Shown here: positions 1 to 64,000 of the stretch, piece after piece
Layout: every line of letters starts with the position of its first letter
Numbering within the stretch: the first letter of the stretch is position 1
NCBI GenBank assembly: GCA_016209275.1
Contig: JACQWM010000004.1
Coordinates: 42,243-106,242, forward strand
DNA: 64,000 nucleotides
From: Candidatus Omnitrophota bacterium
GTDB taxonomy: Bacteria > Omnitrophota > Gorgyraeia > Aquiviventales > Aquiviventaceae
Direction of reading: 5' to 3'
The notes under the pieces: model-generated
Databases searched by the model: none
What the model was told of the DNA's origin: nothing
The model's input: only the letters and a program-made list of their open reading frames with translations
Made by a program: the position numbers and the translations under genes

Positions 1-1061
1 AGCAGGGGTTTGAGCGCGTGCTGCTCTGTCTGGGGTATTTGCCCAAGGTGATCCAGGCGTATTGCGGCGATGGCCAGCGATTCGGGCTGTCGATCGAGTA
101 CAGCGTGTCGGATGTCGAGGATGACACCGGCCGGCGGCTGAAGGTAGCCGCACCTCGCATTGAGCAGTACTTCCTCTTGATGTACTGCGACAACTACTGG
201 CCGCTGCGCTTTGACGCGCTGTGGAAGTCCTATCTCGACACCGGGGCCGAGGCCATGCTCACGGTCTATCGCAACGAGGATGGGTACACGAAAGATAATG
301 TCCGCCTCAGCGAAGATGGCGCAGTGCTGTTCTACGACAAAAATCGGGCGACGCCGAGATTGCAGGGTGTCGATATCGGTTTCGGGCTGTTTCGACGCGA
401 GGCGCTGGAGCTCGTGCCAGATGAAAACGTGTCATTTGAGCGCGTGGTCTACCCAACACTCGTGGCGCGGCGCACGCTCTTCGCGTTTCCTACGTCGCAT
501 CGGTATTACAGTGTCAGTTCGCATGAGCGGCTCGGGTTGACTGAGCGTTTTTTGGCGCGAACGCCCGCGGTAATTCTCGACCGGGACGGGGTGCTGAATG
601 CGCGGCCACCTCAAGGGGAGTATGTCACGTCATGGGCGCAGTGGCGATGGCTGCCGGGGGCTCGTGAGGCGCTACGGCTGTTACACGACGCCGGCTATCA
701 GGTGATCGTGATCTCGAATCAGGCCGGTATTGCGCGCGGGGCGATGCGCGCCGAGGACGTGGAAACGATTCATCGGCGCATGCGCGAGGAGGCGGCCGTC
801 GCTGGCGGGAGCATCGATGCGATCTACTACTGCCCGCATCATTGGGATGACGGGTGTGCGTGCCGCAAGCCGAAACCGGGGATGTTCTTTTCGGCGCAGC
901 GGGAGTTTCACTTGGATTTGAGCCGAACACGGTTCTATGGGGATGATGAGCGCGATGGCCAAGCGGCGAAGGCTGCCGGCTGCCCCTTCACCATGATTTC
1001 AGCGTCGTCGACGCTGCTGGACGCGGTTCGGCAATTACGGGAGGATGCGGTCCATGGCTAA
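1..1061 (+). CDS. Bifunctional sugar-1-phosphate nucleotidyltransferase (HddC-like, 5'-truncated at window edge) fused to D,D-heptose 1,7-bisphosphate phosphatase GmhB (HAD-IIIA)
   Basis: The reading frame is open from nt 3 (QGFERVLLCLGYLP..., nucleotidyltransferase C-terminal region). The C-terminal half has the GmhB signature VILDRDGVLN...VISNQAGIARG...AIYYCPHHWDDGCACRKPKPGM. Stop at 1059-1061. Confidence 0.7.
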   Translation, partial: QGFERVLLCLGYLPKVIQAYCGDGQRFGLSIEYSVSDVEDDTGRRLKVAAPRIEQYFLLMYCDNYWPLRFDALWKSYLDTGAEAMLTVYRNEDGYTKDNVRLSEDGAVLFYDKNRATPRLQGVDIGFGLFRREALELVPDENVSFERVVYPTLVARRTLFAFPTSHRYYSVSSHERLGLTERFLARTPAVILDRDGVLNARPPQGEYVTSWAQWRWLPGAREALRLLHDAGYQVIVISNQAGIARGAMRAEDVETIHRRMREEAAVAGGSIDAIYYCPHHWDDGCACRKPKPGMFFSAQREFHLDLSRTRFYGDDERDGQAAKAAGCPFTMISASSTLLDAVRQLREDAVHG

Positions 1062-2103
1062 GCGCGTGCTGATCACAGGACACAACGGGTATGTCGGCTC
1101 GGTGATGGCGCCGCTGATGCTGGAGGCCGGCTATGAGGTGACGGGGTTTGACACGAACTACTACGCGGAGTGCACCCTCGTGCCTGACGCGGTGCGCGTG
1201 CCCGCCATCCAGAAGGACCTCCGGGATGTGGCGGCCCGCGATCTGGAAGGCTTTGACGCCATCGTGCATTTGGGTGCGCTCAGCAACGACCCGATCGGCA
1301 ACTTAAGCGCCGAGTGGACTGAGCAGATCAATTTCCGCGCGTCAGTCCGCTTGGCCGAGCTGGCCAAACAGGCCGGAGTTCCGCGGTTGCTGTTTTCATC
1401 CTCGTGCATCATGTACGGCATGTCAGAAGCGGCCGTGGTCACGGAAGCCTCCCCCCTGGATCCCAAGACAGAATACGCCAGGTCTAAGGTCAAGGCGGAG
1501 CAGGCCATCTCCCATCTGGCCGATGCGAATTTTTCGCCGGTCTTTTTGCGCAACGGCACGATCTACGGCCTCTCGCCGCGGATGCGGTTCGATACGGTGT
1601 TGAACAACCTCGTGGGGGCGGCGGTGACAACCGGCAAGATCACGCTGCAAAGCGACGGCAAACCGTGGCGGCCGGTGGCCCATGTGGAGGACATTTCGCG
1701 CGCCTTTCTCCATGTGCTGCAAGCTCCCCGCGAGGCGATCCACAATCAGGCGTTTAACAACGGCGAGAACCGGATGAATTATCAGGTGATCGAGATGGCG
1801 CGGATCGTGGCCGAGACCGTGCCGGGCGGCACGGTGGAGTGCTTGGCCGATCCCGGGGCTGATCAGCGCACGTACAAAACTGATTTCGGCAAGTTCGCGA
1901 GGGCATTTCCCGACTTCCAGTTTCGGTGGACGGTACGCGAGGGGGCCAAGGAGCTCTATGAGGCGTGTACCGCCATGAAGCTGACCCGAGAGGATTTCAT
2001 CGATCGGAAGTTCACCCGGCTGAAGTGGCTGCGCTATTTAATGGACAGCGGCCGGCTGGATGGCTCGCTACGCTGGAGAACGGCGGTGGAGGCAACGCGA
2101 TGA
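1054..2103 (+). CDS. NAD-dependent epimerase/dehydratase (extended SDR)
   Basis: N-terminal Rossmann motif VLITGHNGYVGS, ~350 aa. GGAGG sits 9 nt upstream of the ATG at 1054. An alternative ATG at 1045 is possible. Confidence 0.65.
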   Translation: MAKRVLITGHNGYVGSVMAPLMLEAGYEVTGFDTNYYAECTLVPDAVRVPAIQKDLRDVAARDLEGFDAIVHLGALSNDPIGNLSAEWTEQINFRASVRLAELAKQAGVPRLLFSSSCIMYGMSEAAVVTEASPLDPKTEYARSKVKAEQAISHLADANFSPVFLRNGTIYGLSPRMRFDTVLNNLVGAAVTTGKITLQSDGKPWRPVAHVEDISRAFLHVLQAPREAIHNQAFNNGENRMNYQVIEMARIVAETVPGGTVECLADPGADQRTYKTDFGKFARAFPDFQFRWTVREGAKELYEACTAMKLTREDFIDRKFTRLKWLRYLMDSGRLDGSLRWRTAVEATR

Positions 2104-2558
2104 GCCGAACCATACACGACGTGAAGATCATCCCGCTGCGGCAGGTGGTCGATGAGCGGGGCAAGATCATGCACATGCTCAAGGCGACTGACCCGCATTT
2201 CATCCGCTTCGGCGAGATCTATTTTTCATGCGCGTGGCCTGGGGCGATTAAGGCCTGGCACATCCACACATCCATGACGCTGCATAACGCGGTGATCTCG
2301 GGCCGGGCGAAACTCGTGATGTACGACGGCCGCAAAGGCTCGCCGAGCTACGGCACGATCCAGGAGGTCTTTCTCGGGGAAGACAACTACGTGCTGGTGC
2401 AAATTCCGCCCGGCATTACGAACGGGTATAAGGCGTACGGCGATCGGCTGGTCATCCTGGCGAATTGCGCCACCGAGCCGCATCGGCCCGAAGAGATTGT
2501 GCGCATCGATCCGTTCACGACGGAGATTCCCTACGACTGGGGGCTGCGGCATGGCTGA
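2100..2558 (+). CDS. RmlC-like cupin sugar 3,5-epimerase / ketoisomerase
   Basis: ~150 aa cupin fold (GEIYFSCAWPGAIKAWHIH...). The ATG overlaps the upstream TGA. Confidence 0.55.
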   Translation: MSRTIHDVKIIPLRQVVDERGKIMHMLKATDPHFIRFGEIYFSCAWPGAIKAWHIHTSMTLHNAVISGRAKLVMYDGRKGSPSYGTIQEVFLGEDNYVLVQIPPGITNGYKAYGDRLVILANCATEPHRPEEIVRIDPFTTEIPYDWGLRHG

Positions 2559-3618
2559 GCTTGTGAATGCGGAGTGCGGAGTGCGGAACGCGGAGTTCGT
2601 TGAGCACTACGCCACAAATCGACGGCCGCGATTAATCGTCACGCGCACACCGCTGCGTATTAGCTTTGCCGGCGGCGGAACGGATTTGCCGGATTTTTAT
2701 GCGCGCGAAGATGGCGCCGTGCTGAGCACGACGATTAACCACTACTTGTACGTGACGGTCAAGCCGCACGGGCGCTTGTTCAACGAAGGCTTTCGCCTCA
2801 ACTATTCCGAGACGGAGCATGTGGAGCGCTTGGATGAGGTGAAGAACCACATCGCCCGCGAATGCCTGAGGTTTTTGCGGATTGATCCGCCGCTGTACAT
2901 CAGCACGATCGCCGACGTGCCGGAGTTTTCCGGCTTAGGCTCCTCCAGCAGTTTCGCGGTCGGCCTGCTGCAAGCGCTCCATGCGCTTCGCGGCGAGCGG
3001 ATTGCCGCCGGACCGCTGGCCGAGGAAGCGGCTCATATTGAAATCGAGGTGCTGCGCCGGCCGATCGGCAAGCAGGATCACTACGCGGCCGCCTTCGGCG
3101 GCGTGAATGTGTTTTACTTTAAGGCCGACGGCCGGGTGACGGTGGAATCCCAGCACGTCGCCGAGGGGGTCTTGGATGAGATGTTTGCGCATTTACTGAT
3201 GTTTTGGACCGGCATCCGCCGGGATGCCAGCACGATCCTGAGCCTGCAGCAACAGCGGACCGAAACGAATCGTGAGTATTTGCAGCAGATGCGCGAGCAT
3301 GCGCGGCAGCTCCAAGCGCTCTTGCGCAACGGGTTTGACCCGGAGCGCTTTGGGCGCATCCTGGACGCCTCGTGGCATCTGAAGCGGCAGTTGACGAGCA
3401 ACATGACGAACGCGCGCATCGAAACGTGGTATCAGCGCGCCAAGCAGGCCGGGGCGTCGGGCGGCAAGATCTGCGGGGCCGGCGGCGGCGGCTTCCTCTT
3501 ATTCACCGCGCCACCGCAGCGGCAAGAGGCGGTCAGAGCCGCACTGGCCGATCTCACCGAGGTGCCGATTCGCTACGAGGCGCACGGCTCTCGGGTGCTG
3601 CTGCCCTCGATGGAGTAG
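2551..3618 (+). CDS. hddA: GHMP-family sugar kinase, D-glycero-D-manno-heptose 7-phosphate kinase (HddA-like)
   Basis: RTPLRISFAGGGTD, GLGSSSSFAVGLL and GGKICGAGGGGFLLF GHMP motifs. Start uncertain (an unusual ~35-aa N-terminal leader). Confidence 0.7.
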   Translation: MAELVNAECGVRNAEFVEHYATNRRPRLIVTRTPLRISFAGGGTDLPDFYAREDGAVLSTTINHYLYVTVKPHGRLFNEGFRLNYSETEHVERLDEVKNHIARECLRFLRIDPPLYISTIADVPEFSGLGSSSSFAVGLLQALHALRGERIAAGPLAEEAAHIEIEVLRRPIGKQDHYAAAFGGVNVFYFKADGRVTVESQHVAEGVLDEMFAHLLMFWTGIRRDASTILSLQQQRTETNREYLQQMREHARQLQALLRNGFDPERFGRILDASWHLKRQLTSNMTNARIETWYQRAKQAGASGGKICGAGGGGFLLFTAPPQRQEAVRAALADLTEVPIRYEAHGSRVLLPSME

Positions 3619-3621
3619 ACG

Positions 3622-4602
3622 ATGACCCAACGCATTTTGATCACCGGGGCCACCGGGATGATCGGCGCGGCCTTCATCCGGCGCGCGCTGGCGGATGGCC
3701 ATGAGGTGACCGTGATGGTCCGCCGCGAATCAAATCGTTTGCGGCTGATTGAGGTCGAATCGTCGCTGCGCTTGCACGACGGTGATGTCACCGATGCGCA
3801 GAGTGTTGCGAACGCTGTTGACGCGGCGCGTCCTGAGGTGGTCGTGCATTTGGCGAGCAGCTCGTTTAATCCTCCGACGATCAGCGCGCAGACGCATTGG
3901 GACGCGATCGGCAAGGGAACCCTGATCATGCTGGAGATCCTCCGATCATGGCCGCAGACGCGGTTCGTCATGACCGGCTCCGCCGCGGCGTACGGCAGTG
4001 GTGCCAGGCTCACCGAGACCCAACCGCTGCGGCCAGCCACCGCGCTCGGCGCGGCCAAAGCGACGGCGAGTATATGGATGCACACCTATGCTCGGCTCTA
4101 CGGGATCCAGGCTGTTGAGCTGAGACTGTTCATGCCGTATGGCCCGTGGGAGCATCCGCGACGGTTGATTCCGCAGACCATCCTCTCTGCGCTCGCCGGA
4201 GAAGAGCTCCGGACCACTGACGGCAGGCAGCAGCGGGATCTGGTGTATGTTGACGATGTGGTGGACGCACTCCTCTTGGCGGCCACGCGGCCGGTCGCCG
4301 CCGGGTCGGTTTTCAACATCGGCTCAGGGATCGGCACGCGGGTGCGCGATGTGGTCGACCGGATTCTTACGCTGATGGGCGATCCGGTGAACGTGATCCG
4401 AGGCGCCTTGCCGACGCGGCCGGATGAAATCCTTGAGATGTCGGCGGATATCACGGCGGCCAAAAGGAAACTCGGATGGCAGCCGCGCATCGGATTAGAC
4501 GAAGGACTGCGCCGGACGATCGCGTGGGTCACGGATCATCGCGAGCTCTTAGAGCACCTGGCACAGCCGCAAGCACCGATCGCCGCCGGCGGCGAACGAT
4601 GA
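3622..4602 (+). CDS. NAD-dependent epimerase/dehydratase (extended SDR)
   Basis: ILITGATGMIGAAF Rossmann motif. ~326 aa. Confidence 0.7.
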   Translation: MTQRILITGATGMIGAAFIRRALADGHEVTVMVRRESNRLRLIEVESSLRLHDGDVTDAQSVANAVDAARPEVVVHLASSSFNPPTISAQTHWDAIGKGTLIMLEILRSWPQTRFVMTGSAAAYGSGARLTETQPLRPATALGAAKATASIWMHTYARLYGIQAVELRLFMPYGPWEHPRRLIPQTILSALAGEELRTTDGRQQRDLVYVDDVVDALLLAATRPVAAGSVFNIGSGIGTRVRDVVDRILTLMGDPVNVIRGALPTRPDEILEMSADITAAKRKLGWQPRIGLDEGLRRTIAWVTDHRELLEHLAQPQAPIAAGGER

Positions 4603-5891
4603 CGGCGTGCGTGGTGTGCGAGTCAACGCGGGTGGAAGCATTTCTCGATTTTGGCACGACCGCATTGGCCAATAAATTTTTGACGAAGGAAGAATTATCG
4701 CGGGCGGAGCCTGCGTTTCCGTTACGCGTCGGGTTTTGTCATGGCTGCACGCATGTGCAGCTGATGGAGCGCGTCGCCCCCCGCGACATGTTCACTGACT
4801 ATCTGTATGTGTCATCGGCGTCGGAGACGCTGACGGCGCATCTCTTCGAACTCAGCGATGTCGTCGCACGGCGATTCCGCCTGGGCGCGGGCGACCTTGT
4901 CGTCGACATCGGCTGCAATGACGGCACGCTGTTGCGGGGATTCCAGCGCCACGGGGTGAAGACGCTCGGGGTGGATCCAGCCAAAAATCTTGCAGCACTA
5001 GCTGCGGAAAGCGGAATGGAGCGATTCGTGGGATTTTTTAATAGCCAAACCGCCACGCAGATCGCGCAGCGGTGGGGTCGAGCCTCAGCCATCACCGCCA
5101 CCAATACGTTCCCGCATGTTCCCGAGCTGCGTGATTTCATGGAGGGCATTCGCACCGCGTTAGCCCCCGGCGGGGTCTTTGTCATCGAAGCGCATTACCT
5201 GCTGGATCTGCTGGAGCAGGCAGCGTTCGATACCATCTATCACGAACACGTGTCGTACTGGGCCCTCGCACCCATGATGGGCCTCTTTGAGCGCTGCGGC
5301 ATGCAGGTCGTGGATGTCGAGCGGCTTCCGATCCATCATGGACAATTGCGTGTCTTCGTGCAGCGAACGGGTGAAGGGCGTGTGCAGCCGAGCGTTGCTC
5401 GACAGCTTGACGTCGAGCGGAGTGCTGGTTTGGATCGGTTGGCCACCTTCCGGGCGTTTGCCGATCGCACGCAGCAGATCAAGCGGCAGCTGAAGGAGCG
5501 GTTGAGGCAGCTGCGCGCCGAGAGCAAGCGCGTGGCCGGCTATGGGGCGCCGGCGAAAGGCAGCACGTTGTTAGGGTTTCTTGAGTTGGGACCGCAAGAG
5601 ATCGACTACATCGTGGATCGAAGCCCCCTCAAGCAGGGCCGGTTCACGCCCGGCTCGCACATTCCAATCGTGCCGGCAGAGCGCTTGCTTGAGGATCAGC
5701 CCGATGTGGTGGTCGTGCTCGCCTGGAATTTTCTCGACGAAATTATGGATCAGCAACAGGAATATCTGCGGCGTGGGGGGACATTTCTTCTTCCTGTGCC
5801 TGAGGTTCGCCTCATTACAGCCGAAAGCTCGCGCTTTCGGCATTCCGCGGCGACCCCGATGGTCACCGCTTCACGAGGAGAGGGTGCATGA
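4599..5891 (+). CDS. NDP-hexose C-methyltransferase (TylCIII-like class I SAM MTase with N-terminal Zn-ribbon)
   Basis: N-terminal CxxC...CxxC (ACVVCES...CHGCTH), SAM motif VVDIGCNDGTLL, and a C-terminal C-methyltransferase-type domain. ATGA overlap with the upstream gene. Confidence 0.6.
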   Translation: MTACVVCESTRVEAFLDFGTTALANKFLTKEELSRAEPAFPLRVGFCHGCTHVQLMERVAPRDMFTDYLYVSSASETLTAHLFELSDVVARRFRLGAGDLVVDIGCNDGTLLRGFQRHGVKTLGVDPAKNLAALAAESGMERFVGFFNSQTATQIAQRWGRASAITATNTFPHVPELRDFMEGIRTALAPGGVFVIEAHYLLDLLEQAAFDTIYHEHVSYWALAPMMGLFERCGMQVVDVERLPIHHGQLRVFVQRTGEGRVQPSVARQLDVERSAGLDRLATFRAFADRTQQIKRQLKERLRQLRAESKRVAGYGAPAKGSTLLGFLELGPQEIDYIVDRSPLKQGRFTPGSHIPIVPAERLLEDQPDVVVVLAWNFLDEIMDQQQEYLRRGGTFLLPVPEVRLITAESSRFRHSAATPMVTASRGEGA

Positions 5892-6892
5892 GCCACGAGT
5901 TGCACGTCGTTGAAATCAAGCAAATCAACCTGGAGATGGCCGGAGGCTGCAACCTCAAATGCCCCATGTGCCCCCAGTCGTTCGGCCGGGAAAAGGATTT
6001 CTTGAAGCGGCTCCCGCTGGAAGAATTCCGCAAGATCATCGACCAGGCGATTCCCGTGGGGTTGAAGTATGTCAACCTCAGCGGCTCCGGCGAACCGCTG
6101 CTGCACACCGGCTTGGAGGAGGCGGTCCGCTACCTCAATGAGCGGGGCATTACGAGCATGATCTACACCAATGGGATCCGCTTGACTCCAGAGCGTTTTG
6201 AGAGCCTCTGCCAGGCCGGGTTGACGATTTGCAAAGTGTCCTGCCAGGGATGGGATCGGGACAGCTACGCCAAATGGATGTCGATCGACGCGTTTGACCA
6301 AGTGCGGCAGCAGCTCAAAGCGTGCGTCGCACTGCTGAAGACGAAGGGGTATGCCACCTTTCTCCAAACCAACCATCTCGTGCATGACTATGACCAGCGC
6401 GAGCACCAGACCCAGCAGTACGTGACCAATTGGGTCGAGTATCTGGGCGTGCAGGCGGAAATCTGGCTGGAGCACAACTGGTCCGGCCAGTATAAAGACG
6501 CGATCCCTCGGGAGAATATTTTTCAGGACCGGCCCAAGCGCACGTGCGGACGCCCGATGGGCGGGGTCTTGGAGATTCGCGCCGGAGGACTGGGCGGCAA
6601 ATCGGGTGCTGTCGTGCCGTGCCCGTTCGTGCTGGGGCAGGACTCCAAAGCGGTCCTGGGGCATACGCAAGACACGCCCCTCATGGACATCGTCAACGGC
6701 GAGCCGATGCTCGCCTTGCGATCGGCGCACGTGCGCGGAGATTTCGATTCGGTGGACTACTGCCGCAACTGCGATCAATTGCTAGAGGTCAAAGAGTCGC
6801 TGGTGTGGACCAACATCCCCGGTCGCACGTATGGGCCGAGCCGAATCTCAGGAATTAATTACTTAAATCTGTCCGCGGCGCCATCGCCATGA
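5888..6892 (+). CDS. Radical SAM protein (possible SPASM/twitch C-terminal Cys cluster)
   Basis: CNLKCPMC (Cx3Cx2C) near the N-terminus. Additional Cys residues near the C-terminus (CGRPMG...CPFVLG...CRNC). Confidence 0.7.
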   Translation: MSHELHVVEIKQINLEMAGGCNLKCPMCPQSFGREKDFLKRLPLEEFRKIIDQAIPVGLKYVNLSGSGEPLLHTGLEEAVRYLNERGITSMIYTNGIRLTPERFESLCQAGLTICKVSCQGWDRDSYAKWMSIDAFDQVRQQLKACVALLKTKGYATFLQTNHLVHDYDQREHQTQQYVTNWVEYLGVQAEIWLEHNWSGQYKDAIPRENIFQDRPKRTCGRPMGGVLEIRAGGLGGKSGAVVPCPFVLGQDSKAVLGHTQDTPLMDIVNGEPMLALRSAHVRGDFDSVDYCRNCDQLLEVKESLVWTNIPGRTYGPSRISGINYLNLSAAPSP

Positions 6893-7458
6893 CGGGTCTT
6901 GCCTTCCCAACGACAGAGGTTGCGCCGATCACTACGGATCGGTTGGCGCTGCGCATGATATCAGCCGCTGATGTGACGCCGGTGTATGTTGCGTCGATGA
7001 ACGATCCTGAGGTGGTGGGGTTGACCGAGGCGCGGCACGTGGTGTGGGACCATCAGCGGGTGGCGCAGTTCATTGAGCGATCCAACGTTGAAGGGGTGTC
7101 AACTTTGGTGGGGATCTTCCTGAAAGACACCGGACGCCATATCGGCAATCTGCGGTTGTTCAATTTCCATCCCGTGCATCGGCGGGCGGAGCTGAGCTTC
7201 GTCATTTTTGACAAGACCCAATGGTCGAAAGGCTATGCCACAGAGGCGGTCGGCGCGCTCTGCCGCTACGCGTTTGAGACGATGCGTTTGCACCGCATCC
7301 ACGCGGACTATTACGCGACCAACCACGCCTCAGCCCGGTTGTTCCAGAAGGCGGGGTTCCAGGTCGAGGGCGTCTATCGAGGACATTTCTTCGCTGACGG
7401 ACGATATGTGGATTCCATTCGAGTGGCAACACTGAATCCGACTGAGCAGCGCATATGA
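6889..7458 (+). CDS. GNAT-family N-acetyltransferase
   Basis: RimL/RimJ-like motif pattern (HRAELSFVIFD...GYATEAV...ARLFQKAGF). 189 aa. Confidence 0.65.
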   Translation: MTGLAFPTTEVAPITTDRLALRMISAADVTPVYVASMNDPEVVGLTEARHVVWDHQRVAQFIERSNVEGVSTLVGIFLKDTGRHIGNLRLFNFHPVHRRAELSFVIFDKTQWSKGYATEAVGALCRYAFETMRLHRIHADYYATNHASARLFQKAGFQVEGVYRGHFFADGRYVDSIRVATLNPTEQRI

Positions 7459-8618
7459 CGCGCCCATTCATCCCATCGGCGGGTCCTTCGATGACGGAGC
7501 ACGAAGTCCAGTTAGTGGCTCAGGCCGCCCGGGATGGCTGGTATCTTGGCATGATCAAGTACATTGAAGAATTTGAACGGCGATTCTCTGAGTACACCGG
7601 GATGACCTACTGCTTGGCCACGAATAGCTGCACGGCGGCCATTCACCTGGCGATGCTCGCCTTGCGTCTCGGGCCAGGGGATGAGGTGATCGTGCCGGAT
7701 ATCACCTGGGTCGCCTCGGCAGCCCCGGTGTGCTATGTGGGTGCTCGGCCTGTCTTGGTGGATATCGACCCGGTGACGTGGTGCATCTCGCCCGAGGCGT
7801 TTGAGCGCGCGATCACCCGGCGGACGAAAGCCGTTGTGGTCGTTGGCCTGCTGGGTAACATGCCGGAGATGGATGCGATTCGGACGATGGCCGCCAAGCG
7901 CGGGATTCCGATTATCGAGGACGCGGCTGAGTCGGCCGGAGCCACGTACCGCGGCAAAAAAGCCGGCACCTTCGGCACGATCAACGTCTTCAGCTTTAAT
8001 GGCACGAAGCTGATGGTCACCGGCGAAGGCGGCATGTTCGCCACGAATGACAAGCGCTTGTACCTGCGCGCCAAAGGGCTCGCGCACCATGGCTTGCTGA
8101 TGCAGGGCAAGCGATCAAAATTCTACTGGTCCTATGAGCTGGGGTACAAATACAAGATGACCAATGTCCAGGCGGCCCTGGGGTTGGCGCAATTGAGCCG
8201 GATCGACGAGCTGGTGGCGAAACGCCGGCAAAACTTTTTCTGGTATCACGAGCGGCTGAAGAGTGTCGAGGGTCTGCAGCTGAACCAGGAAGGCCCGCAT
8301 GTGAACAGCACGTTTTGGATCGTGACCGGGATTGTGAGCCCGCGCTACCGGATAAAGAAGGAAGCGCTGGTCAGGAAGCTGGTTGAGCGGAAGATCGGCG
8401 GGCGCCCGTTTTTCTATCCGATCAGCGCGATGCCGCCGTTTACCGCGTACGGCCGGGGCCGATCGATGCGCAAGGCTAACCCGGTGTCGTATCGGATCTC
8501 CCCGTACGGCATCTGCCTGCCATCGTCCGCCGCGCTCACCGAAGCGGATGTGGACTATGTCTGCGAGCAGCTTATGGAGATTTTAACGGCGCGAACCGCG
8601 AAAGCGGTCCTGGTATGA
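7455..8618 (+). CDS. DegT/DnrJ/EryC1/StrS-family PLP-dependent sugar aminotransferase
   Basis: Characteristic N-terminal region and the Lys-region FSFNGTKLMVTGEGGM. Confidence 0.8.
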   Translation: MTRPFIPSAGPSMTEHEVQLVAQAARDGWYLGMIKYIEEFERRFSEYTGMTYCLATNSCTAAIHLAMLALRLGPGDEVIVPDITWVASAAPVCYVGARPVLVDIDPVTWCISPEAFERAITRRTKAVVVVGLLGNMPEMDAIRTMAAKRGIPIIEDAAESAGATYRGKKAGTFGTINVFSFNGTKLMVTGEGGMFATNDKRLYLRAKGLAHHGLLMQGKRSKFYWSYELGYKYKMTNVQAALGLAQLSRIDELVAKRRQNFFWYHERLKSVEGLQLNQEGPHVNSTFWIVTGIVSPRYRIKKEALVRKLVERKIGGRPFFYPISAMPPFTAYGRGRSMRKANPVSYRISPYGICLPSSAALTEADVDYVCEQLMEILTARTAKAVLV

Positions 8619-9679
8619 GTAGCACTGAATCACTGACCGTGCTGATCCCGACCTACAACCGGCATCCCCAGCTGCTGCGGCTGCTGCGGTATGCCGCGAC
8701 GGTCGGCTGCCCCTACCCGATGCGTGTGCTCGACTCCAGCAGCGATCCGCTGACATCAGTGGAGCTGCGCCGCGCGCTGGAAGCAGATCGTATCCGGCAT
8801 GAGCGATGGGCGCCGTCGACACCACCCATGCAAAAGCTGCATGAGGGCTTAGCGCATGTGGCCTCGCCGTATGTGGTGGTGTGGGCGGATGATGATTTTC
8901 TCGTGCCCCGCGCGCTGACCGCCGGTGTGAGTTTTTTAGACGCGCACCCGGACTACAGCGTCGTGCATGGCCGCAGCTATCTTCTGACCGTGGAACAAGT
9001 CAATGGCCATGGCGTGCCGTCACGCCAGCCGTATGGGCAGCGGGCCATCACCGCCGCGACCGCGGGTGAAAGGCTTGACGATCATCTGCGCGGCTACACC
9101 GTGCTCAACTACGCCATCCACCGCGCGGAGCGTTTGGCGCGGAATGTTGCGCAGTGCGTGGAGCGCGGCTTCGGCTACAACTGGGGCGAGATCGCGCTGG
9201 GGAGCCTGGACGCCATCCAGGGCAAGGTGGGAGTGTTGGACCAGCTGTATCTTGTGAAGGAAGGGCATCAAGGGCCGGATGCGTGGTGGACATGGTTGTG
9301 CGCAGGTGCTGCAACTCGGCCGAGCGATGTGTTTGACTGGGTGACAGAGGCGAATTTTCCCTCGGCCTATGCGTCGTTCCGCGAGTGTGTGGCGGCCGCC
9401 CTCTCCCAGGAAGACCGCCTGACCATGGATGAGGCGCGGGACATCGTGAAGGCGGCCTTCTGGTCGTATGCGGCGAGGGCGCTGACGGAAAAGCGGCGCG
9501 CGCATGACGGCATGACACATCGCGATGCGTCGATGCGATGGCGCCGCGCGGCCCGCCGAATCCCCGGCCTTCGAGGAATCGTCCGCGCGGTGCGCGGCGG
9601 CAAGGGCGGGGCCGAGCCCGATTGGCTGCCGATCTATCAGGCGATGACCACGAAAGACGTTGAGATGGTGGCTGCATGA
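8615..9679 (+). CDS. GT-A (GT2-like) glycosyltransferase-like protein, paralogue 1 of 3
   Basis: LIPTYNR N-terminus and an acidic WADDDFLVP motif. Its C-terminal Arg-rich helix is shared with the next two genes. Confidence 0.5.
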   Translation: MSSTESLTVLIPTYNRHPQLLRLLRYAATVGCPYPMRVLDSSSDPLTSVELRRALEADRIRHERWAPSTPPMQKLHEGLAHVASPYVVVWADDDFLVPRALTAGVSFLDAHPDYSVVHGRSYLLTVEQVNGHGVPSRQPYGQRAITAATAGERLDDHLRGYTVLNYAIHRAERLARNVAQCVERGFGYNWGEIALGSLDAIQGKVGVLDQLYLVKEGHQGPDAWWTWLCAGAATRPSDVFDWVTEANFPSAYASFRECVAAALSQEDRLTMDEARDIVKAAFWSYAARALTEKRRAHDGMTHRDASMRWRRAARRIPGLRGIVRAVRGGKGGAEPDWLPIYQAMTTKDVEMVAA

Positions 9680-10794
9680 GCGAATGGCTCACCCTGTGCG
9701 TGCCGACGATTAATCGCCCGGCGTTCCTCGGGCGGCTGCTGCGGTACTACGCGGCGGCGTCTGCGCCGTATCGAATCGCCATTGCCGATTCCAGCGACCC
9801 GGTGCGCGCCGAGCAGAATCAGCAGATCATCCGCCGGCTGGCGGGCCGGTTGCACGTGGTGTACCGGCAGTACCCAGGGATGAGCGTGGGCGCATGTTTT
9901 GAAGCCATGAATCAGACGCTGGACACACCGTACTGCGCGCTGCTGGGCGATGATGACTTCCTCTGCCCGCCAGGCTTGGAGCGATGCGTGGAGTTTCTCG
10001 AGGGACATCCTGACTACGGGGCGGCGCACGGGATCGGGCTGCACTTCCAAACTGAAGGCGGCCATCCTCACGGACCGATCGGGAGGGTCGGGCCGTACCC
10101 CCAAGCGGTCCTCGAAACCGACACCGGAGCCCAACGGCTGGGCGAGTTTGTGATGAAAAGCTTGTACGTCCTGATCTATTCGGTCCATCGCGCCGCGATC
10201 TGGCGATCGATGTTCACCGGGGTGGGCGCGATGGAAGACATCAAGACGCAAAACGGATTCAAGAACGAAGTGCTCGCGACGTGCGTCTCTGCGGTCCGCG
10301 GCAAAGTCAAAGCGCTCGATGGCCTCTACTTGTTTCGCCAGGTCCATCAGCGCAACACGCCAGTGCCCCATGTCTACGAGTGGCTGACCGATCCGGAATG
10401 GTTTCCTTCGTATCGCATTTTTGAGGATCGTGTCAGCGAAGAGCTCATGCGGCAAGATCAGTTGCCGATGGAGCAGGCGCGCCAGATCGTCCGAGACGTG
10501 TTTTGGTCCTACTTGGCCAAGGTCATGATGGGGGTACGGGAGAAAGAGCTTCGCCGTCCGAGCCGCCAGGGGACGCTTTCGTCTCTGCGAAGAGCGGCTC
10601 GAGCGATTCCCTGGCTCCGCCGCAGCGGCCGGGCTGCGCGATCCATGTTTGACCGCTATCAGCGCCCGTGGTCGCTGTCCGCCCTCTTGCATCCGTCATC
10701 ACCGTACCACACCGATTTCATGGCGGTGGCGCGGGCCGTGGAGGACCTCAGGCAGACGGTTGAACAGCCGTCAGGGGAGGCGGTGGCGGTCTGA
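9676..10794 (+). CDS. GT-A (GT2-like) glycosyltransferase-like protein, paralogue 2 of 3
   Basis: LCVPTINR and LGDDDFLCP motifs. Clearly paralogous to 8615-9679 and 10794-11870. Confidence 0.5.
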   Translation: MSEWLTLCVPTINRPAFLGRLLRYYAAASAPYRIAIADSSDPVRAEQNQQIIRRLAGRLHVVYRQYPGMSVGACFEAMNQTLDTPYCALLGDDDFLCPPGLERCVEFLEGHPDYGAAHGIGLHFQTEGGHPHGPIGRVGPYPQAVLETDTGAQRLGEFVMKSLYVLIYSVHRAAIWRSMFTGVGAMEDIKTQNGFKNEVLATCVSAVRGKVKALDGLYLFRQVHQRNTPVPHVYEWLTDPEWFPSYRIFEDRVSEELMRQDQLPMEQARQIVRDVFWSYLAKVMMGVREKELRRPSRQGTLSSLRRAARAIPWLRRSGRAARSMFDRYQRPWSLSALLHPSSPYHTDFMAVARAVEDLRQTVEQPSGEAVAV

Positions 10795-11870
10795 TGTTGA
10801 CGTTGTGCGTCCCGACCAAGGATCGATCAGACTTTGTGGGCCGCCTCCTGCGCTACTGCGCGGAGGTCCGCATGCCGTATCGGGTGATGATCGGCGATGC
10901 CAGCCATCCTGAGCATGTCCAGCGCACGCAAGCGACGGTCAGGTCGGTGCAGTCGCTGGTCAATGTTGAGCATCACCTCTGCCCGGGATTGAGCTCCTGC
11001 GCGACCCTGGAATCGCTGAGCCGGCGCATCACGACGCCGTATAGCGTCTTTTTGGGCGATGATGATTTCCTCTGCCCGAGCGGGCTTAAGCGTTGTGCCG
11101 AGTTTTTGGACGCGCATCCAGAGTATAGTGCCGCGCACGGCGAGGGGCTGCGGTTTCAGACCGAGGGCAATGGCGCGCAGGGTGCGATTGGTGTCGTGGC
11201 CTCGTATCCGCAAGCCGTGATTTCCGCATCAACCGGAGCGCAACGCCTGAAGGAATTTTTCACGGCGAGCCTCTACACCTTGCTGTATTCGGTGCACCGC
11301 ACGGAAACGTGGCAAGCGATGTTTCAGGGGCTCTCATCGCTTGAGGGCGTGCAGAATCGCAACATGTTTAAAGATGAGCTGATCGCCGTGTCGGTGTCGG
11401 TGATCCGCGGCAAAGTCAAAGCGCTCCCCAGGCTCTCGCTCATCCACCAGGTGCATGAGGACAGCTATCGATTTCCGCATGTGTATGATTGGATCGCCCA
11501 CCCGTCGTGGTATCCGTCGTTCCAGGCGTTCCGCCAACGCCTTATCGATGAGCTCATCCGGCAAGATGGGATCAGCGCCGAGGACGCGAGCCGGGTAGTG
11601 GCCCGCGTGTTTTGGCCGTATCTCGCGCGCATCATCGGCGATGAGTGGCGCAAGCAGCGCCGCGGAGCCCCGGCTGCGCCCTCGCGGTTACGAGTGGCGG
11701 CAGCGCGGATCCCGGCGGCTCGGCAGGCCTGGCGGGCGGTTCACCAGACGTTTCAGCGCTATCACGATCCGCACTCGCTGGCCGCCTTGCTGCGGCCTTC
11801 CTCGCGGTACGCGGCGGATTTTCTTCCGGTGTATCGAGTGGCGGTGGCCACAGAATGGAATGGAGCGTAG
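10794..11870 (+). CDS. GT-A (GT2-like) glycosyltransferase-like protein, paralogue 3 of 3
   Basis: LCVPTKDR and LGDDDFLCP motifs. Highly similar to paralogue 2 along its full length. Confidence 0.5.
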   Translation: MLTLCVPTKDRSDFVGRLLRYCAEVRMPYRVMIGDASHPEHVQRTQATVRSVQSLVNVEHHLCPGLSSCATLESLSRRITTPYSVFLGDDDFLCPSGLKRCAEFLDAHPEYSAAHGEGLRFQTEGNGAQGAIGVVASYPQAVISASTGAQRLKEFFTASLYTLLYSVHRTETWQAMFQGLSSLEGVQNRNMFKDELIAVSVSVIRGKVKALPRLSLIHQVHEDSYRFPHVYDWIAHPSWYPSFQAFRQRLIDELIRQDGISAEDASRVVARVFWPYLARIIGDEWRKQRRGAPAAPSRLRVAAARIPAARQAWRAVHQTFQRYHDPHSLAALLRPSSRYAADFLPVYRVAVATEWNGA

Positions 11871-11871
11871 C

Positions 11872-12585
11872 ATGACGACCCAACTTCAGCAGCGCCCGCG
11901 GGTGAGAGCCTCTCGCAAGACCACCGCCGGGATCATGGAGCAGCTCGATGCATGGGTGGCATCACACGGCAACGGCCGGTATGAGCGAAGCGATTGGGTG
12001 CCGATGGATGCCTTCATGATCCCGGATGACGCCGGCATTCAGCAGGACCGGGATGAGATTCAGGAGTTTGTCGATGTGCTGCTCAAGCGCCAACACTGCG
12101 CGACCGCGCTTGAAGTCGGCCTGGGCTACTACGGCAGCACGCATTTTCTGTGGCGGCTCATCTTCAACCGCGTCATCACGATCGAAAAATCGCATGAGCG
12201 CGTGCGCAGCTTCGGCACGAGCATGCGCCGGTTCTACAAGCGGTGGGTCTTGGATGACCGGCGCAGCGCCTTCCTGATCGGCATGAGCTATGAACCCTCG
12301 ACGGTGCAAAACGCGTATCAGAGCGCTTCGGATGGTGTTGATCTGTTGTTCATCGACGGCGATCACCAGTACCACTCAGTGCTCACCGATTGGCTGCTCT
12401 ACAGCCCGCTGGTCCGCCCGGGCGGGCTGGTGGCGTTTCATGATATCGGCTTGACGGTCAAAGGCCAGTACGGCGTTCCGGAATTCCTGCGCCGGTTGTC
12501 CTCCGGCGCGCTTGATGGCACGCGGCGCACACTGCGCACCATTCAGCGCACCAAGAACTTGGGGATCGCATTCTATGAAGCCTAA
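11872..12585 (+). CDS. Class I SAM-dependent methyltransferase (Methyltransf_24 / CmcI-like)
   Basis: LLFIDGDHQYHSVLTDW...GGLVAFHDI motif, typical of TylF/CmcI-type sugar O-methyltransferases. Confidence 0.55.
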   Translation: MTTQLQQRPRVRASRKTTAGIMEQLDAWVASHGNGRYERSDWVPMDAFMIPDDAGIQQDRDEIQEFVDVLLKRQHCATALEVGLGYYGSTHFLWRLIFNRVITIEKSHERVRSFGTSMRRFYKRWVLDDRRSAFLIGMSYEPSTVQNAYQSASDGVDLLFIDGDHQYHSVLTDWLLYSPLVRPGGLVAFHDIGLTVKGQYGVPEFLRRLSSGALDGTRRTLRTIQRTKNLGIAFYEA

Positions 12586-13573
12586 GGGGTCTGAGGGCGC
12601 GCGCGTGCTGCTCATCGGCTGCGGCGAGTTGGGCAGCCGCCACCTGCAGGCGATTGCGAGCCTGCCGCAGGTGACAGACATCGACGTGGTCGATCCGAGG
12701 CCAGAGGCCTTGGCCTTGGGACGCAAGCGGCTGGGGGAACTTGCTCCTGGGAATCCATCGACCTCGATCCGTTGGCTCTCATCGTTGGCAGAGGCCACGC
12801 CGGCAGGAGCGCTGTGCATCGTGGCGACGCAAGCCGAGGGCCGGTGCGAGCTCATTCGTCAGGTGGCCCAAACGCTTGGCTACACGAACTTCCTGCTTGA
12901 AAAAATCGTCGCGCAATCGCTGCGCGCCATCGAAGAGCTGGTGGATTTTTTGAGCACACGGCGCTGTGCGGCATGGGTGAATTGCCAAACTCGGGCTTAC
13001 CCGTTTCATCAGCGCGTCAAGCAGCGGCTGGAGGCTTCCTCGCCCATCATGATGACGGTGACCGGAGGCAACCTCGGGCTCGTGACGAATGGCATCCATA
13101 ACGCGGACTTATTTGCGTTCTATACCGGGGCCACTTGCATCGAGCCGGCCGGGGCGTCCATTGATCCGGTGCTCCATCGAACCAAGCGCGGGCAGTATGA
13201 TCTCAGCGGCACGTTGCAGGGACGGACCGAAGACGGCAGCCGGTTCACGCTGGCCTACGCGGCCGATCATGCGCTGTCTGAGCAGATCACGATCGTCACT
13301 CGATCGTATCGATGCGTCGTAGACCATATCCAGCGATGGGCGGTGGAGAGCGACGCCGCCTCTCGCTGGTCATGGCGCAGCGTGCCGTTTGAGGATCAGA
13401 TCATGGTCAGCCAGATGACGCAGCGATTTGCCGCTGACATCTTGGCGCAAAGACGGTGCGCGCTGCCGACGCTTGAGGAATCGTTGGTGGCGCACCGGTT
13501 GATCCTCGGCGAGCTGCAGCCGCATTTCAGCCGCCTTCTGGAGCGGGATCTTGAGCTGGTTCCGGTGACCTGA
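12575..13573 (+). CDS. Gfo/Idh/MocA-like NAD(P)-dependent oxidoreductase
   Basis: N-terminal Rossmann RVLLIGCGELGSRHLQ...DVVD. Confidence 0.5.
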   Translation: MKPKGSEGARVLLIGCGELGSRHLQAIASLPQVTDIDVVDPRPEALALGRKRLGELAPGNPSTSIRWLSSLAEATPAGALCIVATQAEGRCELIRQVAQTLGYTNFLLEKIVAQSLRAIEELVDFLSTRRCAAWVNCQTRAYPFHQRVKQRLEASSPIMMTVTGGNLGLVTNGIHNADLFAFYTGATCIEPAGASIDPVLHRTKRGQYDLSGTLQGRTEDGSRFTLAYAADHALSEQITIVTRSYRCVVDHIQRWAVESDAASRWSWRSVPFEDQIMVSQMTQRFAADILAQRRCALPTLEESLVAHRLILGELQPHFSRLLERDLELVPVT

Positions 13574-14604
13574 TGAGCATGCCATTGGACGCGCAGCCGC
13601 TCGTGTCCTCTGCCGAGCTTGCCGCCGCGCTTGCCGCAACCGACCTTCGCGGTAACACGGCCACGGTGATCGGCTATGGCACCATGGGCCAGCAGTTTGT
13701 CCAAGCGCTGCGAGCCCTTCACCTGCGCCGCGTGCGGGTCTGCTCTCGGTCGCCGCAGTCGATCGAGCCGCTGAAGCCGCTCGAGGGTCTTGAAGCCATC
13801 AGCGGAGGATTCGAGCATCTGCAGTGCCGTCCCCAACCGGATGAGTTAGGCATCATTGCCACGCCGACCGCGTTCTTGGCGGCTGCGGCCGACCGGCTCG
13901 CCGCTTTAGGTTTTCGGCGGCTGCTCATCGAAAAACCGATCGCGCTGCGGTCGGATGAAATCGAGCGGCTGGCGGATCGGCTGGAGCGCCAGGGCGTGGA
14001 TGCGGCATGCGCGTACAACCGGGTGAGCTATCCATCGTTCCATGAGGCGCGCGCACGGGCGGCACAGGACGGTGGGATCACCTCGTGCACCTACACATTC
14101 ACCGAGATGATCAAACCGGATTGGCCCCAGCGGTTTCCTGCCGAGGAGCTGCGGCGATGGGGGATTGCCAACAGCCTGCACGTGATGAGCATGGCCCACG
14201 GGCTGATCGGTTGGCCATCGACGTGGAACGGGCAGCGCGCCGGATCATTGCCCTGGCATCCGACGGGTGCAGTATTTGTCGGCTCCGGTGTCTCGGTGCG
14301 CGGGATCCCGTTTAGCTACCATGCAGATTGGGGCTCCACCGGCCGCTGGTCGGTGGAACTGCATACGGCGGTCTCATCGTATCGGTTCTGCCCGCTCGAG
14401 CAGTGTTTCAGAAGGACATCAGCGCTCGGGGTCTGGGAGGAAGTGCCGGTGGCGGCATTCGCCCCTGAGATCAAAGTCGGGATTGTTGAGGAAGTCGCAG
14501 CCATGCTGGATCCCGGCATCAGAGCTGGCGTTCCTCTGATGTCCTTGCGCGATGCCGCCGTATTGACGCGGTTTGGCGAATCGGTCTTTGGCTACGATGA
14601 TTGA
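13573..14604 (+). CDS. Putative NAD(P)-binding oxidoreductase (Gfo/Idh/MocA-like N-terminus)
   Basis: ATVIGYGTMGQQF Rossmann-like N-terminus. TGATG coupling with the upstream gene. Confidence 0.4.
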   Translation: MSMPLDAQPLVSSAELAAALAATDLRGNTATVIGYGTMGQQFVQALRALHLRRVRVCSRSPQSIEPLKPLEGLEAISGGFEHLQCRPQPDELGIIATPTAFLAAAADRLAALGFRRLLIEKPIALRSDEIERLADRLERQGVDAACAYNRVSYPSFHEARARAAQDGGITSCTYTFTEMIKPDWPQRFPAEELRRWGIANSLHVMSMAHGLIGWPSTWNGQRAGSLPWHPTGAVFVGSGVSVRGIPFSYHADWGSTGRWSVELHTAVSSYRFCPLEQCFRRTSALGVWEEVPVAAFAPEIKVGIVEEVAAMLDPGIRAGVPLMSLRDAAVLTRFGESVFGYDD

Positions 14605-15661
14605 GAGAGAACCAGCCGAGCTGATGGCGGGCATCGAGCAGGATCTGGCCGCCTACCGGGAGTGCGGATTGCTTGAGCATCGCGGGGATCGCCTGACATC
14701 GGAATGGGCGCTGCAGGTGAAAGAGCAGCCCGGGCGGTTCATCCGACCTGATGGCACGATCGACACGGAGCGGCTGCGCAATTTCAGGAAGCTGCTGATC
14801 TTTCTGAAAGATGTCCCGTCCTTCTCGCTGCAGTGGTGGAACCGCTGGACGCTTCTCGGCGGAGGACGGCGAGGGTCGGTGAAGATGCTTCGTGAAAATC
14901 TCGCCCTCCTCAAAACCCATGGCTACGACGCCTTGCTGAAAAAACATCCGTGCTCGATGGTGGGCCACCCGTACGTCTTTCGCACCGACGGTTACCAGTT
15001 CACGTATCGCTGGTTCAGGCACATTTACTTTCTTGGCCTGCTGCAACGGGTCTTAGGCAGCCGTCTCAGCGGGGAGCTCACCCCGCCCCATGGGGCGGGG
15101 TTCACCGAACTTTCCATCGGCGGCGGCTATGGCGTGTTTTCCTATGTGCTCAAGCGCGAATATCCGGCGGCCCGGTCAATCCTTGTGGATTTTCCAGAGC
15201 AGCTGCTCTTGGCTCGCTACTTTCTCGGACGAAGTTTTCCTCAGGCTCGGATCGCCGGCATGGCGCAGATCGCTCAGTTGCCGTCCATCTCGCGCGAGTT
15301 CATCCAGGCGCATGATTTTGTGCTCGTCCCATGCCAGTATTACCCTCGGCTTGAGGGCGGGAGTGTGGATCTCGTCACCAACTTTATTTCCTTCGGTGAA
15401 ATGACGCCTGAGTGGTTCAGGTTCTATGTGGAGGCCCCGCCGTTTACATCGGCGAAGTGGTTCTTTACCGTCAACCGCGTGCAATCGCGTCCGGTGTACG
15501 ACAGCGACCTGACGATCCTTGACTATCCGATTTGGGATGCGGCGAAACGGCTGCACTTCGGGCTGTGTCCGGCCCTCTCCTCATATTTTACCCAGCGGGG
15601 AGTGTTCTTGATGGAGCGGACGGCGCACGCGCCGTTTTTCGAATACCTCGGCGAGAAGTAA
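14597..15661 (+). CDS. Hypothetical protein, possible sugar O-methyltransferase-like (GxGxG motif)
   Basis: ELSIGGGYGVFSYVL...ILVDFPEQ resembles a class I MTase motif I and acidic motif II. Otherwise unrecognised. Confidence 0.3.
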   Translation: MIEREPAELMAGIEQDLAAYRECGLLEHRGDRLTSEWALQVKEQPGRFIRPDGTIDTERLRNFRKLLIFLKDVPSFSLQWWNRWTLLGGGRRGSVKMLRENLALLKTHGYDALLKKHPCSMVGHPYVFRTDGYQFTYRWFRHIYFLGLLQRVLGSRLSGELTPPHGAGFTELSIGGGYGVFSYVLKREYPAARSILVDFPEQLLLARYFLGRSFPQARIAGMAQIAQLPSISREFIQAHDFVLVPCQYYPRLEGGSVDLVTNFISFGEMTPEWFRFYVEAPPFTSAKWFFTVNRVQSRPVYDSDLTILDYPIWDAAKRLHFGLCPALSSYFTQRGVFLMERTAHAPFFEYLGEK

Positions 15662-15666
15662 GCGAA

Positions 15667-16668
15667 ATGAAAATCGCAGTCTTGGGCACCGGCAGCATCG
15701 GCCTGCGCCATCTGGGGCTGTTGCGGACCATCGACGGGGCTCGGCCGATCGCCATTCCCATCAGAGCGTCGCGGCGCAGCGAACTGCGCGCCCTCGGGTA
15801 CGAGACGGCGGAGGATCTGGCGGCCGCCGCAGCGCTGGGGGCGAGCCTGTGCCTTGTGGCGACCGACACCGGCCGCCATGAAACCGACAGCCGTGAAGCG
15901 CTGCAGCGCGGCTTCGACTTGTTGGTGGAAAAACCTGTGGCGACGGATGCCGAGGCGGCCTTGCGCGTGCTGGAACGCGCTCGAGCCTTGCAGCGCCGGG
16001 TCTTCGTCGGCTGCGTGGTGCGATTCTCCGAGTCGCTGAAGACGTTTCGCCAGCGGCTGGCTGATGTGGGCGAGGCGCACGCGGTCCGGATTGAATGCCA
16101 ATCATACCTTCCGTCGTGGAGGCCGGATCGGCCGCACCAGAACTCGTATTCCGCGCGCGCCGAGGAGGGCGGGGTACTGCGCGATTTGATTCACGAGATC
16201 GATTACGCCGGATGGATCTTCGGATGGCCGGTCGCACTCTCCGCTCGGCTGCGGAATACCGGCCGGCTTGGGATTGCGGCCGAGGAGATGGCGGAATTAA
16301 TGTGGGAGACCCCGGCCGGAGCCAGCGTTTCCGTGGCGCTGGATTATCTCACACAGCCGCCGCGGCGGCGGATGCGGGTGAGCGGGTCGCGCGGCACCAT
16401 CGAATGGGATGGGATGGAGCAGACCGTCACCGTGGATTTCCCCGGGGGCTCGCGCACGACCGTTCCTTCATCCCAGACCCGTGATGCGATGATCCGTGAA
16501 GAGTTGCTCGCGTGGCTCAATGCCCGTCACGGTGTCGTGGATGAGCGGCTGGCGACCGCGGAGGAAGGCCTTCGGGCACTCGCCGTCTGTGACGCGGCGC
16601 GCCAGGCCTCGGATGCGCATCGAGAGGCAACTGTGGAGGAGCGATGGCCAGTGCCATTAAGCGCTTAG
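15667..16668 (+). CDS. Gfo/Idh/MocA-family oxidoreductase
   Basis: MKIAVLGTGSIGLRHL...EKP motif pattern. Confidence 0.65.
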   Translation: MKIAVLGTGSIGLRHLGLLRTIDGARPIAIPIRASRRSELRALGYETAEDLAAAAALGASLCLVATDTGRHETDSREALQRGFDLLVEKPVATDAEAALRVLERARALQRRVFVGCVVRFSESLKTFRQRLADVGEAHAVRIECQSYLPSWRPDRPHQNSYSARAEEGGVLRDLIHEIDYAGWIFGWPVALSARLRNTGRLGIAAEEMAELMWETPAGASVSVALDYLTQPPRRRMRVSGSRGTIEWDGMEQTVTVDFPGGSRTTVPSSQTRDAMIREELLAWLNARHGVVDERLATAEEGLRALAVCDAARQASDAHREATVEERWPVPLSA

Positions 16669-17393
16669 CGGTCATCCCGGCGCGAACCGGCTCAAAAGAG
16701 CTGCCGGGGAAAAACGTGCGGCCCTTTGCCGGGGTGCCGTTGATCGCCCACACGATTCTCTTTGCCAAAGGGTGCCCCCAGGTTACGCGGTGCATCGTGT
16801 CAACGGATTCATCGTCAATCGCCGACGTCGCGCGGCAGTTCGGGGCCGAGGTCCCGTTTCTGCGTCCGGAGGCGTTGGCGCAAGATGACACTCCGCTGTG
16901 GCCGGTTCTTCGGCACGCGTTGGCGATGGCGGAAGCCGAGGACGGCCAGCCGTATGACGAATTACTGCTGCTGGATCCGACCTCGCCGGCACGAACGATC
17001 GAGGATGTGACCGGAGCGTTGCGCCGGCTTCATGAGGCTCCGTCGGCCGATGGTGTGGTTAGCGTCTCGCGTCCGGAGTTCAATCCGGTCTGGCACTGCG
17101 TGGTGGAGCAGGACGGATGGATGGCGGACCTGATCCCTGGCGGCGGCCGAATCACCCGCCGGCAAGACGCTCCGGTGGTGTATCGGATTAACGGCGCGCT
17201 CTACATTTGGCGCACGAGATTTCTTCGAGCCGCCCAGCCGTCCTGGCGGACGGGACGCCATGTGATCTATGAGATTCCGGAGTCTCGGGCGATTTCCATC
17301 GACACCTTGGAGGCGTTTGAGCGGGCCGAGCTGCTGGTGAAAAGCGGGATGATTGCCTTCCCGTGGATGCAAGGACAGCATGCCAGCCGCTAA
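16644..17393 (+). CDS. neuA: Acylneuraminate (nonulosonate) cytidylyltransferase, NeuA/LegF-like
   Basis: RLAVIPARTGSKELPGKN N-terminal CMP-transferase signature. ~249 aa. Confidence 0.75.
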   Translation: MASAIKRLAVIPARTGSKELPGKNVRPFAGVPLIAHTILFAKGCPQVTRCIVSTDSSSIADVARQFGAEVPFLRPEALAQDDTPLWPVLRHALAMAEAEDGQPYDELLLLDPTSPARTIEDVTGALRRLHEAPSADGVVSVSRPEFNPVWHCVVEQDGWMADLIPGGGRITRRQDAPVVYRINGALYIWRTRFLRAAQPSWRTGRHVIYEIPESRAISIDTLEAFERAELLVKSGMIAFPWMQGQHASR

Positions 17394-17439
17394 GCGCGCG
17401 AGACGCACGCGACGTCCCATGCGATCTATCGCGGAGTTG

Positions 17440-18222
17440 ATGGATCTTCATGGCCGACGCGCCGTGGTGACGGGTGGGGCCGGGCATGTGGGGCGGGTCA
17501 TCGGCGCAACACTCATCGAGCTAGGTGCGACGGTGACACTGCTGGATCTCGACGCGTCCGCCGTTCGCGCGCGCGCCCGGGAACTCTCGAGATCCGGAAG
17601 CGGCGAAGCGCTCGGGCTGGCGTGCGACTTGACGGATGAGGCCGAGACGCGCGGCACGCTGCGGACCGCGGTCAAGGCGATGGGCGGAGTCGACATTCTG
17701 ATTCACAATGCCGCCTATGTGGGCAACCTGTCTCGGCCTGGCTGGTCGGTGCCGTTTGAGCAGCAAACCGTGGAGGGGTGGGATGCTGCGCTGCGTGTGA
17801 ATTTGACCGCGGCATTTGTGATGGCGCAGGAAACCCACAAGGCGCTGGGTGCCTCAGGCCATGGCAGCATCGTTCTGATCGGCTCCATCTATGGCGTTTC
17901 CGCGCCGGACTTTCGTCTCTATGAGGGGACCGCGATGGCCAACCCGGCGGCGTATGCGGCGTCCAAAGGCGGGCTGCTGCAATTGATGCGGTATTTAGCT
18001 ACGTGGCTCGCCCCCCGGGTGCGGGTCAATGCCATTTCTCCCGGCGGGCTGTTGCGCGGCCAGCCGAGCAGCTTCCAACAGCGCTACGTAGAGCGGACAC
18101 CGCTTGGCCGGATGGGAACCGAGGAGGATGTGAAAGGTGCGGTCGCCTACCTCGCCAGCGATCTTTCGGCATACGTCACAGGACATAATCTGATGGTGGA
18201 TGGAGGATGGACCGCGTGGTGA
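17440..18222 (+). CDS. SDR-family short-chain dehydrogenase/reductase
   Basis: RAVVTGGAGHVGR Rossmann motif and the SDR catalytic YxxxK region (YAASKGG). Alternative in-frame starts at 17380 and 17419. Confidence 0.6.
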   Translation: MDLHGRRAVVTGGAGHVGRVIGATLIELGATVTLLDLDASAVRARARELSRSGSGEALGLACDLTDEAETRGTLRTAVKAMGGVDILIHNAAYVGNLSRPGWSVPFEQQTVEGWDAALRVNLTAAFVMAQETHKALGASGHGSIVLIGSIYGVSAPDFRLYEGTAMANPAAYAASKGGLLQLMRYLATWLAPRVRVNAISPGGLLRGQPSSFQQRYVERTPLGRMGTEEDVKGAVAYLASDLSAYVTGHNLMVDGGWTAW

Positions 18223-19268
18223 TGAACGTCGACATCGCTGGGCATCGCGTGGGTTTGGGACACCGGTGTGTGATCATCGCCGAGGCCGGGGTCAATCACA
18301 ACGGCAGCATCGAGACGGCGCGCCGGTTGGTGGATGCGGCGGTGGATGTCGGCGCTGATGCCGTGAAGTTTCAGGCTTTTTCCGCCCAGCGGCTCGTGGC
18401 CGCCTCTGCGCCGAAGGCGGCGTACCAGGCGCGCACCACCGGCGCAGGCGAGTCGCAGCTGGCGATGCTTACGCGCCTGGAATTATCCGCGCGCGATCAT
18501 CAGGACCTCTTCGCCTACTGCCGGCAGCGAGGGATCATGTATCTGTGCACGCCATTCGATGAGGCGAGTGCGGATTTCTTGGCCGAGCTCGGTGTAGCGG
18601 CATTTAAGTTGCCATCCGGAGAGCTGACCAACCTGCCGTTGCTTGCGCACGTGGCGAGGAAGGGCAGGCCGATACTGGTGTCAACCGGGATGGCCACCCT
18701 CGCCGAGGTCCGCAGCGCGGTGGAGGCCATCCGGCAGGCAGGGAATCCGCCGCTGATTCTGCTGCATGCGGTGAGCAGCTATCCGGCCGATGCGGCCGAT
18801 GCGAATCTCAGGGCCATGCAGACGATGGGCGATGTGTTCGGCGTGCCGGTGGGGTATTCAGATCATACGCTCGGCATCGAAGTGGCGTTGGCGGCGGTCG
18901 CCCTGGGTGCGTGCGTCATTGAAAAGCACGTCACACTGGACCGCACGCTGCCCGGGCCTGACCACCGCGCGTCGCTTGAGCCGCATGAGTTCGCCTCGTT
19001 GGTGCGAGGCATCCGAACGGTGGAAGCCTCACTTGGCCACGGGCGCAAAGAGCCGGCGGCGAGCGAAGCGAACACGGCGGCGGTGGCGCGCAAGAGCCTG
19101 GTGGCGGCGCGGCCGATTGCTCGGGGCAGTGTGGTGACGGCTGATGCCGTGGCGATCAAGCGGCCGGGGACCGGCCTAGCACCCACCGAGCTTTCGCGCA
19201 TCGTGGGAAAAATCGCCGCGGAAGATATTCCGGCGGATGCGCTCTTTACCCTGGAGATGCTGACATGA
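18207..19268 (+). CDS. neuB: N-acetylneuraminate synthase family (NeuB/LegI-like) with C-terminal SAF domain
   Basis: CVIIAEAGVNHNGS...AVKFQAF signature. ~350 aa, consistent with NeuB plus SAF. Start could instead be 18222. Confidence 0.8.
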   Translation: MDRVVMNVDIAGHRVGLGHRCVIIAEAGVNHNGSIETARRLVDAAVDVGADAVKFQAFSAQRLVAASAPKAAYQARTTGAGESQLAMLTRLELSARDHQDLFAYCRQRGIMYLCTPFDEASADFLAELGVAAFKLPSGELTNLPLLAHVARKGRPILVSTGMATLAEVRSAVEAIRQAGNPPLILLHAVSSYPADAADANLRAMQTMGDVFGVPVGYSDHTLGIEVALAAVALGACVIEKHVTLDRTLPGPDHRASLEPHEFASLVRGIRTVEASLGHGRKEPAASEANTAAVARKSLVAARPIARGSVVTADAVAIKRPGTGLAPTELSRIVGKIAAEDIPADALFTLEMLT

Positions 19269-20473
19269 CACCACGGATGATCGGGGTGGTGACGGTCGGC
19301 CGGTCAGATTACGGCATGGTCACGCCCATCCTGAAAGCGATACAGCGCGAACCGTCCTTGCGATTGCATCTGATCGTCTCCGGCGCGCATCTCTCGGCGG
19401 AATTCGGAGCGACCATCAACGACATCGAGCGCGATGGGGTGCCAATCGGCGACCGGGTGGAGATGCTGCGCCATGCCGATACGCCGGAGGGCATCGCCGA
19501 CTCGATCGGCCGAGGGGTCTCGGGATTCGCGCGCTCCTTTGCCGCCACACGGCCTGATGTGCTGCTCATTCTCGGCGACCGGGTGGAGATGTGCGCGGCG
19601 GCACTCGCGGCGCTGCCCATGACCATTCCAGTCGCGCATCTGCACGGAGGCGAGCTCACCGAGGGTGCGATCGATGATGCGTTGCGGCATGCCATGACGA
19701 AACTCAGCCACGTCCATTTTGTGGCCACCGACGCCTACGCCAAGCGCGTCATGCAGCTTGGCGAGGAGCCGTGGCGCGTCACACGCTGCGGCGCGCCCAG
19801 CTTGGATCACATCACAGACATCCCGCGGTTGAACCGGGAAGAGCTGCACGTGCAATTTGGGTTGCGACTGCGCGAGCCCATCCTCTTAGTCACGTGTCAT
19901 CCGGTGACGCTGGAATTCGAGCGGACCGAGTGGCACATCGCGCAGCTGCTGGAGGCACTGGCCGAGTGGACCGGCACCGTCGTCTTCACGGCGCCGAATG
20001 CGGATACGCACGGCCGGCTCATCCGGCGCGCGATTGAGGCGTTTCTCTCGGCCCATCCGCAGCATCAGATGATCGAGCACCTGGGACGCCAGGGATATGT
20101 CAGCGTGATGGCGCAAGCGTGCGCGATGGTTGGCAACTCGTCCAGCGGCCTCATCGAGGCGCCGTCCTTCGAGCTGCCGGTGGTCAACATCGGTTCGCGC
20201 CAGCAGGGACGGATCCGTGCGGCGAACGTGATTGATGTCGGCGAAACACGGCAGGACATTCTTGATGGCATCCGCCAAGCAACCGCTCCGGCCTTCCGAC
20301 AGCGGCTGCGCGGGCTGGTAAACCCGTACGACCAGGGCGGAGCGGCGGCAATGATTGTGCGGCGATTAAAGGAGATGCCGATCGACGCTCGGCTGCTCCG
20401 CAAACGGTTTGTGGATCTTCCCGCAGCTTCTGCGAGTCACCCTGAACCGACCGTGGTGTCGCATGCCGACTGA
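19265..20473 (+). CDS. neuC: UDP/GDP-N-acetylhexosamine 2-epimerase (hydrolysing), NeuC/LegG-like
   Basis: IGVVTVGRSDYG...HLHGGE motifs of hydrolysing 2-epimerases. Confidence 0.8.
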   Translation: MTPRMIGVVTVGRSDYGMVTPILKAIQREPSLRLHLIVSGAHLSAEFGATINDIERDGVPIGDRVEMLRHADTPEGIADSIGRGVSGFARSFAATRPDVLLILGDRVEMCAAALAALPMTIPVAHLHGGELTEGAIDDALRHAMTKLSHVHFVATDAYAKRVMQLGEEPWRVTRCGAPSLDHITDIPRLNREELHVQFGLRLREPILLVTCHPVTLEFERTEWHIAQLLEALAEWTGTVVFTAPNADTHGRLIRRAIEAFLSAHPQHQMIEHLGRQGYVSVMAQACAMVGNSSSGLIEAPSFELPVVNIGSRQQGRIRAANVIDVGETRQDILDGIRQATAPAFRQRLRGLVNPYDQGGAAAMIVRRLKEMPIDARLLRKRFVDLPAASASHPEPTVVSHAD

Positions 20474-21137
20474 TCAGCGATGCTGTCTGGTTCTTGGCGG
20501 CGGGGGGCATGCGCGGGTGGTGATCGACTGTCTGCTGGCGAGCGGCATCGCGAAGCCGCAGGGGATTCTTGATGCGAGTCCGCGGCTATGGGGGACTGAG
20601 GTGCTTGACGTGCCGATTCTCGGCGGGGATGAGATGATCGCTCAGCTCGCGCGCGAAGGTGTAACGCTGTTTATCGTCGGAGTGGGCGCGGTAGGTGACA
20701 ACGGACCGCGGCAGCGGCTCTTTGAGCTTGGGATCTCCCGCGGCCTCACCCCGTTGTCGGTGCGCCATCCGTCTGCCGTGTGCTCATCATCGGCGACGGT
20801 GGGAGCCGGCTCGCTGCTGTGCCCAGGGGCGGTGGTCAACGCGGGTGCGGTGATCGGCGGCAATGTCATTATCAACTCCGGCGCGATTGTGGAGCATGAG
20901 TGCGTGATCGAGGATCATGCGCACGTTGCCAGCGGGGCGGTCCTGGCCAGCGCGGTGCGTGTTGGCCGCGGCGCGCATGTGGGCGCAGGGGCTACGGTGC
21001 GCCAAGGCCTCTCCATTGGTGAAGCGGCGATCGTCGGTGCCGGGGCGGTTGTCGTCAAGCCGGTCGAGGCCGGGACGGTGGTTGTAGGGGTGCCGGCGCG
21101 CGAGCTCAAGCGCTTGTCGACGGCAGGAACCGGATGA
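20463..21137 (+). CDS. NeuD/PglD-family hexapeptide-repeat sugar N-acetyltransferase
   Basis: N-terminal Rossmann-like CLVLGGGGHARVV, followed by left-handed beta-helix hexapeptide repeats. Confidence 0.75.
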   Translation: MPTDQRCCLVLGGGGHARVVIDCLLASGIAKPQGILDASPRLWGTEVLDVPILGGDEMIAQLAREGVTLFIVGVGAVGDNGPRQRLFELGISRGLTPLSVRHPSAVCSSSATVGAGSLLCPGAVVNAGAVIGGNVIINSGAIVEHECVIEDHAHVASGAVLASAVRVGRGAHVGAGATVRQGLSIGEAAIVGAGAVVVKPVEAGTVVVGVPARELKRLSTAGTG

Positions 21138-22096
21138 GCATCGCGAACAGAAGACGTATTGGATCGAACGGAAACGAGATCCGTATGGCAGCGCTGCCCT
21201 CTGTGAGCGGCGCAGGAGGGTGGGAATCTGATGGTCTTTGCGAAGTGGAATCCTTCTATGATCTGATGTCCGAGGGCGCTGATTTCTCCTACTATCAGGA
21301 CCTCGGGCCAGGCAAATACGAAGAGCATTATTACAATCCGGATGGGGTCATCCTGTTTCCCGCGGCGCGGCAGCTGTATTGGTTTGGCGTGTCGCATCTC
21401 TCGGTTGGCACGCTTCGCCCTGGAGTTCGGGGCTATGTGCCGTGGAATCTCTGGAGAAAGAAATTCGTGTTTGCGTACCAGGGCAATCGCGTGAGCATCT
21501 TGCCGTACTCGTTCTGGCACGTGCCGGCGGGGGCGGCCGATCCCATGCGTGGGCAGTCCGCGGTGAAAGTCGCATACGCCGTCGGCCAGCGATTCCAACG
21601 GCTGTGCGATGTGCGCCCCGAAGAAGGAATGCCAGCGCAGGCGCTGGAGGCGATCGCCTCAGCGTGGAAGACGCATCGACGGCTCAAGATCGGGGTGACG
21701 ATCGGCCACAGCGTGGCGATGTTTGACGTCCGAACCGCATTTTTTGAGCGCGGGATTTTTTCGTTTTCTTCGAAGATCATCGTGATTCCTGATGCGGATG
21801 CCACGGCATTTTCCTGGGATCGCGCGTCGCTCGGCCACGTGTGCGTGTCAACGGACGGCACCTGCTCGATGGTGCAGGAAAAGCGCCCGCGGGCGGCCTG
21901 GAAGCATCAGCTCGCGGCGCTCTGTCCCGGGGTGATCGGCGCCCATCAGCTCCTTGAGCATTCTCCGCGGCCCGTTCAAGAATGGTGCCGCGCGATGCTG
22001 CGCGGTCCATCGCAAATGCTGCTGCGGTGGCTCGCGCCCTACGAGGTCAAGCAGCTCCGGTGCCCGTTTACGGTGTTTGTGAGCGAAAATACATGA
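21134..22096 (+). CDS. Hypothetical protein
   Basis: 320-aa ORF in operon context (ATGA coupling on both sides). No recognisable motif. Confidence 0.35.
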   Translation: MSIANRRRIGSNGNEIRMAALPSVSGAGGWESDGLCEVESFYDLMSEGADFSYYQDLGPGKYEEHYYNPDGVILFPAARQLYWFGVSHLSVGTLRPGVRGYVPWNLWRKKFVFAYQGNRVSILPYSFWHVPAGAADPMRGQSAVKVAYAVGQRFQRLCDVRPEEGMPAQALEAIASAWKTHRRLKIGVTIGHSVAMFDVRTAFFERGIFSFSSKIIVIPDADATAFSWDRASLGHVCVSTDGTCSMVQEKRPRAAWKHQLAALCPGVIGAHQLLEHSPRPVQEWCRAMLRGPSQMLLRWLAPYEVKQLRCPFTVFVSENT

Positions 22097-23655
22097 GCGT
22101 GCGGATCATCCCGCGTCTTGACATCAAAGGCCCCAACCTGGTGAAGGGCATTCACCTGGAGGGGCTGCGGGTGTTGGGACGGCCTGAACCGTTCGCGCGT
22201 TGCTACGCTGAGCACGGCGCGGATGAATTGTTGTTCATGGATGCGGTGGCCAGCTTGTATCAGCGTAACAGCCTGCTCGATTTGATTTCGCGGACCTCGC
22301 GGGAAATCTTCATCCCGCTGGCCGTCGGCGGCGGGCTGCGTTCGATTGACGATATCCGGATGGTCTTGCGCGCAGGCGCTGATAAAGTGTCGCTGAACAC
22401 GGCGGCCATCCAGAGGCCTGAGCTGATCCGTGAAGCCGCCCAGCGCTTCGGCAGCTCAACCATCGTCGTATCGATCGAGGCGATCAAGAGACCTGATGGG
22501 TCCTATGAGGCGTACACCGACAATGGACGGGAGCGCAGCGGGGTGGATGCGATGGCGTGGGCGCGCCGTGCGGCCGAGCTCGGAGCCGGGGAGCTGCTGG
22601 TGACCTCGATCGACCGCGAAGGCACGGGCAAAGGATTCGATGTGGAGTTGACGCGCGCCATCGCAGAATCGGCGCCGATTCCGGTGATTGCGTGCGGAGG
22701 AGCTGGCCAACTCGCCCATGTGGAGGAGGTTGTCGCGGCCGGGCGCGCGGATGCGGTCTGCCTGGCGTCGATGCTGCATTATGCCGATGGCGCTCCCCGA
22801 ACCGCGGAACATGTGGCGGCCCAGGAAGGCAACACCGAGTATCTGAAGAGCCGCCGAGGATTTTCCAAGGTGCGCGGAGCCACACTCGGGGAGATCAAAT
22901 CATTTCTTGCATCGAAACACGTCGAGTGCCGACCAGGGGACGGTGCTCTTTTTCGATGCTCGAAAAAGAGCACCGTCCCCGCACCGACCGTCGCGATCAT
23001 CGACTATGAGATGGGCAATCTCTTCAGCGTCAAACACGCCTGCGAGCATGCCGGCATGCAGGCGATCATCACCTCCTCGCGCGAGGCGATCCAGTCGGCC
23101 GATGCGATCATCCTGCCGGGTGTTGGAGCCTTCGGCGATGCGATGGCGGCCTTAAGACGGCTGGATCTGGTCAGCCTGCTGAAGGAATGCGCAGCGTCAG
23201 GCAAACCGTTGATGGGAATCTGTCTTGGCATGCAACTGCTGATGACGGAAAGCGAGGAGTTCGGGCGCCACCAAGGGCTGGGCATCATTGAGGGCGATGT
23301 GGTGCGACTCAGTCCAGGGGCTTATGACGGGCGGGCCATGAAAGTGCCCCAGGTGGGATGGAATCGGATTACGCCAACGGCCCCGGAAGCATGGCGCAAC
23401 AGCCTCTTGGCGGACACGCCGCCCGGGGCGTGGACGTATTTCGTCCATTCGTTTTATGCCCGTCCAGCCGATCCTGAGGTGATGGTGTCCACGACGCGCT
23501 ACGGTGATGCGACGTTTTGCTCAAGTCTTGCGCGGCGCAACGTGTTTGCCTGCCAATTCCATCCTGAGCGCAGCGGGCCGGACGGGCTGCGCATCTACCG
23601 CCAGTTCGCCGCGATGGCGCAACGCACGATGAAGGAGGTGGCTCCACATGCCTGA
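22093..23655 (+). CDS. Fused imidazole-glycerol-phosphate-synthase-like cyclase (HisF/WbuZ-like) and glutamine amidotransferase (HisH/WbuY-like)
   Basis: N-terminal half: IIPRLDIKGPNLVKG...AVGGG (HisF TIM barrel). C-terminal half: VAIIDYEMGNLFSV...CLGMQLL...FHPE (class I GATase triad). Confidence 0.8.
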   Translation: MSVRIIPRLDIKGPNLVKGIHLEGLRVLGRPEPFARCYAEHGADELLFMDAVASLYQRNSLLDLISRTSREIFIPLAVGGGLRSIDDIRMVLRAGADKVSLNTAAIQRPELIREAAQRFGSSTIVVSIEAIKRPDGSYEAYTDNGRERSGVDAMAWARRAAELGAGELLVTSIDREGTGKGFDVELTRAIAESAPIPVIACGGAGQLAHVEEVVAAGRADAVCLASMLHYADGAPRTAEHVAAQEGNTEYLKSRRGFSKVRGATLGEIKSFLASKHVECRPGDGALFRCSKKSTVPAPTVAIIDYEMGNLFSVKHACEHAGMQAIITSSREAIQSADAIILPGVGAFGDAMAALRRLDLVSLLKECAASGKPLMGICLGMQLLMTESEEFGRHQGLGIIEGDVVRLSPGAYDGRAMKVPQVGWNRITPTAPEAWRNSLLADTPPGAWTYFVHSFYARPADPEVMVSTTRYGDATFCSSLARRNVFACQFHPERSGPDGLRIYRQFAAMAQRTMKEVAPHA

Positions 23656-24877
23656 GGTGACGGCGTCCTTATCCGAAGGGCTCGAAGCCAAATACGGATT
23701 GCCCAGGGAGGTGGCGTTTTGCCGCCGCTGCGTGATGTCGAACCAGCGTCCGGCCTCCTCGGTGGAGTTCAAGCACGGGCTGGATCACCAGCATCGCACC
23801 TTGCATTTCGACGCGGATGGGGTGTGCGATGCATGCCGAGTGGCCGAGCACAAAGAGCAGATCAACTGGACGGCGCGCGAGACCGAGCTGCTGGCCCTCT
23901 TAGAGCAGCACCGGCGCAGCGACGGCGGCTACGACTGCATCGTGCCGGGCAGCGGCGGCAAGGACAGCGCGTACGCCGCGCATGTGCTGAAGTACAAGTA
24001 CGGCATGCATCCGCTGACCGTGACCTGGCCGCCGATCCTCTACACCGACATCGGCTGGAAAAATTTCCGCAACTGGGTTGAAGTCGGCGGATTCGATAAT
24101 GTGACCTTCAAACAGAATGGCCGCGCCCACCAGCTCTTGACGCGCTTGGCCATTGAGCACTTGCTCCACCCCTTTCAGACCTTCATCCTCGGGCAAAAGA
24201 ACCTCGCCCCAAAGATGGCGCTGCACTTCAACGTGCCCTTGATTTTTTTCGGCGAGAACGAGGCCGAGTACGGCAACCCGATCGCGGATAACGCCCAGTC
24301 GCTGCGCGATAAGTCGTACTTCGCGATGCAGCACCTCGGCGAGATCCGCCTCGGAGGGCTGTCGGTCGATGAGCTGATCGAGCGGCACGGGCTGGCACTC
24401 AATGAGCTGATGGCGTACCTGCCGGCGGATGCGGCGGCGTTGGCGCGCTCGAACATCGAAGTGCGCTACCTCGGCTACTACCTGAAGTGGACGCCGCAGG
24501 AGAGCTACTACTATGCGGTGGAGCACACCGGGTTTGAAGCCAACCCCGTCCGCACCGAGGGGACGTATAGCAAGTACAACAGCTTGGATGATAAAATCGA
24601 CGGCTTCCACTACTACACGACGTACATCAAGTTCGGCATCGGGCGTGCCACGTACGATGCCTCACAGGAGATTCGCAACAAGCATTTGACCCGCGAGGAA
24701 GGGGTGGGACTCGTGCGCCGTTTCGACGGGGAGTTTCCTGAGAAATATTTCCGCGAGGTCATGGAGTATCTTGGCATGAAGCCTGAGCGATTCATGGAGT
24801 TGTGCGATCAGTTCCGCTCGCCCCATTTGTGGAAACAGGAGGGCGGGCAGTGGAAGCTTCGGCACCAGGTGGCTTGA
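23648..24877 (+). CDS. N-acetyl sugar amidotransferase (WbuX/PseA-like PP-loop ATPase)
   Basis: PP-loop GSGGKDS motif. A CRRC N-terminal Zn-ribbon-like motif. ~409 aa, adjacent to the HisH/HisF homologues. Confidence 0.75.
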   Translation: MPEVTASLSEGLEAKYGLPREVAFCRRCVMSNQRPASSVEFKHGLDHQHRTLHFDADGVCDACRVAEHKEQINWTARETELLALLEQHRRSDGGYDCIVPGSGGKDSAYAAHVLKYKYGMHPLTVTWPPILYTDIGWKNFRNWVEVGGFDNVTFKQNGRAHQLLTRLAIEHLLHPFQTFILGQKNLAPKMALHFNVPLIFFGENEAEYGNPIADNAQSLRDKSYFAMQHLGEIRLGGLSVDELIERHGLALNELMAYLPADAAALARSNIEVRYLGYYLKWTPQESYYYAVEHTGFEANPVRTEGTYSKYNSLDDKIDGFHYYTTYIKFGIGRATYDASQEIRNKHLTREEGVGLVRRFDGEFPEKYFREVMEYLGMKPERFMELCDQFRSPHLWKQEGGQWKLRHQVA

Positions 24878-24890
24878 GGGAGGAGAGCGC

Positions 24891-25979
24891 ATGGACCACG
24901 ATGTGAGCGCGCTATGCGTCGACCGCCATCGCGCCTTCGGCGAGGCGATCGCGCAGATGGACCGCAATCGCCGGGGGATTGTCCTGGTGGTGGATGAGCA
25001 TGAGCAGCTGGTGGGCACGATCACCGACGGTGATGTGCGTCGGGCGATCCTGAGCCGGATTGACCTTCGCGAGCCGGTGACAGCGCTGTTGGAGACAAAA
25101 TCCAGGACGCCGTATGCCCGGCCGATTACCGCGCCCATCGGGCAAGATCCAGCGACCTACCTGGAGCTCCTCACCCAGCACCGGATTTTGCACCTGCCGC
25201 TGCTCGATGCCCGCCAGCGGGTGGCCGGGCTCGCGACGATGGAGCAGTTTCTCCAGCACCAGCCGCTGGCGCTTCACGCCATCGTCATGGCCGGAGGGCA
25301 GGGCAGCCGGTTGACGCCGCTGACTGAGGATCTGCCGAAGCCGATGCTGCCGGTGGGCGACCGGCCGCTGATGGAAATCGTCATCCAGCAATTGCGCGCG
25401 GCGGGTATCACGCGCGTCAAAGTGTCCACCCATCATAAACCGGAAAAGATCGAGGAGCATTTCGGCGATGGGCAGGCCTTCGGGGTGCGCCTGTCGTATG
25501 TGGCCGAGGACCGGCCGTTGGGCACCGCCGGAGCGTTGGGGCTGGTGGAGGTGCCTGACGAAACCACCCTGGTGATCAACGGCGACATTCTCACGCAAGT
25601 CGATTTCCGGGCGATGTTGGCGTATCACCGCGAGCACCAAGCGGATTTGACCGTGGCCGTCCGCCATTACGATGTTGAAGTGCCGTATGGCGTGGTGGAG
25701 TGCGAAGGGGCCATGGTCCGCCGGCTGACCGAGAAGCCGGTCAGCCGCCTGTTCGTCAATGCCGGGATTTATCTGCTGGAACCGTCGGTCTATCGCTTCA
25801 TTCCGAATGGCGAGCGGTTTGACATGACGGATCTGATCCAGCGGCTGCTGGACCACCAGCGGCCGGTGGCCAGTTTTCCGATCCGGGAATATTGGCTGGA
25901 CATCGGCCAGCATGCGGATTATCAGTTGGCGCAGGAGCATGCCAAAACGCTGAATCTGGCAAAGGAGGCTGCCGAATGA
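24891..25979 (+). CDS. CBS-domain-containing sugar-phosphate nucleotidyltransferase (PtmE-like)
   Basis: N-terminal CBS pair (VGTITDGDVRRAI...), then the NTP-transferase motif MAGGQGSRLTPLT...KPML. Confidence 0.7.
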   Translation: MDHDVSALCVDRHRAFGEAIAQMDRNRRGIVLVVDEHEQLVGTITDGDVRRAILSRIDLREPVTALLETKSRTPYARPITAPIGQDPATYLELLTQHRILHLPLLDARQRVAGLATMEQFLQHQPLALHAIVMAGGQGSRLTPLTEDLPKPMLPVGDRPLMEIVIQQLRAAGITRVKVSTHHKPEKIEEHFGDGQAFGVRLSYVAEDRPLGTAGALGLVEVPDETTLVINGDILTQVDFRAMLAYHREHQADLTVAVRHYDVEVPYGVVECEGAMVRRLTEKPVSRLFVNAGIYLLEPSVYRFIPNGERFDMTDLIQRLLDHQRPVASFPIREYWLDIGQHADYQLAQEHAKTLNLAKEAAE

Positions 25980-26959
25980 GCTGGCATGGCAAACGGGTCT
26001 TGGTGACCGGAGCCGGAGGGTTTATCGGCAGCCATCTGGCCGAGAAGCTGACGGCCGCTGGGGCCAAGACGCGCGCCCTGGTGCATTACCGCAGCGACGG
26101 CTCCTGGGGCTGGCTGGACCGTTCGCCGATGAAGGAACAGATCGAGATCGTCGCCGGAGACGTGCGGGATGCCGAGAGTGTGCAGCAGGCCATGCAGGGC
26201 ATCGATATCGCGTTTCACCTGGCCGCGCTGATCGGCATTCCGTATTCGTACCACGCGCCGAGCTCCTACATCCATACCAATGTCGAGGGCACGCTGCATG
26301 TGCTGCAAGCGGCGCGCACGCATGGCATCGAACGCGTCGTCCATACGTCCACGAGCGAAGTGTATGGGACGGCGCGGTACGTGCCGATTGATGAAGCCCA
26401 TCCGCTGCACGCCCAGTCTCCCTATGCGGCCAGCAAAATCGGGGCGGATGCCTTGGCGGAATCGTTCGCTCATGCGTTTGGATTACCGGTCGTCATCGTG
26501 CGGCCCTTCAACACCTTCGGGCCTCGGCAATCCGCTCGGGCGGTCATCCCGACGATCATGACGCAATGCCTGACGGATGGCGTGATTCGCTTAGGCCATC
26601 TGCACCCCACGCGAGATCTGAATTATGTCGACAACACAGTCGAGGGGTATCTGCGGGCGGCGGAGGCTCCTGCGGCCATCGGGCGCACGATCAATCTCGG
26701 CTCCGGCCGGGAAATCAGCATCGGGGATCTGGCGGCAGTGATTGCCGGTCTGGCCGATCGGCCGATCCGGATCGAGGAAGACGAGTCCCGTCTTCGTCCG
26801 CCGCAGAGCGAGGTCGACCGGTTGCTGGCCAAGAATGCGTTGGCCCGCGAAGTACTCGGCTGGGAGCCGTCGATCACGCTTGAGGAGGGGTTGCGAATCA
26901 CCATGGCATGGATGCGAGAACACCTTGATGGATACCGCGCAGGCCTCTACGCCATCTAA
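25976..26959 (+). CDS. NAD-dependent NDP-sugar 4,6-dehydratase/epimerase (LegB-like)
   Basis: VLVTGAGGFIGSHL Rossmann motif and the SYxxxK region (YAASK). ATGA coupling. Confidence 0.7.
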   Translation: MSWHGKRVLVTGAGGFIGSHLAEKLTAAGAKTRALVHYRSDGSWGWLDRSPMKEQIEIVAGDVRDAESVQQAMQGIDIAFHLAALIGIPYSYHAPSSYIHTNVEGTLHVLQAARTHGIERVVHTSTSEVYGTARYVPIDEAHPLHAQSPYAASKIGADALAESFAHAFGLPVVIVRPFNTFGPRQSARAVIPTIMTQCLTDGVIRLGHLHPTRDLNYVDNTVEGYLRAAEAPAAIGRTINLGSGREISIGDLAAVIAGLADRPIRIEEDESRLRPPQSEVDRLLAKNALAREVLGWEPSITLEEGLRITMAWMREHLDGYRAGLYAI

Positions 26960-28133
26960 CCGCCAGGCATCCCAGGCATCGGTGCCGTTGAGCGCGCCGC
27001 TCTTCCAGGGGCGGGAATGGGAGTATCTCAAGACCTGCCTGGACAGCGGGTGGGTCTCCTCGGCCGGCCCGTTTGTGGAGCGGTTTGAGCGCGAGGTGGC
27101 GGCGTATGTAGGAAGCCCTGAGGCGGTGGCCGTCGTCAACGGGACCGCGGGGTTGCATGTGGCTCTGCGCATGGTCGGCGTTGAGCCGGAGGATGAAGTG
27201 CTGGTTTCCGATGTGACGTTTATTGCGCCGGCGAATGCGATCCGGTATTGCCAGGCCCACCCGGTGTTCATTGATGCCGAGGCCGACACGTGGCAGATGG
27301 ATGTGGAGAAGGCGGAGCGGTTTTTGCGCACGGCATGCCAGCGCCGTCGGAAGGCGTGCTACAACCAGCGTACCGGCCGGCGCGTGCGCGCTATCGTGCC
27401 GGTGCACATCCTGGGACTAGCCTGCGAGATGGATCGGCTGATGGCGCTCGCACGCGAGTATCACCTGCAGGTCGTCGAAGATGCGGCCGAAGCGATGGGC
27501 GTGCGGTATCGCGGAACCCATGTCGGCACGTTTGGCGATGCCGGAGTGTTAAGTTTCAACGGCAACAAAATCATCACTGCCGGAGGCGGCGGCATGGTCC
27601 TCACACGCAGTCGGCGCCATGCGGCCGCTGCTCGGTATCTGACCACGCAGGCCAAAGATGATGCGCTGGAGTATGTGCATCACCACATCGGATACAATTA
27701 CCGGCTGCCGAATATCCAGGCGGCGCTTGGGCTGGCGCAACTGGAGCAGCTGGATGGGTTCATCGCGAAAAAGCGCGCCATCGCCGCGGTGTATGCCGAG
27801 GCGCTGGGGACGATCCATGGCCTGACCTTGATGCCGGCACCGCCGCACACGGAGCCGACCTATTGGCTCTACACCGTGCTGCTCGCACCCGGGACCACGA
27901 TTGCGCGGCGCCAGGCGGTCATCCGAGCGCTGCGCGCCGCCGGGATCGAGGCCCGGCCGTTGTGGCATCCGCTGCACGCCTTGCGGCCCTACCGGCGGTG
28001 CCAGCGGGTGGCGATCGAATACGCGCCTCGGTTATACGCGCGGGCGGTGAGCCTGCCATCCGGGGTGGGCTTGGGCGGCGAGACGCTCGCTGAGTGCGTG
28101 GCCACCGTCAGAGACACCTTGTTAGCCTCATGA
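26928..28133 (+). CDS. DegT-family PLP-dependent sugar aminotransferase (second copy)
   Basis: Lys-region SFNGNKIITAGGGGM and the typical DegT N-terminus. Start uncertain (overlaps upstream by ~30 nt). Confidence 0.7.
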   Translation: MDTAQASTPSNRQASQASVPLSAPLFQGREWEYLKTCLDSGWVSSAGPFVERFEREVAAYVGSPEAVAVVNGTAGLHVALRMVGVEPEDEVLVSDVTFIAPANAIRYCQAHPVFIDAEADTWQMDVEKAERFLRTACQRRRKACYNQRTGRRVRAIVPVHILGLACEMDRLMALAREYHLQVVEDAAEAMGVRYRGTHVGTFGDAGVLSFNGNKIITAGGGGMVLTRSRRHAAAARYLTTQAKDDALEYVHHHIGYNYRLPNIQAALGLAQLEQLDGFIAKKRAIAAVYAEALGTIHGLTLMPAPPHTEPTYWLYTVLLAPGTTIARRQAVIRALRAAGIEARPLWHPLHALRPYRRCQRVAIEYAPRLYARAVSLPSGVGLGGETLAECVATVRDTLLAS

Positions 28134-30211
28134 CATATTTCGTTGAACATTTGACGTTTCGAACATGGGGTGTTGCCATGCTGCCTCGGCTGCTCATGGC
28201 GCGGCTGCGAGGACAGCGCAGGCCGGTGCGCTGCTACGTGATTGAAGGATCGCGGCTCGCACTGCAGGCGGCTCGCGTCACTGGGCGCCTGATCGGTATC
28301 ACGCCGGAGCGGCTTCAATTCCGCCTCATGGAGATTCGCGATGACGCCGGGCTGTCGATCCGCGTGCGGCTGGCCTATCGAGATTTGGCCGAGGTGCAAG
28401 CCGATGCGATGCGCGAGCCGGATTTCATTGCGTGCCAACAGCGCGCTCAAGGGACGGATCGCTTGCTGCCCTACCTGGCCAAGGGGTTGGCGGCCATTGA
28501 TCGGGCCGAGCGGGGAACCCTCTGGCGAAGGATGCTCACCACTCAGATCTGCGCGCGGCATATTTCCAGCGATGGGCAATCTCACGAGACACCGGTCGTG
28601 GTGATGGAGCGGCAGCCGTGGCATGGCGCGATTGAGCGCTATGCCAATCGGCACGGGCTTCGCGTCATTCCGGTTACCGCCGGCTGGGATCTCAATCGGC
28701 GGCTGCGCCGCCTGGCGCGCCGGCTCATCGATCGCATTCCTCGACCGCGGCCAACACAGGCGGTGACTGCCGGCCGAGTCGCCCCAACAGCTCGGCCGCG
28801 GATCGGGCTAACCTTCTATGGCCAGTTGAACCTGAAGCATCCGGGGCGCTACTCGGATCTGTTTTTCCTGCAGCAGTCCGCGATCCGCGGCAGCGACACG
28901 GTCCTGTTCTTTGAGTTTCCGCAGGATCCGCTTGATATGAAGAAGGCGGCTGAGTTGGCCGAGGAGGGCATTGAGGCGGTGGTGCTCAATCCGCGCGCGG
29001 CCACACTCCCCAAGGCGCGCGTGTGGAGTCCAAGACGGCGTGTGAGCGTGAAACAGCCTCGGGGGCGCAGCTGCGAGTCAGCATGGCTGGCGGAGCAAGC
29101 CGAGTCCTATCACGCGCTGCGGGCGTCGTGGCGCGAACTGTGCGCAGCACACCGCGTGAAGATCTACCTGACCTGGTACAAATATGACGGGGTCCATGCG
29201 GCGATCGCGGATGCGCTGCGGGATCTTGGCGGCATCCTCGCGGTCTATCAGCGGGCGTATGAAGGTCTTGCCTCGGCAGAGACGACGGTGAATGCTGATA
29301 TCATGTTCGGTTTCTCCACGATGGGTGCGGAGGTGGAGCAGCGCTCCGGCTCGACGATCGCCTACCATGTCACGACCGGCTACGTCGGCGATCATCGCGT
29401 TTCCCTGTGGCGCGGAGAGGCGATGAAGATCCGGCAGTCGCTGCAACAGCGCGGGGCGCGGCAGATCCTCGCCTTCGCCGATGAATCGACGAAAGATGAC
29501 GCGCGGTGGGCTCCTGGGCATCCGCAGGCCCAGCGCGACTATGCCTTTCTGCTTGAGCGCGTGCTGAATGAGCCGTGGCTTGGATTGGTGGTCAAGCCGA
29601 AGCGGCCGGTGAAGCTGCGGCCGCGGCTTGGGGCCATCGCCCAGCTCTTAGCGCGCGCCGAGGCCACGGGTCGCTGCATCGTGCTCGAAGGAGGGATTCT
29701 TCACGGCTCGGTTCCGCCGGCCGCCGCGGCACTGGCCGCCGATGTGATGATCCACGGCCACCTCTATGCCGCCACCGCCGGGGTGGAGTCTGCCTTAGCC
29801 GGCGTGCCCACGCTGTTGCTTGATCACGAGGGGTGGGCGGCAAGCCCCTTGTATCGATTAGGCGTGGGGCAGGTGGTGTTTCATGACTGGGAGTCCTTGT
29901 GGAAGCGGTGCCGTGAGCACTGGCATCAGCCGGGTGGTGTGCCGGGATTTGGCGACTGGTCTTCGATGCTTGATGAGCTGGATCCGTTTCGAGACGGCCG
30001 GGCGGCCGAGCGGCTGAGCACGTATCTTCAGTGGCTGCTCGAAGGATTTGCCGCCGGAGCCAGCCGCGAGACGGTCATGGCTGATGCCGCGCAGCGCTAT
30101 GCCTTGCAATGGGGCCACGAGATGGTGACCTCTGTTAACGCGGCCGGCTCAATTCGATATCAGATATCAAACCGCGGTTTGATATCTGATATCGCCTTGC
30201 AGGCGAGATGA
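28130..30211 (+). CDS. Large hypothetical protein (~693 aa), possible GT-B/capsule-synthesis-like transferase
   Basis: No canonical motifs. The C-terminal Rossmann-like segment resembles GT-B or CDP-glycerol transferase folds. ATGA coupling with the upstream DegT. Confidence 0.4.
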   Translation: MTYFVEHLTFRTWGVAMLPRLLMARLRGQRRPVRCYVIEGSRLALQAARVTGRLIGITPERLQFRLMEIRDDAGLSIRVRLAYRDLAEVQADAMREPDFIACQQRAQGTDRLLPYLAKGLAAIDRAERGTLWRRMLTTQICARHISSDGQSHETPVVVMERQPWHGAIERYANRHGLRVIPVTAGWDLNRRLRRLARRLIDRIPRPRPTQAVTAGRVAPTARPRIGLTFYGQLNLKHPGRYSDLFFLQQSAIRGSDTVLFFEFPQDPLDMKKAAELAEEGIEAVVLNPRAATLPKARVWSPRRRVSVKQPRGRSCESAWLAEQAESYHALRASWRELCAAHRVKIYLTWYKYDGVHAAIADALRDLGGILAVYQRAYEGLASAETTVNADIMFGFSTMGAEVEQRSGSTIAYHVTTGYVGDHRVSLWRGEAMKIRQSLQQRGARQILAFADESTKDDARWAPGHPQAQRDYAFLLERVLNEPWLGLVVKPKRPVKLRPRLGAIAQLLARAEATGRCIVLEGGILHGSVPPAAAALAADVMIHGHLYAATAGVESALAGVPTLLLDHEGWAASPLYRLGVGQVVFHDWESLWKRCREHWHQPGGVPGFGDWSSMLDELDPFRDGRAAERLSTYLQWLLEGFAAGASRETVMADAAQRYALQWGHEMVTSVNAAGSIRYQISNRGLISDIALQAR
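30155..30194. repeat. Perfect 40-bp palindrome CGATATCAGATATCAAACCG|CGGTTTGATATCTGATATCG
   Basis: Read directly from the sequence. Lies in the last codons of the 28130-30211 gene, 14 nt before the next ATG. Confidence 0.9.
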
Positions 30212-32322
30212 CGCAGCAGCGGCGCGGGGCGGTTTTTTTGGATCGCGATGGCACCATCGCGCGATACCGCGAGTACTGCCGATCGCCTGAGGAGTTTGAT
30301 CTGCTGCCTGGGGTGGGCGAGGCGATCCGCAAACTGAATGACGCGAACGTGCCGGTGGTGGTGATGACGAATCAGTCCGCGGTCGGCCGAGGATGGCTCA
30401 CGATGGAGACGTTGTCCTCGATCCATGAAAAGATGCAGCAGGAGCTGGCTCGCGTCGGCGCGCGGATCGATGCGATTTATGTCTGCCCGCATCATCCGGA
30501 TGACGGCTGTGCGTGCCGAAAACCTGGAACGCACATGCTGACCAAGGCGGCGGATGAGCTGGGGCTCTCACTGACTGAGTCGTATGTGATCGGCGATCGA
30601 TGGCAGGATGTCCAAACCGGCCGCGGGGCCGGCAGCCGGGCGATCCTTGTCAAGAGCGGTCATCCGGCTGAGCCGGCCAATGGGACCACGGCAGATTATG
30701 AAGCCCCAACACTTGGCGACGCGGTTGATTGGCTCTTGCAGCAGCGCCAGCAGCAGACCGCCTCGGCTCAGACCGACTGGTCCACGCGGTACCGCGCGTT
30801 AGCCGAGCGACTCTATGAAGTTCGTCGAGCGTGCCCGCGGTTTGCGGTCTTGGGCACGTCCACGCTGCACCCGCGGCATTCGCTGCCTGCGGATCAGGTG
30901 GAGCTGGCGGATCGGCCACAAGAAGACGCGCCTTGGCCGATTCCCTCATGGCCGCGGATCATCACCCACGCCCTGAAATTGGCCGTCTACGCGGCACAAG
31001 AAACAGCCAATCTCGTGTGGATTTCCTGGCATGGCCGAGGCATGTTGCGCCGCCTGTCGCAGCAGCCAGCCACCGTGGTGATGAAGACCTGGTGTTTTGG
31101 TCCGCAGTCGTTTGATGCCGCGCGTGACTTTTATTACGGCACCGTACCGCATCAGCTGCAGGCGAAAGGGATCTCCACGGTCGTGTTGTGCGGCGACACC
31201 CGAGAGCGATGCGACCTCGCCTTCCTCACAGCATTCTTGCGGGAGGGCGCGGTTCGCTACGTGCCCGAATGGCTGTTGCTGCCCTGGTGGGCGCCGATGA
31301 TCACCCTGTGCCGGCAGCTTTGGGGAGCGTTGTCGTTGCGCCGCGTGGCACAACGAGCCGCCTCTTCGTCGTTGGCCGCCGTGGCTGCGACGGCCTGCGT
31401 GAATGCTTTGACACCAATTACCATGCGTAATCTGCTGCAATATCACATCGCGCGGGCGGCCGTGAAACGATGGAACGCCGGCGCGTTTGTCACGTTGTAC
31501 GAAGGACAACCCTGGGAACAACCGGCGTGGCATGGAGCCAGAGCCGCGAATCCCTCATGCCGCCTCGTCGGCTATCAGCACACCGTCATCATGCCGCATT
31601 CCTTGGCTGTCCGCCGCCCCCAGTCGATTGGGAAAGAAATTGCAGCACCCGACATCGTCCTGTGCCTTGGAGAAACCACTCGGCGAATGATCGCCCCAGG
31701 ACATCAGCCGCACGGCAATCGCCTCATCACGTTTGGCACATGCCGGCGGCCAGCTTCCCGCGGTTCGGCTCGCGGCCCGCGGCCGGATCTTCGGACGGTC
31801 CTCGTCTTGCCTGAGGGGTTCCAGAGCGAGGCGCGCCTGCTCTTTCGTTTCGCCATGAACGTCGCAGCGATCATGCCAGACCACAGGTTCATTTTCCGCT
31901 CGCACCCAGTGCTGCCGTTTTCTCAAGTCCGGCCGCATCTTCAGCGCGATCCAGCACAGATGACCAATATCGAGATTTCAACGCGCAAGACGATCGAAGA
32001 AGATTTCAGCCGGGCTTCCGTCGTGCTGTACCGAGGATCCTCGACGGTCTTATATGCGGTGCTGCACGGTGTGAAGCCGATCTACGTGCATGACGCGGCA
32101 GCCCCTGATGTGGATCCATTGTTTGAGCTCAGCGCGTGGCGTGAGGGGGTCGAGGCGGCCACCCAGGCGCATGATCGGCTCGCGGCGTATGCCACCGGTG
32201 CCGTGCCGTCAGCGGCCGCCGAATGGCTATCGGCCGCCGCCTATGTCGATCAGTACGTGATACCGGTGGATGAGGCGGCGATTGATCGGTTCATTGACGC
32301 CTTCCGCGGAGCAAGGACGTGA
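30208..32322 (+). CDS. GmhB-like HAD-IIIA phosphatase domain fused to a ~520-aa uncharacterised C-terminal domain
   Basis: N-terminus VFLDRDGTI...VMTNQSAVGRG...AIYVCPHHPDDGCACRKPG (second GmhB signature in the window). The remainder is unrecognised but ends in a GT-B-like Rossmann segment. Confidence 0.55.
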   Translation: MTQQRRGAVFLDRDGTIARYREYCRSPEEFDLLPGVGEAIRKLNDANVPVVVMTNQSAVGRGWLTMETLSSIHEKMQQELARVGARIDAIYVCPHHPDDGCACRKPGTHMLTKAADELGLSLTESYVIGDRWQDVQTGRGAGSRAILVKSGHPAEPANGTTADYEAPTLGDAVDWLLQQRQQQTASAQTDWSTRYRALAERLYEVRRACPRFAVLGTSTLHPRHSLPADQVELADRPQEDAPWPIPSWPRIITHALKLAVYAAQETANLVWISWHGRGMLRRLSQQPATVVMKTWCFGPQSFDAARDFYYGTVPHQLQAKGISTVVLCGDTRERCDLAFLTAFLREGAVRYVPEWLLLPWWAPMITLCRQLWGALSLRRVAQRAASSSLAAVAATACVNALTPITMRNLLQYHIARAAVKRWNAGAFVTLYEGQPWEQPAWHGARAANPSCRLVGYQHTVIMPHSLAVRRPQSIGKEIAAPDIVLCLGETTRRMIAPGHQPHGNRLITFGTCRRPASRGSARGPRPDLRTVLVLPEGFQSEARLLFRFAMNVAAIMPDHRFIFRSHPVLPFSQVRPHLQRDPAQMTNIEISTRKTIEEDFSRASVVLYRGSSTVLYAVLHGVKPIYVHDAAAPDVDPLFELSAWREGVEAATQAHDRLAAYATGAVPSAAAEWLSAAAYVDQYVIPVDEAAIDRFIDAFRGART

Positions 32323-33356
32323 TGCGGTGCATCATTTTCGGCTATGGCTACATGGGGAAAATCCGCTATGAGGTCTTGCGCCGCCATCCGAAGGTGCGCT
32401 CGATCGTCGTCGTCGATCCAGCGCTGAACGCTGCATCGGTGTCAGGGCTGGGCGTGGTGGCCCTGCCTGAGGGTGCGCCGATTCCGTGGGAGACATGCGA
32501 TGCGGCGTTTATCTGCACGCCCAATCATGCGACGGCGGATCTGTGTATCGAGAGTCTCCGACGGTGCGGGCGAGTGTTCTGCGAAAAGCCTCCCGGCCGC
32601 CACTGGGATGATTTTTCACGGATCGCCGAGGCTGCGGCCCGCATTCCGGATCACACACTGGTCTTTGGCTTCAACCACCGGCTGCATCCTTCGGTGCAAG
32701 CGGCCAAGGCGCTCGTGGGGCCAGGGGGGTTGGGCGAGATTCTCTATGTCAAAGGCACCTACGGCAAGTCCGGAGGGCTTCGCTTCCGCGAGAACTGGCG
32801 CAGCAATCTTGAGCTTGCCGGCGGCGGCATTCTGCTGGATCAAGGCATCCACATGCTGGATGTGTTTCATCTGTTCCTCGATGGTCCGCTGACCGTGGTC
32901 GATGCGGTCCTGGCCAACGCGTTTTGGGGTGTGGGCGGCGAGGATAATGCGTTCGTGCTGATGCGCTCAGCCCAGGGGATTCCGGCATTCCTGCATTCCT
33001 CGGCGACGCTGTGGAAGCATACGTTCCGCATCGAAATCGGGTGCCGCGATGGCTATCTCGTGGCCAGCGGGTTGCTGTCGCAGACCGGAAGCTACGGCCG
33101 GGAGCAGTTGGTGATCGGCAAACGGCAGTTCGAGGATGAGGCGATGGCGCTGGGCAATCCGCGCGAGGAAATTATTTATTTCGACCGCGATGAGTCATGG
33201 GAAAAAGAAGTGAATGAATTTCTTGATGCGGCCATTCAGCGTCGCCCGGCGACCCACGGCACGCTGGAGGATGCGCGGCGCGCCATGCAAGTCGTGCGCG
33301 ACGCGTATGCGCTTGCCGAAGGGCAACGCGCGAAAGGACACGTCTCATGCGACTGA
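32322..33356 (+). CDS. Gfo/Idh/MocA-family oxidoreductase
   Basis: CIIFGYGYMGK...FCEKPP canonical motifs. Confidence 0.7.
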   Translation: MRCIIFGYGYMGKIRYEVLRRHPKVRSIVVVDPALNAASVSGLGVVALPEGAPIPWETCDAAFICTPNHATADLCIESLRRCGRVFCEKPPGRHWDDFSRIAEAAARIPDHTLVFGFNHRLHPSVQAAKALVGPGGLGEILYVKGTYGKSGGLRFRENWRSNLELAGGGILLDQGIHMLDVFHLFLDGPLTVVDAVLANAFWGVGGEDNAFVLMRSAQGIPAFLHSSATLWKHTFRIEIGCRDGYLVASGLLSQTGSYGREQLVIGKRQFEDEAMALGNPREEIIYFDRDESWEKEVNEFLDAAIQRRPATHGTLEDARRAMQVVRDAYALAEGQRAKGHVSCD

Positions 33357-34330
33357 TTCAAACGAGCACCACCGTGCCGCTCTCATCCGTCAAGCCGCTT
33401 GAGGAGGTTTTCCAGTATCGAGCGTTTTGCCTTGAGGCCACGCGCCGAGCGTTGGCCGCAGGGCCGACCACGGTGCGAGCGCGCTCGCCAGTCAGCAACG
33501 CACGGCTTGAGCCGTGGGAAGCGATCGAGGGGCTGCCGTACTCGCGGTGTCCTGACTCCGGCAGCCTGTTGCTGTCACGACTCCCTGCGGATTCCGCGCG
33601 ATGGGCCGAGCTGTTGCGCGAGGTGAGCCGGCACCGCGTGTCATCCCGCGGTTTTTATCCCGGGCTCGCGCAATCGCGCGCCGATCATGTCCACGCGCCC
33701 AAGGTCGAGTGGATGCTCGAGACGATGCGGCTGCACGGCCTGGACCGGCCACGGGTCCTGGAAGTCACGACACCGCCGAGCGCGATCAGCGCGCTGTTAC
33801 AGGCCAGCGGCCGATTTTCAGACCTGCTCGTTGAGGATGAAATGGCGCTCGCCCATGAGCGCACGCCTCGTCCCTCGGCGGATCAGGTCGAGGCGGCGAT
33901 GCTCTGCGAGTCGCTCGATCGGGTGGATGATCCCGCGGCCTTGCTGCGCGCGGTGGCTGGCCGCTTGGTGGATGGCGGATTGCTGTTTGTGACAGCGCTG
34001 GTCGCCTCCGGATTTGACCTGGCGGTCTTGGGGTGCCGCAGCGCCTACCTCTATCCTCCGGATCGCGCCAACTGCTTTAGCCTGCGAGGGCTCTCCTTGC
34101 TGCTGGAGCGCTCGGGGTTTGCGCTGCAAGAGGTGAGCACGCCCGGCATGCTTGATGTGGAGATCATCCAGGCCCATCTGCAGCACGAGGCGTCCTTACC
34201 GCTATCGGTCTTCGAGCGGCAGCTGGTCACGGCGGATCACGAGACGCAGCGCGCGTTTCAAACATTTTTGCAGCAGCAGGCGCTGAGCTCCTTTGCCCGT
34301 CTGGTTGGCCGGAAACATTCGGAGGGTTGA
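33347..34330 (+). CDS. Hypothetical protein, degenerate methyltransferase-like fold
   Basis: RVLEVTT...LCESLDRVDDPAALLRAV...GGLLFV resembles a class I MTase without an intact glycine motif. Confidence 0.3.
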   Translation: MRLIQTSTTVPLSSVKPLEEVFQYRAFCLEATRRALAAGPTTVRARSPVSNARLEPWEAIEGLPYSRCPDSGSLLLSRLPADSARWAELLREVSRHRVSSRGFYPGLAQSRADHVHAPKVEWMLETMRLHGLDRPRVLEVTTPPSAISALLQASGRFSDLLVEDEMALAHERTPRPSADQVEAAMLCESLDRVDDPAALLRAVAGRLVDGGLLFVTALVASGFDLAVLGCRSAYLYPPDRANCFSLRGLSLLLERSGFALQEVSTPGMLDVEIIQAHLQHEASLPLSVFERQLVTADHETQRAFQTFLQQQALSSFARLVGRKHSEG

Positions 34331-34959
34331 TGATCCCAGAGACGTTTTTAACTCGATATTTTGAAGAGGCCTCACACGTTGCGCGCGCGCTCGACGTGGA
34401 AGTGGTCGACCGCATGGTGCAGCGCCTGGTCAAGCTTCGCGATGAGGGCGGTCGGTTGTTTCTCTGCGGGGTCGGCGGGGGGGCTGGCAACTGCAGCCAT
34501 GCGGTCAATGATTTCAGGAAGCTGGCCGGCATCGAAGCGTATTCGCCGGTGGACAATGTGTCTGAATTAACCGCGCGCGCCAACGATGAGGGATGGGACA
34601 CGGTGTTTGCCGGCTGGCTGCGGGGCAGCCGCGCTGGAGCGCGCGATGTGCTCTTGGTGTTCTCCGTGGGCGGTGGCGATCGCAAGCGCAACATCAGTGC
34701 GAATCTGGTGGCGGCCATCGATGAAGCCAAAGCCCGCGGCATGGATGTGCTGGGCATTGTCGGGCGAGACGGCGGCTACACCAAGCAGCGCGGCGATATC
34801 GTGCTCGTCATTCCGACGGTGAATCCCCAGTCGATTACGCCGCACACCGAAGCGTTTCAGGCGGTGGTGTGGCATGGGATCGTGTGCGATCCTCGCCTGA
34901 TGGCCCACAGCAACACGTGGGAGCGTCTGGCCTCGGACCAGGAGGCCGTGAAGGTCTGA
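34330..34959 (+). CDS. gmhA: Phosphoheptose (sedoheptulose-7-phosphate) isomerase GmhA (SIS domain)
   Basis: LFLCGVGGGAGNCSHAVNDF...VLLVFSVGGG SIS motifs. ~210 aa. Confidence 0.75.
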   Translation: MIPETFLTRYFEEASHVARALDVEVVDRMVQRLVKLRDEGGRLFLCGVGGGAGNCSHAVNDFRKLAGIEAYSPVDNVSELTARANDEGWDTVFAGWLRGSRAGARDVLLVFSVGGGDRKRNISANLVAAIDEAKARGMDVLGIVGRDGGYTKQRGDIVLVIPTVNPQSITPHTEAFQAVVWHGIVCDPRLMAHSNTWERLASDQEAVKV

Positions 34960-35687
34960 TGAAGCTTGCGGCTCTCATCCCGCGCCGGCGCGGACTCTCC
35001 AAGGCCCAATTACAGCAGCGGGCGGCGCTGAATCAGCTGCAGCGGTTCGAGGCAGTCCTCAACCGCCATCGCCGGTCCCTCAAGGACTGCACGACCATTC
35101 TGGAGTTCGGCTGCGGCCATGGGCGGCTGCTGAAGCCGGTGGCGGATTTCGTTCCGGGTGCTTCCATTGCCGGGTGCGATGTGCTGAACAAGGCGGTCGC
35201 CGTCTGCCGACGGAAGTTTCCTCAGGGACGCTTTGTGACCAATGGCGCGCTGCCGCCGCTGGCGTTCGCGGATGGATCGTTTGACTTGATGTATTCCTAC
35301 AGCGTCTTCACGCATCTGCCGGAAGCGCATCATCGCGCCTGGTTGAAGGAGCTCGCCCGCGTGCTGCGCCCCGGCGGGGTGATGCTGCATACGATTCACT
35401 CGCATGAGTTTCTCCGGCGGGCATCGCGTTTCAGCCCGGAATCGCTGGTGAAGTACGCATTACCGCAGCCGGTCGATGCGTTGATCCGCTCAGGCACAGG
35501 CTATACCTATACCATGGATGATCCCACACAGCCAGCCTACGGGCTGGCGATTATCAGCCCAGCGTACGTGGCGGCGCACTGGCCAAAGGTGAGCGGGCTC
35601 ACACTGCTCGATCATGTCGAGGGGGCCATTGAAGCCTACCCAGAAGGCTGCCAGGACATTGTCCTGTTGCTGAAAGCTCCGCAATGA
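34959..35687 (+). CDS. Class I SAM-dependent methyltransferase
   Basis: ILEFGCGHGRLL motif I and DLMYSYSVFTHL. TGATG coupling. Confidence 0.65.
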   Translation: MKLAALIPRRRGLSKAQLQQRAALNQLQRFEAVLNRHRRSLKDCTTILEFGCGHGRLLKPVADFVPGASIAGCDVLNKAVAVCRRKFPQGRFVTNGALPPLAFADGSFDLMYSYSVFTHLPEAHHRAWLKELARVLRPGGVMLHTIHSHEFLRRASRFSPESLVKYALPQPVDALIRSGTGYTYTMDDPTQPAYGLAIISPAYVAAHWPKVSGLTLLDHVEGAIEAYPEGCQDIVLLLKAPQ

Positions 35688-36076
35688 CGCGTCGACCGAA
35701 TCAAGAACGCTCCTTTGGCTATTCCGTGGGGATCGTGTGCGCGCTGCTTGCCGGGTTTCAGGTGTGGCGCGCGCGGCCACTCGCCGCGAGTGTCTTTAGC
35801 GTCCTCGCGATCGTGTTGATCGCCGCCGCATGGCTGCGGCCGATGCTCTTGCGTTGGCCGAGCGCATGGTGGTGGACGATGGCTCACGCGTTGGGATGGT
35901 TCAACGCGCGCGTGCTGCTGTCGGTGATGTTTTATATCATCCTGACACCGCTGGGGATTCTCCTGCGCTTTGTTCGGTGGGACCCGCTGTGTGTGCGTTC
36001 TCCGCGGCGGTCCAGCGGGTGGGTGCCGTATCCCGAAGGCCATCGGAGCCCGAAGCATTATGAACGCCTGTATTGA
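35684..36076 (+). CDS. SxtJ-like small membrane protein (carbamoyltransferase-associated)
   Basis: 130 aa with three predicted TM helices. This family typically sits next to NodU/CmcH carbamoyltransferases. Confidence 0.45.
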   Translation: MTRRPNQERSFGYSVGIVCALLAGFQVWRARPLAASVFSVLAIVLIAAAWLRPMLLRWPSAWWWTMAHALGWFNARVLLSVMFYIILTPLGILLRFVRWDPLCVRSPRRSSGWVPYPEGHRSPKHYERLY

Positions 36077-36082
36077 TCGCCC

Positions 36083-37147
36083 ATGATGACGAAGACGCGC
36101 TTTCTGAAGTTTGCGGTTGCGACGGTGATGATCTCCACGGTCCTGATCGTCGGCGCGCTCCTCGGGCTTGATCTGTGGTACCACAAACGGTTCGAAAAGG
36201 TCGCCGGAATGAACTGGCGGGGCTATCGCGGCCCGGTCGTCCATCGAAAACTCCCCGGGGAGCAGCGCGTCGCCGTCCTCGGAGGCAGCACGGCCTTTTG
36301 CTTCGGGGTCTCGGGCGCCGAGGCCTGGCCTGCGGCGCTGGAGCGGTCTGTGAATGCGCAGCGGCGAGCGCGCCACCAAGGGCCGGTGAGCATCGTCAAC
36401 TTGGGAGCATTGCATGTCGGCGCCTACTCATTTACCGACACCCTGCGCGATTACGCGTCGCTGGACTACGATGTGGCGCTCTTCTACACCGGCTACAACG
36501 ATCTGGGTGCGCCGAACATCCGAAATATTCGGCGGGAGTCGCCGCTCTTCCGGCTCACCGGCTATTACCCGATCCTGCCGCTCGTCGTCAAAGAAAAGCT
36601 GATGGCCCTTCGCTACGGAGGCAACTTGGAGGCCGCGTATCTCGCCGAGCAGGGCAAGCGCCCGACCTTCCGCCCGAATTATACGCAGGTGCAATCCTCC
36701 GAGGGTGCGCAGGCGGTGGCCGCCGTCAAGAAAGCGCTGCTCGAGTTTCCTGAAGAGGATCTGGTCGTGCACGGCGACCTGTCGCGCGCGCTGGGGGCGG
36801 TGAATGCCCAGCAGGTGCAGCTCGCCGCGGAGGGCTGCGGAGATCTGTGGGCCTTCTACTGTTGGTCGCTGGAGCGGGCGGTGAGCGTGGCACTCGATGA
36901 TGGCAAGACCGTGATGGTCGTCACGCAGCCGTATCTGTCTCCGCGCCATATCCAGCAGCAACAGGTGATGACGCGCCGGCTTCAGGAGCGATGGAAGGAT
37001 GATCCGCGCATTCAGTATGTCAACGTGGGGCAGACGGCGGATCTTCGGGATCCAGCGCTCTGTTTTGACGGCATCCACCTGACGGTGCAGGGCAACCAGC
37101 GGATCGCCGAAGCCCTAGTCGATCCGTTATTGCAGCGGCTTGATTGA
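36083..37147 (+). CDS. Membrane-anchored SGNH/GDSL-like hydrolase
   Basis: N-terminal TM helix, VAVLGGSTAFCFG (a GDS-like block I) and a later YTGYNDL block. Confidence 0.5.
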   Translation: MMTKTRFLKFAVATVMISTVLIVGALLGLDLWYHKRFEKVAGMNWRGYRGPVVHRKLPGEQRVAVLGGSTAFCFGVSGAEAWPAALERSVNAQRRARHQGPVSIVNLGALHVGAYSFTDTLRDYASLDYDVALFYTGYNDLGAPNIRNIRRESPLFRLTGYYPILPLVVKEKLMALRYGGNLEAAYLAEQGKRPTFRPNYTQVQSSEGAQAVAAVKKALLEFPEEDLVVHGDLSRALGAVNAQQVQLAAEGCGDLWAFYCWSLERAVSVALDDGKTVMVVTQPYLSPRHIQQQQVMTRRLQERWKDDPRIQYVNVGQTADLRDPALCFDGIHLTVQGNQRIAEALVDPLLQRLD

Positions 37148-37154
37148 GAGGGGC

Positions 37155-37316
37155 ATGATGAGCAAAGGACGCGTCCTTCGGGAATTTTGGCAGTTCCTCT
37201 GGCAAGAAAAAAAGTTCTGGCTGATTCCGATTGTGGTGGTGCTGGTCCTCTTCGGCGCGCTGCTGGTCTTTTCGCAAAGCAGCGCGGTGGCCCCCTTTAT
37301 CTACACGCTGTTTTGA
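37155..37316 (+). CDS. SxtK-like small membrane protein (53 aa; not in the supplied ORF track)
   Basis: MMSKGRVLREFWQFLWQEKKFWLIPIVVVLVLFGALLVFSQSSAVAPFIYTLF. Its stop overlaps the carbamoyltransferase ATG (TGATG). Confidence 0.45.
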   Translation: MMSKGRVLREFWQFLWQEKKFWLIPIVVVLVLFGALLVFSQSSAVAPFIYTLF

Positions 37317-39148
37317 TGCCAACACGGATCCTGGGGATTTCAGCGTATTACCATGACTCGGCGGCGTGCCTGCTGAGCGATGGGGATATTGTGGCCGCGG
37401 CCCAGGAGGAGCGCTTCACGCGCAAGAAGCATGACGCGCGCTTTCCTTCGCGCGCCGTGGAGTTCTGTTTGACGCAGGCTGGGATCACGATGAACGATCT
37501 TGACCTCGTCGGCTTCTATGAGAAGCCGCTGGTGAAGTTCGATCGGCTCTTAGAAACGTATCTGGCGTACGCCCCACGCGGGTGGCGATCGTTTCTGACG
37601 TCGATGCCGGTGTGGTTGAGCGAGAAGCTGTGGCTTCCCGACCTCATCGGCAGGGAGCTGGGGTATTCGGGGAAGATCCTCTTCGGAGACCACCATGAGT
37701 CCCATGCGGCCTCGGCGTTTTACCCCTCGCCGTTTGATGAGGCGGCGATTCTGACCATGGATGCGGTCGGGGAATGGGCCACGTCATCGTACGGCTACGG
37801 CAAGGGGAAGGACATCACCCTGCTTGGCGAAATGCGCTTTCCGCATTCGTTGGGGATGCTGTACTCGGCGTTCACCTATTTCACCGGCTTTAAGGTGAAC
37901 TCCGGGGAGTATAAGGTGATGGGGCTGGCCCCCTACGGCGAGCCGAGGTACGCCTCGCGGATCCGGGATCATCTGGTGCAGATTCATGACGACGGCAGTC
38001 TGACCCTCAACATGGACTACTTTAATTATTGCACCGGCTTGACCATGACCAACCGGAACTTCGAGCGGCTCTTCGGCGGGCCGCCGCGCGAGCCGGAAAG
38101 CCCGATCACGCAGCGTGAGATGGATCTGGCCAGGTCGATTCAAGAAGTGACCGAAGAGATCATGCTGAAGATGGCCCGGCACGTGCACCGGGAAACCGGA
38201 TTGTCATCGCTGTGTTTGGCTGGCGGTGTTGCGCTCAACTGTGTCGGCAACGGCCGGATCTTGCGCGAAGGGCCGTTTGAGCAGATCTGGGTGCAGCCTG
38301 CGGCCGGCGATGCCGGCGGGGCTCTCGGCGTGGCTTTGGCGTTGTGGCATCGATCCCTGGGACAGCCACGGCGCGCTCGCATCGGTCAAGCGTTCGCCGA
38401 TGATATGCGCGGCAGTCTCTTAGGGCCGGCATTTTCTGATGAAGTGATCAGCGCCTGGTTGAGCCAGGAAGATGTGGCCGCGACCCGGGTGGATCGCGAT
38501 GAGCTGCCCCGCCGCGTCGCAGGGTTGATCGCCGAGGGCAAGGTGGTCGGCTTGTTTCAATCCCGGATGGAATTCGGGCCCAGAGCGCTTGGAGCCCGCT
38601 CGATCCTCGGGGATCCGCGCTCGCCGCAGATGCAATCGCTGATGAACCTGAAGATCAAGTTCCGGGAGTCATTCAGGCCCTTCGCCCCGACGGTGCTGCG
38701 GGAGCGGGTGAGCGACTGGTTTGATCTGGATGGCGAGAGCCCCTACATGCTCCTGGTGGCGGATGTCTCCGAGAAACGCCGCCGGCCGATGGCGGATGCG
38801 GAACAATCGCTGTGGGGAATGAAGAAGCTCAACGTGGTCCGCTCTGAGATTCCGGCCGTGACCCACGTCGATTATTCGGCGCGCATCCAGACGATCCGCC
38901 GGGAGGCGAACCCGCTGTTCTATGATATTATCCAGGCGTTCGATTGGCTCACCGGCTGTCCCGTCGTCATCAACACCTCGTTTAACGTCCGCGGCGAGCC
39001 GATGGTGTGCACGCCGCAGGACGCCTATCGCTGTTTCATGCGCACACAGATGGATGCGCTGGTCCTGGAGAGCTTTCTGATCGAAAAATCTCAGCAGAAG
39101 CCGGTGGCGGAGGATGCCTCATGGCAGAAGGAGTTTCAACTCGATTAG
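37316..39148 (+). CDS. NodU/CmcH-family O-carbamoyltransferase
   Basis: ILGISAYYHDSAACLL...EERFTRKKHD N-terminal carbamoyltransferase signature. ~610 aa. Confidence 0.8.
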   Translation: MPTRILGISAYYHDSAACLLSDGDIVAAAQEERFTRKKHDARFPSRAVEFCLTQAGITMNDLDLVGFYEKPLVKFDRLLETYLAYAPRGWRSFLTSMPVWLSEKLWLPDLIGRELGYSGKILFGDHHESHAASAFYPSPFDEAAILTMDAVGEWATSSYGYGKGKDITLLGEMRFPHSLGMLYSAFTYFTGFKVNSGEYKVMGLAPYGEPRYASRIRDHLVQIHDDGSLTLNMDYFNYCTGLTMTNRNFERLFGGPPREPESPITQREMDLARSIQEVTEEIMLKMARHVHRETGLSSLCLAGGVALNCVGNGRILREGPFEQIWVQPAAGDAGGALGVALALWHRSLGQPRRARIGQAFADDMRGSLLGPAFSDEVISAWLSQEDVAATRVDRDELPRRVAGLIAEGKVVGLFQSRMEFGPRALGARSILGDPRSPQMQSLMNLKIKFRESFRPFAPTVLRERVSDWFDLDGESPYMLLVADVSEKRRRPMADAEQSLWGMKKLNVVRSEIPAVTHVDYSARIQTIRREANPLFYDIIQAFDWLTGCPVVINTSFNVRGEPMVCTPQDAYRCFMRTQMDALVLESFLIEKSQQKPVAEDASWQKEFQLD

Positions 39149-39164
39149 CGAAAGGAGTCAGGGC

Positions 39165-39884
39165 ATGAGAACGCTGACCGGAATTTTCTTGGACACGGGC
39201 AAGCTGGAGGAAGTCCGCACCTACCATGAGCTTGGCATCATCCGCGGAGTCACGACCAACCCGACGATCCTCTGCAAGGAGGGGTTGACCGGCGGCTGGC
39301 CAGCCATTGAGCGGCGGTGCAAGCAGCTCGCGGCGCTGATTGATCCCTTGCCGCTGTCGGTCGAGGTGACCACGAACGATCCGGATGAGATGCTCGCGCA
39401 AGCGCTCCGTTTCAGATCCTGGGCGGAGAACGTCAACGTGAAAGTCACGATCCACGGCCCTGACGGCGGCACCGAGAACCTGAAACTCGTGCATCGGCTG
39501 GAGACCGAGGAAGATATCCGAGTGAATGTCACGGCGATGATGAGCGCGCAGCAGTGCCTGCTGGCCGCGCAAGCCGGGGCGACGTATGTCTCGCTCTTCG
39601 GCGGGCGGGTCAACAACATGGGCTACGACTCGCGATCGGAAGTGCGCCGCCTGCGGCAATTGCTGGATGCCTTCGAGAGTCCTGCCAAGATCATCGTGGG
39701 CTCAACCAGGGAAGTGCTCAACATCATTGAGTGGTTCGAGGCTGGGGCCGACATCGTCACGGCCGTGCCGCAGCTGCTGGAGGGCATGCTGGTGCATCCG
39801 TATAGCAAGGAAACGGTCCGCCAATTCCTGGCGGATGGCGCGAAGCTGCATCAGGCCATCCCGGAGCCGGCGATTGCGACATGA
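39165..39884 (+). CDS. Transaldolase / fructose-6-phosphate aldolase family (short type)
   Basis: FLDTGKLEEV...GVTTNPTIL motifs. An AAAGGAG Shine-Dalgarno lies 8 nt upstream. Confidence 0.75.
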   Translation: MRTLTGIFLDTGKLEEVRTYHELGIIRGVTTNPTILCKEGLTGGWPAIERRCKQLAALIDPLPLSVEVTTNDPDEMLAQALRFRSWAENVNVKVTIHGPDGGTENLKLVHRLETEEDIRVNVTAMMSAQQCLLAAQAGATYVSLFGGRVNNMGYDSRSEVRRLRQLLDAFESPAKIIVGSTREVLNIIEWFEAGADIVTAVPQLLEGMLVHPYSKETVRQFLADGAKLHQAIPEPAIAT

Positions 39885-40657
39885 GGCCTCATCTGGCGAG
39901 CGTGCGGCTGCTTCCGAGAAAATTGCTGTGGCGGGCCGCGCCCCGGCGCACGGTCCATGCCCGCGGGCTGCGGTTTACGCTGCAGTGCGATAATTGGATC
40001 ACGCACTACCGGTGGTCCACGTACAACACCAAGGAGCCTGAGACGCTGGACTGGATTGACCGGTGGATCCGCGATGGCGATACCTTCTTCGACATCGGGG
40101 CCAACATCGGCCTCTATACTATCTATGCGGCGCTGCGGCATCCTGCTGCGCGGATCATCGCGTTCGAGCCGGAGTACGCCAACCTGCACTTGCTGAGAGA
40201 TAATCTTATCCAGAACGGCGTGCACGATCGGGTGGAGGTCTATTCGGTCGCGCTCGGCAATCACACCGGCATCAGCCGGCTCCACATCCAGGATTTCACT
40301 CCCGGGGCAGCGCTCCATACGGAATCGCAAGCGCCCTTGCGCCGCACGAGAACGGAGCGCTCCGTCATCTGGCAGGAGGGCATCGGCACCTTTACGCTGG
40401 ATCAGTTTTGCGAAGAGACGCAGTGCGCGCCGACCTGCTTGAAAATCGACGTGGATGGGACCGAACGCGAAATTTTGGAGGGGGCGGCGCGGACGCTTCA
40501 GTCGACCGCGATGCGGTCGCTGATCGTCGAGCTCTCCGAGGAACCCTCCATCCGAGGGGCGTGCGAACGATTGCTGGCGACCGCCGGCTTGCGCCGCGAG
40601 ATGTCCTGGAGCCAGCCGGAGCGATGCGATAATCAACTGTGGGTGAGAAGCGCATGA
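39881..40657 (+). CDS. FkbM-family methyltransferase
   Basis: FFDIGANIGLYT...FEPE...LKIDVDGTE motifs. Confidence 0.7.
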   Translation: MRPHLASVRLLPRKLLWRAAPRRTVHARGLRFTLQCDNWITHYRWSTYNTKEPETLDWIDRWIRDGDTFFDIGANIGLYTIYAALRHPAARIIAFEPEYANLHLLRDNLIQNGVHDRVEVYSVALGNHTGISRLHIQDFTPGAALHTESQAPLRRTRTERSVIWQEGIGTFTLDQFCEETQCAPTCLKIDVDGTEREILEGAARTLQSTAMRSLIVELSEEPSIRGACERLLATAGLRREMSWSQPERCDNQLWVRSA

Positions 40658-41718
40658 CGCCGCTCGCCGGGCTGATCGCGGCACTGGCCCTCCTCGAGGG
40701 CATGGTTCGAGGTCTCCGTCGTGCTCGAAGCCTGACGTGGACATCCGCCCCGCCGCGGCTGCTGTCATTCCTGAGCCATCCCTACGCGCTCTATGTCCGT
40801 CGGCCGAACTGCGACGGGTTGTATCCGTCCAACAGCCTCGGCTATGCCGGCAAGCGCGAGTATCCGCCGGCTTGCCTGCCAGGAACGATCCGCATCTATT
40901 GCGTGGGCGGCTCGACGACCGAAGCGCATGATCCGGCTCAGGGACCGGATGCGAGCTGGCCTGGAAAATTGCAAGACCTGCTCGCGCAGCGGTTTCCTGG
41001 CACGGCATTTGAATGCATCAATGCCGGGACCGCCGGGTATACGTCTGCCGAGTCGCTCGCCGAATTCGCCTTTCGCGGGGTGGACCTGAAACCTGATCTG
41101 CTGGTGGTGTATCACAATGTGAATGATGCGTGGACCTGCCAAATGGTCGAGGGATTCCGCTCAGACTATTCCCATGCCCGACGCCATAAGCCTTGGGATG
41201 TCGGCTGGATCAACCGCTTGCCCCCGATCCCATGGTGGGCCGGCTATGAGCTCCTTCGAGGCTGGATTATGCGGAGGTGGGGCAAGGCGAATGCCCTAAT
41301 CTACTGGATCGCTGATCCACCGTGGCGATCCGCGCGGTCGTTTCAGCCGCAGGCCGTCGCCGCGTTTGAGCGAAATATCAGGAATCTCATCGCCCTCGCC
41401 ACGACCTGGGACTGCGTGCCGGTGCTCATCAAATGGGAGTGCGACTGGGCTGCGCGGCGCGTGCCGAATTACCTTGAGCCGCACCCAGAAACCGCCGAGG
41501 TCTATTTCCGCTATCTGCAGGCGAACAATGAGGCCTTGGCCCGGCTCGGAGCCGCGGTTCCAGGATGCCATTATCTCGATGTCGGGCCCTTCGACCCGGA
41601 GCATTTCTCAGACACGATTCACTTCAGCCCGCAGGGTCTTGAGGAAATGGCCAGGCGGGTGGCCGATGGATTACTACCGGTGGTCCAATCATTGATGGTC
41701 AGCGCAGGAGGCCGATGA
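40654..41718 (+). CDS. SGNH/GDSL-like hydrolase (second paralogue)
   Basis: IYCVGGSTT block I and VVYHNVNDAW block III, with an N-terminal hydrophobic segment. Confidence 0.5.
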   Translation: MTPLAGLIAALALLEGMVRGLRRARSLTWTSAPPRLLSFLSHPYALYVRRPNCDGLYPSNSLGYAGKREYPPACLPGTIRIYCVGGSTTEAHDPAQGPDASWPGKLQDLLAQRFPGTAFECINAGTAGYTSAESLAEFAFRGVDLKPDLLVVYHNVNDAWTCQMVEGFRSDYSHARRHKPWDVGWINRLPPIPWWAGYELLRGWIMRRWGKANALIYWIADPPWRSARSFQPQAVAAFERNIRNLIALATTWDCVPVLIKWECDWAARRVPNYLEPHPETAEVYFRYLQANNEALARLGAAVPGCHYLDVGPFDPEHFSDTIHFSPQGLEEMARRVADGLLPVVQSLMVSAGGR

Positions 41719-41835
41719 TGCGAGGATGGTGGGGTCGTCTCTGGGCGCGCGTGCGATCGCTATTCTCTCGGAAGAAAAAAACTGAGTCCGGCGCGCAGAA
41801 AAATATTTACCCCATGTGGTAGCCAGGGGATGCCG

Positions 41836-42732
41836 ATGACGACGCAAGAGTCTGTGACGAATACGGTGGCCCAGTTTTACCGGGCACTGCCGTTTAATTA
41901 TGAAGAGACGGTCGAGCAGACCTGCCAGACGATCACCGAGCGCAATCAAGTGGCGGAGGCATACCCGCCGCTTCATGCCCTGCTTCAGCGGCTTCGCGGC
42001 GCCTCGATCCTGGATGTCGGCTGCGGTGCTGGATGGTTCGTGAACACGGTGGCCTCCCACTACAAGGCTCGCGTATGCGGAGTCGACCTGTGCGAGCCGG
42101 CCTTAACGCGGGCGAGCGACGTGGCCGAGGCCCTTGGTCTTGCGGGTCGTGTGCAGCTGGCCTGTGCGGATCTCTTCGCCCTGGATCCTGCAGCGGTGTT
42201 TGGCCAAGCGGCGTTTGATGTCATCAACAGCCTCGGCGTGCTGCATCATACGCACGATTGCCGTGCGGCGGCGGCACGGGTCCTTCAGTGGGTGGCACCC
42301 GGCGGATGGGTGCATCTTGGGTTGTACCATCGCTACGGCCGCCAGCCGTTTTTGGATCTGTTTGAGCCGGCACGGCAGGCCCTGCGCGCGGCGGCCTCTG
42401 ATGCGCAGCGCAGCGCCATTGAGGAGGAGGCGTTTGCGCGCTACCGAAGGCTGCATGGCGCCTTCACCAGCGAGACCTTGCTGCGTTCGTGGTTCCGCGA
42501 TCAGGTGCTGCATCCGCATGAGTCCCAGCATACGTTTGAGGAGGTCCACGGGTGGCTGGCGGACGCAGGGTTCAGTTGCCGAGCGACGAGCCTGAATCGA
42601 TTCCAACCGACGACGGATTGGCGCGCGGTCATCGAGGAAGAACAAACGCTGTCTGATGTCTCGTACCAGCGCAACGTGAAACAACACCAATATTTTCCAG
42701 GATTTTTTGTGGTCCTTGCCCAGCGGCAGTAA
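41836..42732 (+). CDS. Class I SAM-dependent methyltransferase
   Basis: ILDVGCGAGWF motif I. An alternative start at 41830. Confidence 0.6.
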   Translation: MTTQESVTNTVAQFYRALPFNYEETVEQTCQTITERNQVAEAYPPLHALLQRLRGASILDVGCGAGWFVNTVASHYKARVCGVDLCEPALTRASDVAEALGLAGRVQLACADLFALDPAAVFGQAAFDVINSLGVLHHTHDCRAAAARVLQWVAPGGWVHLGLYHRYGRQPFLDLFEPARQALRAAASDAQRSAIEEEAFARYRRLHGAFTSETLLRSWFRDQVLHPHESQHTFEEVHGWLADAGFSCRATSLNRFQPTTDWRAVIEEEQTLSDVSYQRNVKQHQYFPGFFVVLAQRQ

Positions 42733-42744
42733 CCCGGAGCGGCC

Positions 42745-43599
42745 ATGCCAAAAACGATCACGGCTCGCCGGACCATCGTCCGTCGGGATGTTCCAAAAGC
42801 GCCTCACAGCCTGACGATCGCCCGGTCGTTGCGGGAACGGTTTCAGCGCCGGCAGCAGCTCTTCGGTGGCTGGATCTCGATCGGCCACCCGGAGACCGCG
42901 GCAATTTTTGCGCGGGCCGAGAATGATTTCATCGGCATCTGCATGGAGCACACGACGATTGACTTGGCCACGGCAGGGCAGATCATCCGGGCTTGCCATG
43001 AGTTTCGCAAAGCGTGCCTTCCTCGGATCTACGGCGGTGATCTACAGCAGGTCCGCCGCTTATTGGATGCGGGGGCTGACGGCATCATTGTGCCGCAGGT
43101 CAGCTGCCGGCAAGACATTGACCGGGTGCGGGACGCCATGTGGTATCCGCCGCAAGGCGCACGAGGCTTCGGCGTGGCGGCCGCCCAGGGGTATGGCCGC
43201 GATTTCAACGCGTATGTGCGCGGGGCGAACGAGGCGCTGTCGCTGATGATCCAGATCGAATCGATCGACGGAGTTGAGCGCATTCAGGAGCTCGTGACCC
43301 ATCCCGGCGTGGATGCGGTCATGGTCGGGCCGTACGATATTTCCGGCTCGCTCGGCCTTCCCGGCGAGCTGCAGCATCCGAAGGTGGCGGCGGCGTGCCG
43401 CCGCGTGATCGCCGCGTGCGCTGCGGCCGGAAAAAGTTGCGGCTATCAGTTGGTCTATCCTGATGCCAATGATCTCCGACGGGAATTTGAGGCCGGGTTT
43501 AGTTTCTTAGTGCTGGGCTCTGACGTGTTTAACTTATCGCATCGCAGCGAAGAAGTCGATCGCATGATCGCCGGGGTCAAGGGTCATGATCGCGCTTGA
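42745..43599 (+). CDS. HpcH/HpaI-family class II (pyruvate-dependent) aldolase
   Basis: The fold pattern of 2-keto-3-deoxy-acid aldolases and citrate lyase beta (GWISIGHPE...GADGIIVPQV...MIQIES). Confidence 0.6.
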   Translation: MPKTITARRTIVRRDVPKAPHSLTIARSLRERFQRRQQLFGGWISIGHPETAAIFARAENDFIGICMEHTTIDLATAGQIIRACHEFRKACLPRIYGGDLQQVRRLLDAGADGIIVPQVSCRQDIDRVRDAMWYPPQGARGFGVAAAQGYGRDFNAYVRGANEALSLMIQIESIDGVERIQELVTHPGVDAVMVGPYDISGSLGLPGELQHPKVAAACRRVIAACAAAGKSCGYQLVYPDANDLRREFEAGFSFLVLGSDVFNLSHRSEEVDRMIAGVKGHDRA

Positions 43600-44335
43600 G
43601 GATCGGTTTCGCCTGCGCGGGAAAATCGCCGCCATCGCCGGAGGCGAAGGCCAATTGGGTTCTGCCCTTAGCCGCGCCATGGCGGAATCCGGGATGACGG
43701 TCTACTCGTTGGATCGCGCGCGCGCCGGCATCCGGCGGCGCGAGGTGGCGTGGTTGCGGTGCAACGTGACCGAAAAACGCGATGTCATCGCCTGCCGCAC
43801 GGCGATCCTGAAGCGCCATGGGCGCATCGACGTGCTGCTCAATGCCGCAGGAGCCAATGCGCCGACACCGGCGCTGAAGATCACCGCGAAGGAGTTTCAC
43901 CGGATCGTTGATGTCAATCTCCTCGGCACGCTCTACGGCTGCCAGGTCTTCGGCGAGACGATGGTGAAGCAACGCTGTGGCAGTATCATCAATTTTTCTT
44001 CCGTCTCGCTCGGCCCTCCGCTCTCGAAGGCGTTTGCGTATTCGGCCGCCAAGGCCGGCGTGTACAATCTCACGCAAAATCTTGCGCGGGAGTGGGCGCC
44101 GTTTCAAGTCCGCGTCAATGCGCTGCGTCCGGGGTTCTTTCCCACCGCGTGGAGCTTGACGCATTTCATCGATCGCACGCGCAGGCGGGATATTCTCCGC
44201 CACACGCCGATGGGCCGGTTTGGGAAACCCGAGGAGCTGATCGGCGCCGTCCTCTGGCTGGCCTCGGATGCGGCAAGCTTTGTCACCGGCTCGCTGGTCA
44301 CGGTTGACGGCGGGTTTACCGCCATGACGATCTGA
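43586..44335 (+). CDS. SDR-family oxidoreductase
   Basis: KIAAIAGGEGQLGSAL Rossmann motif. YSAAK catalytic motif. Confidence 0.7.
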   Translation: MIALEDRFRLRGKIAAIAGGEGQLGSALSRAMAESGMTVYSLDRARAGIRRREVAWLRCNVTEKRDVIACRTAILKRHGRIDVLLNAAGANAPTPALKITAKEFHRIVDVNLLGTLYGCQVFGETMVKQRCGSIINFSSVSLGPPLSKAFAYSAAKAGVYNLTQNLAREWAPFQVRVNALRPGFFPTAWSLTHFIDRTRRRDILRHTPMGRFGKPEELIGAVLWLASDAASFVTGSLVTVDGGFTAMTI

Positions 44336-45087
44336 TGAAACGCACGCCGATGGTGGTGGCGGTCACCGGGGGAACGAGCGGCATCGGCTTGGCGGTCGCC
44401 GAGCTCTTCATGGCGCGAGGACACCCGGTGGCGGTCTGCTCGCGGTCCCCGCGGGCGAACGCGTTGCGATCAGCGATGGTCCATGTGCCGCTGGATGTCC
44501 GGCGGCGGGATGCGGTGGCGCAATTTGCCAAGGACGTGCGACAACGATTCGGAACCTTGGATGTGCTGGTCAATTGCGCCGGAGTCTCGCGTTGGCGCGC
44601 GATCACCGATGTGGATGAGGTGTTTGCAGAAGAATTGATCGGCACCAATCTGCTGGGAACGCTGTGGGGCTGCGCGGCGGCCGCGGCGGTGATGAAGCGC
44701 GGTGGGTGCATCGTGAATATCTCCAGCCTGGCGGGCAAGCGGGGCAGTGCCAACAATAGCGTCTACTGCGCGACCAAATTTGCCGTCAATGGCCTCACAC
44801 AAGCACTCGCCAAGGAGCTTGGGCCCCGCGGCATCCGAGTCAACGCGGTCTGCCCAGTGTATGTGGAAACCGAGCACGTTCTTCTATCGCTGGCCGATCC
44901 TGCCTCGCCGGCCGCCGGACGCAACGTGCGAACGTATTTGTCATCATTTGCCTCGACACAGACCGCCCTGGGCCGGCTGCCGACGGCGCGTGAAGTCGCC
45001 GAGGTCGTGTACTTTCTTGCGAGTCCAGCCGCCTCAGCGATCACCGGCCAGTGCGTGAATGTGGATTGCGGGGTGCTGCCCCAATGA
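44335..45087 (+). CDS. SDR-family oxidoreductase
   Basis: VVAVTGGTSGIGLAV Rossmann motif. YCATK catalytic motif. Confidence 0.7.
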   Translation: MKRTPMVVAVTGGTSGIGLAVAELFMARGHPVAVCSRSPRANALRSAMVHVPLDVRRRDAVAQFAKDVRQRFGTLDVLVNCAGVSRWRAITDVDEVFAEELIGTNLLGTLWGCAAAAAVMKRGGCIVNISSLAGKRGSANNSVYCATKFAVNGLTQALAKELGPRGIRVNAVCPVYVETEHVLLSLADPASPAAGRNVRTYLSSFASTQTALGRLPTAREVAEVVYFLASPAASAITGQCVNVDCGVLPQ

Positions 45088-45860
45088 GTGCTTTGCGCAT
45101 CGCCGCGATCATCCCGGCCCGCATGGCCTCCTCGCGCTTTCCCGGCAAGCCGCTGCTGGCGGTCAACGGGTTGCCGATGATTGAGCATGTGCGGCGCCGG
45201 ACCGCGCTGTGCGCCGGGTTTTCCGAAGTGATTGTGGCCACATGCGATCAGGCCATTGCCGAGGTGGTCAAGGCCTATGGCGGAATCTGCGTGATGACAT
45301 CACCGGAGCACCCGGCCGCATCGGATCGCGTGGCCGAGGCGATGGCGCAGCGTGACTGCACGCATGTGGTGAATGTGCAAGGGGATGAAATTTTGGTCTT
45401 GCCACATGATTTGCAGCGGATGGCCTCAGCCATCGAAGCCGCGCCCGAAGTTCCAGCCTGGAATGCGGTGGCCCGGATTGAAACTCGCGAGGAGCTCGGC
45501 GATCCCTCGGTGGTGAAGTGCGTGCTCTCAGGCTCCGGGCGGGTGTTGTATTGCGCGAGGGATTTCTCGGCGCTTGGAGTGCGGCGCGAAGAAGGCTATG
45601 AACCGGTGCGCCGGGTGCTCGGCATTCTCGGCTACCGGAGGGAATTTCTTCAGCGGTACGGCGAGCTTCCGCGCACACCGCTTGAGCGCGCAGGCTCCAT
45701 TGATCAAAACCGCATCCTGGAGCACGATGTGCTGTTGCAGGCGATTGAATTCACCCGAGGCTATCCTGGCATCAACGAGCCGCGCGAGGTCGCGGTGGTG
45801 GAGCAGCTCCTGAGGAGCGATGCGTCACAGCAGGGCGTCTTGCAGGAGATTCTCCGATGA
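45084..45860 (+). CDS. KdsB-like ulosonate cytidylyltransferase (CTP_transf_3)
   Basis: IAAIIPARMASSRFPGKPL N-terminal motif, near-identical to the KdsB/NeuA consensus. Confidence 0.7.
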   Translation: MSALRIAAIIPARMASSRFPGKPLLAVNGLPMIEHVRRRTALCAGFSEVIVATCDQAIAEVVKAYGGICVMTSPEHPAASDRVAEAMAQRDCTHVVNVQGDEILVLPHDLQRMASAIEAAPEVPAWNAVARIETREELGDPSVVKCVLSGSGRVLYCARDFSALGVRREEGYEPVRRVLGILGYRREFLQRYGELPRTPLERAGSIDQNRILEHDVLLQAIEFTRGYPGINEPREVAVVEQLLRSDASQQGVLQEILR

Positions 45861-46798
45861 CGCGGCCGGTGGTGTATGTGGCGTTGCAGCAGTTCTGCGA
45901 GGCGGATGACCGTCCGCGGCGTCTGCTGCAGGAAGCCGGTGTTGCCGTGAACGTCAACAGGCTTGGGCGGCGCATGAAGCGGGAGGATTTGCTGCGGGAA
46001 CTTCCAGGGGTCGATGCGGTGCTCGCCGGGATCGAGCCCTACGACGCCGAGCTGCTCGCGGCCTTGCCGCAGCTTCGGTGCATCAGCCGTTGCGGAGTCG
46101 GCACCGATGCGATTGATCTTGAGGCCGCACAGCGGCTGGGGGTTGCCGTGCTGACCACCGGAGATGAAGTCGTCGAGCCGGTGGCCCAGCTGACCATCGC
46201 CATGATGCTGGCACTCGCGCGCCAGATTCCTGAGCACCTTGCCGATGCGCGCCAAGGCCGATGGACGAAGCGGACCGGGGTGTTGTTGTCCGAATGGACC
46301 ATCGGCCTGGTGGGGTTTGGACGCATCGGGCGTCGTGTGGAGCAGTATCTGCGCCCGTTTCAGCCGACGGTGCTGGTGGCGGATCCGCAGGCCACGTCAA
46401 GCGAGCTTCCAAAATCGGTCCATCTGCGGTCGCTTGAGACGCTGTTGGTAGAGGCGGACTGCGTCTCGCTGCATGTCAGCCGGCCTCGAACTGAGGGTGT
46501 GGTGATCGGCCGCAAGGAGTTCGCGTTGATGAAGCCCGGGGCGGCGCTGATTAATACGTCGCGGGGCTATCTGGTGGATGAAGCCGCGCTGCATGATGCG
46601 ATCCAGGAGCACCGGCTAAGCGCAGCCGCGCTCGACGTCTTCGAGGCCGAGCCGCATGTCGGGCCGCTGGCAACGCTGCCCCAAGTCTTGTGTACTCCGC
46701 ATATCGGCTCCTTGACCCGTGCGTCACGCATGGCCATGGAGCAACGCTGCGCTCAGCACGTGGTCGACTTCTTCGCTGCCGCATCAACGCGACGATGA
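45857..46798 (+). CDS. D-isomer-specific 2-hydroxyacid dehydrogenase
   Basis: NAD-binding motif GLVGFGRIGRRV. ~313 aa. Confidence 0.75.
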   Translation: MTRPVVYVALQQFCEADDRPRRLLQEAGVAVNVNRLGRRMKREDLLRELPGVDAVLAGIEPYDAELLAALPQLRCISRCGVGTDAIDLEAAQRLGVAVLTTGDEVVEPVAQLTIAMMLALARQIPEHLADARQGRWTKRTGVLLSEWTIGLVGFGRIGRRVEQYLRPFQPTVLVADPQATSSELPKSVHLRSLETLLVEADCVSLHVSRPRTEGVVIGRKEFALMKPGAALINTSRGYLVDEAALHDAIQEHRLSAAALDVFEAEPHVGPLATLPQVLCTPHIGSLTRASRMAMEQRCAQHVVDFFAAASTRR

Positions 46799-49218
46799 CT
46801 CCGCGCGTGACTGTGCTCATGACCGTCTATAACGGCGTGCCCTATCTGCGAGAAGCGATTGACAGCGTCCTCGCGCAAACCTTCAGAGACTTCGAGCTGC
46901 TCATCATCGATGATGCCAGCACGGATCAATCAGCGGCGCGCATCGAGTCATTTGGCGATCCTCGGATTCGCCTCATCCGCAATCCCCGCAACCTCGGGCA
47001 AACGCCCTCGCTGAATCTGGGGATGGCCGAATCGCGTGGCCGTTACATCGCCCGGATGGATCAAGACGACGTGTGCCTTCCGGATCGGCTGCAGCAGCAG
47101 GTGGCGTGTCTTGATGCGCGGTCAGACGTGGCCGCCGTCGGCACCTGGGCCTTTCTCATCGGGCCTGAGGGACGCGCGACCGAGATGGTCGGAACGCGGG
47201 TGGATGAGTTCGGGACATTCCTCGGCATGACGCTGACATTCGCCTCGCCGATCGGCCATCCAACCCTGGTGATCCGCCGCGACGTGTTGGCAGCGTTTGG
47301 CGGATATGACGAGTCGTTTGCCCCGTGCGAAGATTACGCGCTATGGTGCCACTTGGCCGAGCGGCGCCACGGATTGGTCAGCATTCCTCGGCCGCTCATG
47401 AAGCTTCGGCGTCATGCGCAGCAGCAAAGCCGCGTGCGGCTGGCCGCGCAGCAGGCGCAGGGCAGGCGGGCGCATGCGCGGCTTCTCTCGGCCTGGGCAG
47501 ATGCCGAGCATCTCGACCTCATCAGCTCGCTGCTGCGCGGCGACGATGCCTTCTGGCAGGCGTGCCCAACGAAGCATGATGTGCGGCAAGCGCTAGCGGC
47601 ATGGAATCAGATGCGCACCACCATGACGGCTGCGCTGCGGCTCAGCCCCGAAGAGTCCGCACGGCTGAATCACCGCGTTCGGTGGTGGTTCGGCCACAAT
47701 GCGGCGTTTGCCGCCCTGCAAGGCAGGCGGCAGAGCCTTCCTCTCTATACGGCTTCCCTGGAGGGGGGAATCTCGATGCTGCGGTACCCTGCGGTGGCCT
47801 CGTATCCGGTGTTGCTGGCCGCCTCCCCATTGTTCGGGGCAACGCTCAGGAAGATCTGCAAAGACGCGGTGATGGCGTTGGGCCGTCAGAAGTATGTGGC
47901 TCGCCTGATGACACAGACGCTAAAAAATCGATGGCAATCGGCGCAAGCATCCGGAAGGGAAATTCTGTATGTGTCGTATGACGGCATGCTCGAACCCTTG
48001 GGGGCTTCCCAAGTCGTGAGCTACCTGCTGCCCATGGCCGTGACGCGCCGCATCACGCTGCTCTCGTACGAGAAGCCATCCGATCGCCGCGATGTCAGCC
48101 GATATGCGACGATGCGCCAGCGCCTGGAGGCTGCTGGTATTCGCTGGATTCCGCTGCGGTATCACAAGCGCCCGTCGCTGCTGGCCACCGGGTGGGATGC
48201 GCTCATCGGGATCATCGTCGGATGGATCGTCTGCCGGCGCCGCCAGATTCGGCTCATCCATGCGCGGGGGTATGTGCCGTCAGTGATTGCGCTCACACTC
48301 AAGCGCGCAACTGGTGCGCGCTTTCTCTTTGACATGCGAGGCTTCTGGCCGGAGGAAAAGGTCGATGCCGGCCATTGGCGCCGCGGCTCGCTGGCGTATC
48401 GCCTAACGAAATGGTGCGAGCGGAAATTTTTTGAGCAGGCGGACGCCATCGTCTCGCTCACGCACGCCGGGGTCAAGGCCTTCGACACGCTCGGCTATCA
48501 GATTCCGGCGGCAACCCCCATCGACGTCATCCCCACCTGCGCTGACACCTCGCGCTTTTCGCCGGAGGCAGCAGACCGTGATCTGCAAGCGCAGCTTGGC
48601 CTTCAAGGGAAGACCGTCATCGGCTGTGTTGGCACGTTGAGCAACTGGTATCTAAGAACACCGACGCTGCGTTATTGTTCGTTCTTGCTGCGGCACCTCG
48701 AGCATGCCGTCATCCTCTGCGTGACGCAGGAAGACCATGCGCAGCTGCGCCGAGATGCGCAGGCCGCCGGCATCCCGCCGGAGCGTTTCCGCTTGGCACG
48801 GGCGGCCTTTGAGCAGATGCCTGGGTATCTGTCCTTGATGCATGTGGGGGTCTTTTTCATCACGCCGACGTTTTCGAAAACGGCTTCAGCCGCCACGAAG
48901 CTGGCGGAATTTCTCGCCAGCGGGGTGCCGGTCGTGATCAACGACCTGATCGGGGATTCCGGAGGGGTGGTTCGCGAGCATCGCGTGGGCGTGGTGTTGC
49001 GCGACGTCGCCGAGCGCGAATGGACGGCGAGCCTGCAGGATGTCCAAGCACTGCTCGCCGATGCTGCCTGCGCGCGGCGGTGCCGAAACACCGCGCTGGC
49101 CCTGTTTGATCTGAGGGATGGCGTGAAGAAATATCTTGCCCTCTATGACCGATTCGCCGAAAATGTGGAGCCATTATCGGCTTCGGTGGTTCGACCTCTT
49201 GAGTGGGCCAAATCATGA
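46795..49218 (+). CDS. Two-domain glycosyltransferase: N-terminal GT2 (GT-A) and C-terminal GT4-like (GT-B)
   Basis: VTVLMTVYNGVPYL...IIDDASTD...DQDD (GT2), then a GT-B block ...GCVGTLSNWY...FLASGVPVV. Confidence 0.7.
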   Translation: MTPRVTVLMTVYNGVPYLREAIDSVLAQTFRDFELLIIDDASTDQSAARIESFGDPRIRLIRNPRNLGQTPSLNLGMAESRGRYIARMDQDDVCLPDRLQQQVACLDARSDVAAVGTWAFLIGPEGRATEMVGTRVDEFGTFLGMTLTFASPIGHPTLVIRRDVLAAFGGYDESFAPCEDYALWCHLAERRHGLVSIPRPLMKLRRHAQQQSRVRLAAQQAQGRRAHARLLSAWADAEHLDLISSLLRGDDAFWQACPTKHDVRQALAAWNQMRTTMTAALRLSPEESARLNHRVRWWFGHNAAFAALQGRRQSLPLYTASLEGGISMLRYPAVASYPVLLAASPLFGATLRKICKDAVMALGRQKYVARLMTQTLKNRWQSAQASGREILYVSYDGMLEPLGASQVVSYLLPMAVTRRITLLSYEKPSDRRDVSRYATMRQRLEAAGIRWIPLRYHKRPSLLATGWDALIGIIVGWIVCRRRQIRLIHARGYVPSVIALTLKRATGARFLFDMRGFWPEEKVDAGHWRRGSLAYRLTKWCERKFFEQADAIVSLTHAGVKAFDTLGYQIPAATPIDVIPTCADTSRFSPEAADRDLQAQLGLQGKTVIGCVGTLSNWYLRTPTLRYCSFLLRHLEHAVILCVTQEDHAQLRRDAQAAGIPPERFRLARAAFEQMPGYLSLMHVGVFFITPTFSKTASAATKLAEFLASGVPVVINDLIGDSGGVVREHRVGVVLRDVAEREWTASLQDVQALLADAACARRCRNTALALFDLRDGVKKYLALYDRFAENVEPLSASVVRPLEWAKS

Positions 49219-50123
49219 AGATTCTTGTGACGGGTGCTGATGGCATGGTGGGCAGCGCGCTCTGCCCTGAGCTGCGGCGGTGCGGACATGAGCTGATCCC
49301 GACGGATCTGGCTCCGCTGACCCCCGGCACGCAGGTTTTGGACATCTGCGATGCGGCGGCGGTGCGCGCGGCTGTTGAGCAGGCGAAACCCGCCCTGGTG
49401 GTTCATCTGGCGGCGGCGACGGACGTCGACCGATGCGAGCAGGAGCCATCCCTCGCCTATCGCGTCAATGCCGCCGGCACCGAGCATGTGATCAGTGCCT
49501 GCCGGATCGGGAAGGCCCGCCTGCTGTACATGAGCACGGCCGGGGTGTTCGACGGCGAGAAGCTCACACCGTATGTCGAAACGGACGCGCCCAATCCGGT
49601 CAATGTGTACGGACGCTCAAAGCTGATCGGAGAGCACGCCGTTTCGCAGTACCGCGGCAGGCATCAAATCGTTCGCGCGAGCTGGATGGTGGGAGGTTTT
49701 GCGCGGGACAAGAAGTTCGTGGCGAAGATTCTCCGGCTGTTGGAAGAGCGCCGAGAGCTCACGGTGGTCACCGATAAGATTGGCAGCCTCACGTTTACGG
49801 AAGATGTGTCCCGCGGTATTGCCGCGCTCATCGCCACCGACCATGCCGGCCTGTTTCACATGGCGAACCAAGGCGTCTGCTCTCGGTATGACGTGGCCTG
49901 TGAAATCGTGACGTCTCTTGGCCGAACCGACGTGACCGTCCGGCCGATTAGCTCAGATGCGTTTCCGTTGCCAGCGCCTCGGGCGGCTTCTGAAGCGCTG
50001 GCGAATGCCCGCTTGCAGGCCGTCGGGATGGATCAGATGCCGTCGTGGCAGACCTCATTGCGCCGGTATGTGCAGCGTTACATGGCGACCCTGAAAGGAT
50101 CCTCGTGCGCGTCCTCTTCGTAA
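49215..50123 (+). CDS. RmlD-like NAD(P)-dependent sugar reductase/epimerase
   Basis: MKILVTGADGMVGSAL N-terminus, typical of the dTDP-4-dehydrorhamnose reductase family. Confidence 0.6.
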   Translation: MKILVTGADGMVGSALCPELRRCGHELIPTDLAPLTPGTQVLDICDAAAVRAAVEQAKPALVVHLAAATDVDRCEQEPSLAYRVNAAGTEHVISACRIGKARLLYMSTAGVFDGEKLTPYVETDAPNPVNVYGRSKLIGEHAVSQYRGRHQIVRASWMVGGFARDKKFVAKILRLLEERRELTVVTDKIGSLTFTEDVSRGIAALIATDHAGLFHMANQGVCSRYDVACEIVTSLGRTDVTVRPISSDAFPLPAPRAASEALANARLQAVGMDQMPSWQTSLRRYVQRYMATLKGSSCASSS

Positions 50124-51244
50124 TTCCTCATCCGATCGAGGCCGCAAGCGGCCGCCTGCGGGTGTTGCAGTACTTGCCGTGGCTGCATGCGCAGGGCATC
50201 CAGTGCGAGGTCCGCCCGTTCATGCCGCCGGCGCTTTATCGGCTCCTGTATCAGCCTGGGCGGCTCCCGCAGAAAATTTCGATGAGCGCTGCAGCGGTGA
50301 TCCGTCGCTGCCTCGATGTGGGGCGCGTGGCGAAGGCCGACGTGGTGGTGGTCCATCGCGAAGCCTGGCCGCTGGGCACGGCGCTGCTTGAGCGGCTGAT
50401 GGCTCGGCGATCTTCCGCCATGGTGTTTGATTTTGATGATGCCATTTACCTTCCGCACGCGAGCCGGGTCAACGCGTGGGCGAACGTCTTCAAGCGTCCG
50501 GGAAAAATCTCCCAGGTCATTGCCGCCAGCACGCACGTCACGGCCGGCAATTCCGTGCTGGCCGGCTACGCCCGCCGGTACAACCCCAAGGTGAGCATCA
50601 TTCCCACGCCGGTCGATACCGAGGCCTTTCATCCGCGGCAGGCCAGGGTGGATTCGTCCCGGTTGGTGATCGGATGGATGGGGAGCCACACGACCGCCAG
50701 TTACTTGCAGGAAATCCGCCGTCCGCTTGAACAGCTCCTCCGAGCGCATCCGCAGGTCGAGCTTCGCGTGGTGGGAGCCGGGCATCTGCCGTATCGGCTG
50801 CCGAATCTCCAGGAGATTCCGTGGACGCTGGAATCCGAGCAACACGAGTTGCACCGGTTTGATATCGGCCTGATGCCCATGCCGGATGATCCCTGGACCC
50901 AGGGCAAATGCGGGTTTAAGGCCCTCCTCTACATGAGTGTTGGGATTCCTGTCGTGGCCTCGCCGGTTGGGGTCAACAGCGCGATCATCCAGGATGGGGT
51001 GTCAGGGTTTCTGGCCAACGATGAGCAGACGTGGTTCGATCGGCTCGCTCAGCTCATCGACGATGAAGCGTTGCGGCGCCGCATGGGGCGTGCTGGCCGC
51101 GCGATGGTCGAGCAGGAATATTCCGTCAAGGCCCAAGCGCCGCGCCTGATTCGCGTGCTCCGCGAGGCGCATGACGGGCCTCGGGGCGATGGCGTGCCTC
51201 TCAGCGAGCCGGTTCATGCGGGAGCGAGTCATGCCGCAGCCTAG
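50105..51244 (+). CDS. GT4-family (GT-B) glycosyltransferase
   Basis: C-terminal block GFKALLYMSVGIPVVASPVG...E...FDR of retaining GT-B enzymes. The GTG start was chosen by alignment to typical N-termini. Confidence 0.6.
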   Translation: MRVLFVIPHPIEAASGRLRVLQYLPWLHAQGIQCEVRPFMPPALYRLLYQPGRLPQKISMSAAAVIRRCLDVGRVAKADVVVVHREAWPLGTALLERLMARRSSAMVFDFDDAIYLPHASRVNAWANVFKRPGKISQVIAASTHVTAGNSVLAGYARRYNPKVSIIPTPVDTEAFHPRQARVDSSRLVIGWMGSHTTASYLQEIRRPLEQLLRAHPQVELRVVGAGHLPYRLPNLQEIPWTLESEQHELHRFDIGLMPMPDDPWTQGKCGFKALLYMSVGIPVVASPVGVNSAIIQDGVSGFLANDEQTWFDRLAQLIDDEALRRRMGRAGRAMVEQEYSVKAQAPRLIRVLREAHDGPRGDGVPLSEPVHAGASHAAA

Positions 51245-53606
51245 CCCATTCGAGGCCGGATTCAGGCTGCTGCTCCTCATCGGGGTGGGGACTGGGCTCT
51301 TGTGGTTTCTGGCAAGGCGGGTCACGCCGCATCGAGGGCTTCGCAGCGTGCTGATCGCGACGTTCAGCCTACGAGCCATCCTCGGCGTGTCGCTCTACGC
51401 GATCTCCTATTGGGGCTGGCCCGTGCTTCGGTCGCTGCAGTTTTCGCGCGGCTTCTGGCTCTTCAGCCCTGATTCGCGGATGTACCATTATTACGGCTGG
51501 CAATTTGCCCAGGCGTGGGCCAACGGCACGCAGCTGCCGGATCCGGTCCTGGCTCCTGATTATTTCGTGGTGGTCGCGAGCATCTACACGATGCTTGGCG
51601 CCCACCCCCTGTATCCCATCCTGCTCAACGCTTGGCTGGCGGCGGCGACCGGGTTGCTGGCATTTGTGCTCGCCCGGGACGTCTTCGGGCCGCGGACGGC
51701 GATCGTCACCGCGGCCTTGGTGAGCGCTTGGCCCTCCACCTTCATCTGGTCCGCCCAACTGTTGAAGGACTCGGTGACATGGTGCCTGGTGTTTTCAGCG
51801 CTCGTGCTGGTGGTGCGCATCGTCCGCGCGGCGAAGCATCACGAAGGACGCGGCGCTGGCCGCTTGTCTGCGCGGTATCTTGGTCTTGCCGTTTCAGTGC
51901 TCTTCCTTACGCGGTTTCGGTTCTACCTCGGGTCCGCCTTCCTCCTCGGGGCCATCATCGTGGCGCTTCCGGCTGCAGGCCTCGCCCTTCGGCGAAGGCA
52001 GATGGCGCGCGCGCTGGCGTATGGAGGGCTCGTCACGGTGGTCGCGCTTTCGACCATTTTTGCGAGGACGCTGCCGGTGCTGGCCCTCGTGTCGCCAGCC
52101 CATCCGGAACGCGGCCATTTCCGGCTCGCCGAGAGCTACTATGCGCAGGGGAACCTCGAGCGGGCGGAGCACCATTTATCGAGAGCCGTATCCTTGGATC
52201 CAACCTCTCGAGAGGCGGCCCTAGGGCTTGCGGCAGTGCAGGTGCAGCGGCAACGATTCCCCCAGGCGCTTGAGATCTATAAGCAGTACCTGCATCAAGG
52301 CGATCCGACTGAGCAAGCGGTGATCCGGAAGATCATCGTGCAGATCTATCTGGATCGCGCGACGGTCAATGCGGATGCGGAGTACTGGGAAGGCGTGGCC
52401 GCGGCCTACCAACAGATCTTGGAGCTGGAGCCGACCCTGCTGCCGATTCACCTGGAGTACAGCATGGCGCTGGCCCAGCTGCGGCGTTTTGAGAAGGCCA
52501 AGGACGCGCTGGCACACGCCAAGCTGTTGATCCGCACCCCGGAGGAGCAGGCGGAGTACTCGGCGGCGATCGATCGCATGGTGCAGATTTATCTGGATCG
52601 CGCGAAGGCGAATACGGATGGAGCGTACTGGGAAGGCGTGGCCGCGGCCTATCAACAGATCTTGGAGCTGGAGCCGACCCTGCTGCCGATTCACCTGGAG
52701 TACAGCATGGCGCTGGCCCAGCTGCGGCGTTTTGAGAAGGCCCAGGCTGCGCTGGAGCGCGCCAAACCGTTGATCCATACCTCGGAGGAGCAAGCGGACT
52801 TCGCCGCAGCGCAGGCCGAGCTTCAGGCGCTGCTTAAGGGAAAGCCGCGAAGGTGGATCCGCAAACGCTCCATCATGCCTGCGGTGCTGCCGAAGAGCAG
52901 CGGTATGTCAGTGAATCCGGAAGAGTTGCTGTCGCTGGCGTTATCCTTGTTCCCACGGACCGGGGGTGCGCTGCGGCTGCGGTTGTCGCGCGAAAGCGGC
53001 CGAGGGTTCTCCATGTTGTCGCACAGCGTCTCCCAGATGGATGAGCAAGCGATCGCGACGATCCGTGAAACATCCCCCGAAGCCCTCGCGGTGCGGCGCG
53101 AGGGATTTGTCTCCAGCGGAGGGTACTCCCTCACCGATGCCTGGGCGAAAATTTCAAGCCCTCGCAAACTGATCACGTATCTTCCGCGAGCGATGGCGAT
53201 TGGTTTTCTCGCTCCGTTTCCCTGGCAATGGTTTGATCTCCGCGGCAGCACCGGGATCATGCGGGTGTTCGCGGGCCTGGAAATGCTGGGCTTCTATCTG
53301 CTCATTCCCGGATTGATCCGCGGGGTGTCTCGCCTCGCATCGCTGCGGCGCGTGGAAGCGCTCTTCCTCCTGGCGGTGATCGCCTCCATTGCAGCGCCCG
53401 TGTCCCTGGTCGTGGCCAACATGGGCACGCTGTTTCGGCTTCGGCTGCTGTTTCTGTTGCCCCTCTTGCTCATTGCCGCGCACGGTGACCCCATCGAGAT
53501 CTATCGGAGGATCTTTCGGAGGCCTCCAGCACTCCCTGAGGGAAGTCCCCATGAGCATCGTCAGGCCGGCGCGCTCGAAGACGCGTTGTCCGGAGGCGTG
53601 AAGTAG
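51231..53606 (+). CDS. Polytopic membrane protein with an internal duplicated TPR-like soluble domain (possible polymerase/ligase-like)
   Basis: Multiple hydrophobic segments at the N- and C-termini. A central region with an 81-aa repeat unit (EYWEGVAAAYQQILELEPTLLPIHLEYSMALAQLRRFEKA x2). Confidence 0.45.
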   Translation: MPQPSPFEAGFRLLLLIGVGTGLLWFLARRVTPHRGLRSVLIATFSLRAILGVSLYAISYWGWPVLRSLQFSRGFWLFSPDSRMYHYYGWQFAQAWANGTQLPDPVLAPDYFVVVASIYTMLGAHPLYPILLNAWLAAATGLLAFVLARDVFGPRTAIVTAALVSAWPSTFIWSAQLLKDSVTWCLVFSALVLVVRIVRAAKHHEGRGAGRLSARYLGLAVSVLFLTRFRFYLGSAFLLGAIIVALPAAGLALRRRQMARALAYGGLVTVVALSTIFARTLPVLALVSPAHPERGHFRLAESYYAQGNLERAEHHLSRAVSLDPTSREAALGLAAVQVQRQRFPQALEIYKQYLHQGDPTEQAVIRKIIVQIYLDRATVNADAEYWEGVAAAYQQILELEPTLLPIHLEYSMALAQLRRFEKAKDALAHAKLLIRTPEEQAEYSAAIDRMVQIYLDRAKANTDGAYWEGVAAAYQQILELEPTLLPIHLEYSMALAQLRRFEKAQAALERAKPLIHTSEEQADFAAAQAELQALLKGKPRRWIRKRSIMPAVLPKSSGMSVNPEELLSLALSLFPRTGGALRLRLSRESGRGFSMLSHSVSQMDEQAIATIRETSPEALAVRREGFVSSGGYSLTDAWAKISSPRKLITYLPRAMAIGFLAPFPWQWFDLRGSTGIMRVFAGLEMLGFYLLIPGLIRGVSRLASLRRVEALFLLAVIASIAAPVSLVVANMGTLFRLRLLFLLPLLLIAAHGDPIEIYRRIFRRPPALPEGSPHEHRQAGALEDALSGGVK
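52341..52826 (+). repeat. Tandem direct repeat, 243-bp unit x2 inside the CDS (near-identical ~117-bp core at 52383-52499 and 52626-52742)
   Basis: Direct comparison of the sequence shows only a few mismatches across the core. Confidence 0.8.
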
Positions 53607-53610
53607 CTCG

Positions 53611-55539
53611 ATGTGCGGCATCGCTGGCGTGGTCCACTTCGACGGGCGTCCGGTTGCGAGCGACGTCCTGCAGGGCATGGTCGCCGCCCTCCGCCACCGC
53701 GGACCGGAGGGCGAAGGGATCCAGAGCCTGGCGACCGGTTCGCTCCGTATCGGACTTGGGCATGCGCGGCTGAAGATCATCGATCTGTCCGATGCGGCGG
53801 CTCAGCCGATGGGAAACGATGATGGCTCCATCTGGCTCGTCTTCAACGGGGAGATCTATAACTTTCGTGAGTTGCGCGCCTCGCTTGAGCAGCGAGGCCA
53901 CCGGTTCCGGACCTCCTCGGATACCGAGGTGTTGCTGAAGCTCTACGAGGCGGACGGCGACGCGTGCGTGCAGCAGCTTGAGGGCATGTTCGCCTTCGCG
54001 ATGTGGGACAGCCGGAAAGGGCAGCTGCTGCTGGCCAGAGACCGGGCAGGGAAGAAGCCGCTGTTCTACCGTGCGACCCCGACGATGATCGCGTTTGCCT
54101 CGGAGATGAAGGCGTTGTTTCAGCACCCGGATATCGTTCCTGAAGTAGACACCGCAACACTTCCTGCGTTTTTTCTCTTTGGGTATGTTCCCTCGCCCGC
54201 GACCATCTACCAGGGGATCCAACAGCTGCCGCCTGGGCAAGTGCTCATCGCAAGAGACGGCCACGTGCGCCTTCAGGAGTACTGGGATGCGCCGCTGCCG
54301 CCGGCATCCAGCGGCCGCGCACCCTCCGAGGCTGAGGCGGCTTCGCGCGTGCGCGAGCTCCTCACGGCGGCAGTGGCACGGCGGCTCATCAGCGACGTGC
54401 CGCTGGGCGCGTTCCTCAGCGGCGGCATTGATTCCTCGATCGTCGTGGGGATCATGAGCCGGCTGTGTGATGAGCCGGTGCGGACGTTCAGCATCGGGTT
54501 TGCCGGGGATCCTGCGTTTGATGAAACGTCCTACGCGCGGATCGTGGCCAAGCGATTTGGCACGCGCCACACGGAGTTTATCGTCGAGCCGAAAGCGATT
54601 GAGCTCATCGACCGGCTCGTGTGGCATCACGACGGTCCGTTTGCCGACTCCTCGGCGATTCCGACCTATCTGCTGGCTCAGTTGACCAAACAGCACGTGA
54701 CGGTGGCGTTAAGCGGCGATGGGGGCGATGAGCTCTTTGCCGGCTATCAGCGGTTCCGCGCGGTCCTGTTGTCAGAAGCGATTCCCAGGTGGCTCCGCAC
54801 GGCCGGCGCTTCAGCGCTGACCCGGCTGCCGGCCTGGGGGCATCCCCGAAGCCTGTATCGCCGAGCGCAACGCTTCGCGCAGGGCACCGTGCTGCCGTTT
54901 GAGCACCGGGTGAACCGCTGGGTCTCAATTTTCTACGAGGATCTGCCGCAGCTGCGGCTCGGCGCATCAGGGGGCGCGACGCATCCTTCGATAGCCTGCG
55001 CGTCCTACCTGGCGCGCAGCCGGCAGGCCTCGGCGCTGACGCAATTGCTCTATGTCAATTTCAAGATGTATCTGTTGGATGACTTGCTCGTGAAAATGGA
55101 TCGGTGCTCCATGGCGCATGCGTTGGAAGCCCGATCGCCGTTTCTGGATCGTGCCCTCATCGAATACGTGTGTGGGCTGCCGGATGCCATGAAACTCCGC
55201 GGAGGAGCGACCAAAGTCATTCTTCGCAAGGCGTTCGCCGACCTGCTGCCCCCGGAAGTGCTCACGCGGGGAAAAATGGGCTTCGGCGTGCCGCTGCATC
55301 ACTGGTTTCGGTATGAGCTGCGCGATTTCGTCACCGATTGGCTGCTTGCACCGAACGCGTTGCTGCGGCAGTATCTGCATCAGCCGTATGTGCGGCAGCT
55401 GGTTCAACAGCACTTCGCCGGGCGCTGCGACCATTCCCACCGGCTGTGGACGCTGCTGACCTTTGAAGTCTGGCTGCAGCAGCTGCGCCGCGGCGCGTTC
55501 CGCGCGGCCGCGCCTTCCCTCAACCTCGTCACACAATAA
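53611..55539 (+). CDS. asnB: Asparagine synthase (glutamine-hydrolysing) family amidotransferase, AsnB/WbpS-like
   Basis: MCGIAG N-terminal nucleophile and an SGGIDSS PP-loop. 642 aa. Confidence 0.85.
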   Translation: MCGIAGVVHFDGRPVASDVLQGMVAALRHRGPEGEGIQSLATGSLRIGLGHARLKIIDLSDAAAQPMGNDDGSIWLVFNGEIYNFRELRASLEQRGHRFRTSSDTEVLLKLYEADGDACVQQLEGMFAFAMWDSRKGQLLLARDRAGKKPLFYRATPTMIAFASEMKALFQHPDIVPEVDTATLPAFFLFGYVPSPATIYQGIQQLPPGQVLIARDGHVRLQEYWDAPLPPASSGRAPSEAEAASRVRELLTAAVARRLISDVPLGAFLSGGIDSSIVVGIMSRLCDEPVRTFSIGFAGDPAFDETSYARIVAKRFGTRHTEFIVEPKAIELIDRLVWHHDGPFADSSAIPTYLLAQLTKQHVTVALSGDGGDELFAGYQRFRAVLLSEAIPRWLRTAGASALTRLPAWGHPRSLYRRAQRFAQGTVLPFEHRVNRWVSIFYEDLPQLRLGASGGATHPSIACASYLARSRQASALTQLLYVNFKMYLLDDLLVKMDRCSMAHALEARSPFLDRALIEYVCGLPDAMKLRGGATKVILRKAFADLLPPEVLTRGKMGFGVPLHHWFRYELRDFVTDWLLAPNALLRQYLHQPYVRQLVQQHFAGRCDHSHRLWTLLTFEVWLQQLRRGAFRAAAPSLNLVTQ

Positions 55540-55581
55540 TTGAGTTGCAAGTGAAGAGCGGTTTCCATACAATTGATGCAG

Positions 55582-55598
55582 TGTTCATATTCTGAACA
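55582..55598. promoter_or_regulatory. Palindromic candidate operator TGTTCA-N5-TGAACA in the 64-bp intergenic gap
   Basis: An inverted repeat seen directly in the sequence, 6 nt upstream of the regulator ATG. This is the only AT-richer non-coding gap of this size in the window. Confidence 0.3.
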
Positions 55599-55603
55599 TC
55601 ATC

Positions 55604-56242
55604 ATGGACGTTGACGCCTACCGAGAATTACAGCTCCTGACGGAGATTTCCGCAAGCGATTCCGTCACTCAGCGCCGCTTGGCGCAAAAGCATGGCCTGG
55701 CACTGGGCCTGACGAATTTCCTGATCCGACGGCTGGTCAAGAAGGGCTATGTCAAGATCGTCAACTTGGAGCGCAAACGCCTTCGCTATCTCATCACCCC
55801 GAAAGGCATCGCTGAAAAAGCCCGGCTCACCTACGAATACGTGGAATACTCGCTCCACCTCTACCGTCAGATCCGCACCCTGGTGACGCGCACCATCTCG
55901 ACCATGGCCGTCTCAGCGGGCGCTTCCGTCGTGCTCTACGGCACCGGGGAGATCGCGGAGATCGCGTTTCTCTTGATGCAGCAGCGCGGCTTGCGCGTGG
56001 TCGGGGTCGTGGATGAGTCGCGCAGCGACCAGAGCCTGTTCATGAGCCATGCCATCACCCCGCCTGAGGCCCTCGAGCGCCTCTCGTTTGATTGGGTGCT
56101 GATCGCGTCGTTTAAGAATCACCGGCAGATTATCCAGCAGCTCTGCCGCTGGGGCGTGCCGGAGCAAAAAATCGTCCGGATTGCTGAAGAGCAGCAAGTC
56201 CCATCGCTGCCGGAGGCGATGGTGGAGGTCTCCTCATCATGA
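55604..56242 (+). CDS. Winged-helix (MarR-like) transcriptional regulator with C-terminal Rossmann/CoA-binding-like domain
   Basis: The N-terminus SDSVTQRRLAQKHGLALGLTNFLIRRLVKKGYV resembles wHTH. The C-terminus VVLYGTGEIAEIAF... resembles NeuD/sugar-transferase N-terminal domains. Confidence 0.45.
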   Translation: MDVDAYRELQLLTEISASDSVTQRRLAQKHGLALGLTNFLIRRLVKKGYVKIVNLERKRLRYLITPKGIAEKARLTYEYVEYSLHLYRQIRTLVTRTISTMAVSAGASVVLYGTGEIAEIAFLLMQQRGLRVVGVVDESRSDQSLFMSHAITPPEALERLSFDWVLIASFKNHRQIIQQLCRWGVPEQKIVRIAEEQQVPSLPEAMVEVSSS

Positions 56243-57003
56243 GGGTGAAGCGACGGCGGATTCCGAAGGCGCTGGTGGTGATGGGGGTCGGCCTCGGCGC
56301 GGTTTGTCTGCTGATCGCCCCGGTCGCCTCGACGCGGCAAGGGGTGAATTTCCAGGTGTCCCAGCACCGCATCCCTCCGTATGTGAAAGCGATCGATTTC
56401 CTCCATCGGCACTACGCCTATCAGCGCCTGGCACGGGAGATCACCGAGGGCAAGACGACCGATGACGCCCGAGTGCTCGCGGTCTTCAATTGGACGCGGG
56501 AGCATATCCAGCCGATGCCAAAGGGCTGGCCGGTCATCGATGACCACATCCTCAACATCATCATCCGAGGCTATGGCCTCGGCGATCAGATGGCGGATGT
56601 CTTCACCACACTCTCCACGTACGCTGGCGTTCCCGCGTTCTGGAAAGATTTGCGCGCGAGCGACACTCCGGGAGTGCTGGTGCTGTCGTTTGCCAAGATC
56701 GATGGCCAGTGGGTGATCGTCGACGTGGCGGATGGGTTGATCTTCCGTATGCCGGATGGCTCCTTGGCGGATGCCGCCGCACTCGTGGAGAACCCGCCCG
56801 TGCTGAAAACCGTGGTGCAAGCGCGCACCCGCAGCGGCATCGAGTACTGGCGTTACCTTGAAACGATGCGGCCGTTTTCCGTTCCGAACACGCTGCGCGC
56901 GCAGCAGCAGATGCCCGGGCCGCGCCTATGGTTTGAGCTCCGGCGCGCGCTGCATCTGGCCGGCGCGTATGACCAAACACGGTGGGCGCTCCATGCCCGG
57001 TGA
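56239..57003 (+). CDS. Hypothetical membrane-anchored/exported protein
   Basis: N-terminal signal-anchor (ALVVMGVGLGAVCLLIAPVAS). No recognised catalytic motif. Confidence 0.35.
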   Translation: MRVKRRRIPKALVVMGVGLGAVCLLIAPVASTRQGVNFQVSQHRIPPYVKAIDFLHRHYAYQRLAREITEGKTTDDARVLAVFNWTREHIQPMPKGWPVIDDHILNIIIRGYGLGDQMADVFTTLSTYAGVPAFWKDLRASDTPGVLVLSFAKIDGQWVIVDVADGLIFRMPDGSLADAAALVENPPVLKTVVQARTRSGIEYWRYLETMRPFSVPNTLRAQQQMPGPRLWFELRRALHLAGAYDQTRWALHAR

Positions 57004-58036
57004 TCCATCGGCCCTGGCCATGCCTGTCTCCGCCGCGGCGTTTAGCGCATTTCGGATCGGATTCCACCCGGCGGATCAGGTGAGGGTGCTTGAGTATTGG
57101 CGTGAAATTTTTAATTCGCAACAGTGGGTGGAAGGCCAGTACACCAAGCGCTTCGAGGAGTTGTGGGCCGCGTGGAATGCGCTGCCGGCGGTGGCGACCT
57201 CAAGCTGGGGCGGGGCTGCGCTGGCCGCCTTGGACTATTTCAAGGTTCGCGGGAAAACCGTGCTATGCCCTACGAATACGTTCATGGCAACCCCGCTGTC
57301 GGTCATCCATGCCGGCGGGACGGTCGTCTTCGGCGACTGCAACCGAGACGATTTGTGCCTCAGCTACGAGGCGGTGGCGCAGGCGGCCAAGGCGCAGGAG
57401 CTTGCGGCCGTGTGGCTCGTGCACATCGGCGGCCATCTGGCTTTTGACACGCCGCGCATCGCGGAGTTCTGCCGGGCCAACGGCATCATCCTGCTTGAAG
57501 ATTGCGCCCACGCGCATGGGGCCTCATGGCACGGCCAGCGGCCTGGCAGCTTCGGCGATGCCGGGGTCTATTCATTTTACGGCACCAAAACGATTTCGAC
57601 CGGCGAGGGCGGCATGCTGGTCTCAAAACATCCTGGCCTCATCGAGTTCGCGAAAGGATTCCGCAATTACGGCAAGCCAACCTACCAGGTGTCGGGCCTG
57701 AACTACCGGATGTCGGAGTTCACCGCGGCCCTCGGCGTGGTCCAGGTTGAGCGCATGGAGGAGATCGTGGCCTGGAAGCGCGCGGTGGCGGCCAGGGATC
57801 TTGATCCTGTGTTTGCGCAGCGCGTGCGGCTGCCTGAGGGTATGCAGTCCGGCTACTACAAATACATCGTGTTTGAGCCGATTGCGCGCTCCAGCGGCAA
57901 GGTTTACGACACGCTCTGCCACACCATCATGGGGCAGGGCGGATCATTTCCCAACGCCGAGTGGATCGCGCAGCATCACTGGTGCGTTCCGCTCTATTAC
58001 CATCCTGAGCTGGACAACAATGGAGTGGATGCATGA
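56993..58036 (+). CDS. DegT-family PLP-dependent sugar aminotransferase/dehydratase (third copy)
   Basis: Lys-region SFYGTKTISTGEGGM. Start uncertain. Confidence 0.65.
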   Translation: MPGDPSALAMPVSAAAFSAFRIGFHPADQVRVLEYWREIFNSQQWVEGQYTKRFEELWAAWNALPAVATSSWGGAALAALDYFKVRGKTVLCPTNTFMATPLSVIHAGGTVVFGDCNRDDLCLSYEAVAQAAKAQELAAVWLVHIGGHLAFDTPRIAEFCRANGIILLEDCAHAHGASWHGQRPGSFGDAGVYSFYGTKTISTGEGGMLVSKHPGLIEFAKGFRNYGKPTYQVSGLNYRMSEFTAALGVVQVERMEEIVAWKRAVAARDLDPVFAQRVRLPEGMQSGYYKYIVFEPIARSSGKVYDTLCHTIMGQGGSFPNAEWIAQHHWCVPLYYHPELDNNGVDA

Positions 58037-58974
58037 GAGTTCTCGTGACAGGCGGCGCAGGCTTTATTGGATCGCATGTGGTGGATCGTTTGGTGGCGCA
58101 CGGGGTGGTGCCGCTCATCTTCGATCAGCAGCGCTCCACGTATCACCCGTCGGTCGAGCACTGCATCGGCAGCATCCTGGACGTGGAGGCCCTGCGGGTG
58201 GCGATGTTCGGTGTGCAAGCGATCATCCATCTGGCGGCGGTTGCGGATGTGAAAGATGTATTCGAGGATCCTTCCTACGCCGAAATGGTGAACACGCGCG
58301 GCACGGCCTGCGTGCTCGAGGCGGTCCGGCGCTCCAAGGTGATGCGCATCGTCTATGGCAGCACGACTTGGGTGTATAGCGACGTGCCCCAGCAGGAGGT
58401 GGACGAAGACACGCCATTGGCCGCGCCCTCGCATCTGTACACCGCCACGAAAATCGCGTCGGAATATTACTGCCAGGCGTACGCAAAGCTCTACGGCATC
58501 GAGTACACGATCCTGCGCTTCGGCATTCCCTATGGCCCTCGCGCGCGCGATGGGGCGGTGATCCCGATCTTCGTCAACAAAGCGCTTCAGGGCGAGCCGC
58601 TGACGATCGCCGGCGACGGCTCGCAGTTCCGCAAGTTCGTCTATGTCGAGGACCTGGCTGAGGGCAACGCGCTGGCGTTAGCTCCAGCCGCGAAGAATCG
58701 CATCTATAACCTCGATGGAGCTGAGCCGGTGACGATCAAGCAGATCGCCGAGACGGTGCAGCGCGTCCTCGGCGGCGCGCGCATTGAGTATGTGGCGGCC
58801 CGGCCTGGGGATTTCAGCGGCAAGCGGGTGCTCAGCGCGCGGGCGAAACAGGAGCTTGGATGGGAGCCGACGACGCCATTTGAAGAGGGCGTGCGGCGGT
58901 ACGTGCAGTGGGTCAAGCACCGGAAGGACCAGCGGGATGCGGAAGAAGCCCGGCTCGACCCGGCCTTGCGGTAG
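58033..58974 (+). CDS. NAD-dependent sugar epimerase (GalE-like)
   Basis: VLVTGGAGFIGSHVV Rossmann motif. YTATK catalytic motif. Confidence 0.75.
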   Translation: MRVLVTGGAGFIGSHVVDRLVAHGVVPLIFDQQRSTYHPSVEHCIGSILDVEALRVAMFGVQAIIHLAAVADVKDVFEDPSYAEMVNTRGTACVLEAVRRSKVMRIVYGSTTWVYSDVPQQEVDEDTPLAAPSHLYTATKIASEYYCQAYAKLYGIEYTILRFGIPYGPRARDGAVIPIFVNKALQGEPLTIAGDGSQFRKFVYVEDLAEGNALALAPAAKNRIYNLDGAEPVTIKQIAETVQRVLGGARIEYVAARPGDFSGKRVLSARAKQELGWEPTTPFEEGVRRYVQWVKHRKDQRDAEEARLDPALR

Positions 58975-58992
58975 CGCGGCGATGCGCTGGGC

Positions 58993-59715
58993 ATGAGTCG
59001 GATCAGCGTGATCCTCTGCTGTTATAACGGAGCCCCCTGGGTCGGCGAGGCGCTGGGGAGCCTTGACCGACAAACCATGCCGCGCGATGGCTACGAAGTG
59101 GTCTTCGTCAATGACGGGTCCACCGACGCGACAGAACAGGCGATGGCCCCGTATCGTGCGCGCAGCAACGTGCAGTACCTGGCCCATGAGCGCAATCAAG
59201 GGCTCGTGGCCTCCTGCAACCAGGCGCTTGAGGCCTCACACGGCGAGTATATCGTCCGCCTGGATGCGGACGACACGTTTGAGCCGCCGCTGCTTGAACG
59301 GATGTCGACGCTGCTGCGTGAGGGCCAGACCGATCTGGTGTATTCCGACCGCTACGAGTGGTCCGAGAAGCGCCGGGCGCGCCGTCTCATCACATTAGGG
59401 AGCTTTAATCTTTTTGATCTGACGGCCGTCGGGACCATGATGCGGCGCGATCTCGTGTTGAGCGTCGGGGGGTACCGCGAACTCTTCTGGGAAGAATACG
59501 ACCTCTACCTGCGGTATTTGCTGCGCAGCGGCCGGGCGGCGTCCCGGGTGCCTGAGCCGCTGTTTACGTACCGCCGCCACCACGGCAGCATGACCAGTGA
59601 TCCTGCGGCGGTGCGCCGTGGATGGGAAGAGTTGCAGCGAGTGTGGCCGGCAAGCATGCTGGAACGGTTTGGGCGGTGTCCGGATTCAACAGCCTGCGCA
59701 GAGGCCGCGTTCTGA
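58993..59715 (+). CDS. GT2-family glycosyltransferase
   Basis: ISVILCCYNGAPWV...VNDGSTD...DADD motifs. Confidence 0.7.
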   Translation: MSRISVILCCYNGAPWVGEALGSLDRQTMPRDGYEVVFVNDGSTDATEQAMAPYRARSNVQYLAHERNQGLVASCNQALEASHGEYIVRLDADDTFEPPLLERMSTLLREGQTDLVYSDRYEWSEKRRARRLITLGSFNLFDLTAVGTMMRRDLVLSVGGYRELFWEEYDLYLRYLLRSGRAASRVPEPLFTYRRHHGSMTSDPAAVRRGWEELQRVWPASMLERFGRCPDSTACAEAAF

Positions 59716-60524
59716 TGGCGCCGCGGACCACCATCATTGCGGAGATCGGCGAGAACCATGTCGGCGACTGGGATCGCGCGCGGCAGATGATCTGTGCTGC
59801 CGCCGCCACCGGCGCGGACATCGTCAAATTTCAGTCCTATCGCAGCGCGGATGTGGCGGATGACGATCCGGAAAAGACGTGGTTTGGGCGCGTGGAAGTC
59901 CCGGATGCCGTGCACCGGCAGCTCGCCCAGGCGGCTCGAGCCGCCGGGGTGGGATTCTTGAGCGCGCCGTTCACCGTTGAGCGGGCGCAGTTTCTGTGCG
60001 AGCAGATGGGATTGCGGGCCGTCAAGATCGCCTCCTCCGAGCTGTTGAACAGGCGGTTGTTGGACTATGTGAGCACGCAGGCGGAGACGGTGTATCTGTC
60101 GACAGGGATGGCGACGCTGGATGAGGTGCGCGAGGCGGTCACCCGCCTGCGCGCCGTCCCGCGCGTGATCATCATGCATTGCGTGACCCAGTACCCGCTG
60201 AAGGATGAGGACGCCAACTTGCGGGCCATCGAAGCGCTGCGGCAGGCGTTCCCTGAGCATTCGATCGGATACTCTGATCACACCATCGGGATCACGGCGC
60301 CGCTGATCGCCGTGGCGTTGGGCGCTGCCGTGATCGAGAAGCATTTCACCATGGATAAATCGCTGCCAGGCACGGATCATGCGCTCTCTGTCACCCCGGA
60401 GGAGCTCAGGGCCATGGTGGACGGCATTCGCCGGGTGGAGCGGCTCTTGGGGGTGGCCGAGAAGCAGCCGGTGGCGGCGGAGCTGGCCATTCGCGACGCG
60501 GTCCGTGCGAGGTTTCCGAAATGA
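59715..60524 (+). CDS. NeuB-family ulosonate synthase lacking the SAF domain (SpsE/PseI-like)
   Basis: TTIIAEIGENHVGD...DIVKFQSY signature. Only ~269 aa, with no C-terminal SAF domain. Confidence 0.65.
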   Translation: MAPRTTIIAEIGENHVGDWDRARQMICAAAATGADIVKFQSYRSADVADDDPEKTWFGRVEVPDAVHRQLAQAARAAGVGFLSAPFTVERAQFLCEQMGLRAVKIASSELLNRRLLDYVSTQAETVYLSTGMATLDEVREAVTRLRAVPRVIIMHCVTQYPLKDEDANLRAIEALRQAFPEHSIGYSDHTIGITAPLIAVALGAAVIEKHFTMDKSLPGTDHALSVTPEELRAMVDGIRRVERLLGVAEKQPVAAELAIRDAVRARFPK

Positions 60525-62620
60525 GCCAAGAGCCGATGCGCATCTTCCTCGCCGATCTCACGCACGACGGCACCGGCAAGCTCGCCGTCGACATGATGCC
60601 CTACAACATCGGCCTCATCGCCTCGTATGCCAAGCAGCAGCTTGGCGATGCGGTGCAGATTTCGCTCTTCAAATATGTGCAACCGCTGCTTGAGGCGCTG
60701 AAGTGCCAACCGCCGCACATCCTCGGATGCAGCAATTACGTGTGGAACAGCCACCTCTCGGAATTCGCCTGCGAGCACGCGAAGCAGATCAACCCCGCGA
60801 TCGTCACGGTGCAAGGGGGCACGAACTATCCGTTTGACGCGCCAAGCCAGCTGGCGTTTCTGTCAACGCGGCCAGCCACGGATCTCCACGTGTACTATGA
60901 AGGCGAGGCCGCGTTTGTGAATCTTCTCAAGGCGTTTCAATCGTCTCCTGATGTCCGCGAGCTGCGCGAGCGTCCGATCGACGGATGCCAGTCCATCTCG
61001 CCGACCACCGGCCGGTTGGTGTCCGGAGCCGCGGTGGCGCGCATCAGCGCGTTGGGGGAGATCCCCTCGCCCTATGCCACCGGCCTCTTGGATCAATTTT
61101 TCGATGGGCGGCTCACTCCCATTGTCGAAACGAATCGCGGGTGCCCCTTCACGTGCAACTTCTGCAACGCCGGCAACAGCTATTTTTCGAAGGTCAACAT
61201 GTTCCCGCTGGAGCATCTGGAGGCGGAGTTTTCCTACATCGCGCCGCGGATGGCGGCCTCAGGCGTGGGCCTGCTCGTGCTGGCCGACAACAATTTCGGC
61301 ATGTATCCTCGCGATGCGGAGCTCTGCCGGATCCTCAAGCGGCTGCAGGAGCGGCACGGCTGGCCCCTGCGCATCCTCTCGACCACCGGCAAGAACAGCA
61401 AGGACCGCATCATCAAGGCGACGGAAATCTTAGGGACCAGCATGAGCATCAACATGTCTGTCCAATCAATGAACCAGGCGGTGCTGGAGAACATCCGGCG
61501 TCAGAATGTGAGTCTTGAGGCGTACCAGCAGATCAACGAGGTGCTGGTGCGACAGGGCCGCGTGCAGAAAGCCGAGATGATCGTGCCGCTGCCTGGCGAA
61601 ACGCTCGCGTCGTTCATGCAGGGTCTGAAGGAGCTCATGGACACCAAGGCCCAGCTCATCTACTCCTATACGCTGCAACTGCTCTACGGCACGGAGTACA
61701 AGGACGCGGCGTACCGAGCCCAGTGGGGCTACCAGGGCAAGTGGCGGCTCGTGCCGCTGAATTTCGGCGCCTACGACGGCACGAAGATCTTTGACGTGGA
61801 AGAAGTGGCGGTGGCGTCCAAGAGCCTGTCATTCGACGACTATGTGAAGATCCGCGTCTTCGCGCTGCTGACGGAGACGATGTACAACGATTATCAATGC
61901 TGGGAATTCGTGAAATATCTCAATGCGTGGGGGATTTCGCCGTTTGATTGGCTGGCGAACACGGCGGAGCACCTGCACCAGGCCCCCGAGTCCGTTCAAC
62001 AGATCGTGCAAAGTTTCATCCGTGATACCCAAGAAGAGCTGTGGGATTCAGAAGAGGCCTTATTCGAGTTTTATCGCCGGCCGGAACATTATGCCCGGCT
62101 GCTCAAGGGCGAGGCCGGGCATAATGTCGTGTTTACCCATAAAGGCCTGATGATCAGCCGGCATATTGAGGACTGGGTGCCGTTCATCGCCCGCATGTGC
62201 CGCGAACTCGTCCAGGAGCGCGTGCCCACCGCGAACCCTGAGGCCGTGAGGAAGGAGGTTCACGCGCTTGAGCAGTTCCTGCTGGCGAAATTCGAAGGGG
62301 TCTTGCGCAAGGATGGAAACGTTGACGACGTGTTCGTGGAGCTTGCCTACGACATCCCTCAATGGCTCAGCGACAGCAGCGGCAAACCCCTCGGCGCCTT
62401 TGCGCGCGAAACGCCGATGGCCTTCCGCGTGTACTTTACGGATGCTCAACGCAAAGAGCGTGAACAATGCCTGAGACTCTACGGCTTTGATCGCATCGGC
62501 CTGGCCAGGATTTTCGCGCGCAATCCATCGCTGAACACCTTGTATCGCGCCGTGGAGCCTGCGGGGCAGGCGGTCACGATTCCCCAGCGCCCTGAGTGGC
62601 GGCCGGCATGGAACAATTAA
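60521..62620 (+). CDS. Cobalamin-binding-domain radical SAM enzyme (class B, putative methyltransferase)
   Basis: N-terminal B12-binding-like region, a CPFTCNFC (Cx3Cx2C) cluster and a long C-terminal extension. 699 aa. Confidence 0.7.
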   Translation: MSQEPMRIFLADLTHDGTGKLAVDMMPYNIGLIASYAKQQLGDAVQISLFKYVQPLLEALKCQPPHILGCSNYVWNSHLSEFACEHAKQINPAIVTVQGGTNYPFDAPSQLAFLSTRPATDLHVYYEGEAAFVNLLKAFQSSPDVRELRERPIDGCQSISPTTGRLVSGAAVARISALGEIPSPYATGLLDQFFDGRLTPIVETNRGCPFTCNFCNAGNSYFSKVNMFPLEHLEAEFSYIAPRMAASGVGLLVLADNNFGMYPRDAELCRILKRLQERHGWPLRILSTTGKNSKDRIIKATEILGTSMSINMSVQSMNQAVLENIRRQNVSLEAYQQINEVLVRQGRVQKAEMIVPLPGETLASFMQGLKELMDTKAQLIYSYTLQLLYGTEYKDAAYRAQWGYQGKWRLVPLNFGAYDGTKIFDVEEVAVASKSLSFDDYVKIRVFALLTETMYNDYQCWEFVKYLNAWGISPFDWLANTAEHLHQAPESVQQIVQSFIRDTQEELWDSEEALFEFYRRPEHYARLLKGEAGHNVVFTHKGLMISRHIEDWVPFIARMCRELVQERVPTANPEAVRKEVHALEQFLLAKFEGVLRKDGNVDDVFVELAYDIPQWLSDSSGKPLGAFARETPMAFRVYFTDAQRKEREQCLRLYGFDRIGLARIFARNPSLNTLYRAVEPAGQAVTIPQRPEWRPAWNN

Positions 62621-63765
62621 TGGAGCGTTCGGGCCGCGTGCGCGTGTTGGCGGCTGCGCAGGAAGCGGGCGCAGCCAACGCGCTGGTTCCGGTCATCACC
62701 ACGTTGCGCCGAAGCCTGTCTGCCGAGGTGGTCGTCGCCGCCTGCGCGCAAGCGGCAGAGGTCTTTGCGGGTGCCGGGCTCTCGCCACGCCAGGCGGACG
62801 CGATCGAACCGTTGATGCGCGAGGCATCGCCCAACGTCCTGCTATTGGGCACATCGTGGGGATGGACGCTCGATAAACGCTTGCTGTCGCTCGGCAATGA
62901 GTGCTTGCTGCCGTCGGTCTCGGTGGTGGATCATTGGACCCATTACCGAGAGCGGTTTCTTGATCCGAGATCGAATCGGCTCGTGCTTCCCACGAGAATC
63001 GCGGTGCCGGATCAGGTAGCACTCGCCCAAGCCGCGCGCGCAGGTCTGCCTGAGGATCTGATGATCGCGACCGGGCACCCGCATCTTGAAACCATGATCA
63101 ACGCCTTGGAAGCCCCAGGGTGCCAAGCGCGCGCTCGCGAGCTGCGCCGGGCTTGGTGCGAATCGCTCGGCCGATCGCCTGATGGCTCGCGCGTCGTCCT
63201 GTTCGTATCAGAGCCGTTTTCTCAATTTCATGGGCCAGGCAGCCCGTCCCCGTATGATTTTACTGAGCAAGACGCCCTGGAGGGCGTTGTGGAAGCGATT
63301 GAAACACTCGAGCAGCAGACGCGCGGGCGTCTAGCGCTGGTAGTGAAGCGGCACCCGCGGGAGCAATCGCAACCGCTGCAGTTTGGGTCGCGCGCGAAGC
63401 GTCGCAATCTCTGCGTGGTGTCAGGACAAGAGCCGTCATCTGTTTGCGTCATGGCGGCTGATCTCGTCGTGGGGATGTTGTCGATGGTGTTGCTGGAGGC
63501 GGTGCTCGCCGGCCGGCCGGCGAGCAGCTTCCGGCCGACGCGGACCGCTGCCGAGGCATTTATCGGCTCTGAGCTGGGTCTGGTTGAGTCTGCCTTCTCC
63601 GTTGAGGCGCTGCGGCGATGGCTCAGCGAGGCGTGCAGCGCCGGATCATCCGCCAGAGATCGGATGCGCCAGGCCGCCGCAGGAGTGCTCGCGCATCAGG
63701 GGGCCGCCGCTCGGATCGCCGATCTGGTGATGGAGCTGGCGGTTGAGGCCAGGATGGCGTCATGA
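62608..63765 (+). CDS. Hypothetical protein, capsule-synthesis/GT-B-like (KxHP motif)
   Basis: VVKRHPRE motif and overall resemblance to the C-terminal halves of the 28130 and 30208 proteins. Confidence 0.35.
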   Translation: MEQLMERSGRVRVLAAAQEAGAANALVPVITTLRRSLSAEVVVAACAQAAEVFAGAGLSPRQADAIEPLMREASPNVLLLGTSWGWTLDKRLLSLGNECLLPSVSVVDHWTHYRERFLDPRSNRLVLPTRIAVPDQVALAQAARAGLPEDLMIATGHPHLETMINALEAPGCQARARELRRAWCESLGRSPDGSRVVLFVSEPFSQFHGPGSPSPYDFTEQDALEGVVEAIETLEQQTRGRLALVVKRHPREQSQPLQFGSRAKRRNLCVVSGQEPSSVCVMAADLVVGMLSMVLLEAVLAGRPASSFRPTRTAAEAFIGSELGLVESAFSVEALRRWLSEACSAGSSARDRMRQAAAGVLAHQGAAARIADLVMELAVEARMAS

Positions 63766-64000
63766 ATATCGTGGCGACGGTTCAAGCGCGGATGGGGTCC
63801 TCGCGCCTTCCGGGAAAAGTGCTGAAGCCGATTGTCGGAAAACCGATGCTGCAACTGCAGATTGAGCGGATTCAGCAGAGCCGATTGATCGATCAGGTTG
63901 TGATTGCCACCTCAGTGGAGCAGGGCAACGATCCGATTGAACGGCTAGCCCATACGCTTGGCGTCGGATGTTTCCGGGGCAGCGAAGAGGACTGCTTATC
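63762..64000 (+). CDS. Ulosonate cytidylyltransferase (PseF/SpsF-like), 3'-truncated at window edge
   Basis: IVATVQARMGSSRLPGKVL N-terminal motif. The ORF runs off the end of the window. Confidence 0.65.
   Translation, partial: MNIVATVQARMGSSRLPGKVLKPIVGKPMLQLQIERIQQSRLIDQVVIATSVEQGNDPIERLAHTLGVGCFRGSEEDCL

Follow-up and report, generated by a model that had tools for sequence, protein, structure and literature searches.

Acetamidino groups on sugars are tied by genetics to the wbuX/Y/Z, wbpG and aglX/Y/Z genes (PMC10607449; Jones et al. 2012 as cited in PMC5420450). The corresponding systems of Escherichia coli O145 (WbuX/WbuY/WbuZ), Pseudomonas aeruginosa O5 (WbpG) and Methanococcus maripaludis (AglX/Y/Z) comprise a PP-loop amidotransferase, a HisH-like glutaminase and a HisF-like barrel. 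They consist of separate subunits and modify hexosamine or hexuronic derivatives; FucNAc and ManNAc3NAcA are examples of hexosamines used by WbuX-family enzymes (PMC10607449). Evidence for the conversion of acetamido into acetamidino groups by this trio is genetic and structural (PMC10607449), and an earlier note on the DNA analysed here, which called the conversion established, was overstated on this point. In vitro reconstitution of the three-part reaction was not found in our literature search, and the 2023 structure paper remarks that little is known of the function of the amidotransferase (PMC10607449).

Two described systems act on legionaminic acid (Leg). The LPS O-antigen locus of Legionella pneumophila, whose product is poly-Leg5Am7Ac, contains neuA/B/C, ORF28 (PtmG homologue, LpNASAT 8WEX) and paralogues of hisF and hisH. 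ORF28 has been reported to be a PtmG homologue making CMP-Leg5Am7Ac, in a pathway fed from UDP-Bac2Ac4Ac (PMC3766260). The table of the Sg6 locus lists HisF, HisH and the LPS amidotransferase gene in that order (PMC10607449, PMC3766260, PMC3694923). In the flagellin glycosylation island of Campylobacter jejuni (LegB/C/H/G/I/F, PtmA/E/F, PtmG, PtmH), PtmG converts an N-acetyl into an acetimidoyl group on Leg, a role restated recently (bioRxiv 10.64898/2026.04.20.719630).

Legionaminic-type operon of an Omnitrophica bacterium

We analysed a 64-kb stretch of DNA (the window) from an uncultured Omnitrophica MAG. Positions 16644-28133 constitute a single tightly coupled operon on the + strand, of standard appearance for a Leg-type surface sugar, in which successive genes run into each other by 4-8 nt at their start and stop codons. 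All genes named in the earlier note were found where it had placed them, with strong model matches; a PtmA-like short-chain dehydrogenase and an orphan gene had been passed over.

The first gene (16644-17393) encodes a LegF/NeuA-like CMP-nonulosonate synthetase, a cytidylyltransferase (PF02348, CTP_transf_3, E=1e-19) with 67% identity to its orthologue in the related locus L001; its top NCBIfam model is PseF, at 139 bits (cut-off 205.7). The PtmA-like dehydrogenase follows (17380-18222; adh_short_C2, E=5e-49). Its top model, NF006619/PRK09186, gives 178.6 bits (cut-off 255), and its ORF opens at 17353 with candidate ATG codons at 17380, 17419 and 17440. LegI/NeuB nonulosonate synthase (18207-19268; PF03102, 326 bits) carries a C-terminal SAF domain (PF08666) and exceeds the TIGR03569 cut-off (452.4 versus 399.65), while PseI stays below its own (289.6 versus 340). 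LegG/NeuC, a hydrolysing NDP-sugar 2-epimerase (19265-20473), scores 433.9 on TIGR03568 (cut-off 235.9) and only 71.7 on the wecB model. LegH is an N-acetyltransferase of NeuD/PglD type (20463-21137; PglD_N and Hexapep; TIGR03570 206.8, cut-off 160.8), with its start codon placed at 20463 in an ORF opening at 20409.

Behind the amidination module described below, a PtmE-like protein (24891-25979) combines CBS (PF00571) and sugar-1-phosphate nucleotidyltransferase domains (PF00483, NTP_transferase, 164 bits) and is 64% identical to its L001 orthologue. A LegB-like NDP-GlcNAc 4,6-dehydratase (25976-26959) scores 450.4 on TIGR04180 (cut-off 475), about 300 bits ahead of the second-ranked model at 146; its ORF opens at 25892, and AGGAGG precedes the ATG at 25976. 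The last enzyme is a LegC-family PLP aminotransferase (26928-28133), with 479.9 on TIGR04181 (cut-off 420) and 253.5 on the PseC model (cut-off 423.5). Its ORF opens at 26742, and its start lies somewhere within 26928-26982. Thus LegC, NeuB, NeuC, NeuD and WbuX score over curated cut-offs, LegB and the cytidylyltransferase under the equivalog ones. The earlier note spoke of a Leg/Pse-type route; its Leg half is borne out, its Pse half is not, the PseB, PseC, PseI and PseF models all being far below their cut-offs.

Two further proteins match neither Pfam nor NCBIfam models. The orphan of 303 aa (21185-22096, GenBank HY737_00815) is translationally coupled to the HisF-HisH gene. Its sole homologues are its own GenBank record and the orthologue of L001/L002, with 43-45% identity and conserved patches, and its AF2 single-sequence model, at a pLDDT of 33, is too poor to use. 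The conserved 693-aa protein at 28130-30211 (+ strand) has 78 homologues, each of about 700 aa. One of these is encoded directly 3' of LegC in L001, L083 and L084, and the protein probably belongs to the same module as the LegC operon.

The same backbone set occurs in the C. jejuni island, including the CBS-nucleotidyltransferase PtmE and a PtmA-like dehydrogenase, and methyltransferases are located nearby in both. Unlike in C. jejuni, a flagellin gene and a Maf/PF01973 protein were not detected in the 64-kb window. Gene order and fusion state differ as well; the C. jejuni hisH and hisF paralogues are separate genes in H-F order, adjoining pseA. With Legionella the operon shares a nonulosonate synthase, a hydrolysing epimerase, a cytidylyltransferase, a WbuX-family amidotransferase and HisF/HisH paralogues (PMC10607449, PMC3766260, PMC3694923). 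In contrast to the UDP-Bac2Ac4Ac-fed pathway, it has a GDP-type set of PtmE, LegB, LegC and LegH.

Amidotransferase and fused HisF-HisH protein

The WbuX/PtmG-family N-acetyl sugar amidotransferase (23648-24877), a PP-loop ATP pyrophosphatase carrying a Zn tetracysteine site, scores 356.7 on TIGR03573 (cut-off 203.2). It matches the L. pneumophila enzyme (PDB 8WEX) with E=2.6e-167 and 59.7% identity over 382 residues; PP-loop and tetracysteine motifs are common to both. The PP-loop, whose absence would have counted against the amidotransferase reading, is present as SGGKDS (aa 102-107, 23951-23968), and the cysteines are found in CRRC (aa 25-28) and CDAC (aa 60-63).

Its start overlaps by 8 nt the stop of a single 520-aa ORF in HisF-HisH order (22093-23655), where Legionella has two separate proteins. 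The start at 22093 given earlier is correct: the ATG there overlaps the upstream stop as ATGA. The HisF-like (beta/alpha)8 barrel (aa 1-232, 22093-22788; PF00977, His_biosynth, 212 bits) is followed by a C-terminal extension with the EGNTEYLKSR... motif and then by a new inter-domain connector of about 13 aa (together 22789-22983, from alignment with L083/L084). In the split L083/L084 the extension is part of HisF, and HisH begins about 10 residues further in the alignment. The HisH-like class-I glutaminase domain (aa ~298-520, 22984-23655; PF00117, match spanning aa ~298-507) scores 199.3 on TIGR01855 (cut-off 105.4). Its triad Cys377/His490/Glu492 is invariant in 26 fusions. The AF2 model of the fusion (pLDDT 87, pTM 0.89) implies a defined two-domain packing, and its HisF domain matches HisF structures (TMt 0.9).

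Since the HisF domain remains below all three curated cut-offs (hisF 262.3 of 294.55, WbuZ 258.5 of 299.7, AglZ/HisF2 199 of 310), its subfamily is uncurated. Unlike WbuZ and AglZ/HisF2, it falls into a subgroup with the EGN-motif tail and F-H-X gene order; the tail occurs in 16/25 F-H-X loci as against 0/17 X-F-H loci. It retains D10 and the gate residues R4, E45, K98 and E167; WbuX-linked and other HisF proteins alike show no variation in the gate residues or at D11. Six columns discriminate between these two groups. The window domain is in the glycan state at all six, with the signature R8 L22 V52 E129 N144 E176 (RLVENE), and its catalytic Asp130 and Asp176 are replaced by Glu (D130E, D176E).

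Fused imidazole-glycerol-phosphate synthase of HisH-HisF order (eukaryotic HIS7 type and bacterial H-F fusions) likewise unites a class-I glutaminase, a (beta/alpha)8 barrel and an ammonia tunnel in one polypeptide. In the window protein the domains come in reverse order, and the HisH-HisF proteins serve to make histidine, not to modify glycans. Where the window protein has R, L, E and E, each of the 33 H-F fusions examined shows the housekeeping signature C9, F23, D130 and D176.

Gene order and distribution of fusions

We scanned 80 loci for HisF/HisH order and for WbuX. When hisF precedes hisH, WbuX is encoded on the same strand in 42/42 loci and directly adjacent in 38. WbuX and nonulosonate genes were found in none of the 24 hisH-hisF loci, and the single one looked at closely is a his operon. 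Of the 29 WbuX+HisF loci that are 15 kb or longer, 25-26 also contain NeuA, NeuB and NeuC. Gene order of the window is shared with L001/L002, where the gene is fused, and with L083/L084, where it is split, so that close syntenic relatives include split forms.

The earlier description of the fusion as atypical is right for the scanned species-genome loci (4 fused versus 40 split), not for public data, where fusions are common: full-length fusions account for 119 of the best 120 database clusters, and fusions form 34 clusters at 50% identity and about 20 separate clades.

Alternative readings

Could the fusion be the organism's genuine imidazole-glycerol-phosphate synthase, only located in a sugar island? 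Its HisF domain shares about 50% identity with operon HisF proteins and retains the gate residues along with D11 and the phosphate-binding glycines; besides its 262 bits on the hisF model, the HisH model is over cut-off, and a HAD domain at 30208-30750 matches the histidinol-phosphatase domain family. However, a genuine operon HisF reaches 395 bits, over its full length the HAD domain matches the heptose phosphatase GmhB best, and hisA, hisB, hisC, hisD, hisG and hisI are all absent from the 64 kb. Catalytic Asp130 and Asp176 are replaced by Glu, each of the six discriminating columns shows the glycan state, the housekeeping signature is carried by the 33 H-F fusions but not by F-H fusions, and the stop codon of the gene overlaps the WbuX start. 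A role in histidine biosynthesis, which the earlier note had named as a ground for refuting its reading, is therefore very improbable. It is barely credible that a sequencing or assembly error merged two genes. Split relatives differ by a short junction alone, and one wrong base could join overlapping genes; but an 83%-identical 520-aa fusion is present in the same gene order on six independently assembled contigs (ENA, JGI, other sources), and GenBank locus tags of the source MAG (HY737_00815 ... 00845) leave exactly one tag for the fusion. On these two grounds we reject an artefact of assembly. The abundance of full-length fusions and the in-frame junction, with a connector conserved between the window and L001, argue likewise.

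As to the substrate, amidination of another amino sugar of the island (hexosamine, FucNAm or ManNAc3NAmA type) is unlikely. WbuX and WbpG do use hexosamine derivatives (PMC10607449), and the window codes for several other sugar routes and no fewer than three additional DegT aminotransferases. Against this, the module is flanked by legH on one side and ptmE/legB/legC on the other, with codon overlaps, its amidotransferase is close to the Legionella enzyme of the Leg5Am7Ac O-antigen (~60% identity; PMC3766260), and NeuA, NeuB and NeuC accompany most long WbuX+HisF loci. A stereoisomer or modified relative of Leg as backbone (4-/8-epi-Leg, acinetaminic-type, N-methyl-acetimidoyl or other acyl variant) deserves more weight, as a possible though not favoured outcome. 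Stereochemistry cannot be fixed from sequence, LegB is under cut-off, and the gene in its position in L001 is only 31% identical. Extra oxidoreductases lie to the sides of the core (the PtmA-like dehydrogenase, and GFO/IDH/MocA proteins at 15532-16668 and 32319-33356), and two methyltransferases (33347-34330, 34869-35687) and conserved proteins of no assigned function accompany the cluster; N-methylation of the amidine occurs in both Legionella and Campylobacter (PMC3766260). Yet the LegC, NeuB, NeuC and NeuD models are satisfied, the genes are those of the characterised Leg set, and a dedicated extra epimerase was not found within 16644-28133.

Proposed pathway

We consider it quite likely that the operon makes a CMP-activated Leg-type sugar (5,7-diamino-3,5,7,9-tetradeoxy-nonulosonic acid) with one N-acetyl converted into an acetamidino group. 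By homology to the GDP-linked Campylobacter route, PtmE, helped by the PtmA-like dehydrogenase, would supply NDP-GlcNAc, which LegB would dehydrate at C4/C6 and LegC aminate at C4. LegH would acetylate the new amine, LegG remove the nucleotide and epimerise C2, LegI condense the sugar with PEP and LegF add CMP. Glutamine would be hydrolysed by the HisH domain through Cys377/His490/Glu492. The HisF-like barrel, with its four gate residues intact and its cyclase acid/base residues altered, may serve as ammonia conduit to the WbuX-type enzyme. There, ATP at the PP-loop would activate the acetamido carbonyl with release of AMP and PPi, and ammonia would displace the activated oxygen, giving the amidine.

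The genes present, their motifs and families, the residue signature and the association across genomes are observed here; the most likely product predicted from them is CMP-Leg5Am7Ac, and its substrate, modified nitrogen and stereochemistry, like the physical transfer of ammonia, are part of that prediction. A Leg-type nonulosonate route with an embedded PP-loop amidotransferase and HisF/HisH ammonia supplier, as proposed earlier, held in every available in silico test, the acetamidino product being a prediction. The pathway is of a known kind, the Leg5Am7Ac type of Legionella and Campylobacter.

The F-H domain order mirrors the hisF-hisH gene order of glycan operons, and the fusion joins the neighbouring genes hisF2 and hisH2 end to end. 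Because fusions are common in public data and their order follows these operons, the fusion makes no strong claim to novelty; it is a recurrent, ordinary variation of known three-part machinery, and no new system. Such joining sets the stoichiometry of the two partners at 1:1 and leaves the chemistry unchanged.

Organization of the nonulosonate operon

The 64-kb window has a G+C content of about 62%, and nearly all of its long ORFs lie on the forward strand. Genes were identified using Pfam and NCBIfam models, with scores compared to curated cut-offs. Positions 16644-28133 are taken up by a continuous run of forward-strand genes, whose starts and stops overlap mostly by 4-16 nt. The run opens with a cytidylyltransferase (CMP-sugar synthetase, 16644-17393) of family PF02348, whose best equivalog model is PseF (139.2, cut-off 205.7), and a short-chain dehydrogenase (17380-18222). 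The latter is best matched by a PRK09186-type oxidoreductase model (178.6, cut-off 255), which we take to be that of "flagellin modification protein A", PtmA. Next come NeuB with a SAF domain (18207-19268; 452.4, cut-off 399.65), a hydrolysing NeuC epimerase (19265-20473; 433.9, cut-off 235.9) and a NeuD/PglD acetyltransferase (20463-21137; 206.8, cut-off 160.8). An orphan ORF without family match (21185-22096) precedes a protein composed of His_biosynth and GATase Pfam domains (22093-23655) and an amidotransferase of the WbuX family (23648-24877). The run is completed by a PtmE-like protein with CBS and nucleotidyltransferase domains (24891-25979; PF00483 at 164 bits), a LegB-like 4,6-dehydratase (25976-26959; TIGR04180 450.4, cut-off 475, next-best model 145.6) and a LegC-family aminotransferase (26928-28133; TIGR04181 479.9, cut-off 420).

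These matches agree with the coordinates and gene calls of an earlier note on this DNA, which had missed only the short-chain dehydrogenase and the orphan ORF. The same note spoke of a route of legionaminic or pseudaminic (Leg/Pse) type. The legionaminic part holds, as LegC, NeuB, NeuC and NeuD all exceed the cut-offs of their models. The pseudaminic route was rejected because Pse-specific models all score far under their cut-offs (PseB 67.7 versus 407.75, PseC 253.5 versus 423.5, PseI 289.6 versus 340.25 and PseF 139.2 versus 205.7). Flagellin glycosylation as a role of the operon was set aside as unproven; neither a flagellin gene nor a Maf domain was detected by domain search in the window.

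The orphan ORF codes for 303 amino acids and sits between legH and the fusion gene. It is kept only in the closest relative, whose version shares 43-45% identity with it, including stretches like YVPWNLWRKKF, and homology search retrieved the window's own GenBank record as sole match. Its single-sequence AF2 model is poor (pLDDT 33). In the syntenic relative L083, ATP-grasp, HAD and BNR proteins are found at this place.

Amidotransferase and its probable ammonia supply, a HisF-HisH fusion

The WbuX product (409 aa) aligns with TIGR03573 over 342 of 344 model positions (356.7, cut-off 203.2). It is 59.7% identical over 382 aligned residues to chain A of PDB 8WEX (E=2.6e-167), the N-acetyl sugar amidotransferase of L. 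pneumophila (PMC10607449). The PP-loop expected from the earlier reading of this gene is present as SGGKDS at aa 102-107 (window positions 23951-23968), together with the tetracysteine motif C25-R-R-C28 and C60-D-A-C63; PP-loop SGGxDS and zinc-binding CxxC...CxxC are the motifs that define the family (PMC10607449). Legionella ORF28 is described as a homolog of C. jejuni PtmG (Cj1324), which converts CMP-Leg5Ac7Ac to CMP-Leg5Am7Ac (PMC3766260), a role restated in the SugarBase preprint (10.64898/2026.04.20.719630). HisF and HisH paralogs are present in Legionella LPS loci (PMC3694923), and in Sphingomonas they adjoin WbuX genes (PMC11340318).

The fusion gene starts with an ATG at 22093 that overlaps the upstream stop codon as ATGA, and it is joined to WbuX by an overlap of 8 nt. 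Its product is a single 520-aa ORF, not two separate subunits as in WbuZ/WbuY or AglZ/AglY. The HisF barrel (aa 1-232) is followed by a 65-aa segment and by HisH from about aa 298. The glutaminase triad C377/H490/E492 is intact, and the Cys/His/Glu triad is invariant across fusions; ammonia-gate residues R4/E45/K98/E167 are present in the HisF domain. The AF2 model is confident (pLDDT 87, pTM 0.89), with the HisH:HisF interface judged by this pTM alone. Foldseek search of the model against PDB, in which alignment follows chain order, returned HisF chains only, with a TMt of about 0.9 for the barrel.

A sequencing or assembly error as the source of this single ORF is very unlikely, to the point of being negligible, since a protein of the same length and 83% identity is found on six contigs (ENA and JGI included) with the gene order unchanged and since a single locus tag is available for the fusion. 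The latter follows from two window proteins that are 100% identical to GenBank HY737_00815 and HY737_00845, both from a "Candidatus Omnitrophica bacterium" MAG, the spacing of which allows one tag for the fusion. That the protein is instead the housekeeping imidazole-glycerol-phosphate synthase is scarcely credible, even though D10, the counterpart of cyclase acid/base residue Asp11, is kept. The HisF domain scores 262.3 on the hisF model TIGR00735, under the cut-off of 294.55, and HisF of the comparison his operon L048 (hisC-B-H-A-F-IE) scores 395.4. Domain and family searches detected no other his genes within the window; a HAD domain at 30208 touches the histidinol-phosphatase domain model, but its best match is heptose phosphatase GmhB. 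Furthermore, Asp130, the other acid/base residue of the cyclase, and Asp176 are replaced by E129 and E176 in the fusion, whereas Asp stands at both positions in 36 of 39 HisF proteins without nearby WbuX. In total, six alignment columns split WbuX-linked HisF from other HisF, with glycan-type changes C9R, F23L, T53V, D130E, G/S144N and D176E (T. maritima numbering), and the window protein displays the glycan state in all six. These data together dismiss the objection, raised in the earlier note itself, that the gene might be a genuine histidine copy.

Gate residues R5, E46, K99 and E167 as well as D11 (T. maritima numbering) are invariant in both WbuX-linked and other HisF. Judging from their retention and that of the triad, combined with the six glycan states, the barrel of the fusion seems to have stayed an ammonia conduit, but with its cyclase site changed. 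Its score is also under the cut-offs of the WbuZ model TIGR03572 (258.5, cut-off 299.7) and the AglZ/HisF2 model NF038364 (199.1, cut-off 310). Because both this domain and the split HisF of L083 (269.1) fail the WbuZ and AglZ/HisF2 thresholds, we file it as an uncurated sister subgroup, which would work like WbuZ and AglZ/HisF2 while belonging to neither curated model.

Gene order and origin of the fusion

A scan limited to one genome per species was performed with an alignment of 26 fusions as query, and the best 80 loci were analysed together with L001 and L002, two syntenic relatives carrying the fused gene. Four of these loci contain fused hisF-hisH, 40 have separate genes with hisF upstream of hisH, 24 have hisH upstream of hisF, and hisF alone is present in 14. 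WbuX lies on the same strand in all 42 loci of hisF-hisH order that were scored for its position; in 38 it is an immediate neighbour, downstream in 25 and upstream in 13. WbuX and nonulosonate genes are absent from all 24 loci of the reverse order in the scan. Homologs of NeuA, NeuB and NeuC occur in 25-26 of 29 loci of at least 15 kb containing WbuX and HisF.

The HisF-HisH order of the fusion, previously called atypical, turned out to be less unusual: of the 120 top-ranking clusters at 90% identity, 119 are full-length fusions of this type (470-580 aa). Named sources comprise Desulfovibrio, Pseudodesulfovibrio, Desulfamplus, Brocadiales and Omnitrophota. The best 150 of the 50%-identity representatives from an exhaustive search include 34 HisF-HisH fusions, 34 HisH-HisF fusions, and 71 HisF and 11 HisH proteins that stand alone. 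The housekeeping signature is found in 33/33 alignable HisH-HisF fusions, whereas it is missing from most HisF-HisH fusions; fusion order therefore predicts function. Among loci L003-L082 and proteins P0001-P0268, several HisF-HisH fusions are publicly annotated as "imidazole glycerol phosphate synthase subunit HisH/HisF". Since the hisF-hisH loci found adjoin WbuX and most of these fusions lack Asp130, they have probably been misnamed systematically.

A neighbour-joining tree built from 249 HisF domains distributes the HisF-HisH fusions over about 20 distinct pure clades. Parsimony gives 19 state changes after pruning; the 31 changes on the full tree are too many, being inflated by truncated proteins. 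The split sister of the small fused clade of the window is L083. In L083 and its counterpart L084, hisF, hisH, WbuX, PtmE, LegB and LegC are separate syntenic genes, followed by a protein of about 700 aa, a GFO-family oxidoreductase, a methyltransferase and a SIS-domain protein. Junction alignment reveals that most of the apparent linker of the fusion is the C-terminal tail of split HisF, with the motif EGNxEYLKSR, and that the newly added connector is only some 13 residues long. This tail is present in 16 of 25 loci with WbuX downstream of hisF-hisH versus 0 of 17 with WbuX upstream. From the number of fused clades, the split syntenic sister and the tail already borne by split HisF, the fusion reads as a simple and recurrent loss of the stop codon between neighbouring genes, domain order following operon order. 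No description of a HisF-HisH fusion in glycan clusters was found in the literature searched. Because the fusion is abundant in public data, this is an annotation gap, not a discovery.

Neighbouring genes

The operon is directly followed by a 693-aa protein (28130-30211, HY737_00845) in which neither Pfam nor NCBIfam recognises a domain. Its 78 homologs are about 700 aa long; those few whose source is named come from Omnitrophica and Rokubacteria. Relatives lie directly 3' of LegC in three related clusters (L001 16016-18127; L083 10001-12235; L084, with two copies, 3798-5813 and 10001-12076). The protein may represent an undescribed family of enzymes that transfer or modify nonulosonates. The block 30208-34959, syntenic in L001, L083 and L084, starts with a GmhB-like HAD domain fused to an uncharacterised region of 500 aa (separate genes in L001) and continues with a GFO/IDH/MocA oxidoreductase, a Methyltransf_23 protein and a GmhA-like SIS protein. 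PtmF could have its counterpart in the SIS protein, and a PtmH-like function could fall to the methyltransferase.

Further sugar modules are spread over the window. Positions 18-6892 hold a HAD phosphatase, two SDR epimerase/dehydratases, an RmlC-like epimerase, a GHMP kinase, a sugar C-methyltransferase and a radical SAM/SPASM protein, a set that looks like a route to a modified (deoxy)heptose or C-methyl sugar. Positions 42745-46798 code for an HpcH/HpaI-type pyruvate aldolase, two SDRs, a KdsB-like cytidylyltransferase (NF003952, 208, cut-off 193) and a D-2-hydroxyacid dehydrogenase; the block is conserved together in L083 (17681-22235) and may be a second route to a CMP-activated 3-deoxy-ulosonic acid, without NeuB or KdsA. 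A third module (56858-62620) comprises a DegT aminotransferase, an epimerase/dehydratase, a GT2 glycosyltransferase, a 699-aa radical SAM protein and a 300-aa NeuB-like protein without SAF domain (266.8, cut-off 399.65). An SxtJ-like small membrane protein with a carbamoyltransferase (35684-39148) and an AsnB-type glutamine amidotransferase (53611-55539) suggest O-carbamoylation and carboxyl amidation of other island sugars. The sole polytopic membrane protein in the 64 kb (51171-53606, 811 aa) has eight hydrophobic segments and TPR repeats; no Wzx, Wzy or ABC-transporter domains were detected in the window.

Predicted pathway and its significance

The backbone would be made by a Campylobacter-type route from GDP- or NDP-GlcNAc via LegB, LegC, LegH, LegG, LegI and LegF. 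The HisH domain would hydrolyse glutamine and the released ammonia would cross the HisF barrel. The PP-loop of WbuX would then activate the acetamido carbonyl at the expense of ATP, with subsequent displacement by ammonia. By analogy with PtmG and ORF28, amidination most likely takes place on N5 at the stage of the CMP-sugar.

Amidination of another sugar of the island is improbable, given the place of the module inside the operon and its Legionella-like enzyme. A product that is a stereoisomer or a further modified Leg derivative is possible but less likely than not. It would fit within the main explanation, and the oxidoreductases, methyltransferases and uncharacterised proteins that accompany the operon speak for it. 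Comparably tentative is a wider reading, taken as a whole, in which the fusion and its split relatives form a third uncurated glycan-type HisF subfamily, barrel and tail dock on WbuX for closed glutamine-to-amidine channelling, and the 693-aa protein is a new nonulosonate transferase or modifying enzyme. Members of the candidate subfamily score under the hisF, WbuZ and AglZ cut-offs, carry Glu130 and Glu176 and the EGN tail, and have WbuX downstream of hisF-hisH.

As far as gene content can tell, the locus represents a Leg5Am7Ac-type system of known kind, now in a new lineage, in which two of the subunits come in a common fused form; the earlier idea of a Leg-type nonulosonic acid route with an amidination module is borne out in this form, its product being predicted. 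The locus extends the Leg5Am7Ac-type operon to Omnitrophica, with nothing new in kind. For annotation, a practical rule emerges: HisF-HisH order or fusion combined with R9/L23/V53/E130/N144/E176 indicates a glycan ammonia-supply paralog, and HisH-HisF order or fusion true histidine biosynthesis. Acetamidino groups cancel the net negative charge of nonulosonic acids and shape surface antigenicity in Legionella and Campylobacter. To our knowledge, what is known of their chemistry still comes mostly from genetic work and a single apo crystal structure. Fused HisF-HisH together with WbuX would be a convenient minimal pair for biochemical reconstitution, and if the third-subfamily reading is true, this two-protein version would be the simplest for a first reconstitution of acetamidino formation.

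Follow-up and report, generated by a model that had tools for sequence, protein, structure and literature searches.

What enzymes are encoded by two adjacent genes, both predicted to act in glycan biosynthesis, whose products of about 700 amino acids (A and B) have largely escaped annotation? The genes lie in a 64,000-nucleotide stretch of DNA from a Candidatus Omnitrophota bacterium (the window; Table 1). A preliminary description had treated both proteins as being of unrecognised architecture, and had proposed that in B a phosphatase domain is fused to a transferase such that dephosphorylation of a sugar phosphate is coupled to transfer. The two genes are present where that description had placed them, and they are real, translationally coupled ORFs: their products are 100% identical to proteins of a Candidatus Omnitrophica MAG at NCBI, annotated as "hypothetical protein HY737_00845" (A) and "HAD-IIIA family hydrolase" (B), and 4-nt overlaps connect LegC to A (ATGA), A to B (ATGA) and B to the next gene (GTGA). 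Neither A nor B contains a hydrophobic segment above threshold, which rules out that they are membrane proteins and is consistent with cytoplasmic Leloir-type enzymes. Searches of annotated plasmids by tblastn gave no match to either protein.

Table 1. Features of the locus, in nucleotide positions of the window. "Near" means a match no more than 10 kb from the anchor gene, counted over the synteny set of 54 loci.
Feature	Position	Strand	Description and basis
Protein A	28130-30211	+	693 aa, ATG start; mechanical ORF from GTG 28094
Protein B	30208-32322	+	704 aa
HAD domain, B aa 1-184	30208-30759	+	GmhB-type HAD-IIIA phosphatase; NCBIfam, Pfam, conserved catalytic residues
C-terminal module, B aa 185-704	30760-32322	+	Helical extension (~aa 185-290), then complete GT-B fold
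Third protein	62608-63765	+	385 aa, small orphan family, invariant H249-P250
Legionaminic-acid (Leg)-type pathway	16644-28133	+	Pfam, NCBIfam
Leg-pathway genes (i)	in 16644-28133	+	PseF/LegF-like cytidylyltransferase, SDR, NeuB, hydrolysing 2-epimerase, PglD-like acetyltransferase
Leg-pathway genes (ii)	in 16644-28133	+	HisF-HisH fusion, WbuX amidotransferase, CBS-NTP-transferase (PtmE-like), 4,6-dehydratase, LegC aminotransferase
Epimerase_2 enzyme of Leg pathway	19265-20473	+	Pfam
ORF in Leg pathway	21134-22096	+	No Pfam match
GFO/IDH/MocA oxidoreductase	32319-33356	+	Pfam, NCBIfam; near in 43/54 loci
Methyltransf_23-like protein	33347-34330	+	Pfam, NCBIfam; near in 41/54 loci
SIS/GmhA-like sugar-phosphate isomerase	34327-34959	+	Pfam, NCBIfam; near in 38/54 loci
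Rest of module 2	39114-46798	+	Pfam; accompanies B in 24-34/54 loci, some of them in phyla without A
FSA/transaldolase	39114-39884	+	Pfam
FkbM methyltransferase, GDSL esterase, methyltransferase	in 39114-46798	+	Pfam
HpcH/GarL-like pyruvate aldolase	42745-43599	+	Pfam; near in 34/54 loci
Two SDRs	43586-45087	+	Pfam
KdsB-like cytidylyltransferase	45051-45860	+	Near in 25/54 loci
2-hydroxyacid dehydrogenase	45857-46798	+	Pfam

A GmhB-like HAD-IIIA domain spans aa 7-180 of B and scores above the cutoffs of TIGR01656 (137.6 bits; cutoff 84) and TIGR01662 (105.2 bits; cutoff 44.6). As had been described, it is the second domain of this type in the window, the first being the C-terminal half of the product of 18-1061, which is 43% identical to it. 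The curated equivalog cutoffs for D-glycero-D-manno-heptose-1,7-bisphosphate 7-phosphatase are not reached: the score is just short of that of the GmhB model NF006506 (166 bits versus 178), and also lies below those of TIGR00213 (113 versus 149.6) and NF050049 (89 versus 250). On sequence grounds the domain is GmhB-like, and we leave its substrate general. HAD motifs I to IV (D12-R-D14-G-T16, T54-N-Q-S57, K105 and G129-D130...D134) are all present, as is a Zn-binding loop (C93-P-H95...C101-A-C103) that follows the C-x-H-x(n)-C-x-C pattern of the GmhB/HisB-N group, and these residues are invariant in the five fused proteins; the sequences DRDGT, TNQS, CPHHPDDGCACRKP and GDRWQD recur unchanged in the four fused homologues of B. 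With its catalytic aspartates D12 and D14 (nt 30241-30249) thus retained on alignment, the domain is not degenerate, and is predicted to be a catalytically intact GmhB-type HAD-IIIA phosphatase.

The remaining ~520 aa of B had been considered featureless but for a terminal Rossmann segment. It is correct that they are without a Pfam domain, since there is no match in aa 185-704 and no recurrent match at E<=1 in 73 B-family members, and the family, which comprises about 1,000-3,500 clusters at 50% identity in at least nine phyla, has no Pfam model. However, structure prediction, the check that had been proposed for this part, gives a transferase-like fold: in the AF2 model (pLDDT 94.3), about 420 of the 520 residues form the two domains of a complete GT-B fold, which follows a helical extension of roughly 100 aa. 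Invariant positions in the family are E432-G433...E437 (from nt 31501), Q457-H458 (nt 31576-31581), P535-E536-G537, R564-x-H566-P567 (nt 31897-31908) and Y608-R-G-S611-S612 (nt 32029-32043). The H566-P567 pair, located in the donor domain, is conserved in 73/73 members. B has no double-acidic D/E-D/E-G motif, and contains an invariant Y-E-G (431-433) in its N-domain and an invariant P-E-G (535-537) in its C-domain.

Protein A likewise has two Rossmann-like alpha/beta domains and a cleft between them (AF2 model, pLDDT 91.5), the GT-B core occupying ~aa 340-660 behind an extra N-terminal alpha/beta region (~aa 1-340). The preliminary description had attributed a KxHP-like motif to A; no HP motif was found there, and the invariant residues are K489-P490-K491 (nt 29594-29602), at a strand end topologically equivalent to that bearing the H-P of B, together with the acidic pair D451-E452 (nt 29480-29485), which is not followed by Gly. 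Pfam recognises nothing in A, nor is there any recurrent match at E<=1 in 70 A-family members, and no HMM links this family to a named one. In the A and B families, Pfam matches were confined to isolated ones in single members (Glyco_transf_4 at 0.016, LpxB at 0.31). Scans of all members at E<=1 rule out, at the sequence level, cryptic membership of Capsule_synth, Glyphos_transf, Epimerase_2 or Glycos_transf_1.

A, B and the protein encoded at 62608-63765 had been said to share their C-terminal character. BLASTP found nothing significant among the three, and hhalign probabilities were 0.3% for A versus B, 0.3% for the 62608 family versus B and 5.9% for the 62608 family versus A. These comparisons rule out that the three are paralogues with a common C-terminal domain; what they do have in common is the GT-B topology in the case of A and B, and the HP pair in the case of B and the 62608 protein. 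When profiles of the three families were run against PDB sequences, only noise came back. The 62608 protein belongs to a family of 12 members in which the HP is invariant, and its gene adjoins a second NeuB gene and a B12-radical-SAM methyltransferase gene. Its aa 222-315 weakly match the NCBIfam families BFO_1060 (E 0.0016) and TIGR04396 (E 0.0068); in this group of families its score is 17.6 bits versus a curated cutoff of 200. These sequence features make it likely to be a further GT-B-type ulosonic-acid transferase.

The genomic context differs between the two families. The A gene is directly 3' of Leg-type genes, in the order PtmE-LegB-LegC-A; LegC is immediately followed by A in at least 15 loci, and in one of them (L004) B is missing. 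The tightest partners of B are the GFO, Methyltransf_23-like and SIS genes (32319-34959). Module 2, whose cytidylyltransferase exceeds the curated cutoff of the KdsB subfamily (NF003952; 208.3 bits versus 193), stays with B in loci of Gammaproteobacteria and Bacteroidota that lack A, and 13/25 of the B loci without A have a KdsB-like gene and no NeuB. Two Terriglobia loci (L031 and L035) have NeuB genes next to B and lack a KdsB-like gene over 10 kb, and the donor assignment of B may therefore vary. Thus, both families occur in the neighbourhood of CMP-ulosonic-acid genes: A after LegC, and B with the KdsB-like module or with NeuB genes.

The reading that we favour, at a probability of about one half, is that A and B are unrelated, so far unclassified GT-B glycosyltransferases, each using a different CMP-activated 2-ulosonic acid, and that the HAD domain is an accessory phosphatase for a precursor. 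A ulosonic-acid transferase role had been among the earlier suggestions, and it is the one best supported by motifs, synteny and weak NCBIfam matches. Computationally, A and B are predicted to function in one long glycan-biosynthesis operon with a surface glycan as target. A, an orphan GT-B-fold enzyme by its model, is a putative transferase for a legionaminic-acid-type sugar, which it would most likely take from a CMP donor and add to the glycan as it grows. B would most likely transfer the product of module 2, predicted to be a Kdo-like 3-deoxy-2-ulosonic acid, perhaps with methylation or redox tailoring. In sialyltransferases the histidine of the HP motif protonates the CMP phosphate leaving group, and the Kdo transferase WbbB conserves this residue (PMC9587256). 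By analogy with such sialyltransferase-like GT-B enzymes, the R-x-H-P and S-S motifs in the C-terminal Rossmann domain of B would serve to bind the phosphate of CMP and to protonate this leaving group.

The GT-B fold is also common to 2-epimerases and hydrolases. B, and possibly A, might therefore resemble NeuC, LegG or PseG and act on a nucleotide sugar as a hydrolase or 2-epimerase, releasing or epimerising a free sugar for condensation with pyruvate by the HpcH aldolase. We regard this as unlikely. Neither family has a Pfam Epimerase_2 match, even at E=1, and the Leg pathway already has its own Epimerase_2 enzyme. Furthermore, B shows HP and SS motifs, as CMP-dependent transferases do. It repeatedly adjoins or is fused to GT2 transferases, whose genes are directly upstream in ~14 loci and fused to B in four cases (P0072, P0080, P0119 and L024), and this speaks for a role at the assembly stage. 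Finally, weak similarity to the family that includes the Tannerella NulO transferases (PMC5420450) is seen in relatives of B: among the 73 B-family members, 26 match TIGR04326 (best E 1.6e-10), 26 match TIGR04396 and 8 match the BFO_1060 family, all far below the curated cutoffs. For TIGR04396, the B protein of the window itself has an E value of 0.27 (10.3 bits; cutoff 125), and A gives no match.

For A, the likeness to CDP-glycerol transferases that had been noted raises the alternative of a TagF/TarL-like polymerase, which would use CDP- or otherwise nucleotide-activated donors of alditol- or sugar-phosphate units to make a teichoic-acid-like or phosphodiester-linked polymer. TagF does appear in the Foldseek ranking for A, but only in 30th place, behind generic GT-B proteins. 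Glyphos_transf (PF04464), the Pfam family of TagF/TagB, is matched by 0/70 A-family members and not by B, no CDP-glycerol or CDP-ribitol synthesis family (TagD-, TarI/TarJ-like) is recognisable by Pfam and/or NCBIfam among the ~57 long plus-strand ORFs of the window, and the coupling of A to legionaminic-acid genes is strict, all of which makes this alternative very improbable.

How, then, should the fusion of the HAD domain to B be understood? An assembly or frameshift artefact is ruled out by the four other fused proteins, which are 50-56% identical and have the same architecture with variable linkers. The fusion is rare, however. A HAD gene is near B in only 5/54 loci, i.e. about 10% of B loci, the fused form accounts for 5/120 of the family proteins listed, and about 90-95% of B-family members are without HAD. 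Where present, its position is invariably between A and B: four loci (L001, L006, L038 and L040) have it as a separate orthologous gene, and in five proteins it is fused. The fusion thus is an occasional merger of neighbouring genes and not a new catalytic principle. Fusions of GT-B enzymes with HAD phosphatases are already known from trehalose-6-phosphate and sucrose-phosphate synthase/phosphatases; what is undescribed, as had been claimed, is this particular pairing. On the same logic as those enzymes or mannosyl-3-phosphoglycerate synthesis, B might glycosylate a phosphorylated small acceptor, such as heptose 7-phosphate or phosphoglycerate, and the HAD domain might dephosphorylate the product to render the reaction irreversible. 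The rarity of HAD implies that the phosphatase is dispensable for the function of the B family or supplied in trans, and with HAD separate or absent in ~95% of the family an obligatory coupling of dephosphorylation to transfer is unlikely, even though the fusion itself exists. Moreover, structural scores against such synthases are no better than against dozens of other GT-B enzymes, and TPS/TPP and SPS/SPP differ from HAD-B in domain order and HAD subclass; we consider this two-step scheme quite unlikely. Under the favoured transferase reading, the main value of the fusion is as a Rosetta-stone hint, suggesting that B shares its pathway with a GmhB-type phosphatase. This phosphatase would probably have a KdsC-like role and cleave the terminal phosphate off a module-2 sugar precursor; a minority of lineages have its gene between A and B, and in a few it is fused to B.

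As for that pathway, a canonical Kdo pathway is ruled out for module 2, because a KdsA-like gene is near it in only 3/54 loci. A tentative extension of the favoured reading is that B is the dedicated transferase of an undescribed, widespread CMP-ulosonic-acid pathway based on the HpcH aldolase rather than NeuB or KdsA, with A as a second new family for Leg derivatives. In such a pathway, the GmhA-like isomerase and FSA-type aldolase would supply a sugar phosphate, a pyruvate-dependent class II aldolase would lead to a Kdo-like or higher-carbon 2-ulosonic acid, the GmhB-type phosphatase (here fused to B) would dephosphorylate it, and the KdsB paralogue would activate it with CMP. Conservation of the ten-gene module extends from Omnitrophota to Bacteroidota, and the cultured Sediminibacterium roseum is among its carriers.

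Few bacterial nonulosonic and ulosonic acid transferases are known, in contrast to the well-mapped biosynthetic pathways (PMC5420450), and our literature searches found no description of the A and B families or of module 2. For two sizeable, phylogenetically broad families without a domain model there is now a fold, a set of conserved motifs that may be catalytic and a genomic partner that recurs consistently, so that both can be put forward as concrete candidates for new glycosyltransferase families, and the ten-gene module, with its pyruvate aldolase and KdsB paralogue, may make an undescribed acidic sugar. If true, this would broaden what is known of bacterial surface glycans, in chemistry as well as enzymology, and provide annotation for thousands of "hypothetical proteins".

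The systems closest to those described here include the Tannerella Pse/Leg transferases, which are marked by HP and D/E-D/E-G motifs and have been implicated by gene deletion (PMC5420450). Tanf_01245/TFUB4_00887 of Tannerella forsythia (NF046086, BFO_1060 family) are predicted GT-B/TagB-like proteins with an HP motif in the C-terminal domain, encoded beside CMP-Pse/Leg genes (PMC5420450), and TIGR04396 and TIGR04326 ("surface carbohydrate biosynthesis protein") are uncharacterised NCBIfam families related to them. About a third of the B family, and the 62608 protein, share weak, recurrent HMM matches with these families. On the other hand, B (~520 aa, with its 100-aa helical N-terminal extension) is larger than the Tannerella transferases (~445 aa) and prefers a KdsB-like over a NeuB module, and A has no such link at all. 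The bacterial GT-B sialyltransferases (GT38, GT52 and GT80) and the Kdo transferases (WaaA, GT30; WbbB, GT99; KpsC/KpsS, GT107) are also among the closest known systems, although the likeness to Capsule_synth/KpsS-KpsC (PF05159; GT99/GT107) proposed earlier did not hold up, with neither a Pfam match nor a close KpsC/WbbB structural match. TagF/TarL and the TagF-like capsule polymerases Cps3D and Bcs3 differ in that there is no Glyphos_transf signal here, no CDP-alditol synthesis gene is recognisable among the window genes scanned, and identity over structural alignments is only 8-12%. The trehalose-6-phosphate, sucrose-phosphate and bifunctional mannosylglycerate synthases resemble HAD-B in that a GT-B enzyme is covalently linked to a HAD phosphatase of the same pathway; in B, however, the HAD domain is N-terminal, carries a Zn loop as a member of the GmhB-type IIIA subclass, and is derived from a neighbouring stand-alone gene. 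Finally, module 2 together with HAD-B offers one candidate for each step of the Kdo pathway KdsD-KdsA-KdsC-KdsB-WaaA: the SIS isomerase, the aldolase, the HAD-IIIA domain, the KdsB-like cytidylyltransferase and the GT-B enzyme, respectively. The differences are that the candidate for the condensation step is an HpcH/GarL-like class II pyruvate aldolase and not a PEP-dependent DAHP_synth_1 enzyme, that the isomerase and phosphatase are GmhA- and GmhB-like instead of KdsD- and KdsC-like, and that four extra oxidoreductases and methyltransferases are conserved in module 2.

Comparison of related loci shows that A is linked in the genome to one CMP-sugar module and B to another. The comparison covered 54 loci: 49 B-family loci were taken from the genomes of GTDB species, five were added by exact-protein look-up, and the six-frame ORFs of all were searched with all window proteins. 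They belong to Omnitrophota, Planctomycetia, Acidobacteriota, Elusimicrobiota, Deltaproteobacteria, Nitrospirae, a CPR bacterium, Gammaproteobacteria and Bacteroidota, the last with the cultured Sediminibacterium roseum SYL130 (NZ_JAACJS010000002.1, region 859960-881375). Canonically, the genes run in the order (HisFH WbuX PtmE LegB LegC), A, then nothing, HAD or RmlD-GT2, then B, followed by GFO, MT23, SIS, TAL, HpcH, SDR, SDR, KdsB-like and 2-Hacid_dh (abbreviations in the table). At most 10 kb from the anchor gene, GFO was matched in 43 of the 54 loci, MT23 in 41, SIS in 38, HpcH in 34, A in 29, TAL in 27 and the KdsB-like gene in 25. Firstly, LegC directly precedes A in at least 15 loci, and also in L004, a locus from which B is absent. 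Secondly, A is absent from the gammaproteobacterial and Bacteroidota loci, which have the rearranged order SDR SDR KdsB-like GFO MT23 HpcH 2-Hacid_dh B SIS, and 13 of the 25 B loci lacking A have a KdsB-like gene and no NeuB within 10 kb. Thus, the LegC-A adjacency without B, together with the association of B with module 2 (the gene set from GFO to the KdsB-like cytidylyltransferase and 2-hydroxyacid dehydrogenase) without A, ties A to legionaminic-type genes and B to module 2.

In the window, the coordinates of both ORFs agree exactly with those of the preliminary description (see table). A is 100% identical to the NCBI entry 'hypothetical protein HY737_00845' and B to 'HAD-IIIA family hydrolase', both from a Candidatus Omnitrophica MAG. 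Four-base overlaps occur at the LegC/A (ATGA), A/B (ATGA) and B/next gene (GTGA) junctions, a pattern typical of translational coupling. The window is one gene array with many 4-nt start/stop overlaps, and its GC skew is positive in every 2-kb bin except 54001-56000 (0.000). The genes upstream of A constitute a legionaminic-acid-type pathway, and the module-2 cytidylyltransferase, with 208.3 bits, scores above the curated cutoff (193 bits) of a KdsB subfamily, NF003952.

Features of the window (all credible genes lie on the plus strand)
Position	Strand	Feature	Remark
18-1061	+	NTP-transferase (mannose-1-P guanylyltransferase-like, aa 3-153) fused to GmhB-type HAD (aa 182-326; NF006506, 164 bits)	
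2497-3618	+	GHMP kinase	downstream of the 18-1061 fusion
16644	+	cytidylyltransferase	upstream of A; then SDR
18207	+	NeuB	upstream of A
19265	+	hydrolysing 2-epimerase	upstream of A; then PglD-like acetyltransferase
21982-23655	+	HisF-like and HisH-like domains (WbuY/WbuZ-type amidotransferase), one 557-aa ORF	upstream of A; then WbuX, CBS-NTP-transferase, 4,6-dehydratase
26742	+	LegC	upstream of A
28130-30211	+	A	693 aa
30208-32322	+	B	704 aa
	+	GFO/IDH/MocA oxidoreductase (GFO), Methyltransf_23-like protein (MT23), SIS/GmhA-like isomerase (SIS)	downstream of B, in this order
	+	methyltransferase	next after SIS
35684-39148	+	SxtJ-like small membrane protein, 354-aa protein, 653-aa NodU/CmcH-type carbamoyltransferase	next after the methyltransferase
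	+	FSA/transaldolase (TAL), FkbM methyltransferase, GDSL esterase, methyltransferase	downstream of the carbamoyltransferase
	+	HpcH/GarL-like pyruvate aldolase (HpcH), two SDRs, KdsB-like cytidylyltransferase, 2-hydroxyacid dehydrogenase (2-Hacid_dh)	then
51171-53606	+	811-aa protein	about 8 hydrophobic TM-like segments (6 N-terminal, 2 C-terminal) around TPR repeats at about aa 315-380
56858-63765	+	DegT aminotransferase, epimerase/dehydratase, GT2 and the three genes below	
59622-60524	+	second, shorter NeuB	
60521-62620	+	699-aa B12-binding radical-SAM KedN5-like C-methyltransferase	after second NeuB
62608-63765	+	HP-motif orphan (62608 protein)	

As a whole, the window is an unusually long co-directional glycan supercluster, with at least two NeuB, two CTP_transf_3 cytidylyltransferases, at least five methyltransferases and two radical-SAM enzymes. 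The 811-aa protein is the sole multi-pass membrane protein among its approximately 57 genes, and may be a GT-C or O-antigen-ligase-like enzyme by which the completed glycan is transferred; within the 64 kb we saw neither a flippase nor an ABC transporter nor an initiating phosphoglycosyltransferase. The HisF-like and HisH-like domains are separate ORF matches in several related loci (e.g. L002, L011 and L013). The SxtJ-like/354-aa/carbamoyltransferase set recurs beside B-GFO-MT23-SIS in several Omnitrophota loci (L001, L006, L008 and L040), which suggests O-carbamoylation of the glycan or sugar. The genes at the end of the window look like a second nonulosonic-acid block, in which NeuB and the cobalamin radical-SAM C-methyltransferase could yield a C-methylated, carbon-extended nonulosonic acid; for comparison, CMP higher-carbon ulosonic acids have been reported in Magnetospirillum (bioRxiv 10.64898/2026.04.20.719630).

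Only three of the 54 loci have a KdsA-like gene together with module 2, so that the ordinary Kdo pathway was ruled out as the identity of the module. By analogy with that pathway, the SIS isomerase and FSA-type aldolase would supply an aldose phosphate, which the HpcH aldolase would join with pyruvate to give a phosphorylated 3-deoxy-2-ulosonate; where the GmhB-type HAD occurs, it would remove the terminal phosphate, the oxidoreductases and methyltransferases would tailor the sugar, and the KdsB paralogue would activate it. In L005 (3375-5614), L019 and L043, a KdsA-like (DAHP_synth_1) gene, a CBS-domain protein and a conserved 315-aa protein lie directly upstream of HpcH-SDR-SDR-KdsB-like-B, and this variant may start from Kdo-8-P; in L005, a sulfotransferase also adjoins B. 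Downstream of module 2 in the related Omnitrophota locus L002/L003 (18-21.6 kb) come a phosphopantetheinyl transferase, a small ORF of ACP size, a hexapeptide acyltransferase and an FkbH-like protein. These are the proteins expected for making glyceryl-ACP, and they could serve sugar N-glyceroylation by analogy with Tannerella Pse5Am7Gra.

The only Pfam models matching B are HAD models (aa 7-180). This domain exceeds the curated NCBIfam cutoffs for HAD-IIIA and for the histidinol-phosphatase-type domain, and falls just under that of the GmhB equivalog (166 bits against 178). The catalytic aspartates, on which the preliminary description had made its phosphatase assignment depend, are present on alignment: D12/D14, T54, K105, D130/D134 and the C-x-H...C-x-C zinc loop can all be recognized, and the catalytic residues and zinc loop are invariant in four other fused homologues. 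The window does contain a second GmhB-like domain, as had been noted, in the C-terminal half of the 18-1061 product (43% identity), so that the window has two HAD-IIIA fusions, independent of one another and each with its own partner. The 18-1061 fusion and the GHMP kinase look like a GDP-heptose route (HddC-GmhB fusion and HddA).

Orthologues of the B HAD (E 1e-70 to 1e-80) are located only between A and B in the loci compared, as a separate gene in L001, L006, L038 and L040, and fused to B in the window, L009 (P0032), P0011, P0015 and P0016. The fused proteins are 50-56% identical pairwise, with linkers varying in length and sequence, which indicates that the fusion is real and occurs in several species, yet is the less common state. 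A HAD gene is missing from the neighbourhood of most B loci (5 of 54 have one within 10 kb of the anchor gene). The coupling of phosphatase and transferase that had been proposed is therefore unlikely to be an obligatory catalytic link, the HAD being absent at about 90% of B loci. The same absence makes it quite improbable that HAD and B form a synthase/phosphatase pair working on a phosphorylated acceptor, as their strict adjacency might otherwise suggest. The best reading of the fusion is that of a Rosetta-stone event, which joined neighbouring genes of one pathway.

For the remainder of B (aa 185-704), 138 close relatives were found, nearly all stand-alone, about 530 aa long and without a Pfam domain; among the matches listed, five are fused to HAD (the window's own included), three to an N-terminal GT2 and one to a polysaccharide deacetylase. 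Searching 1.84 billion cluster representatives with a profile retrieved 3,525 relatives (E<=1e-3; 1,015 at E<=1e-30), including P0211, a 1,026-aa protein whose two matching stretches make it an apparent tandem B-B. The GT2-B fusions (about 830-850 aa) and the deacetylase-B fusion are found among P0072, P0080, P0119, P0098 and L024, and the partners in these variant architectures are separate neighbour genes of B at other loci. GT2 genes often adjoin B and are fused to it in some proteins, which supports a probable role in glycan assembly. The 78 relatives of A are all about 700 aa long and without Pfam domains; a Pfam scan of A gave no match, and no recurrent Pfam model was found in 73 B-family and 70 A-family members up to E=1.

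According to structural models, A and B are complete two-domain GT-B enzymes, with about 100 helical residues added N-terminally in B and an extra alpha/beta region of about 340 aa in A; neither is close to a solved family. Structural comparison of A gave 13.1 for the CMP-Kdo-binding domain of WaaA, 12.5 for TarL, 12.0 for TagF, 10.9 for Cps3D and 10.7 for Bcs3. No transmembrane segments were found in either protein, and our analysis shows both to be soluble GT-B enzymes with family-specific invariant residues at the strand ends of both Rossmann domains. The C-terminal character that the preliminary description saw in A, B and the 62608 protein holds as far as GT-B donor domain elements are concerned, but not as detectable homology: BLASTP among the three gave no match, and profile-profile probabilities were 0.3% for A and B, 0.3% for the 62608 family and B, and 5.9% for the 62608 family and A. 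The weak profile alignments pair the same topological elements, a strand ending in 'HP' and the next strand-helix. The invariants are R564-x-H566-P567 and Y-R-G-S611-S612 in the B family, H249-P250 in the 62608 family and, at the place equivalent to HP, K489-P490-K491 in A.

When 73 B-family members were compared singly with NCBIfam, 26 matched TIGR04326 (best E 1.6e-10), 26 TIGR04396 ('surface carbohydrate biosynthesis protein') and eight NF046086 (BFO_1060 family). The window's own B reaches E 0.27 at best with TIGR04396, over the HP-to-SS region, and the 62608 protein matches BFO_1060 and TIGR04396 at E 0.002-0.007; the A family matches none of these three families. Since the scores are far under the curated cutoffs, they point to remote relatedness, not membership. 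The most serious rival reading is that B and/or A are 2-epimerase- or hydrolase-like biosynthetic enzymes, since enzymes of this kind have the same fold and are among the high-ranking structural matches. We consider this unlikely, given the HP/SS motifs, the BFO_1060-group matches, the GT2 fusions of B and the complete lack of an Epimerase_2 signal. As transferases, A would transfer a legionaminic-acid-type sugar from a CMP donor, and B the module-2 product. In B, H566 would act on the CMP phosphate and S611/S612 would bind it, with E432 or H458 as the candidate for the base acting on the acceptor hydroxyl. The folds and the synteny are firmly supported, and the functions of A, B and the HAD domain are what we infer.

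GT-B transferases for CMP-ulosonic acids are known from families GT30, 38, 52, 80, 99 and 107 and from Tannerella, and GT-B/HAD fusions from compatible-solute synthesis. Our literature search for the A and B families found no description of them, and what appears to be undescribed are these two Pfam-less families, the GmhB-type HAD fusion variant and the conserved HpcH-aldolase/KdsB-paralogue module accompanying B. In sialyltransferases, it is the histidine of the HP motif that protonates the CMP phosphate as leaving group, and the Kdo transferase WbbB has this residue at a structurally conserved position (PMC9587256). BFO_1060, from strain 92A2, is orthologous to Tanf_01245 and TFUB4_00887, the pseudaminic/legionaminic acid transferases of Tannerella forsythia, which have been described as GT-B/TagB-like and as having D/E-D/E-G and HP motifs (PMC5420450). 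B has the HP motif in common with these Tannerella enzymes, although the weak NF046086 matches of its family lie far below the curated cutoff.

Follow-up and report, generated by a model that had tools for sequence, protein, structure and literature searches.

The junction of genes A and B

The stretch of DNA under study, called the window, is 64 kb long and carries two large genes, A and B, whose stop and start codons overlap by 4 nt (ATGA, the TGA of gene A overlapping the ATG of gene B). The 40 nt at 30155-30194, CGATATCAGATATCAAACCG followed directly by CGGTTTGATATCTGATATCG, form a perfect inverted repeat with 20-nt arms and a spacer of 0 nt, in agreement with the earlier note on this DNA. 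That note had also reported four GATATC cores in the palindrome, which our count bears out (4 of the 17 GATATC sites in the window), and had placed it in the last 19 codons of gene A, which encode ...SIRYQISNRGLISDIALQAR* and of which the palindrome makes up codons 1 to 14. Its last base is separated from the ATG of gene B by 13 nt, and not by 14 nt as given previously. The contrast in composition is genuine, with 40% GC in the palindrome, but the background had been set too high at 66%: it ranges from 61 to 65% and is 62.7% over the whole window. The features of the junction are listed in Table 1.

Table 1. Coordinates of the features at the gene A/gene B junction, numbered from the first position of the window
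Feature	Position	Strand	Remarks
Gene A (~693-705 aa, no Pfam domain)	28130..30211 (ORF 28094/28130-30211)	+	Conserved part ends ...QRYALQWGHEMVTSVN
Hairpin repeat element	30155..30194	.	18-bp stem and 4-nt loop CGCG; covariance model 65.7 bits, both strands
Constant outer left repeat CGATATCAGATA, palindromic core GATATC	30155..30166	.	Invariant across intact members
Inner stem, left half TCAAAC	30167..30172	.	Stem positions 13, 14, 15 and 18 variable; AA at 16-17 constant
Loop CGCG	30173..30176	.	Other copies: AGCC, AGGC, GGG or a longer loop (11 or 13 nt)
Inner stem, right half GTTTGA	30177..30182	.	
Constant outer right repeat TATCTGATATCG	30183..30194	.	Invariant across intact members
AGGCGAG, candidate ribosome-binding site (weak) of gene B	30201..30207	+	Assignment as ribosome-binding site is putative
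Gene B (N-terminal HAD/GmhB-like phosphatase and ~500 aa of no assigned function)	30208..32322	+	

The 40-mer is unique in the window, even when up to 3 mismatches were allowed across the whole 40-mer or a single arm. None of 100 dinucleotide-preserving shuffles of the window yielded a match to it, in agreement with the earlier view that such a palindrome would very rarely arise by chance; the sequence is non-random. The palindrome is real and not the product of a single assembly, because an independent Logan contig (L001, from SRR12113390) is 100% identical to positions 30165-37423 of the window. This contig starts at position 11 of the palindrome, which is where a 40-bp palindrome would be expected to interrupt a k=31 de Bruijn graph. 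We also considered a synthetic linker or adapter, given the SacII center and EcoRV sites, and rejected it: gene ends adjoin the palindrome contiguously on both sides, natural variants exist in which the changes are compensated, and the sequence is found in many unrelated assemblies. No Rfam covariance model overlapped the palindrome at E values up to 10. Its features are not those of an intrinsic terminator either, as the GC content of the stem is 40% and the sequence that comes next, CCTTGCAGG, lacks a T run.

One of the three reading frames of the element is open, and the other two are closed by TGA. The palindrome encodes the peptides RYQISNRGLISDI, ISDIKPRFDI* and DIRYQTAV*, the first of which represents readthrough in the open frame and yields the gene A tail AAGSI-RYQISNRGLISDI-ALQAR. 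The C-terminal tail that hosts the palindrome is not conserved. In three orthologous loci the gene order DegT, A, HAD is kept, with the same 4-nt ATGA overlap and with no palindrome. The palindrome therefore marks no insertion boundary, contrary to the suggestion that it might be a relic of the insertion of the GmhB-fusion block. The putative ribosome-binding site of gene B lies 3′ of the hairpin and is not sequestered in the predicted fold.

A family of hairpins with a common plan

The outer 12-mers, used as queries on the retrieved loci, identified five independent junctions, one in the window and four in a second lineage, with six intact sequence variants. All are built on the same plan: CGATATCAGATA pairs with TATCTGATATCG in an outer stem of 12 bp that does not vary, an inner stem of 6 bp follows, and the loop has 3 to 13 nt, for a total length of 39 to 49 nt. 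The CGCG loop of the window copy is self-complementary, and this member therefore reads as a perfect 40-bp palindrome.

The inner stem differs among copies solely by compensatory Watson-Crick changes. Pairing over the 18-bp stems of the five aligned variants was 98.9%, and the four pairs that vary did so on both sides each time (10 cells), with neither one-sided changes nor G.U pairs. The sixth variant, L019 (CCTAAG/CTTAGG), is entirely Watson-Crick as well. Stem pair 13 is T-A in the window and in all copies of the L014 lineage and C-G in 3/3 copies of the Hainich lineage, a split that fits the expectation for a genome-specific repeat population. Predicted RNA folds of the five variants ranged from -22.9 to -30.3 kcal/mol (z -9 to -10), the window copy being at -25.7 kcal/mol (z = -9), and DNA folds of three variants ranged from -15.1 to -16.5. 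Thus the family displays a repeated stem-loop as in REP sequences, the 18-bp stem being present in 6/6 variants. As in REPINs, constant outer repeats enclose an interior that changes only in a compensatory manner and loops that vary, and the terminal inverted repeats are perfect over 12 to 13 nt as in MITEs.

Distribution and polymorphism of the element

The element has spread to unrelated loci. An identical copy of the 40-mer was found at the thiS-thiF junction, between the two genes, in the JGI contig Ga0209515_10004387, and it is present in loci L005, L012 and L014 to L017. The thiS allele that carries it (P0079) was recovered from at least five independent ENA/JGI assemblies, and the element, natural variants included, from no fewer than six assemblies, produced by different assemblers. 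The thiS-thiF genome is distinct from that of the window, since their tetranucleotide correlation is 0.90, compared with within-genome values of 0.98 to 0.99. The best named relatives of its RarA protein belong to Candidatus Omnitrophica/Omnitrophota (75 to 83% identity), and the window carries the same phylum label.

Sister strains have filled and empty versions of the thiS-thiF site. In L010 and L011, whose ThiF proteins are at least 90% identical, the site is empty (GCC GGC GGG TAA, then 8 nt, then ATG) and ThiS ends with GG-TAA. The filled alleles add 12 to 17 residues to ThiS beyond its essential GG end. A variant hairpin occupies the same site in L013. Between L013 and L014 the hairpin has turned over faster than its surroundings, with 5 substitutions, a 7-nt indel and a replaced 3′ spacer, compared with 2.4% divergence in the flanks. 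The 40-mer shows 0/40 changes between L012 and L014, whose flanks are 3.1% diverged; as ~1.2 changes were expected, the difference is not significant, and we therefore claim no constraint on the 40-mer.

Other members are also found at gene junctions. At position 2349 of L014 the element lies in a divergent promoter region, 9 nt upstream of the RarA ATG, and is the sole fully intergenic copy, and at position 5057 the stop codon of the ATP-sulfurylase gene is inside the hairpin, with the next ATG 7 nt further on. Both have orthologues in L018 (positions 3413 and 6121, respectively), and further members are present at L013 279 and L019 1342. Every copy is at a gene boundary: in 6/7 copies the end of the upstream ORF falls within the hairpin or no more than 17 nt beyond its 3′ end, and five of the seven end 7 to 13 nt ahead of a start codon. 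There are 3 copies in 20 kb of L014, 3 in ~4 kb of Hainich-strain contigs and a single one in the 64-kb window, the last as determined by a covariance-model scan without filters. Palindrome families B, C and D of the second lineage were not found in the window. Viral contigs searched with the arm and the family pattern yielded 0 matches, as did plasmids. In a collection of genome contigs without the source MAG, exact-arm matches were limited to single arms in ordinary coding sequences (a Bacteroidetes GT2 gene, an M48-like protein, Frischella) of genomes that are unrelated and richer in AT, and were discarded as chance 20-mers.

Flanking sequences and search for a mobilizing enzyme

We looked for marks of transposition around the copies. 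No consistent direct repeat indicative of a target-site duplication was present in the flanks, which are TT/CC in the window and TT/CC, AG/TA, TT/TT and AA/AA at the other sites, and the comparison of empty and filled alleles revealed no such duplication. The filled thiS-thiF alleles differ from the empty ones by more than a clean insertion, as there are changes in both stop codon and spacer as well. The upstream flanks (...AATT, ...CATT, ...AGTT, ...AGAG, ...GGAG and ...AGAA) share no conserved tetranucleotide, GTAG included. The sequences on both sides of the window copy and of L014 2349 are partly alike (...ATT, hairpin, CC(T/A)T(G)CAGGC), in a set of only five independent sites. The window ORFs that were scanned and ~45 kb of related loci yielded no transposase or RAYT gene. 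No parent IS with matching ends was seen, and the size of 39 to 49 nt is below the MITE range of ~50 to 500 bp.

A mobile repeat as the likely origin of the palindrome

Taken together, these data make it likely that the palindrome belongs to a miniature REPIN/REP-like family of mobile hairpins, rather than a control site specific to the A/B pair. The family, found at gene junctions of groundwater Omnitrophota, is probably selfish DNA. Its two constant inverted repeats of 12 nt, each with a GATATC core, flank a middle part that varies while always remaining hairpin-complementary. The elements would spread as DNA within one genome and between related genomes and settle in short spacers at gene boundaries. 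The window copy may have landed in the dispensable 3′ tail of gene A, which would then read through the open frame, gain ~13 to 14 residues and stop at the ancestral ATGA overlap; the copy would therefore be tolerated. Mobilization may occur in trans by way of a single-stranded DNA hairpin intermediate, with a RAYT or IS200/IS605-type HUH transposase as the candidate enzyme. At the A/B junction any effect of the transcribed hairpin would be secondary, for example through pausing of ribosomes or as a nuclease barrier or target. This interpretation has to accommodate the single copy in the 64-kb window, the lack of a transposase or RAYT gene in the ORFs and loci scanned, flanks devoid of a consistent duplication or tetranucleotide, and filled and empty alleles that differ by more than the insertion. 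Several copies also overlap the 3′ ends of ORFs, and these are therefore not strictly extragenic. The recurrent spacing ahead of start codons could reflect a selected function instead.

It may be that the hairpin is primarily an intercistronic RNA element selected to tune the expression of neighboring genes, as a target of or barrier to RNase III or exonucleases or as a modulator of translational coupling, and that its repetition corresponds to the reuse of a functional module. REP sequences stabilize mRNA. The great stability of the stems, their maintenance by compensatory changes and the 7- to 13-nt spacing in 5/7 copies agree with this explanation, and so do unrelated hairpins placed equivalently, at 22936-22980 in the window and at 11372-11401 in L014, the latter 9 nt before a start codon. 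Moreover, REPs and MITEs affect mRNA stability and processing (PMC10969869). However, near-identical strains differ by the presence or absence of the element, distinct palindromes occupy one and the same junction, and orthologous A-HAD junctions do without any hairpin. Selection on the RNA would permit G.U pairs, which the compensated stems lack, and the symmetry of the outer stem renders any strand preference invisible. In addition, the window hairpin lies within a translated region, where each ribosome would melt the stem, and the residues gained by ThiS after its essential GG resemble collateral damage. We thus regard a primary RNA function as unlikely. What remains of the role in mRNA coupling or processing envisaged in the earlier note is the hairpin itself, with its compensated 18-bp stem; the idea of a design for this locus is lost, while an effect on expression is possible as a by-product. 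More generally, the note's proposal of a function specific to the locus is largely overturned by the REP-like dispersal that we found, with the 40-mer and its variants at unrelated junctions in another Omnitrophota lineage and with closely related strains differing in whether they carry it.

A DNA site for a dimeric regulator, or for a methylase or restriction enzyme reading half-sites that contain GATATC, appears very improbable, even though the constant 12-nt half-sites are inverted around GATATC cores and the L014 2349 copy is in a promoter region. The half-sites are 15, 16, 23 or 25 nt apart depending on the copy, which does not suit the fixed geometry of a dimer and makes the protein-binding site proposed earlier unlikely. 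Such a site also leaves the complementarity of the variable interior unexplained. Conservation is limited to the outer GATATC pair, most copies are inside operons at stop/start junctions and not in promoters, and the number of GATATC sites in the window shows no clear enrichment (17, with 11 expected; 5/100 shuffles reached 17). A recombination or insertion scar joining the GmhB-fusion block to the cluster, or an assembly or library artifact, is hardly credible and already contradicted. The site is exactly where two large genes meet, assembly can create palindromes, and the Logan contig does break there; nevertheless, the synteny and overlap kept in the orthologous loci, flanks made of contiguous and complete gene ends, the occurrence of natural variants in assemblies from different assemblers and the lack of matches in plasmids and viral contigs all speak against it. 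Finally, we give little weight to the possibility of a distinct, junction-seeking Omnitrophota element of <50 nt, with a perfect stem and one open and two closed frames, that replaces the stop codon and spacer between cistrons. Such an element would be moved by a non-RAYT enzyme and co-opted by the host as an intercistronic processing or decoupling signal, and its apical part would be renewed by templated fold-back, which would explain a variable stem devoid of wobble pairs and mismatches.

Relationship to known repeats

The family is new but of a known kind. REP systems consist of tens to hundreds of dispersed copies per genome, and the RAYT gene, which encodes a Y1 HUH transposase, is typically flanked by repeats. 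In Escherichia coli a conserved GTAG tetranucleotide located 5′ of the REP hairpin is used for cleavage. The Omnitrophota family resembles these RAYT-mobilized REPs and REPINs in that it is made of short dispersed repeats with conserved inverted units, a small palindromic core and a nonconserved, hairpin-forming spacer, located at gene boundaries and within operons, with genome-specific variants and differences in presence among strains. Unlike in REP and REPIN systems, many copies extend over the end of the preceding ORF and provide its stop codon, and no RAYT was seen in the loci scanned. REPINs consist of two inverted REPs whose spacer is not conserved yet forms a hairpin (PMC3337134). The elements described here are shorter than Pseudomonas REPINs (39 to 49 nt versus ~89 nt), and their stems are perfectly Watson-Crick paired rather than imperfect.

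They also share with MITEs such as Correia, ERIC and Chunjie their nonautonomous nature, their terminal inverted repeats and their insertion within operons without destroying them. Hairpins formed by MITE transcripts can be cleaved by RNases (PMC10969869). However, typical MITEs are ~100 to 400 bp long and have target-site duplications and a recognizable parent IS, whereas the present element is <50 nt with no consistent duplication. Rickettsia palindromic elements insert into protein genes, where in-frame readthrough adds a stretch of peptide (PMC10969869), to which the gene A tail and the ThiS extension can be compared. Nevertheless, those elements, which occur in Rickettsia, are ~150 bp long and code for a conserved peptide, whereas the hairpins have one open frame, terminate in the other two and are inserted only at gene ends.

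IS200/IS605-type elements rely on the recognition of single-stranded DNA hairpins for mobility and generate no target duplication. Stems paired exclusively by Watson-Crick rules and flanks free of duplications, as in our family, would fit with the ends of such elements and with their miniature derivatives, the palindrome-associated transposable elements. The latter and their parents differ in that their two subterminal hairpins are unlike each other and their target tetranucleotide is fixed, features not evident in the Omnitrophota copies. Integron attC sites have R″/R′ core sites (RYYYAAC ... GTTRRRY) and extrahelical bases and are located at the 3′ end of mobile cassettes. An attC site was rejected in view of the CGATATC.../...GATATCG ends, the bulge-free stems and the core-operon hosts (thiS-thiF, sulfate assimilation).

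To our knowledge, no REP family has been described in Omnitrophota, and this is apparently the first REP/REPIN-like repeat family in this uncultivated phylum. The tempting but mistaken reading of the palindrome as a regulatory or recombination site made for the junction of two polysaccharide genes of no assigned function is thereby replaced with a testable one. If the cognate enzyme is found, the family would make a compact system for studies of hairpin-directed DNA mobility. Two distinct genomes have the 40-mer in common, and operon junctions show its gain, loss and replacement at the level of strains. Such elements break k-mer assemblies, as illustrated by the end of the Logan contig at the window copy, and they lengthen or fuse annotated ORFs, as seen in the tail of gene A and in the extended ThiS proteins.

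A perfect palindrome in the tail of gene A

Positions 30155 to 30194 of the window consist of CGATATCAGATATCAAACCG followed by its exact reverse complement, with no match in 100 dinucleotide-preserving shuffles of the window. This bore out the earlier note, which had described a perfect inverted repeat with four GATATC cores in the last 19 codons of gene A; the window holds 17 such sites in all. The palindrome is AT-rich (40% GC), as claimed, but the background is 61 to 65% GC (62.7% overall) and not 66%, and the gap to the next ATG is 13 nt instead of 14. Searches with the whole 40-mer or one 20-nt arm, allowing up to 3 mismatches, found it as the sole match in the window, where it is also the longest perfect short-range inverted repeat save one, at 22936-22980.

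The tail of gene A reads ...VTSVNAAGSIRYQISNRGLISDIALQAR before its stop, and its TGA overlaps the ATG of gene B. The palindrome is open in a single frame, which encodes RYQISNRGLISDI, the remaining two stopping at TGA. Gene A thus acquires a longer tail, with its stop still in the ATGA overlap. The sequence recurs in an independent assembly: Logan contig L001 (SRR12113390) matches window positions 30165-37423 at 100% identity and begins at position 11 of the palindrome, which would be the expected break of a k=31 graph at a 40-bp palindrome. Since k=31 assemblies break at such palindromes, operons carrying these elements will be cut at them systematically in fragmented assemblies.

The A/B junction in orthologous loci

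The window is a long, nearly all plus-strand sugar/polysaccharide gene cluster encoding a nucleotidyltransferase, a 4,6-dehydratase, a DegT aminotransferase, methyltransferases, glycosyltransferases, a carbamoyltransferase and an asparagine synthase. Within it, positions 35684-39148 hold an SxtJ-like ORF, a DUF5989 mini-ORF (annotated on L001) and a carbamoyltransferase, an unusual set for a glycan locus.

Gene A has no Pfam domain and belongs to a family of proteins of about 700 aa; it has 78 homologues, at no more than 58% identity. A window-identical copy is annotated as a hypothetical protein in a Candidatus Omnitrophica MAG, and the named matches are from Omnitrophica and one Rokubacteria. 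Gene B starts with a HAD/GmhB-like phosphatase domain, followed in the window by some 500 extra residues without known function; homologous loci encode the HAD as a separate protein of 186-193 aa. Wherever orthologous loci were examined, gene A lies between a small HAD phosphatase on one side and either a DegT aminotransferase or a sulfotransferase on the other. Three of these loci (L007, L008 and L009) retain the order DegT, A, HAD with the same 4-nt A/HAD overlap as the window, and none of the three junctions contains a palindrome. This conserved synteny ruled out the palindrome as a mark of the joining of the phosphatase block, and refuted the idea of a relic recombination site at an inserted GmhB fusion. 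The gene A homologues are alike up to ...ADAAQRYA.WG..V..VN and then diverge into unrelated tails of approximately 1 to 35 residues. As these tails are unrelated and the junctions lack the palindrome, the latter sits in a change-tolerant tail.

The same 40-mer in a second genome

A metagenome scan with one arm as the query led to JGI contig Ga0209515_10004387 (L005), which carries the palindrome in full between a ThiS/MoaD-like gene and thiF/moeB, 8 nt upstream of the thiF ATG. The earlier note had proposed a search of the genome for other copies; the searches here yielded the same 40-mer between thiS and thiF and variants at other junctions. The operon also holds cysteine-synthase-like, ThrC-like, TusA, Prok-JAB and NIL-domain genes. 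Arm-only matches in L002 (the same as L006), L003 and L004 were ordinary coding sequence in unrelated, AT-richer genomes and were treated as chance.

The second genome is not that of the window, given a tetranucleotide correlation of 0.90 between them versus 0.98-0.99 within each. Its RarA shares 75-83% identity with proteins labelled Candidatus Omnitrophica/Omnitrophota, placing both palindrome hosts in one phylum. The thiS allele (P0079) occurs in at least five independent ENA/JGI assemblies, and the multiple assemblies and natural variants refuted an assembly artefact.

Carriers have no stop after the C-terminal GG of the ThiS/MoaD-like protein; ...IIPAIAGG continues as SSISDIKPRFDI and the palindrome provides the stop. 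The Prok-JAB/JAMM protease encoded in the same operon could trim the extended ThiS.

A family of hairpins with a constant outer stem

All fetched loci were searched for family members, first by the outer 12-mers and afterwards by covariance model. In their shared plan a 12-bp outer stem, which is constant, leads into a 6-bp inner stem capped by a loop of 3-13 nt. Positions 13, 14, 15 and 18 of the inner stem vary and AA at 16-17 is fixed. In a five-variant alignment 98.9% of cells pair, and the four variable pairs always change on both sides (10 cells); as one-sided stem changes were never seen there, it contains no G.U pairs. The stem is 18 bp long in each of the six intact variants. Predicted folding energies were -22.9 to -30.3 kcal/mol for RNA (five variants, z -9 to -10) and -15.1 to -16.5 kcal/mol for DNA (three variants). 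The "perfect palindrome" of the window is simply the member in which the 4-nt loop, CGCG, is by chance self-complementary. With filters off, the covariance model found no second copy in the window.

Stem pair 13 is T-A in the window and in every L014-lineage copy, and C-G in all three Hainich-sample copies, a genome-specific mark of the kind usual in repeat populations. The L018 hairpin carries two uncompensated left-arm substitutions (CAGATA to CTGAAA) within 460 nt otherwise identical to L014, which suggests a locally raised change rate, or decay, of the hairpin. The duplicate behind the L019 hairpin may be the remnant of a second copy or a replication slip.

Coordinates of genes, hairpin family members and other palindromic elements
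Feature	Location	Sequence or structure	Context
Palindrome	window 30155-30194	CGATATCAGATATCAAACCG and reverse complement	end of gene A
Gene A	window 28130-30211 (+)		alternative start 28094
Gene B	window 30208-32322 (+)		overlaps the end of gene A by 4 nt
Family member	L014 2349-2388	...TGAAAT-AGCC-ATTTCA...	9 nt before RarA ATG, divergent intergenic region
Family member	L014 5057-5105	...TCTAAG-13 nt-CTTAGA...	encloses ATP-sulfurylase stop; 7 nt to next ATG
Family member	L013 279-318	...CGTAAG-AGGC-CTTACG...	between ThrC-like gene and thiS
Family member	L019 1342-1380	...CCTAAG-GGG-CTTAGG...	partial right-arm duplicate right behind (1381-1411, GGTATCTGATATCG)
Family member, possibly decaying	L018 3413-3452		counterpart of L014 2349-2388
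Extended ThiS	L014 10001-10312	12 residues, SSISDIKPRFDI	also L005, L012, L015-L017
Extended ThiS	L013 346-672	17 residues, hairpin-encoded	
Prok-JAB/JAMM protease	L014 6758-7192		thiS operon
Other palindromic type	L011 793-908	GTCCATAGTCC, ~110 nt	
Other palindromic type	L014 9893-10000	ATTACAGTGAT	
Other palindromic type	L014 2067-2121; L012 1011-1065	GGGGTCAGACCCC...GGGGTCTGACCCC	
Other palindromic type	L014 11372-11401	GTCAGACACGTTT..., 12-bp stem	9 nt before Na/Ca-exchanger start
Perfect hairpin	window 22936-22980	21-bp stem GGGGACGGTGCTCTTTTTCGA, 3-nt loop	in frame within ORF 21982-23655
Inverted repeat	window 62086-62127	ACATTATGCCCGGC...GCCGGGCATAATGT, 14-bp stem, 14-nt loop	within radical-SAM ORF 60521-62620
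Perfect palindrome, GC-rich	window 63503-63526	TGCTCGCCGGCCGGCCGGCGAGCA, 24 bp	

Filled, empty and variant alleles

Sister strains were drawn from the 90%-identity cluster of the second-genome ThiF. Two of them, L010 and L011, have an empty site, in which a 91-aa ThiS ends GGC GGG TAA and is followed by 8 nt and the ATG. L012 has the perfect 40-mer, its flanks differing at synonymous sites. In L013 this position is taken by another hairpin, CGATATCAGATACCGAAC-cgtttgctgca-GTTCGGTATCTGATATCG, whose 18-bp stem is altered at two positions on both arms and whose loop is 11 nt long. The stop codon of the empty alleles is absent from the filled ones, and the 3' spacer between the hairpin site and the ATG differs in every allele, indicating that more than a clean cut-and-paste insertion separates filled from empty alleles. 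The flanks of L013 and L014 are 2.4% different, whereas the hairpin shows 5 substitutions and a 7-nt indel; element turnover is therefore faster than that of its surroundings.

Nature of the element

The best-supported reading is a non-autonomous REP/REPIN-like hairpin element, mobile or at least multiplying. Bertels and Rainey described REPINs as two inverted REPs with palindromic cores, in which the spacer sequence is unconserved and the hairpin is always kept; they are scattered in extragenic space and probably mobilised by RAYTs via single-stranded hairpins (PMC3337134). The family has this architecture in miniature. It also echoes MITE-like and RPE-like elements, which insert in operons and ORF ends, are read through in frame and become RNase targets once transcribed (PMC10969869). 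The hairpins would be moved by an enzyme-driven mechanism, and the 40-mer may be their "master" variant. We found no RAYT or other transposase in the window ORFs scanned and related loci, and no consistent target duplication or 5' tetranucleotide at the hairpin copies.

A selected intercistronic RNA function is kept alive by the position of five of the seven hairpin copies, 7-13 nt ahead of start codons, and at the A/B junction the hairpin might influence mRNA stability, ribosome progress or coupling. Such selection is at odds with strain-level presence and absence, with the lack of wobble pairs in the stems and with orthologous A-HAD junctions devoid of any hairpin. A dimeric protein-binding site, close to the regulator-binding role suggested earlier, does not fit, as the constant half-sites are spaced variably across copies (15-25 nt).

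The palindrome site had no Rfam match, its motif string was not found in the literature searched, and viral contigs and plasmids gave no match. To our knowledge, no REP family has been described from Omnitrophota. Together these results make the REP/REPIN-like hairpins a new family within an already known type of element. They are uncommon in being very small, in having perfect stems, in habitually overlapping ORF ends and in occurring as an identical copy in two genomes.

Other palindromes at gene junctions

Depending on the strain, the same junctions in the second lineage hold unrelated palindromic elements, of at least four other types. The window hairpin at 22936 encodes a linker, GDGALFRCSKKSTVP, between a HisF-like domain (aa 41-268) and a HisH-like glutamine amidotransferase (aa 339-542), and no further copy was found in the window or fetched loci. 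It looks like another junction hairpin, having fused two normally separate genes. Gene boundaries in both Omnitrophota genomes are evidently habitats of several hairpin repeat families.
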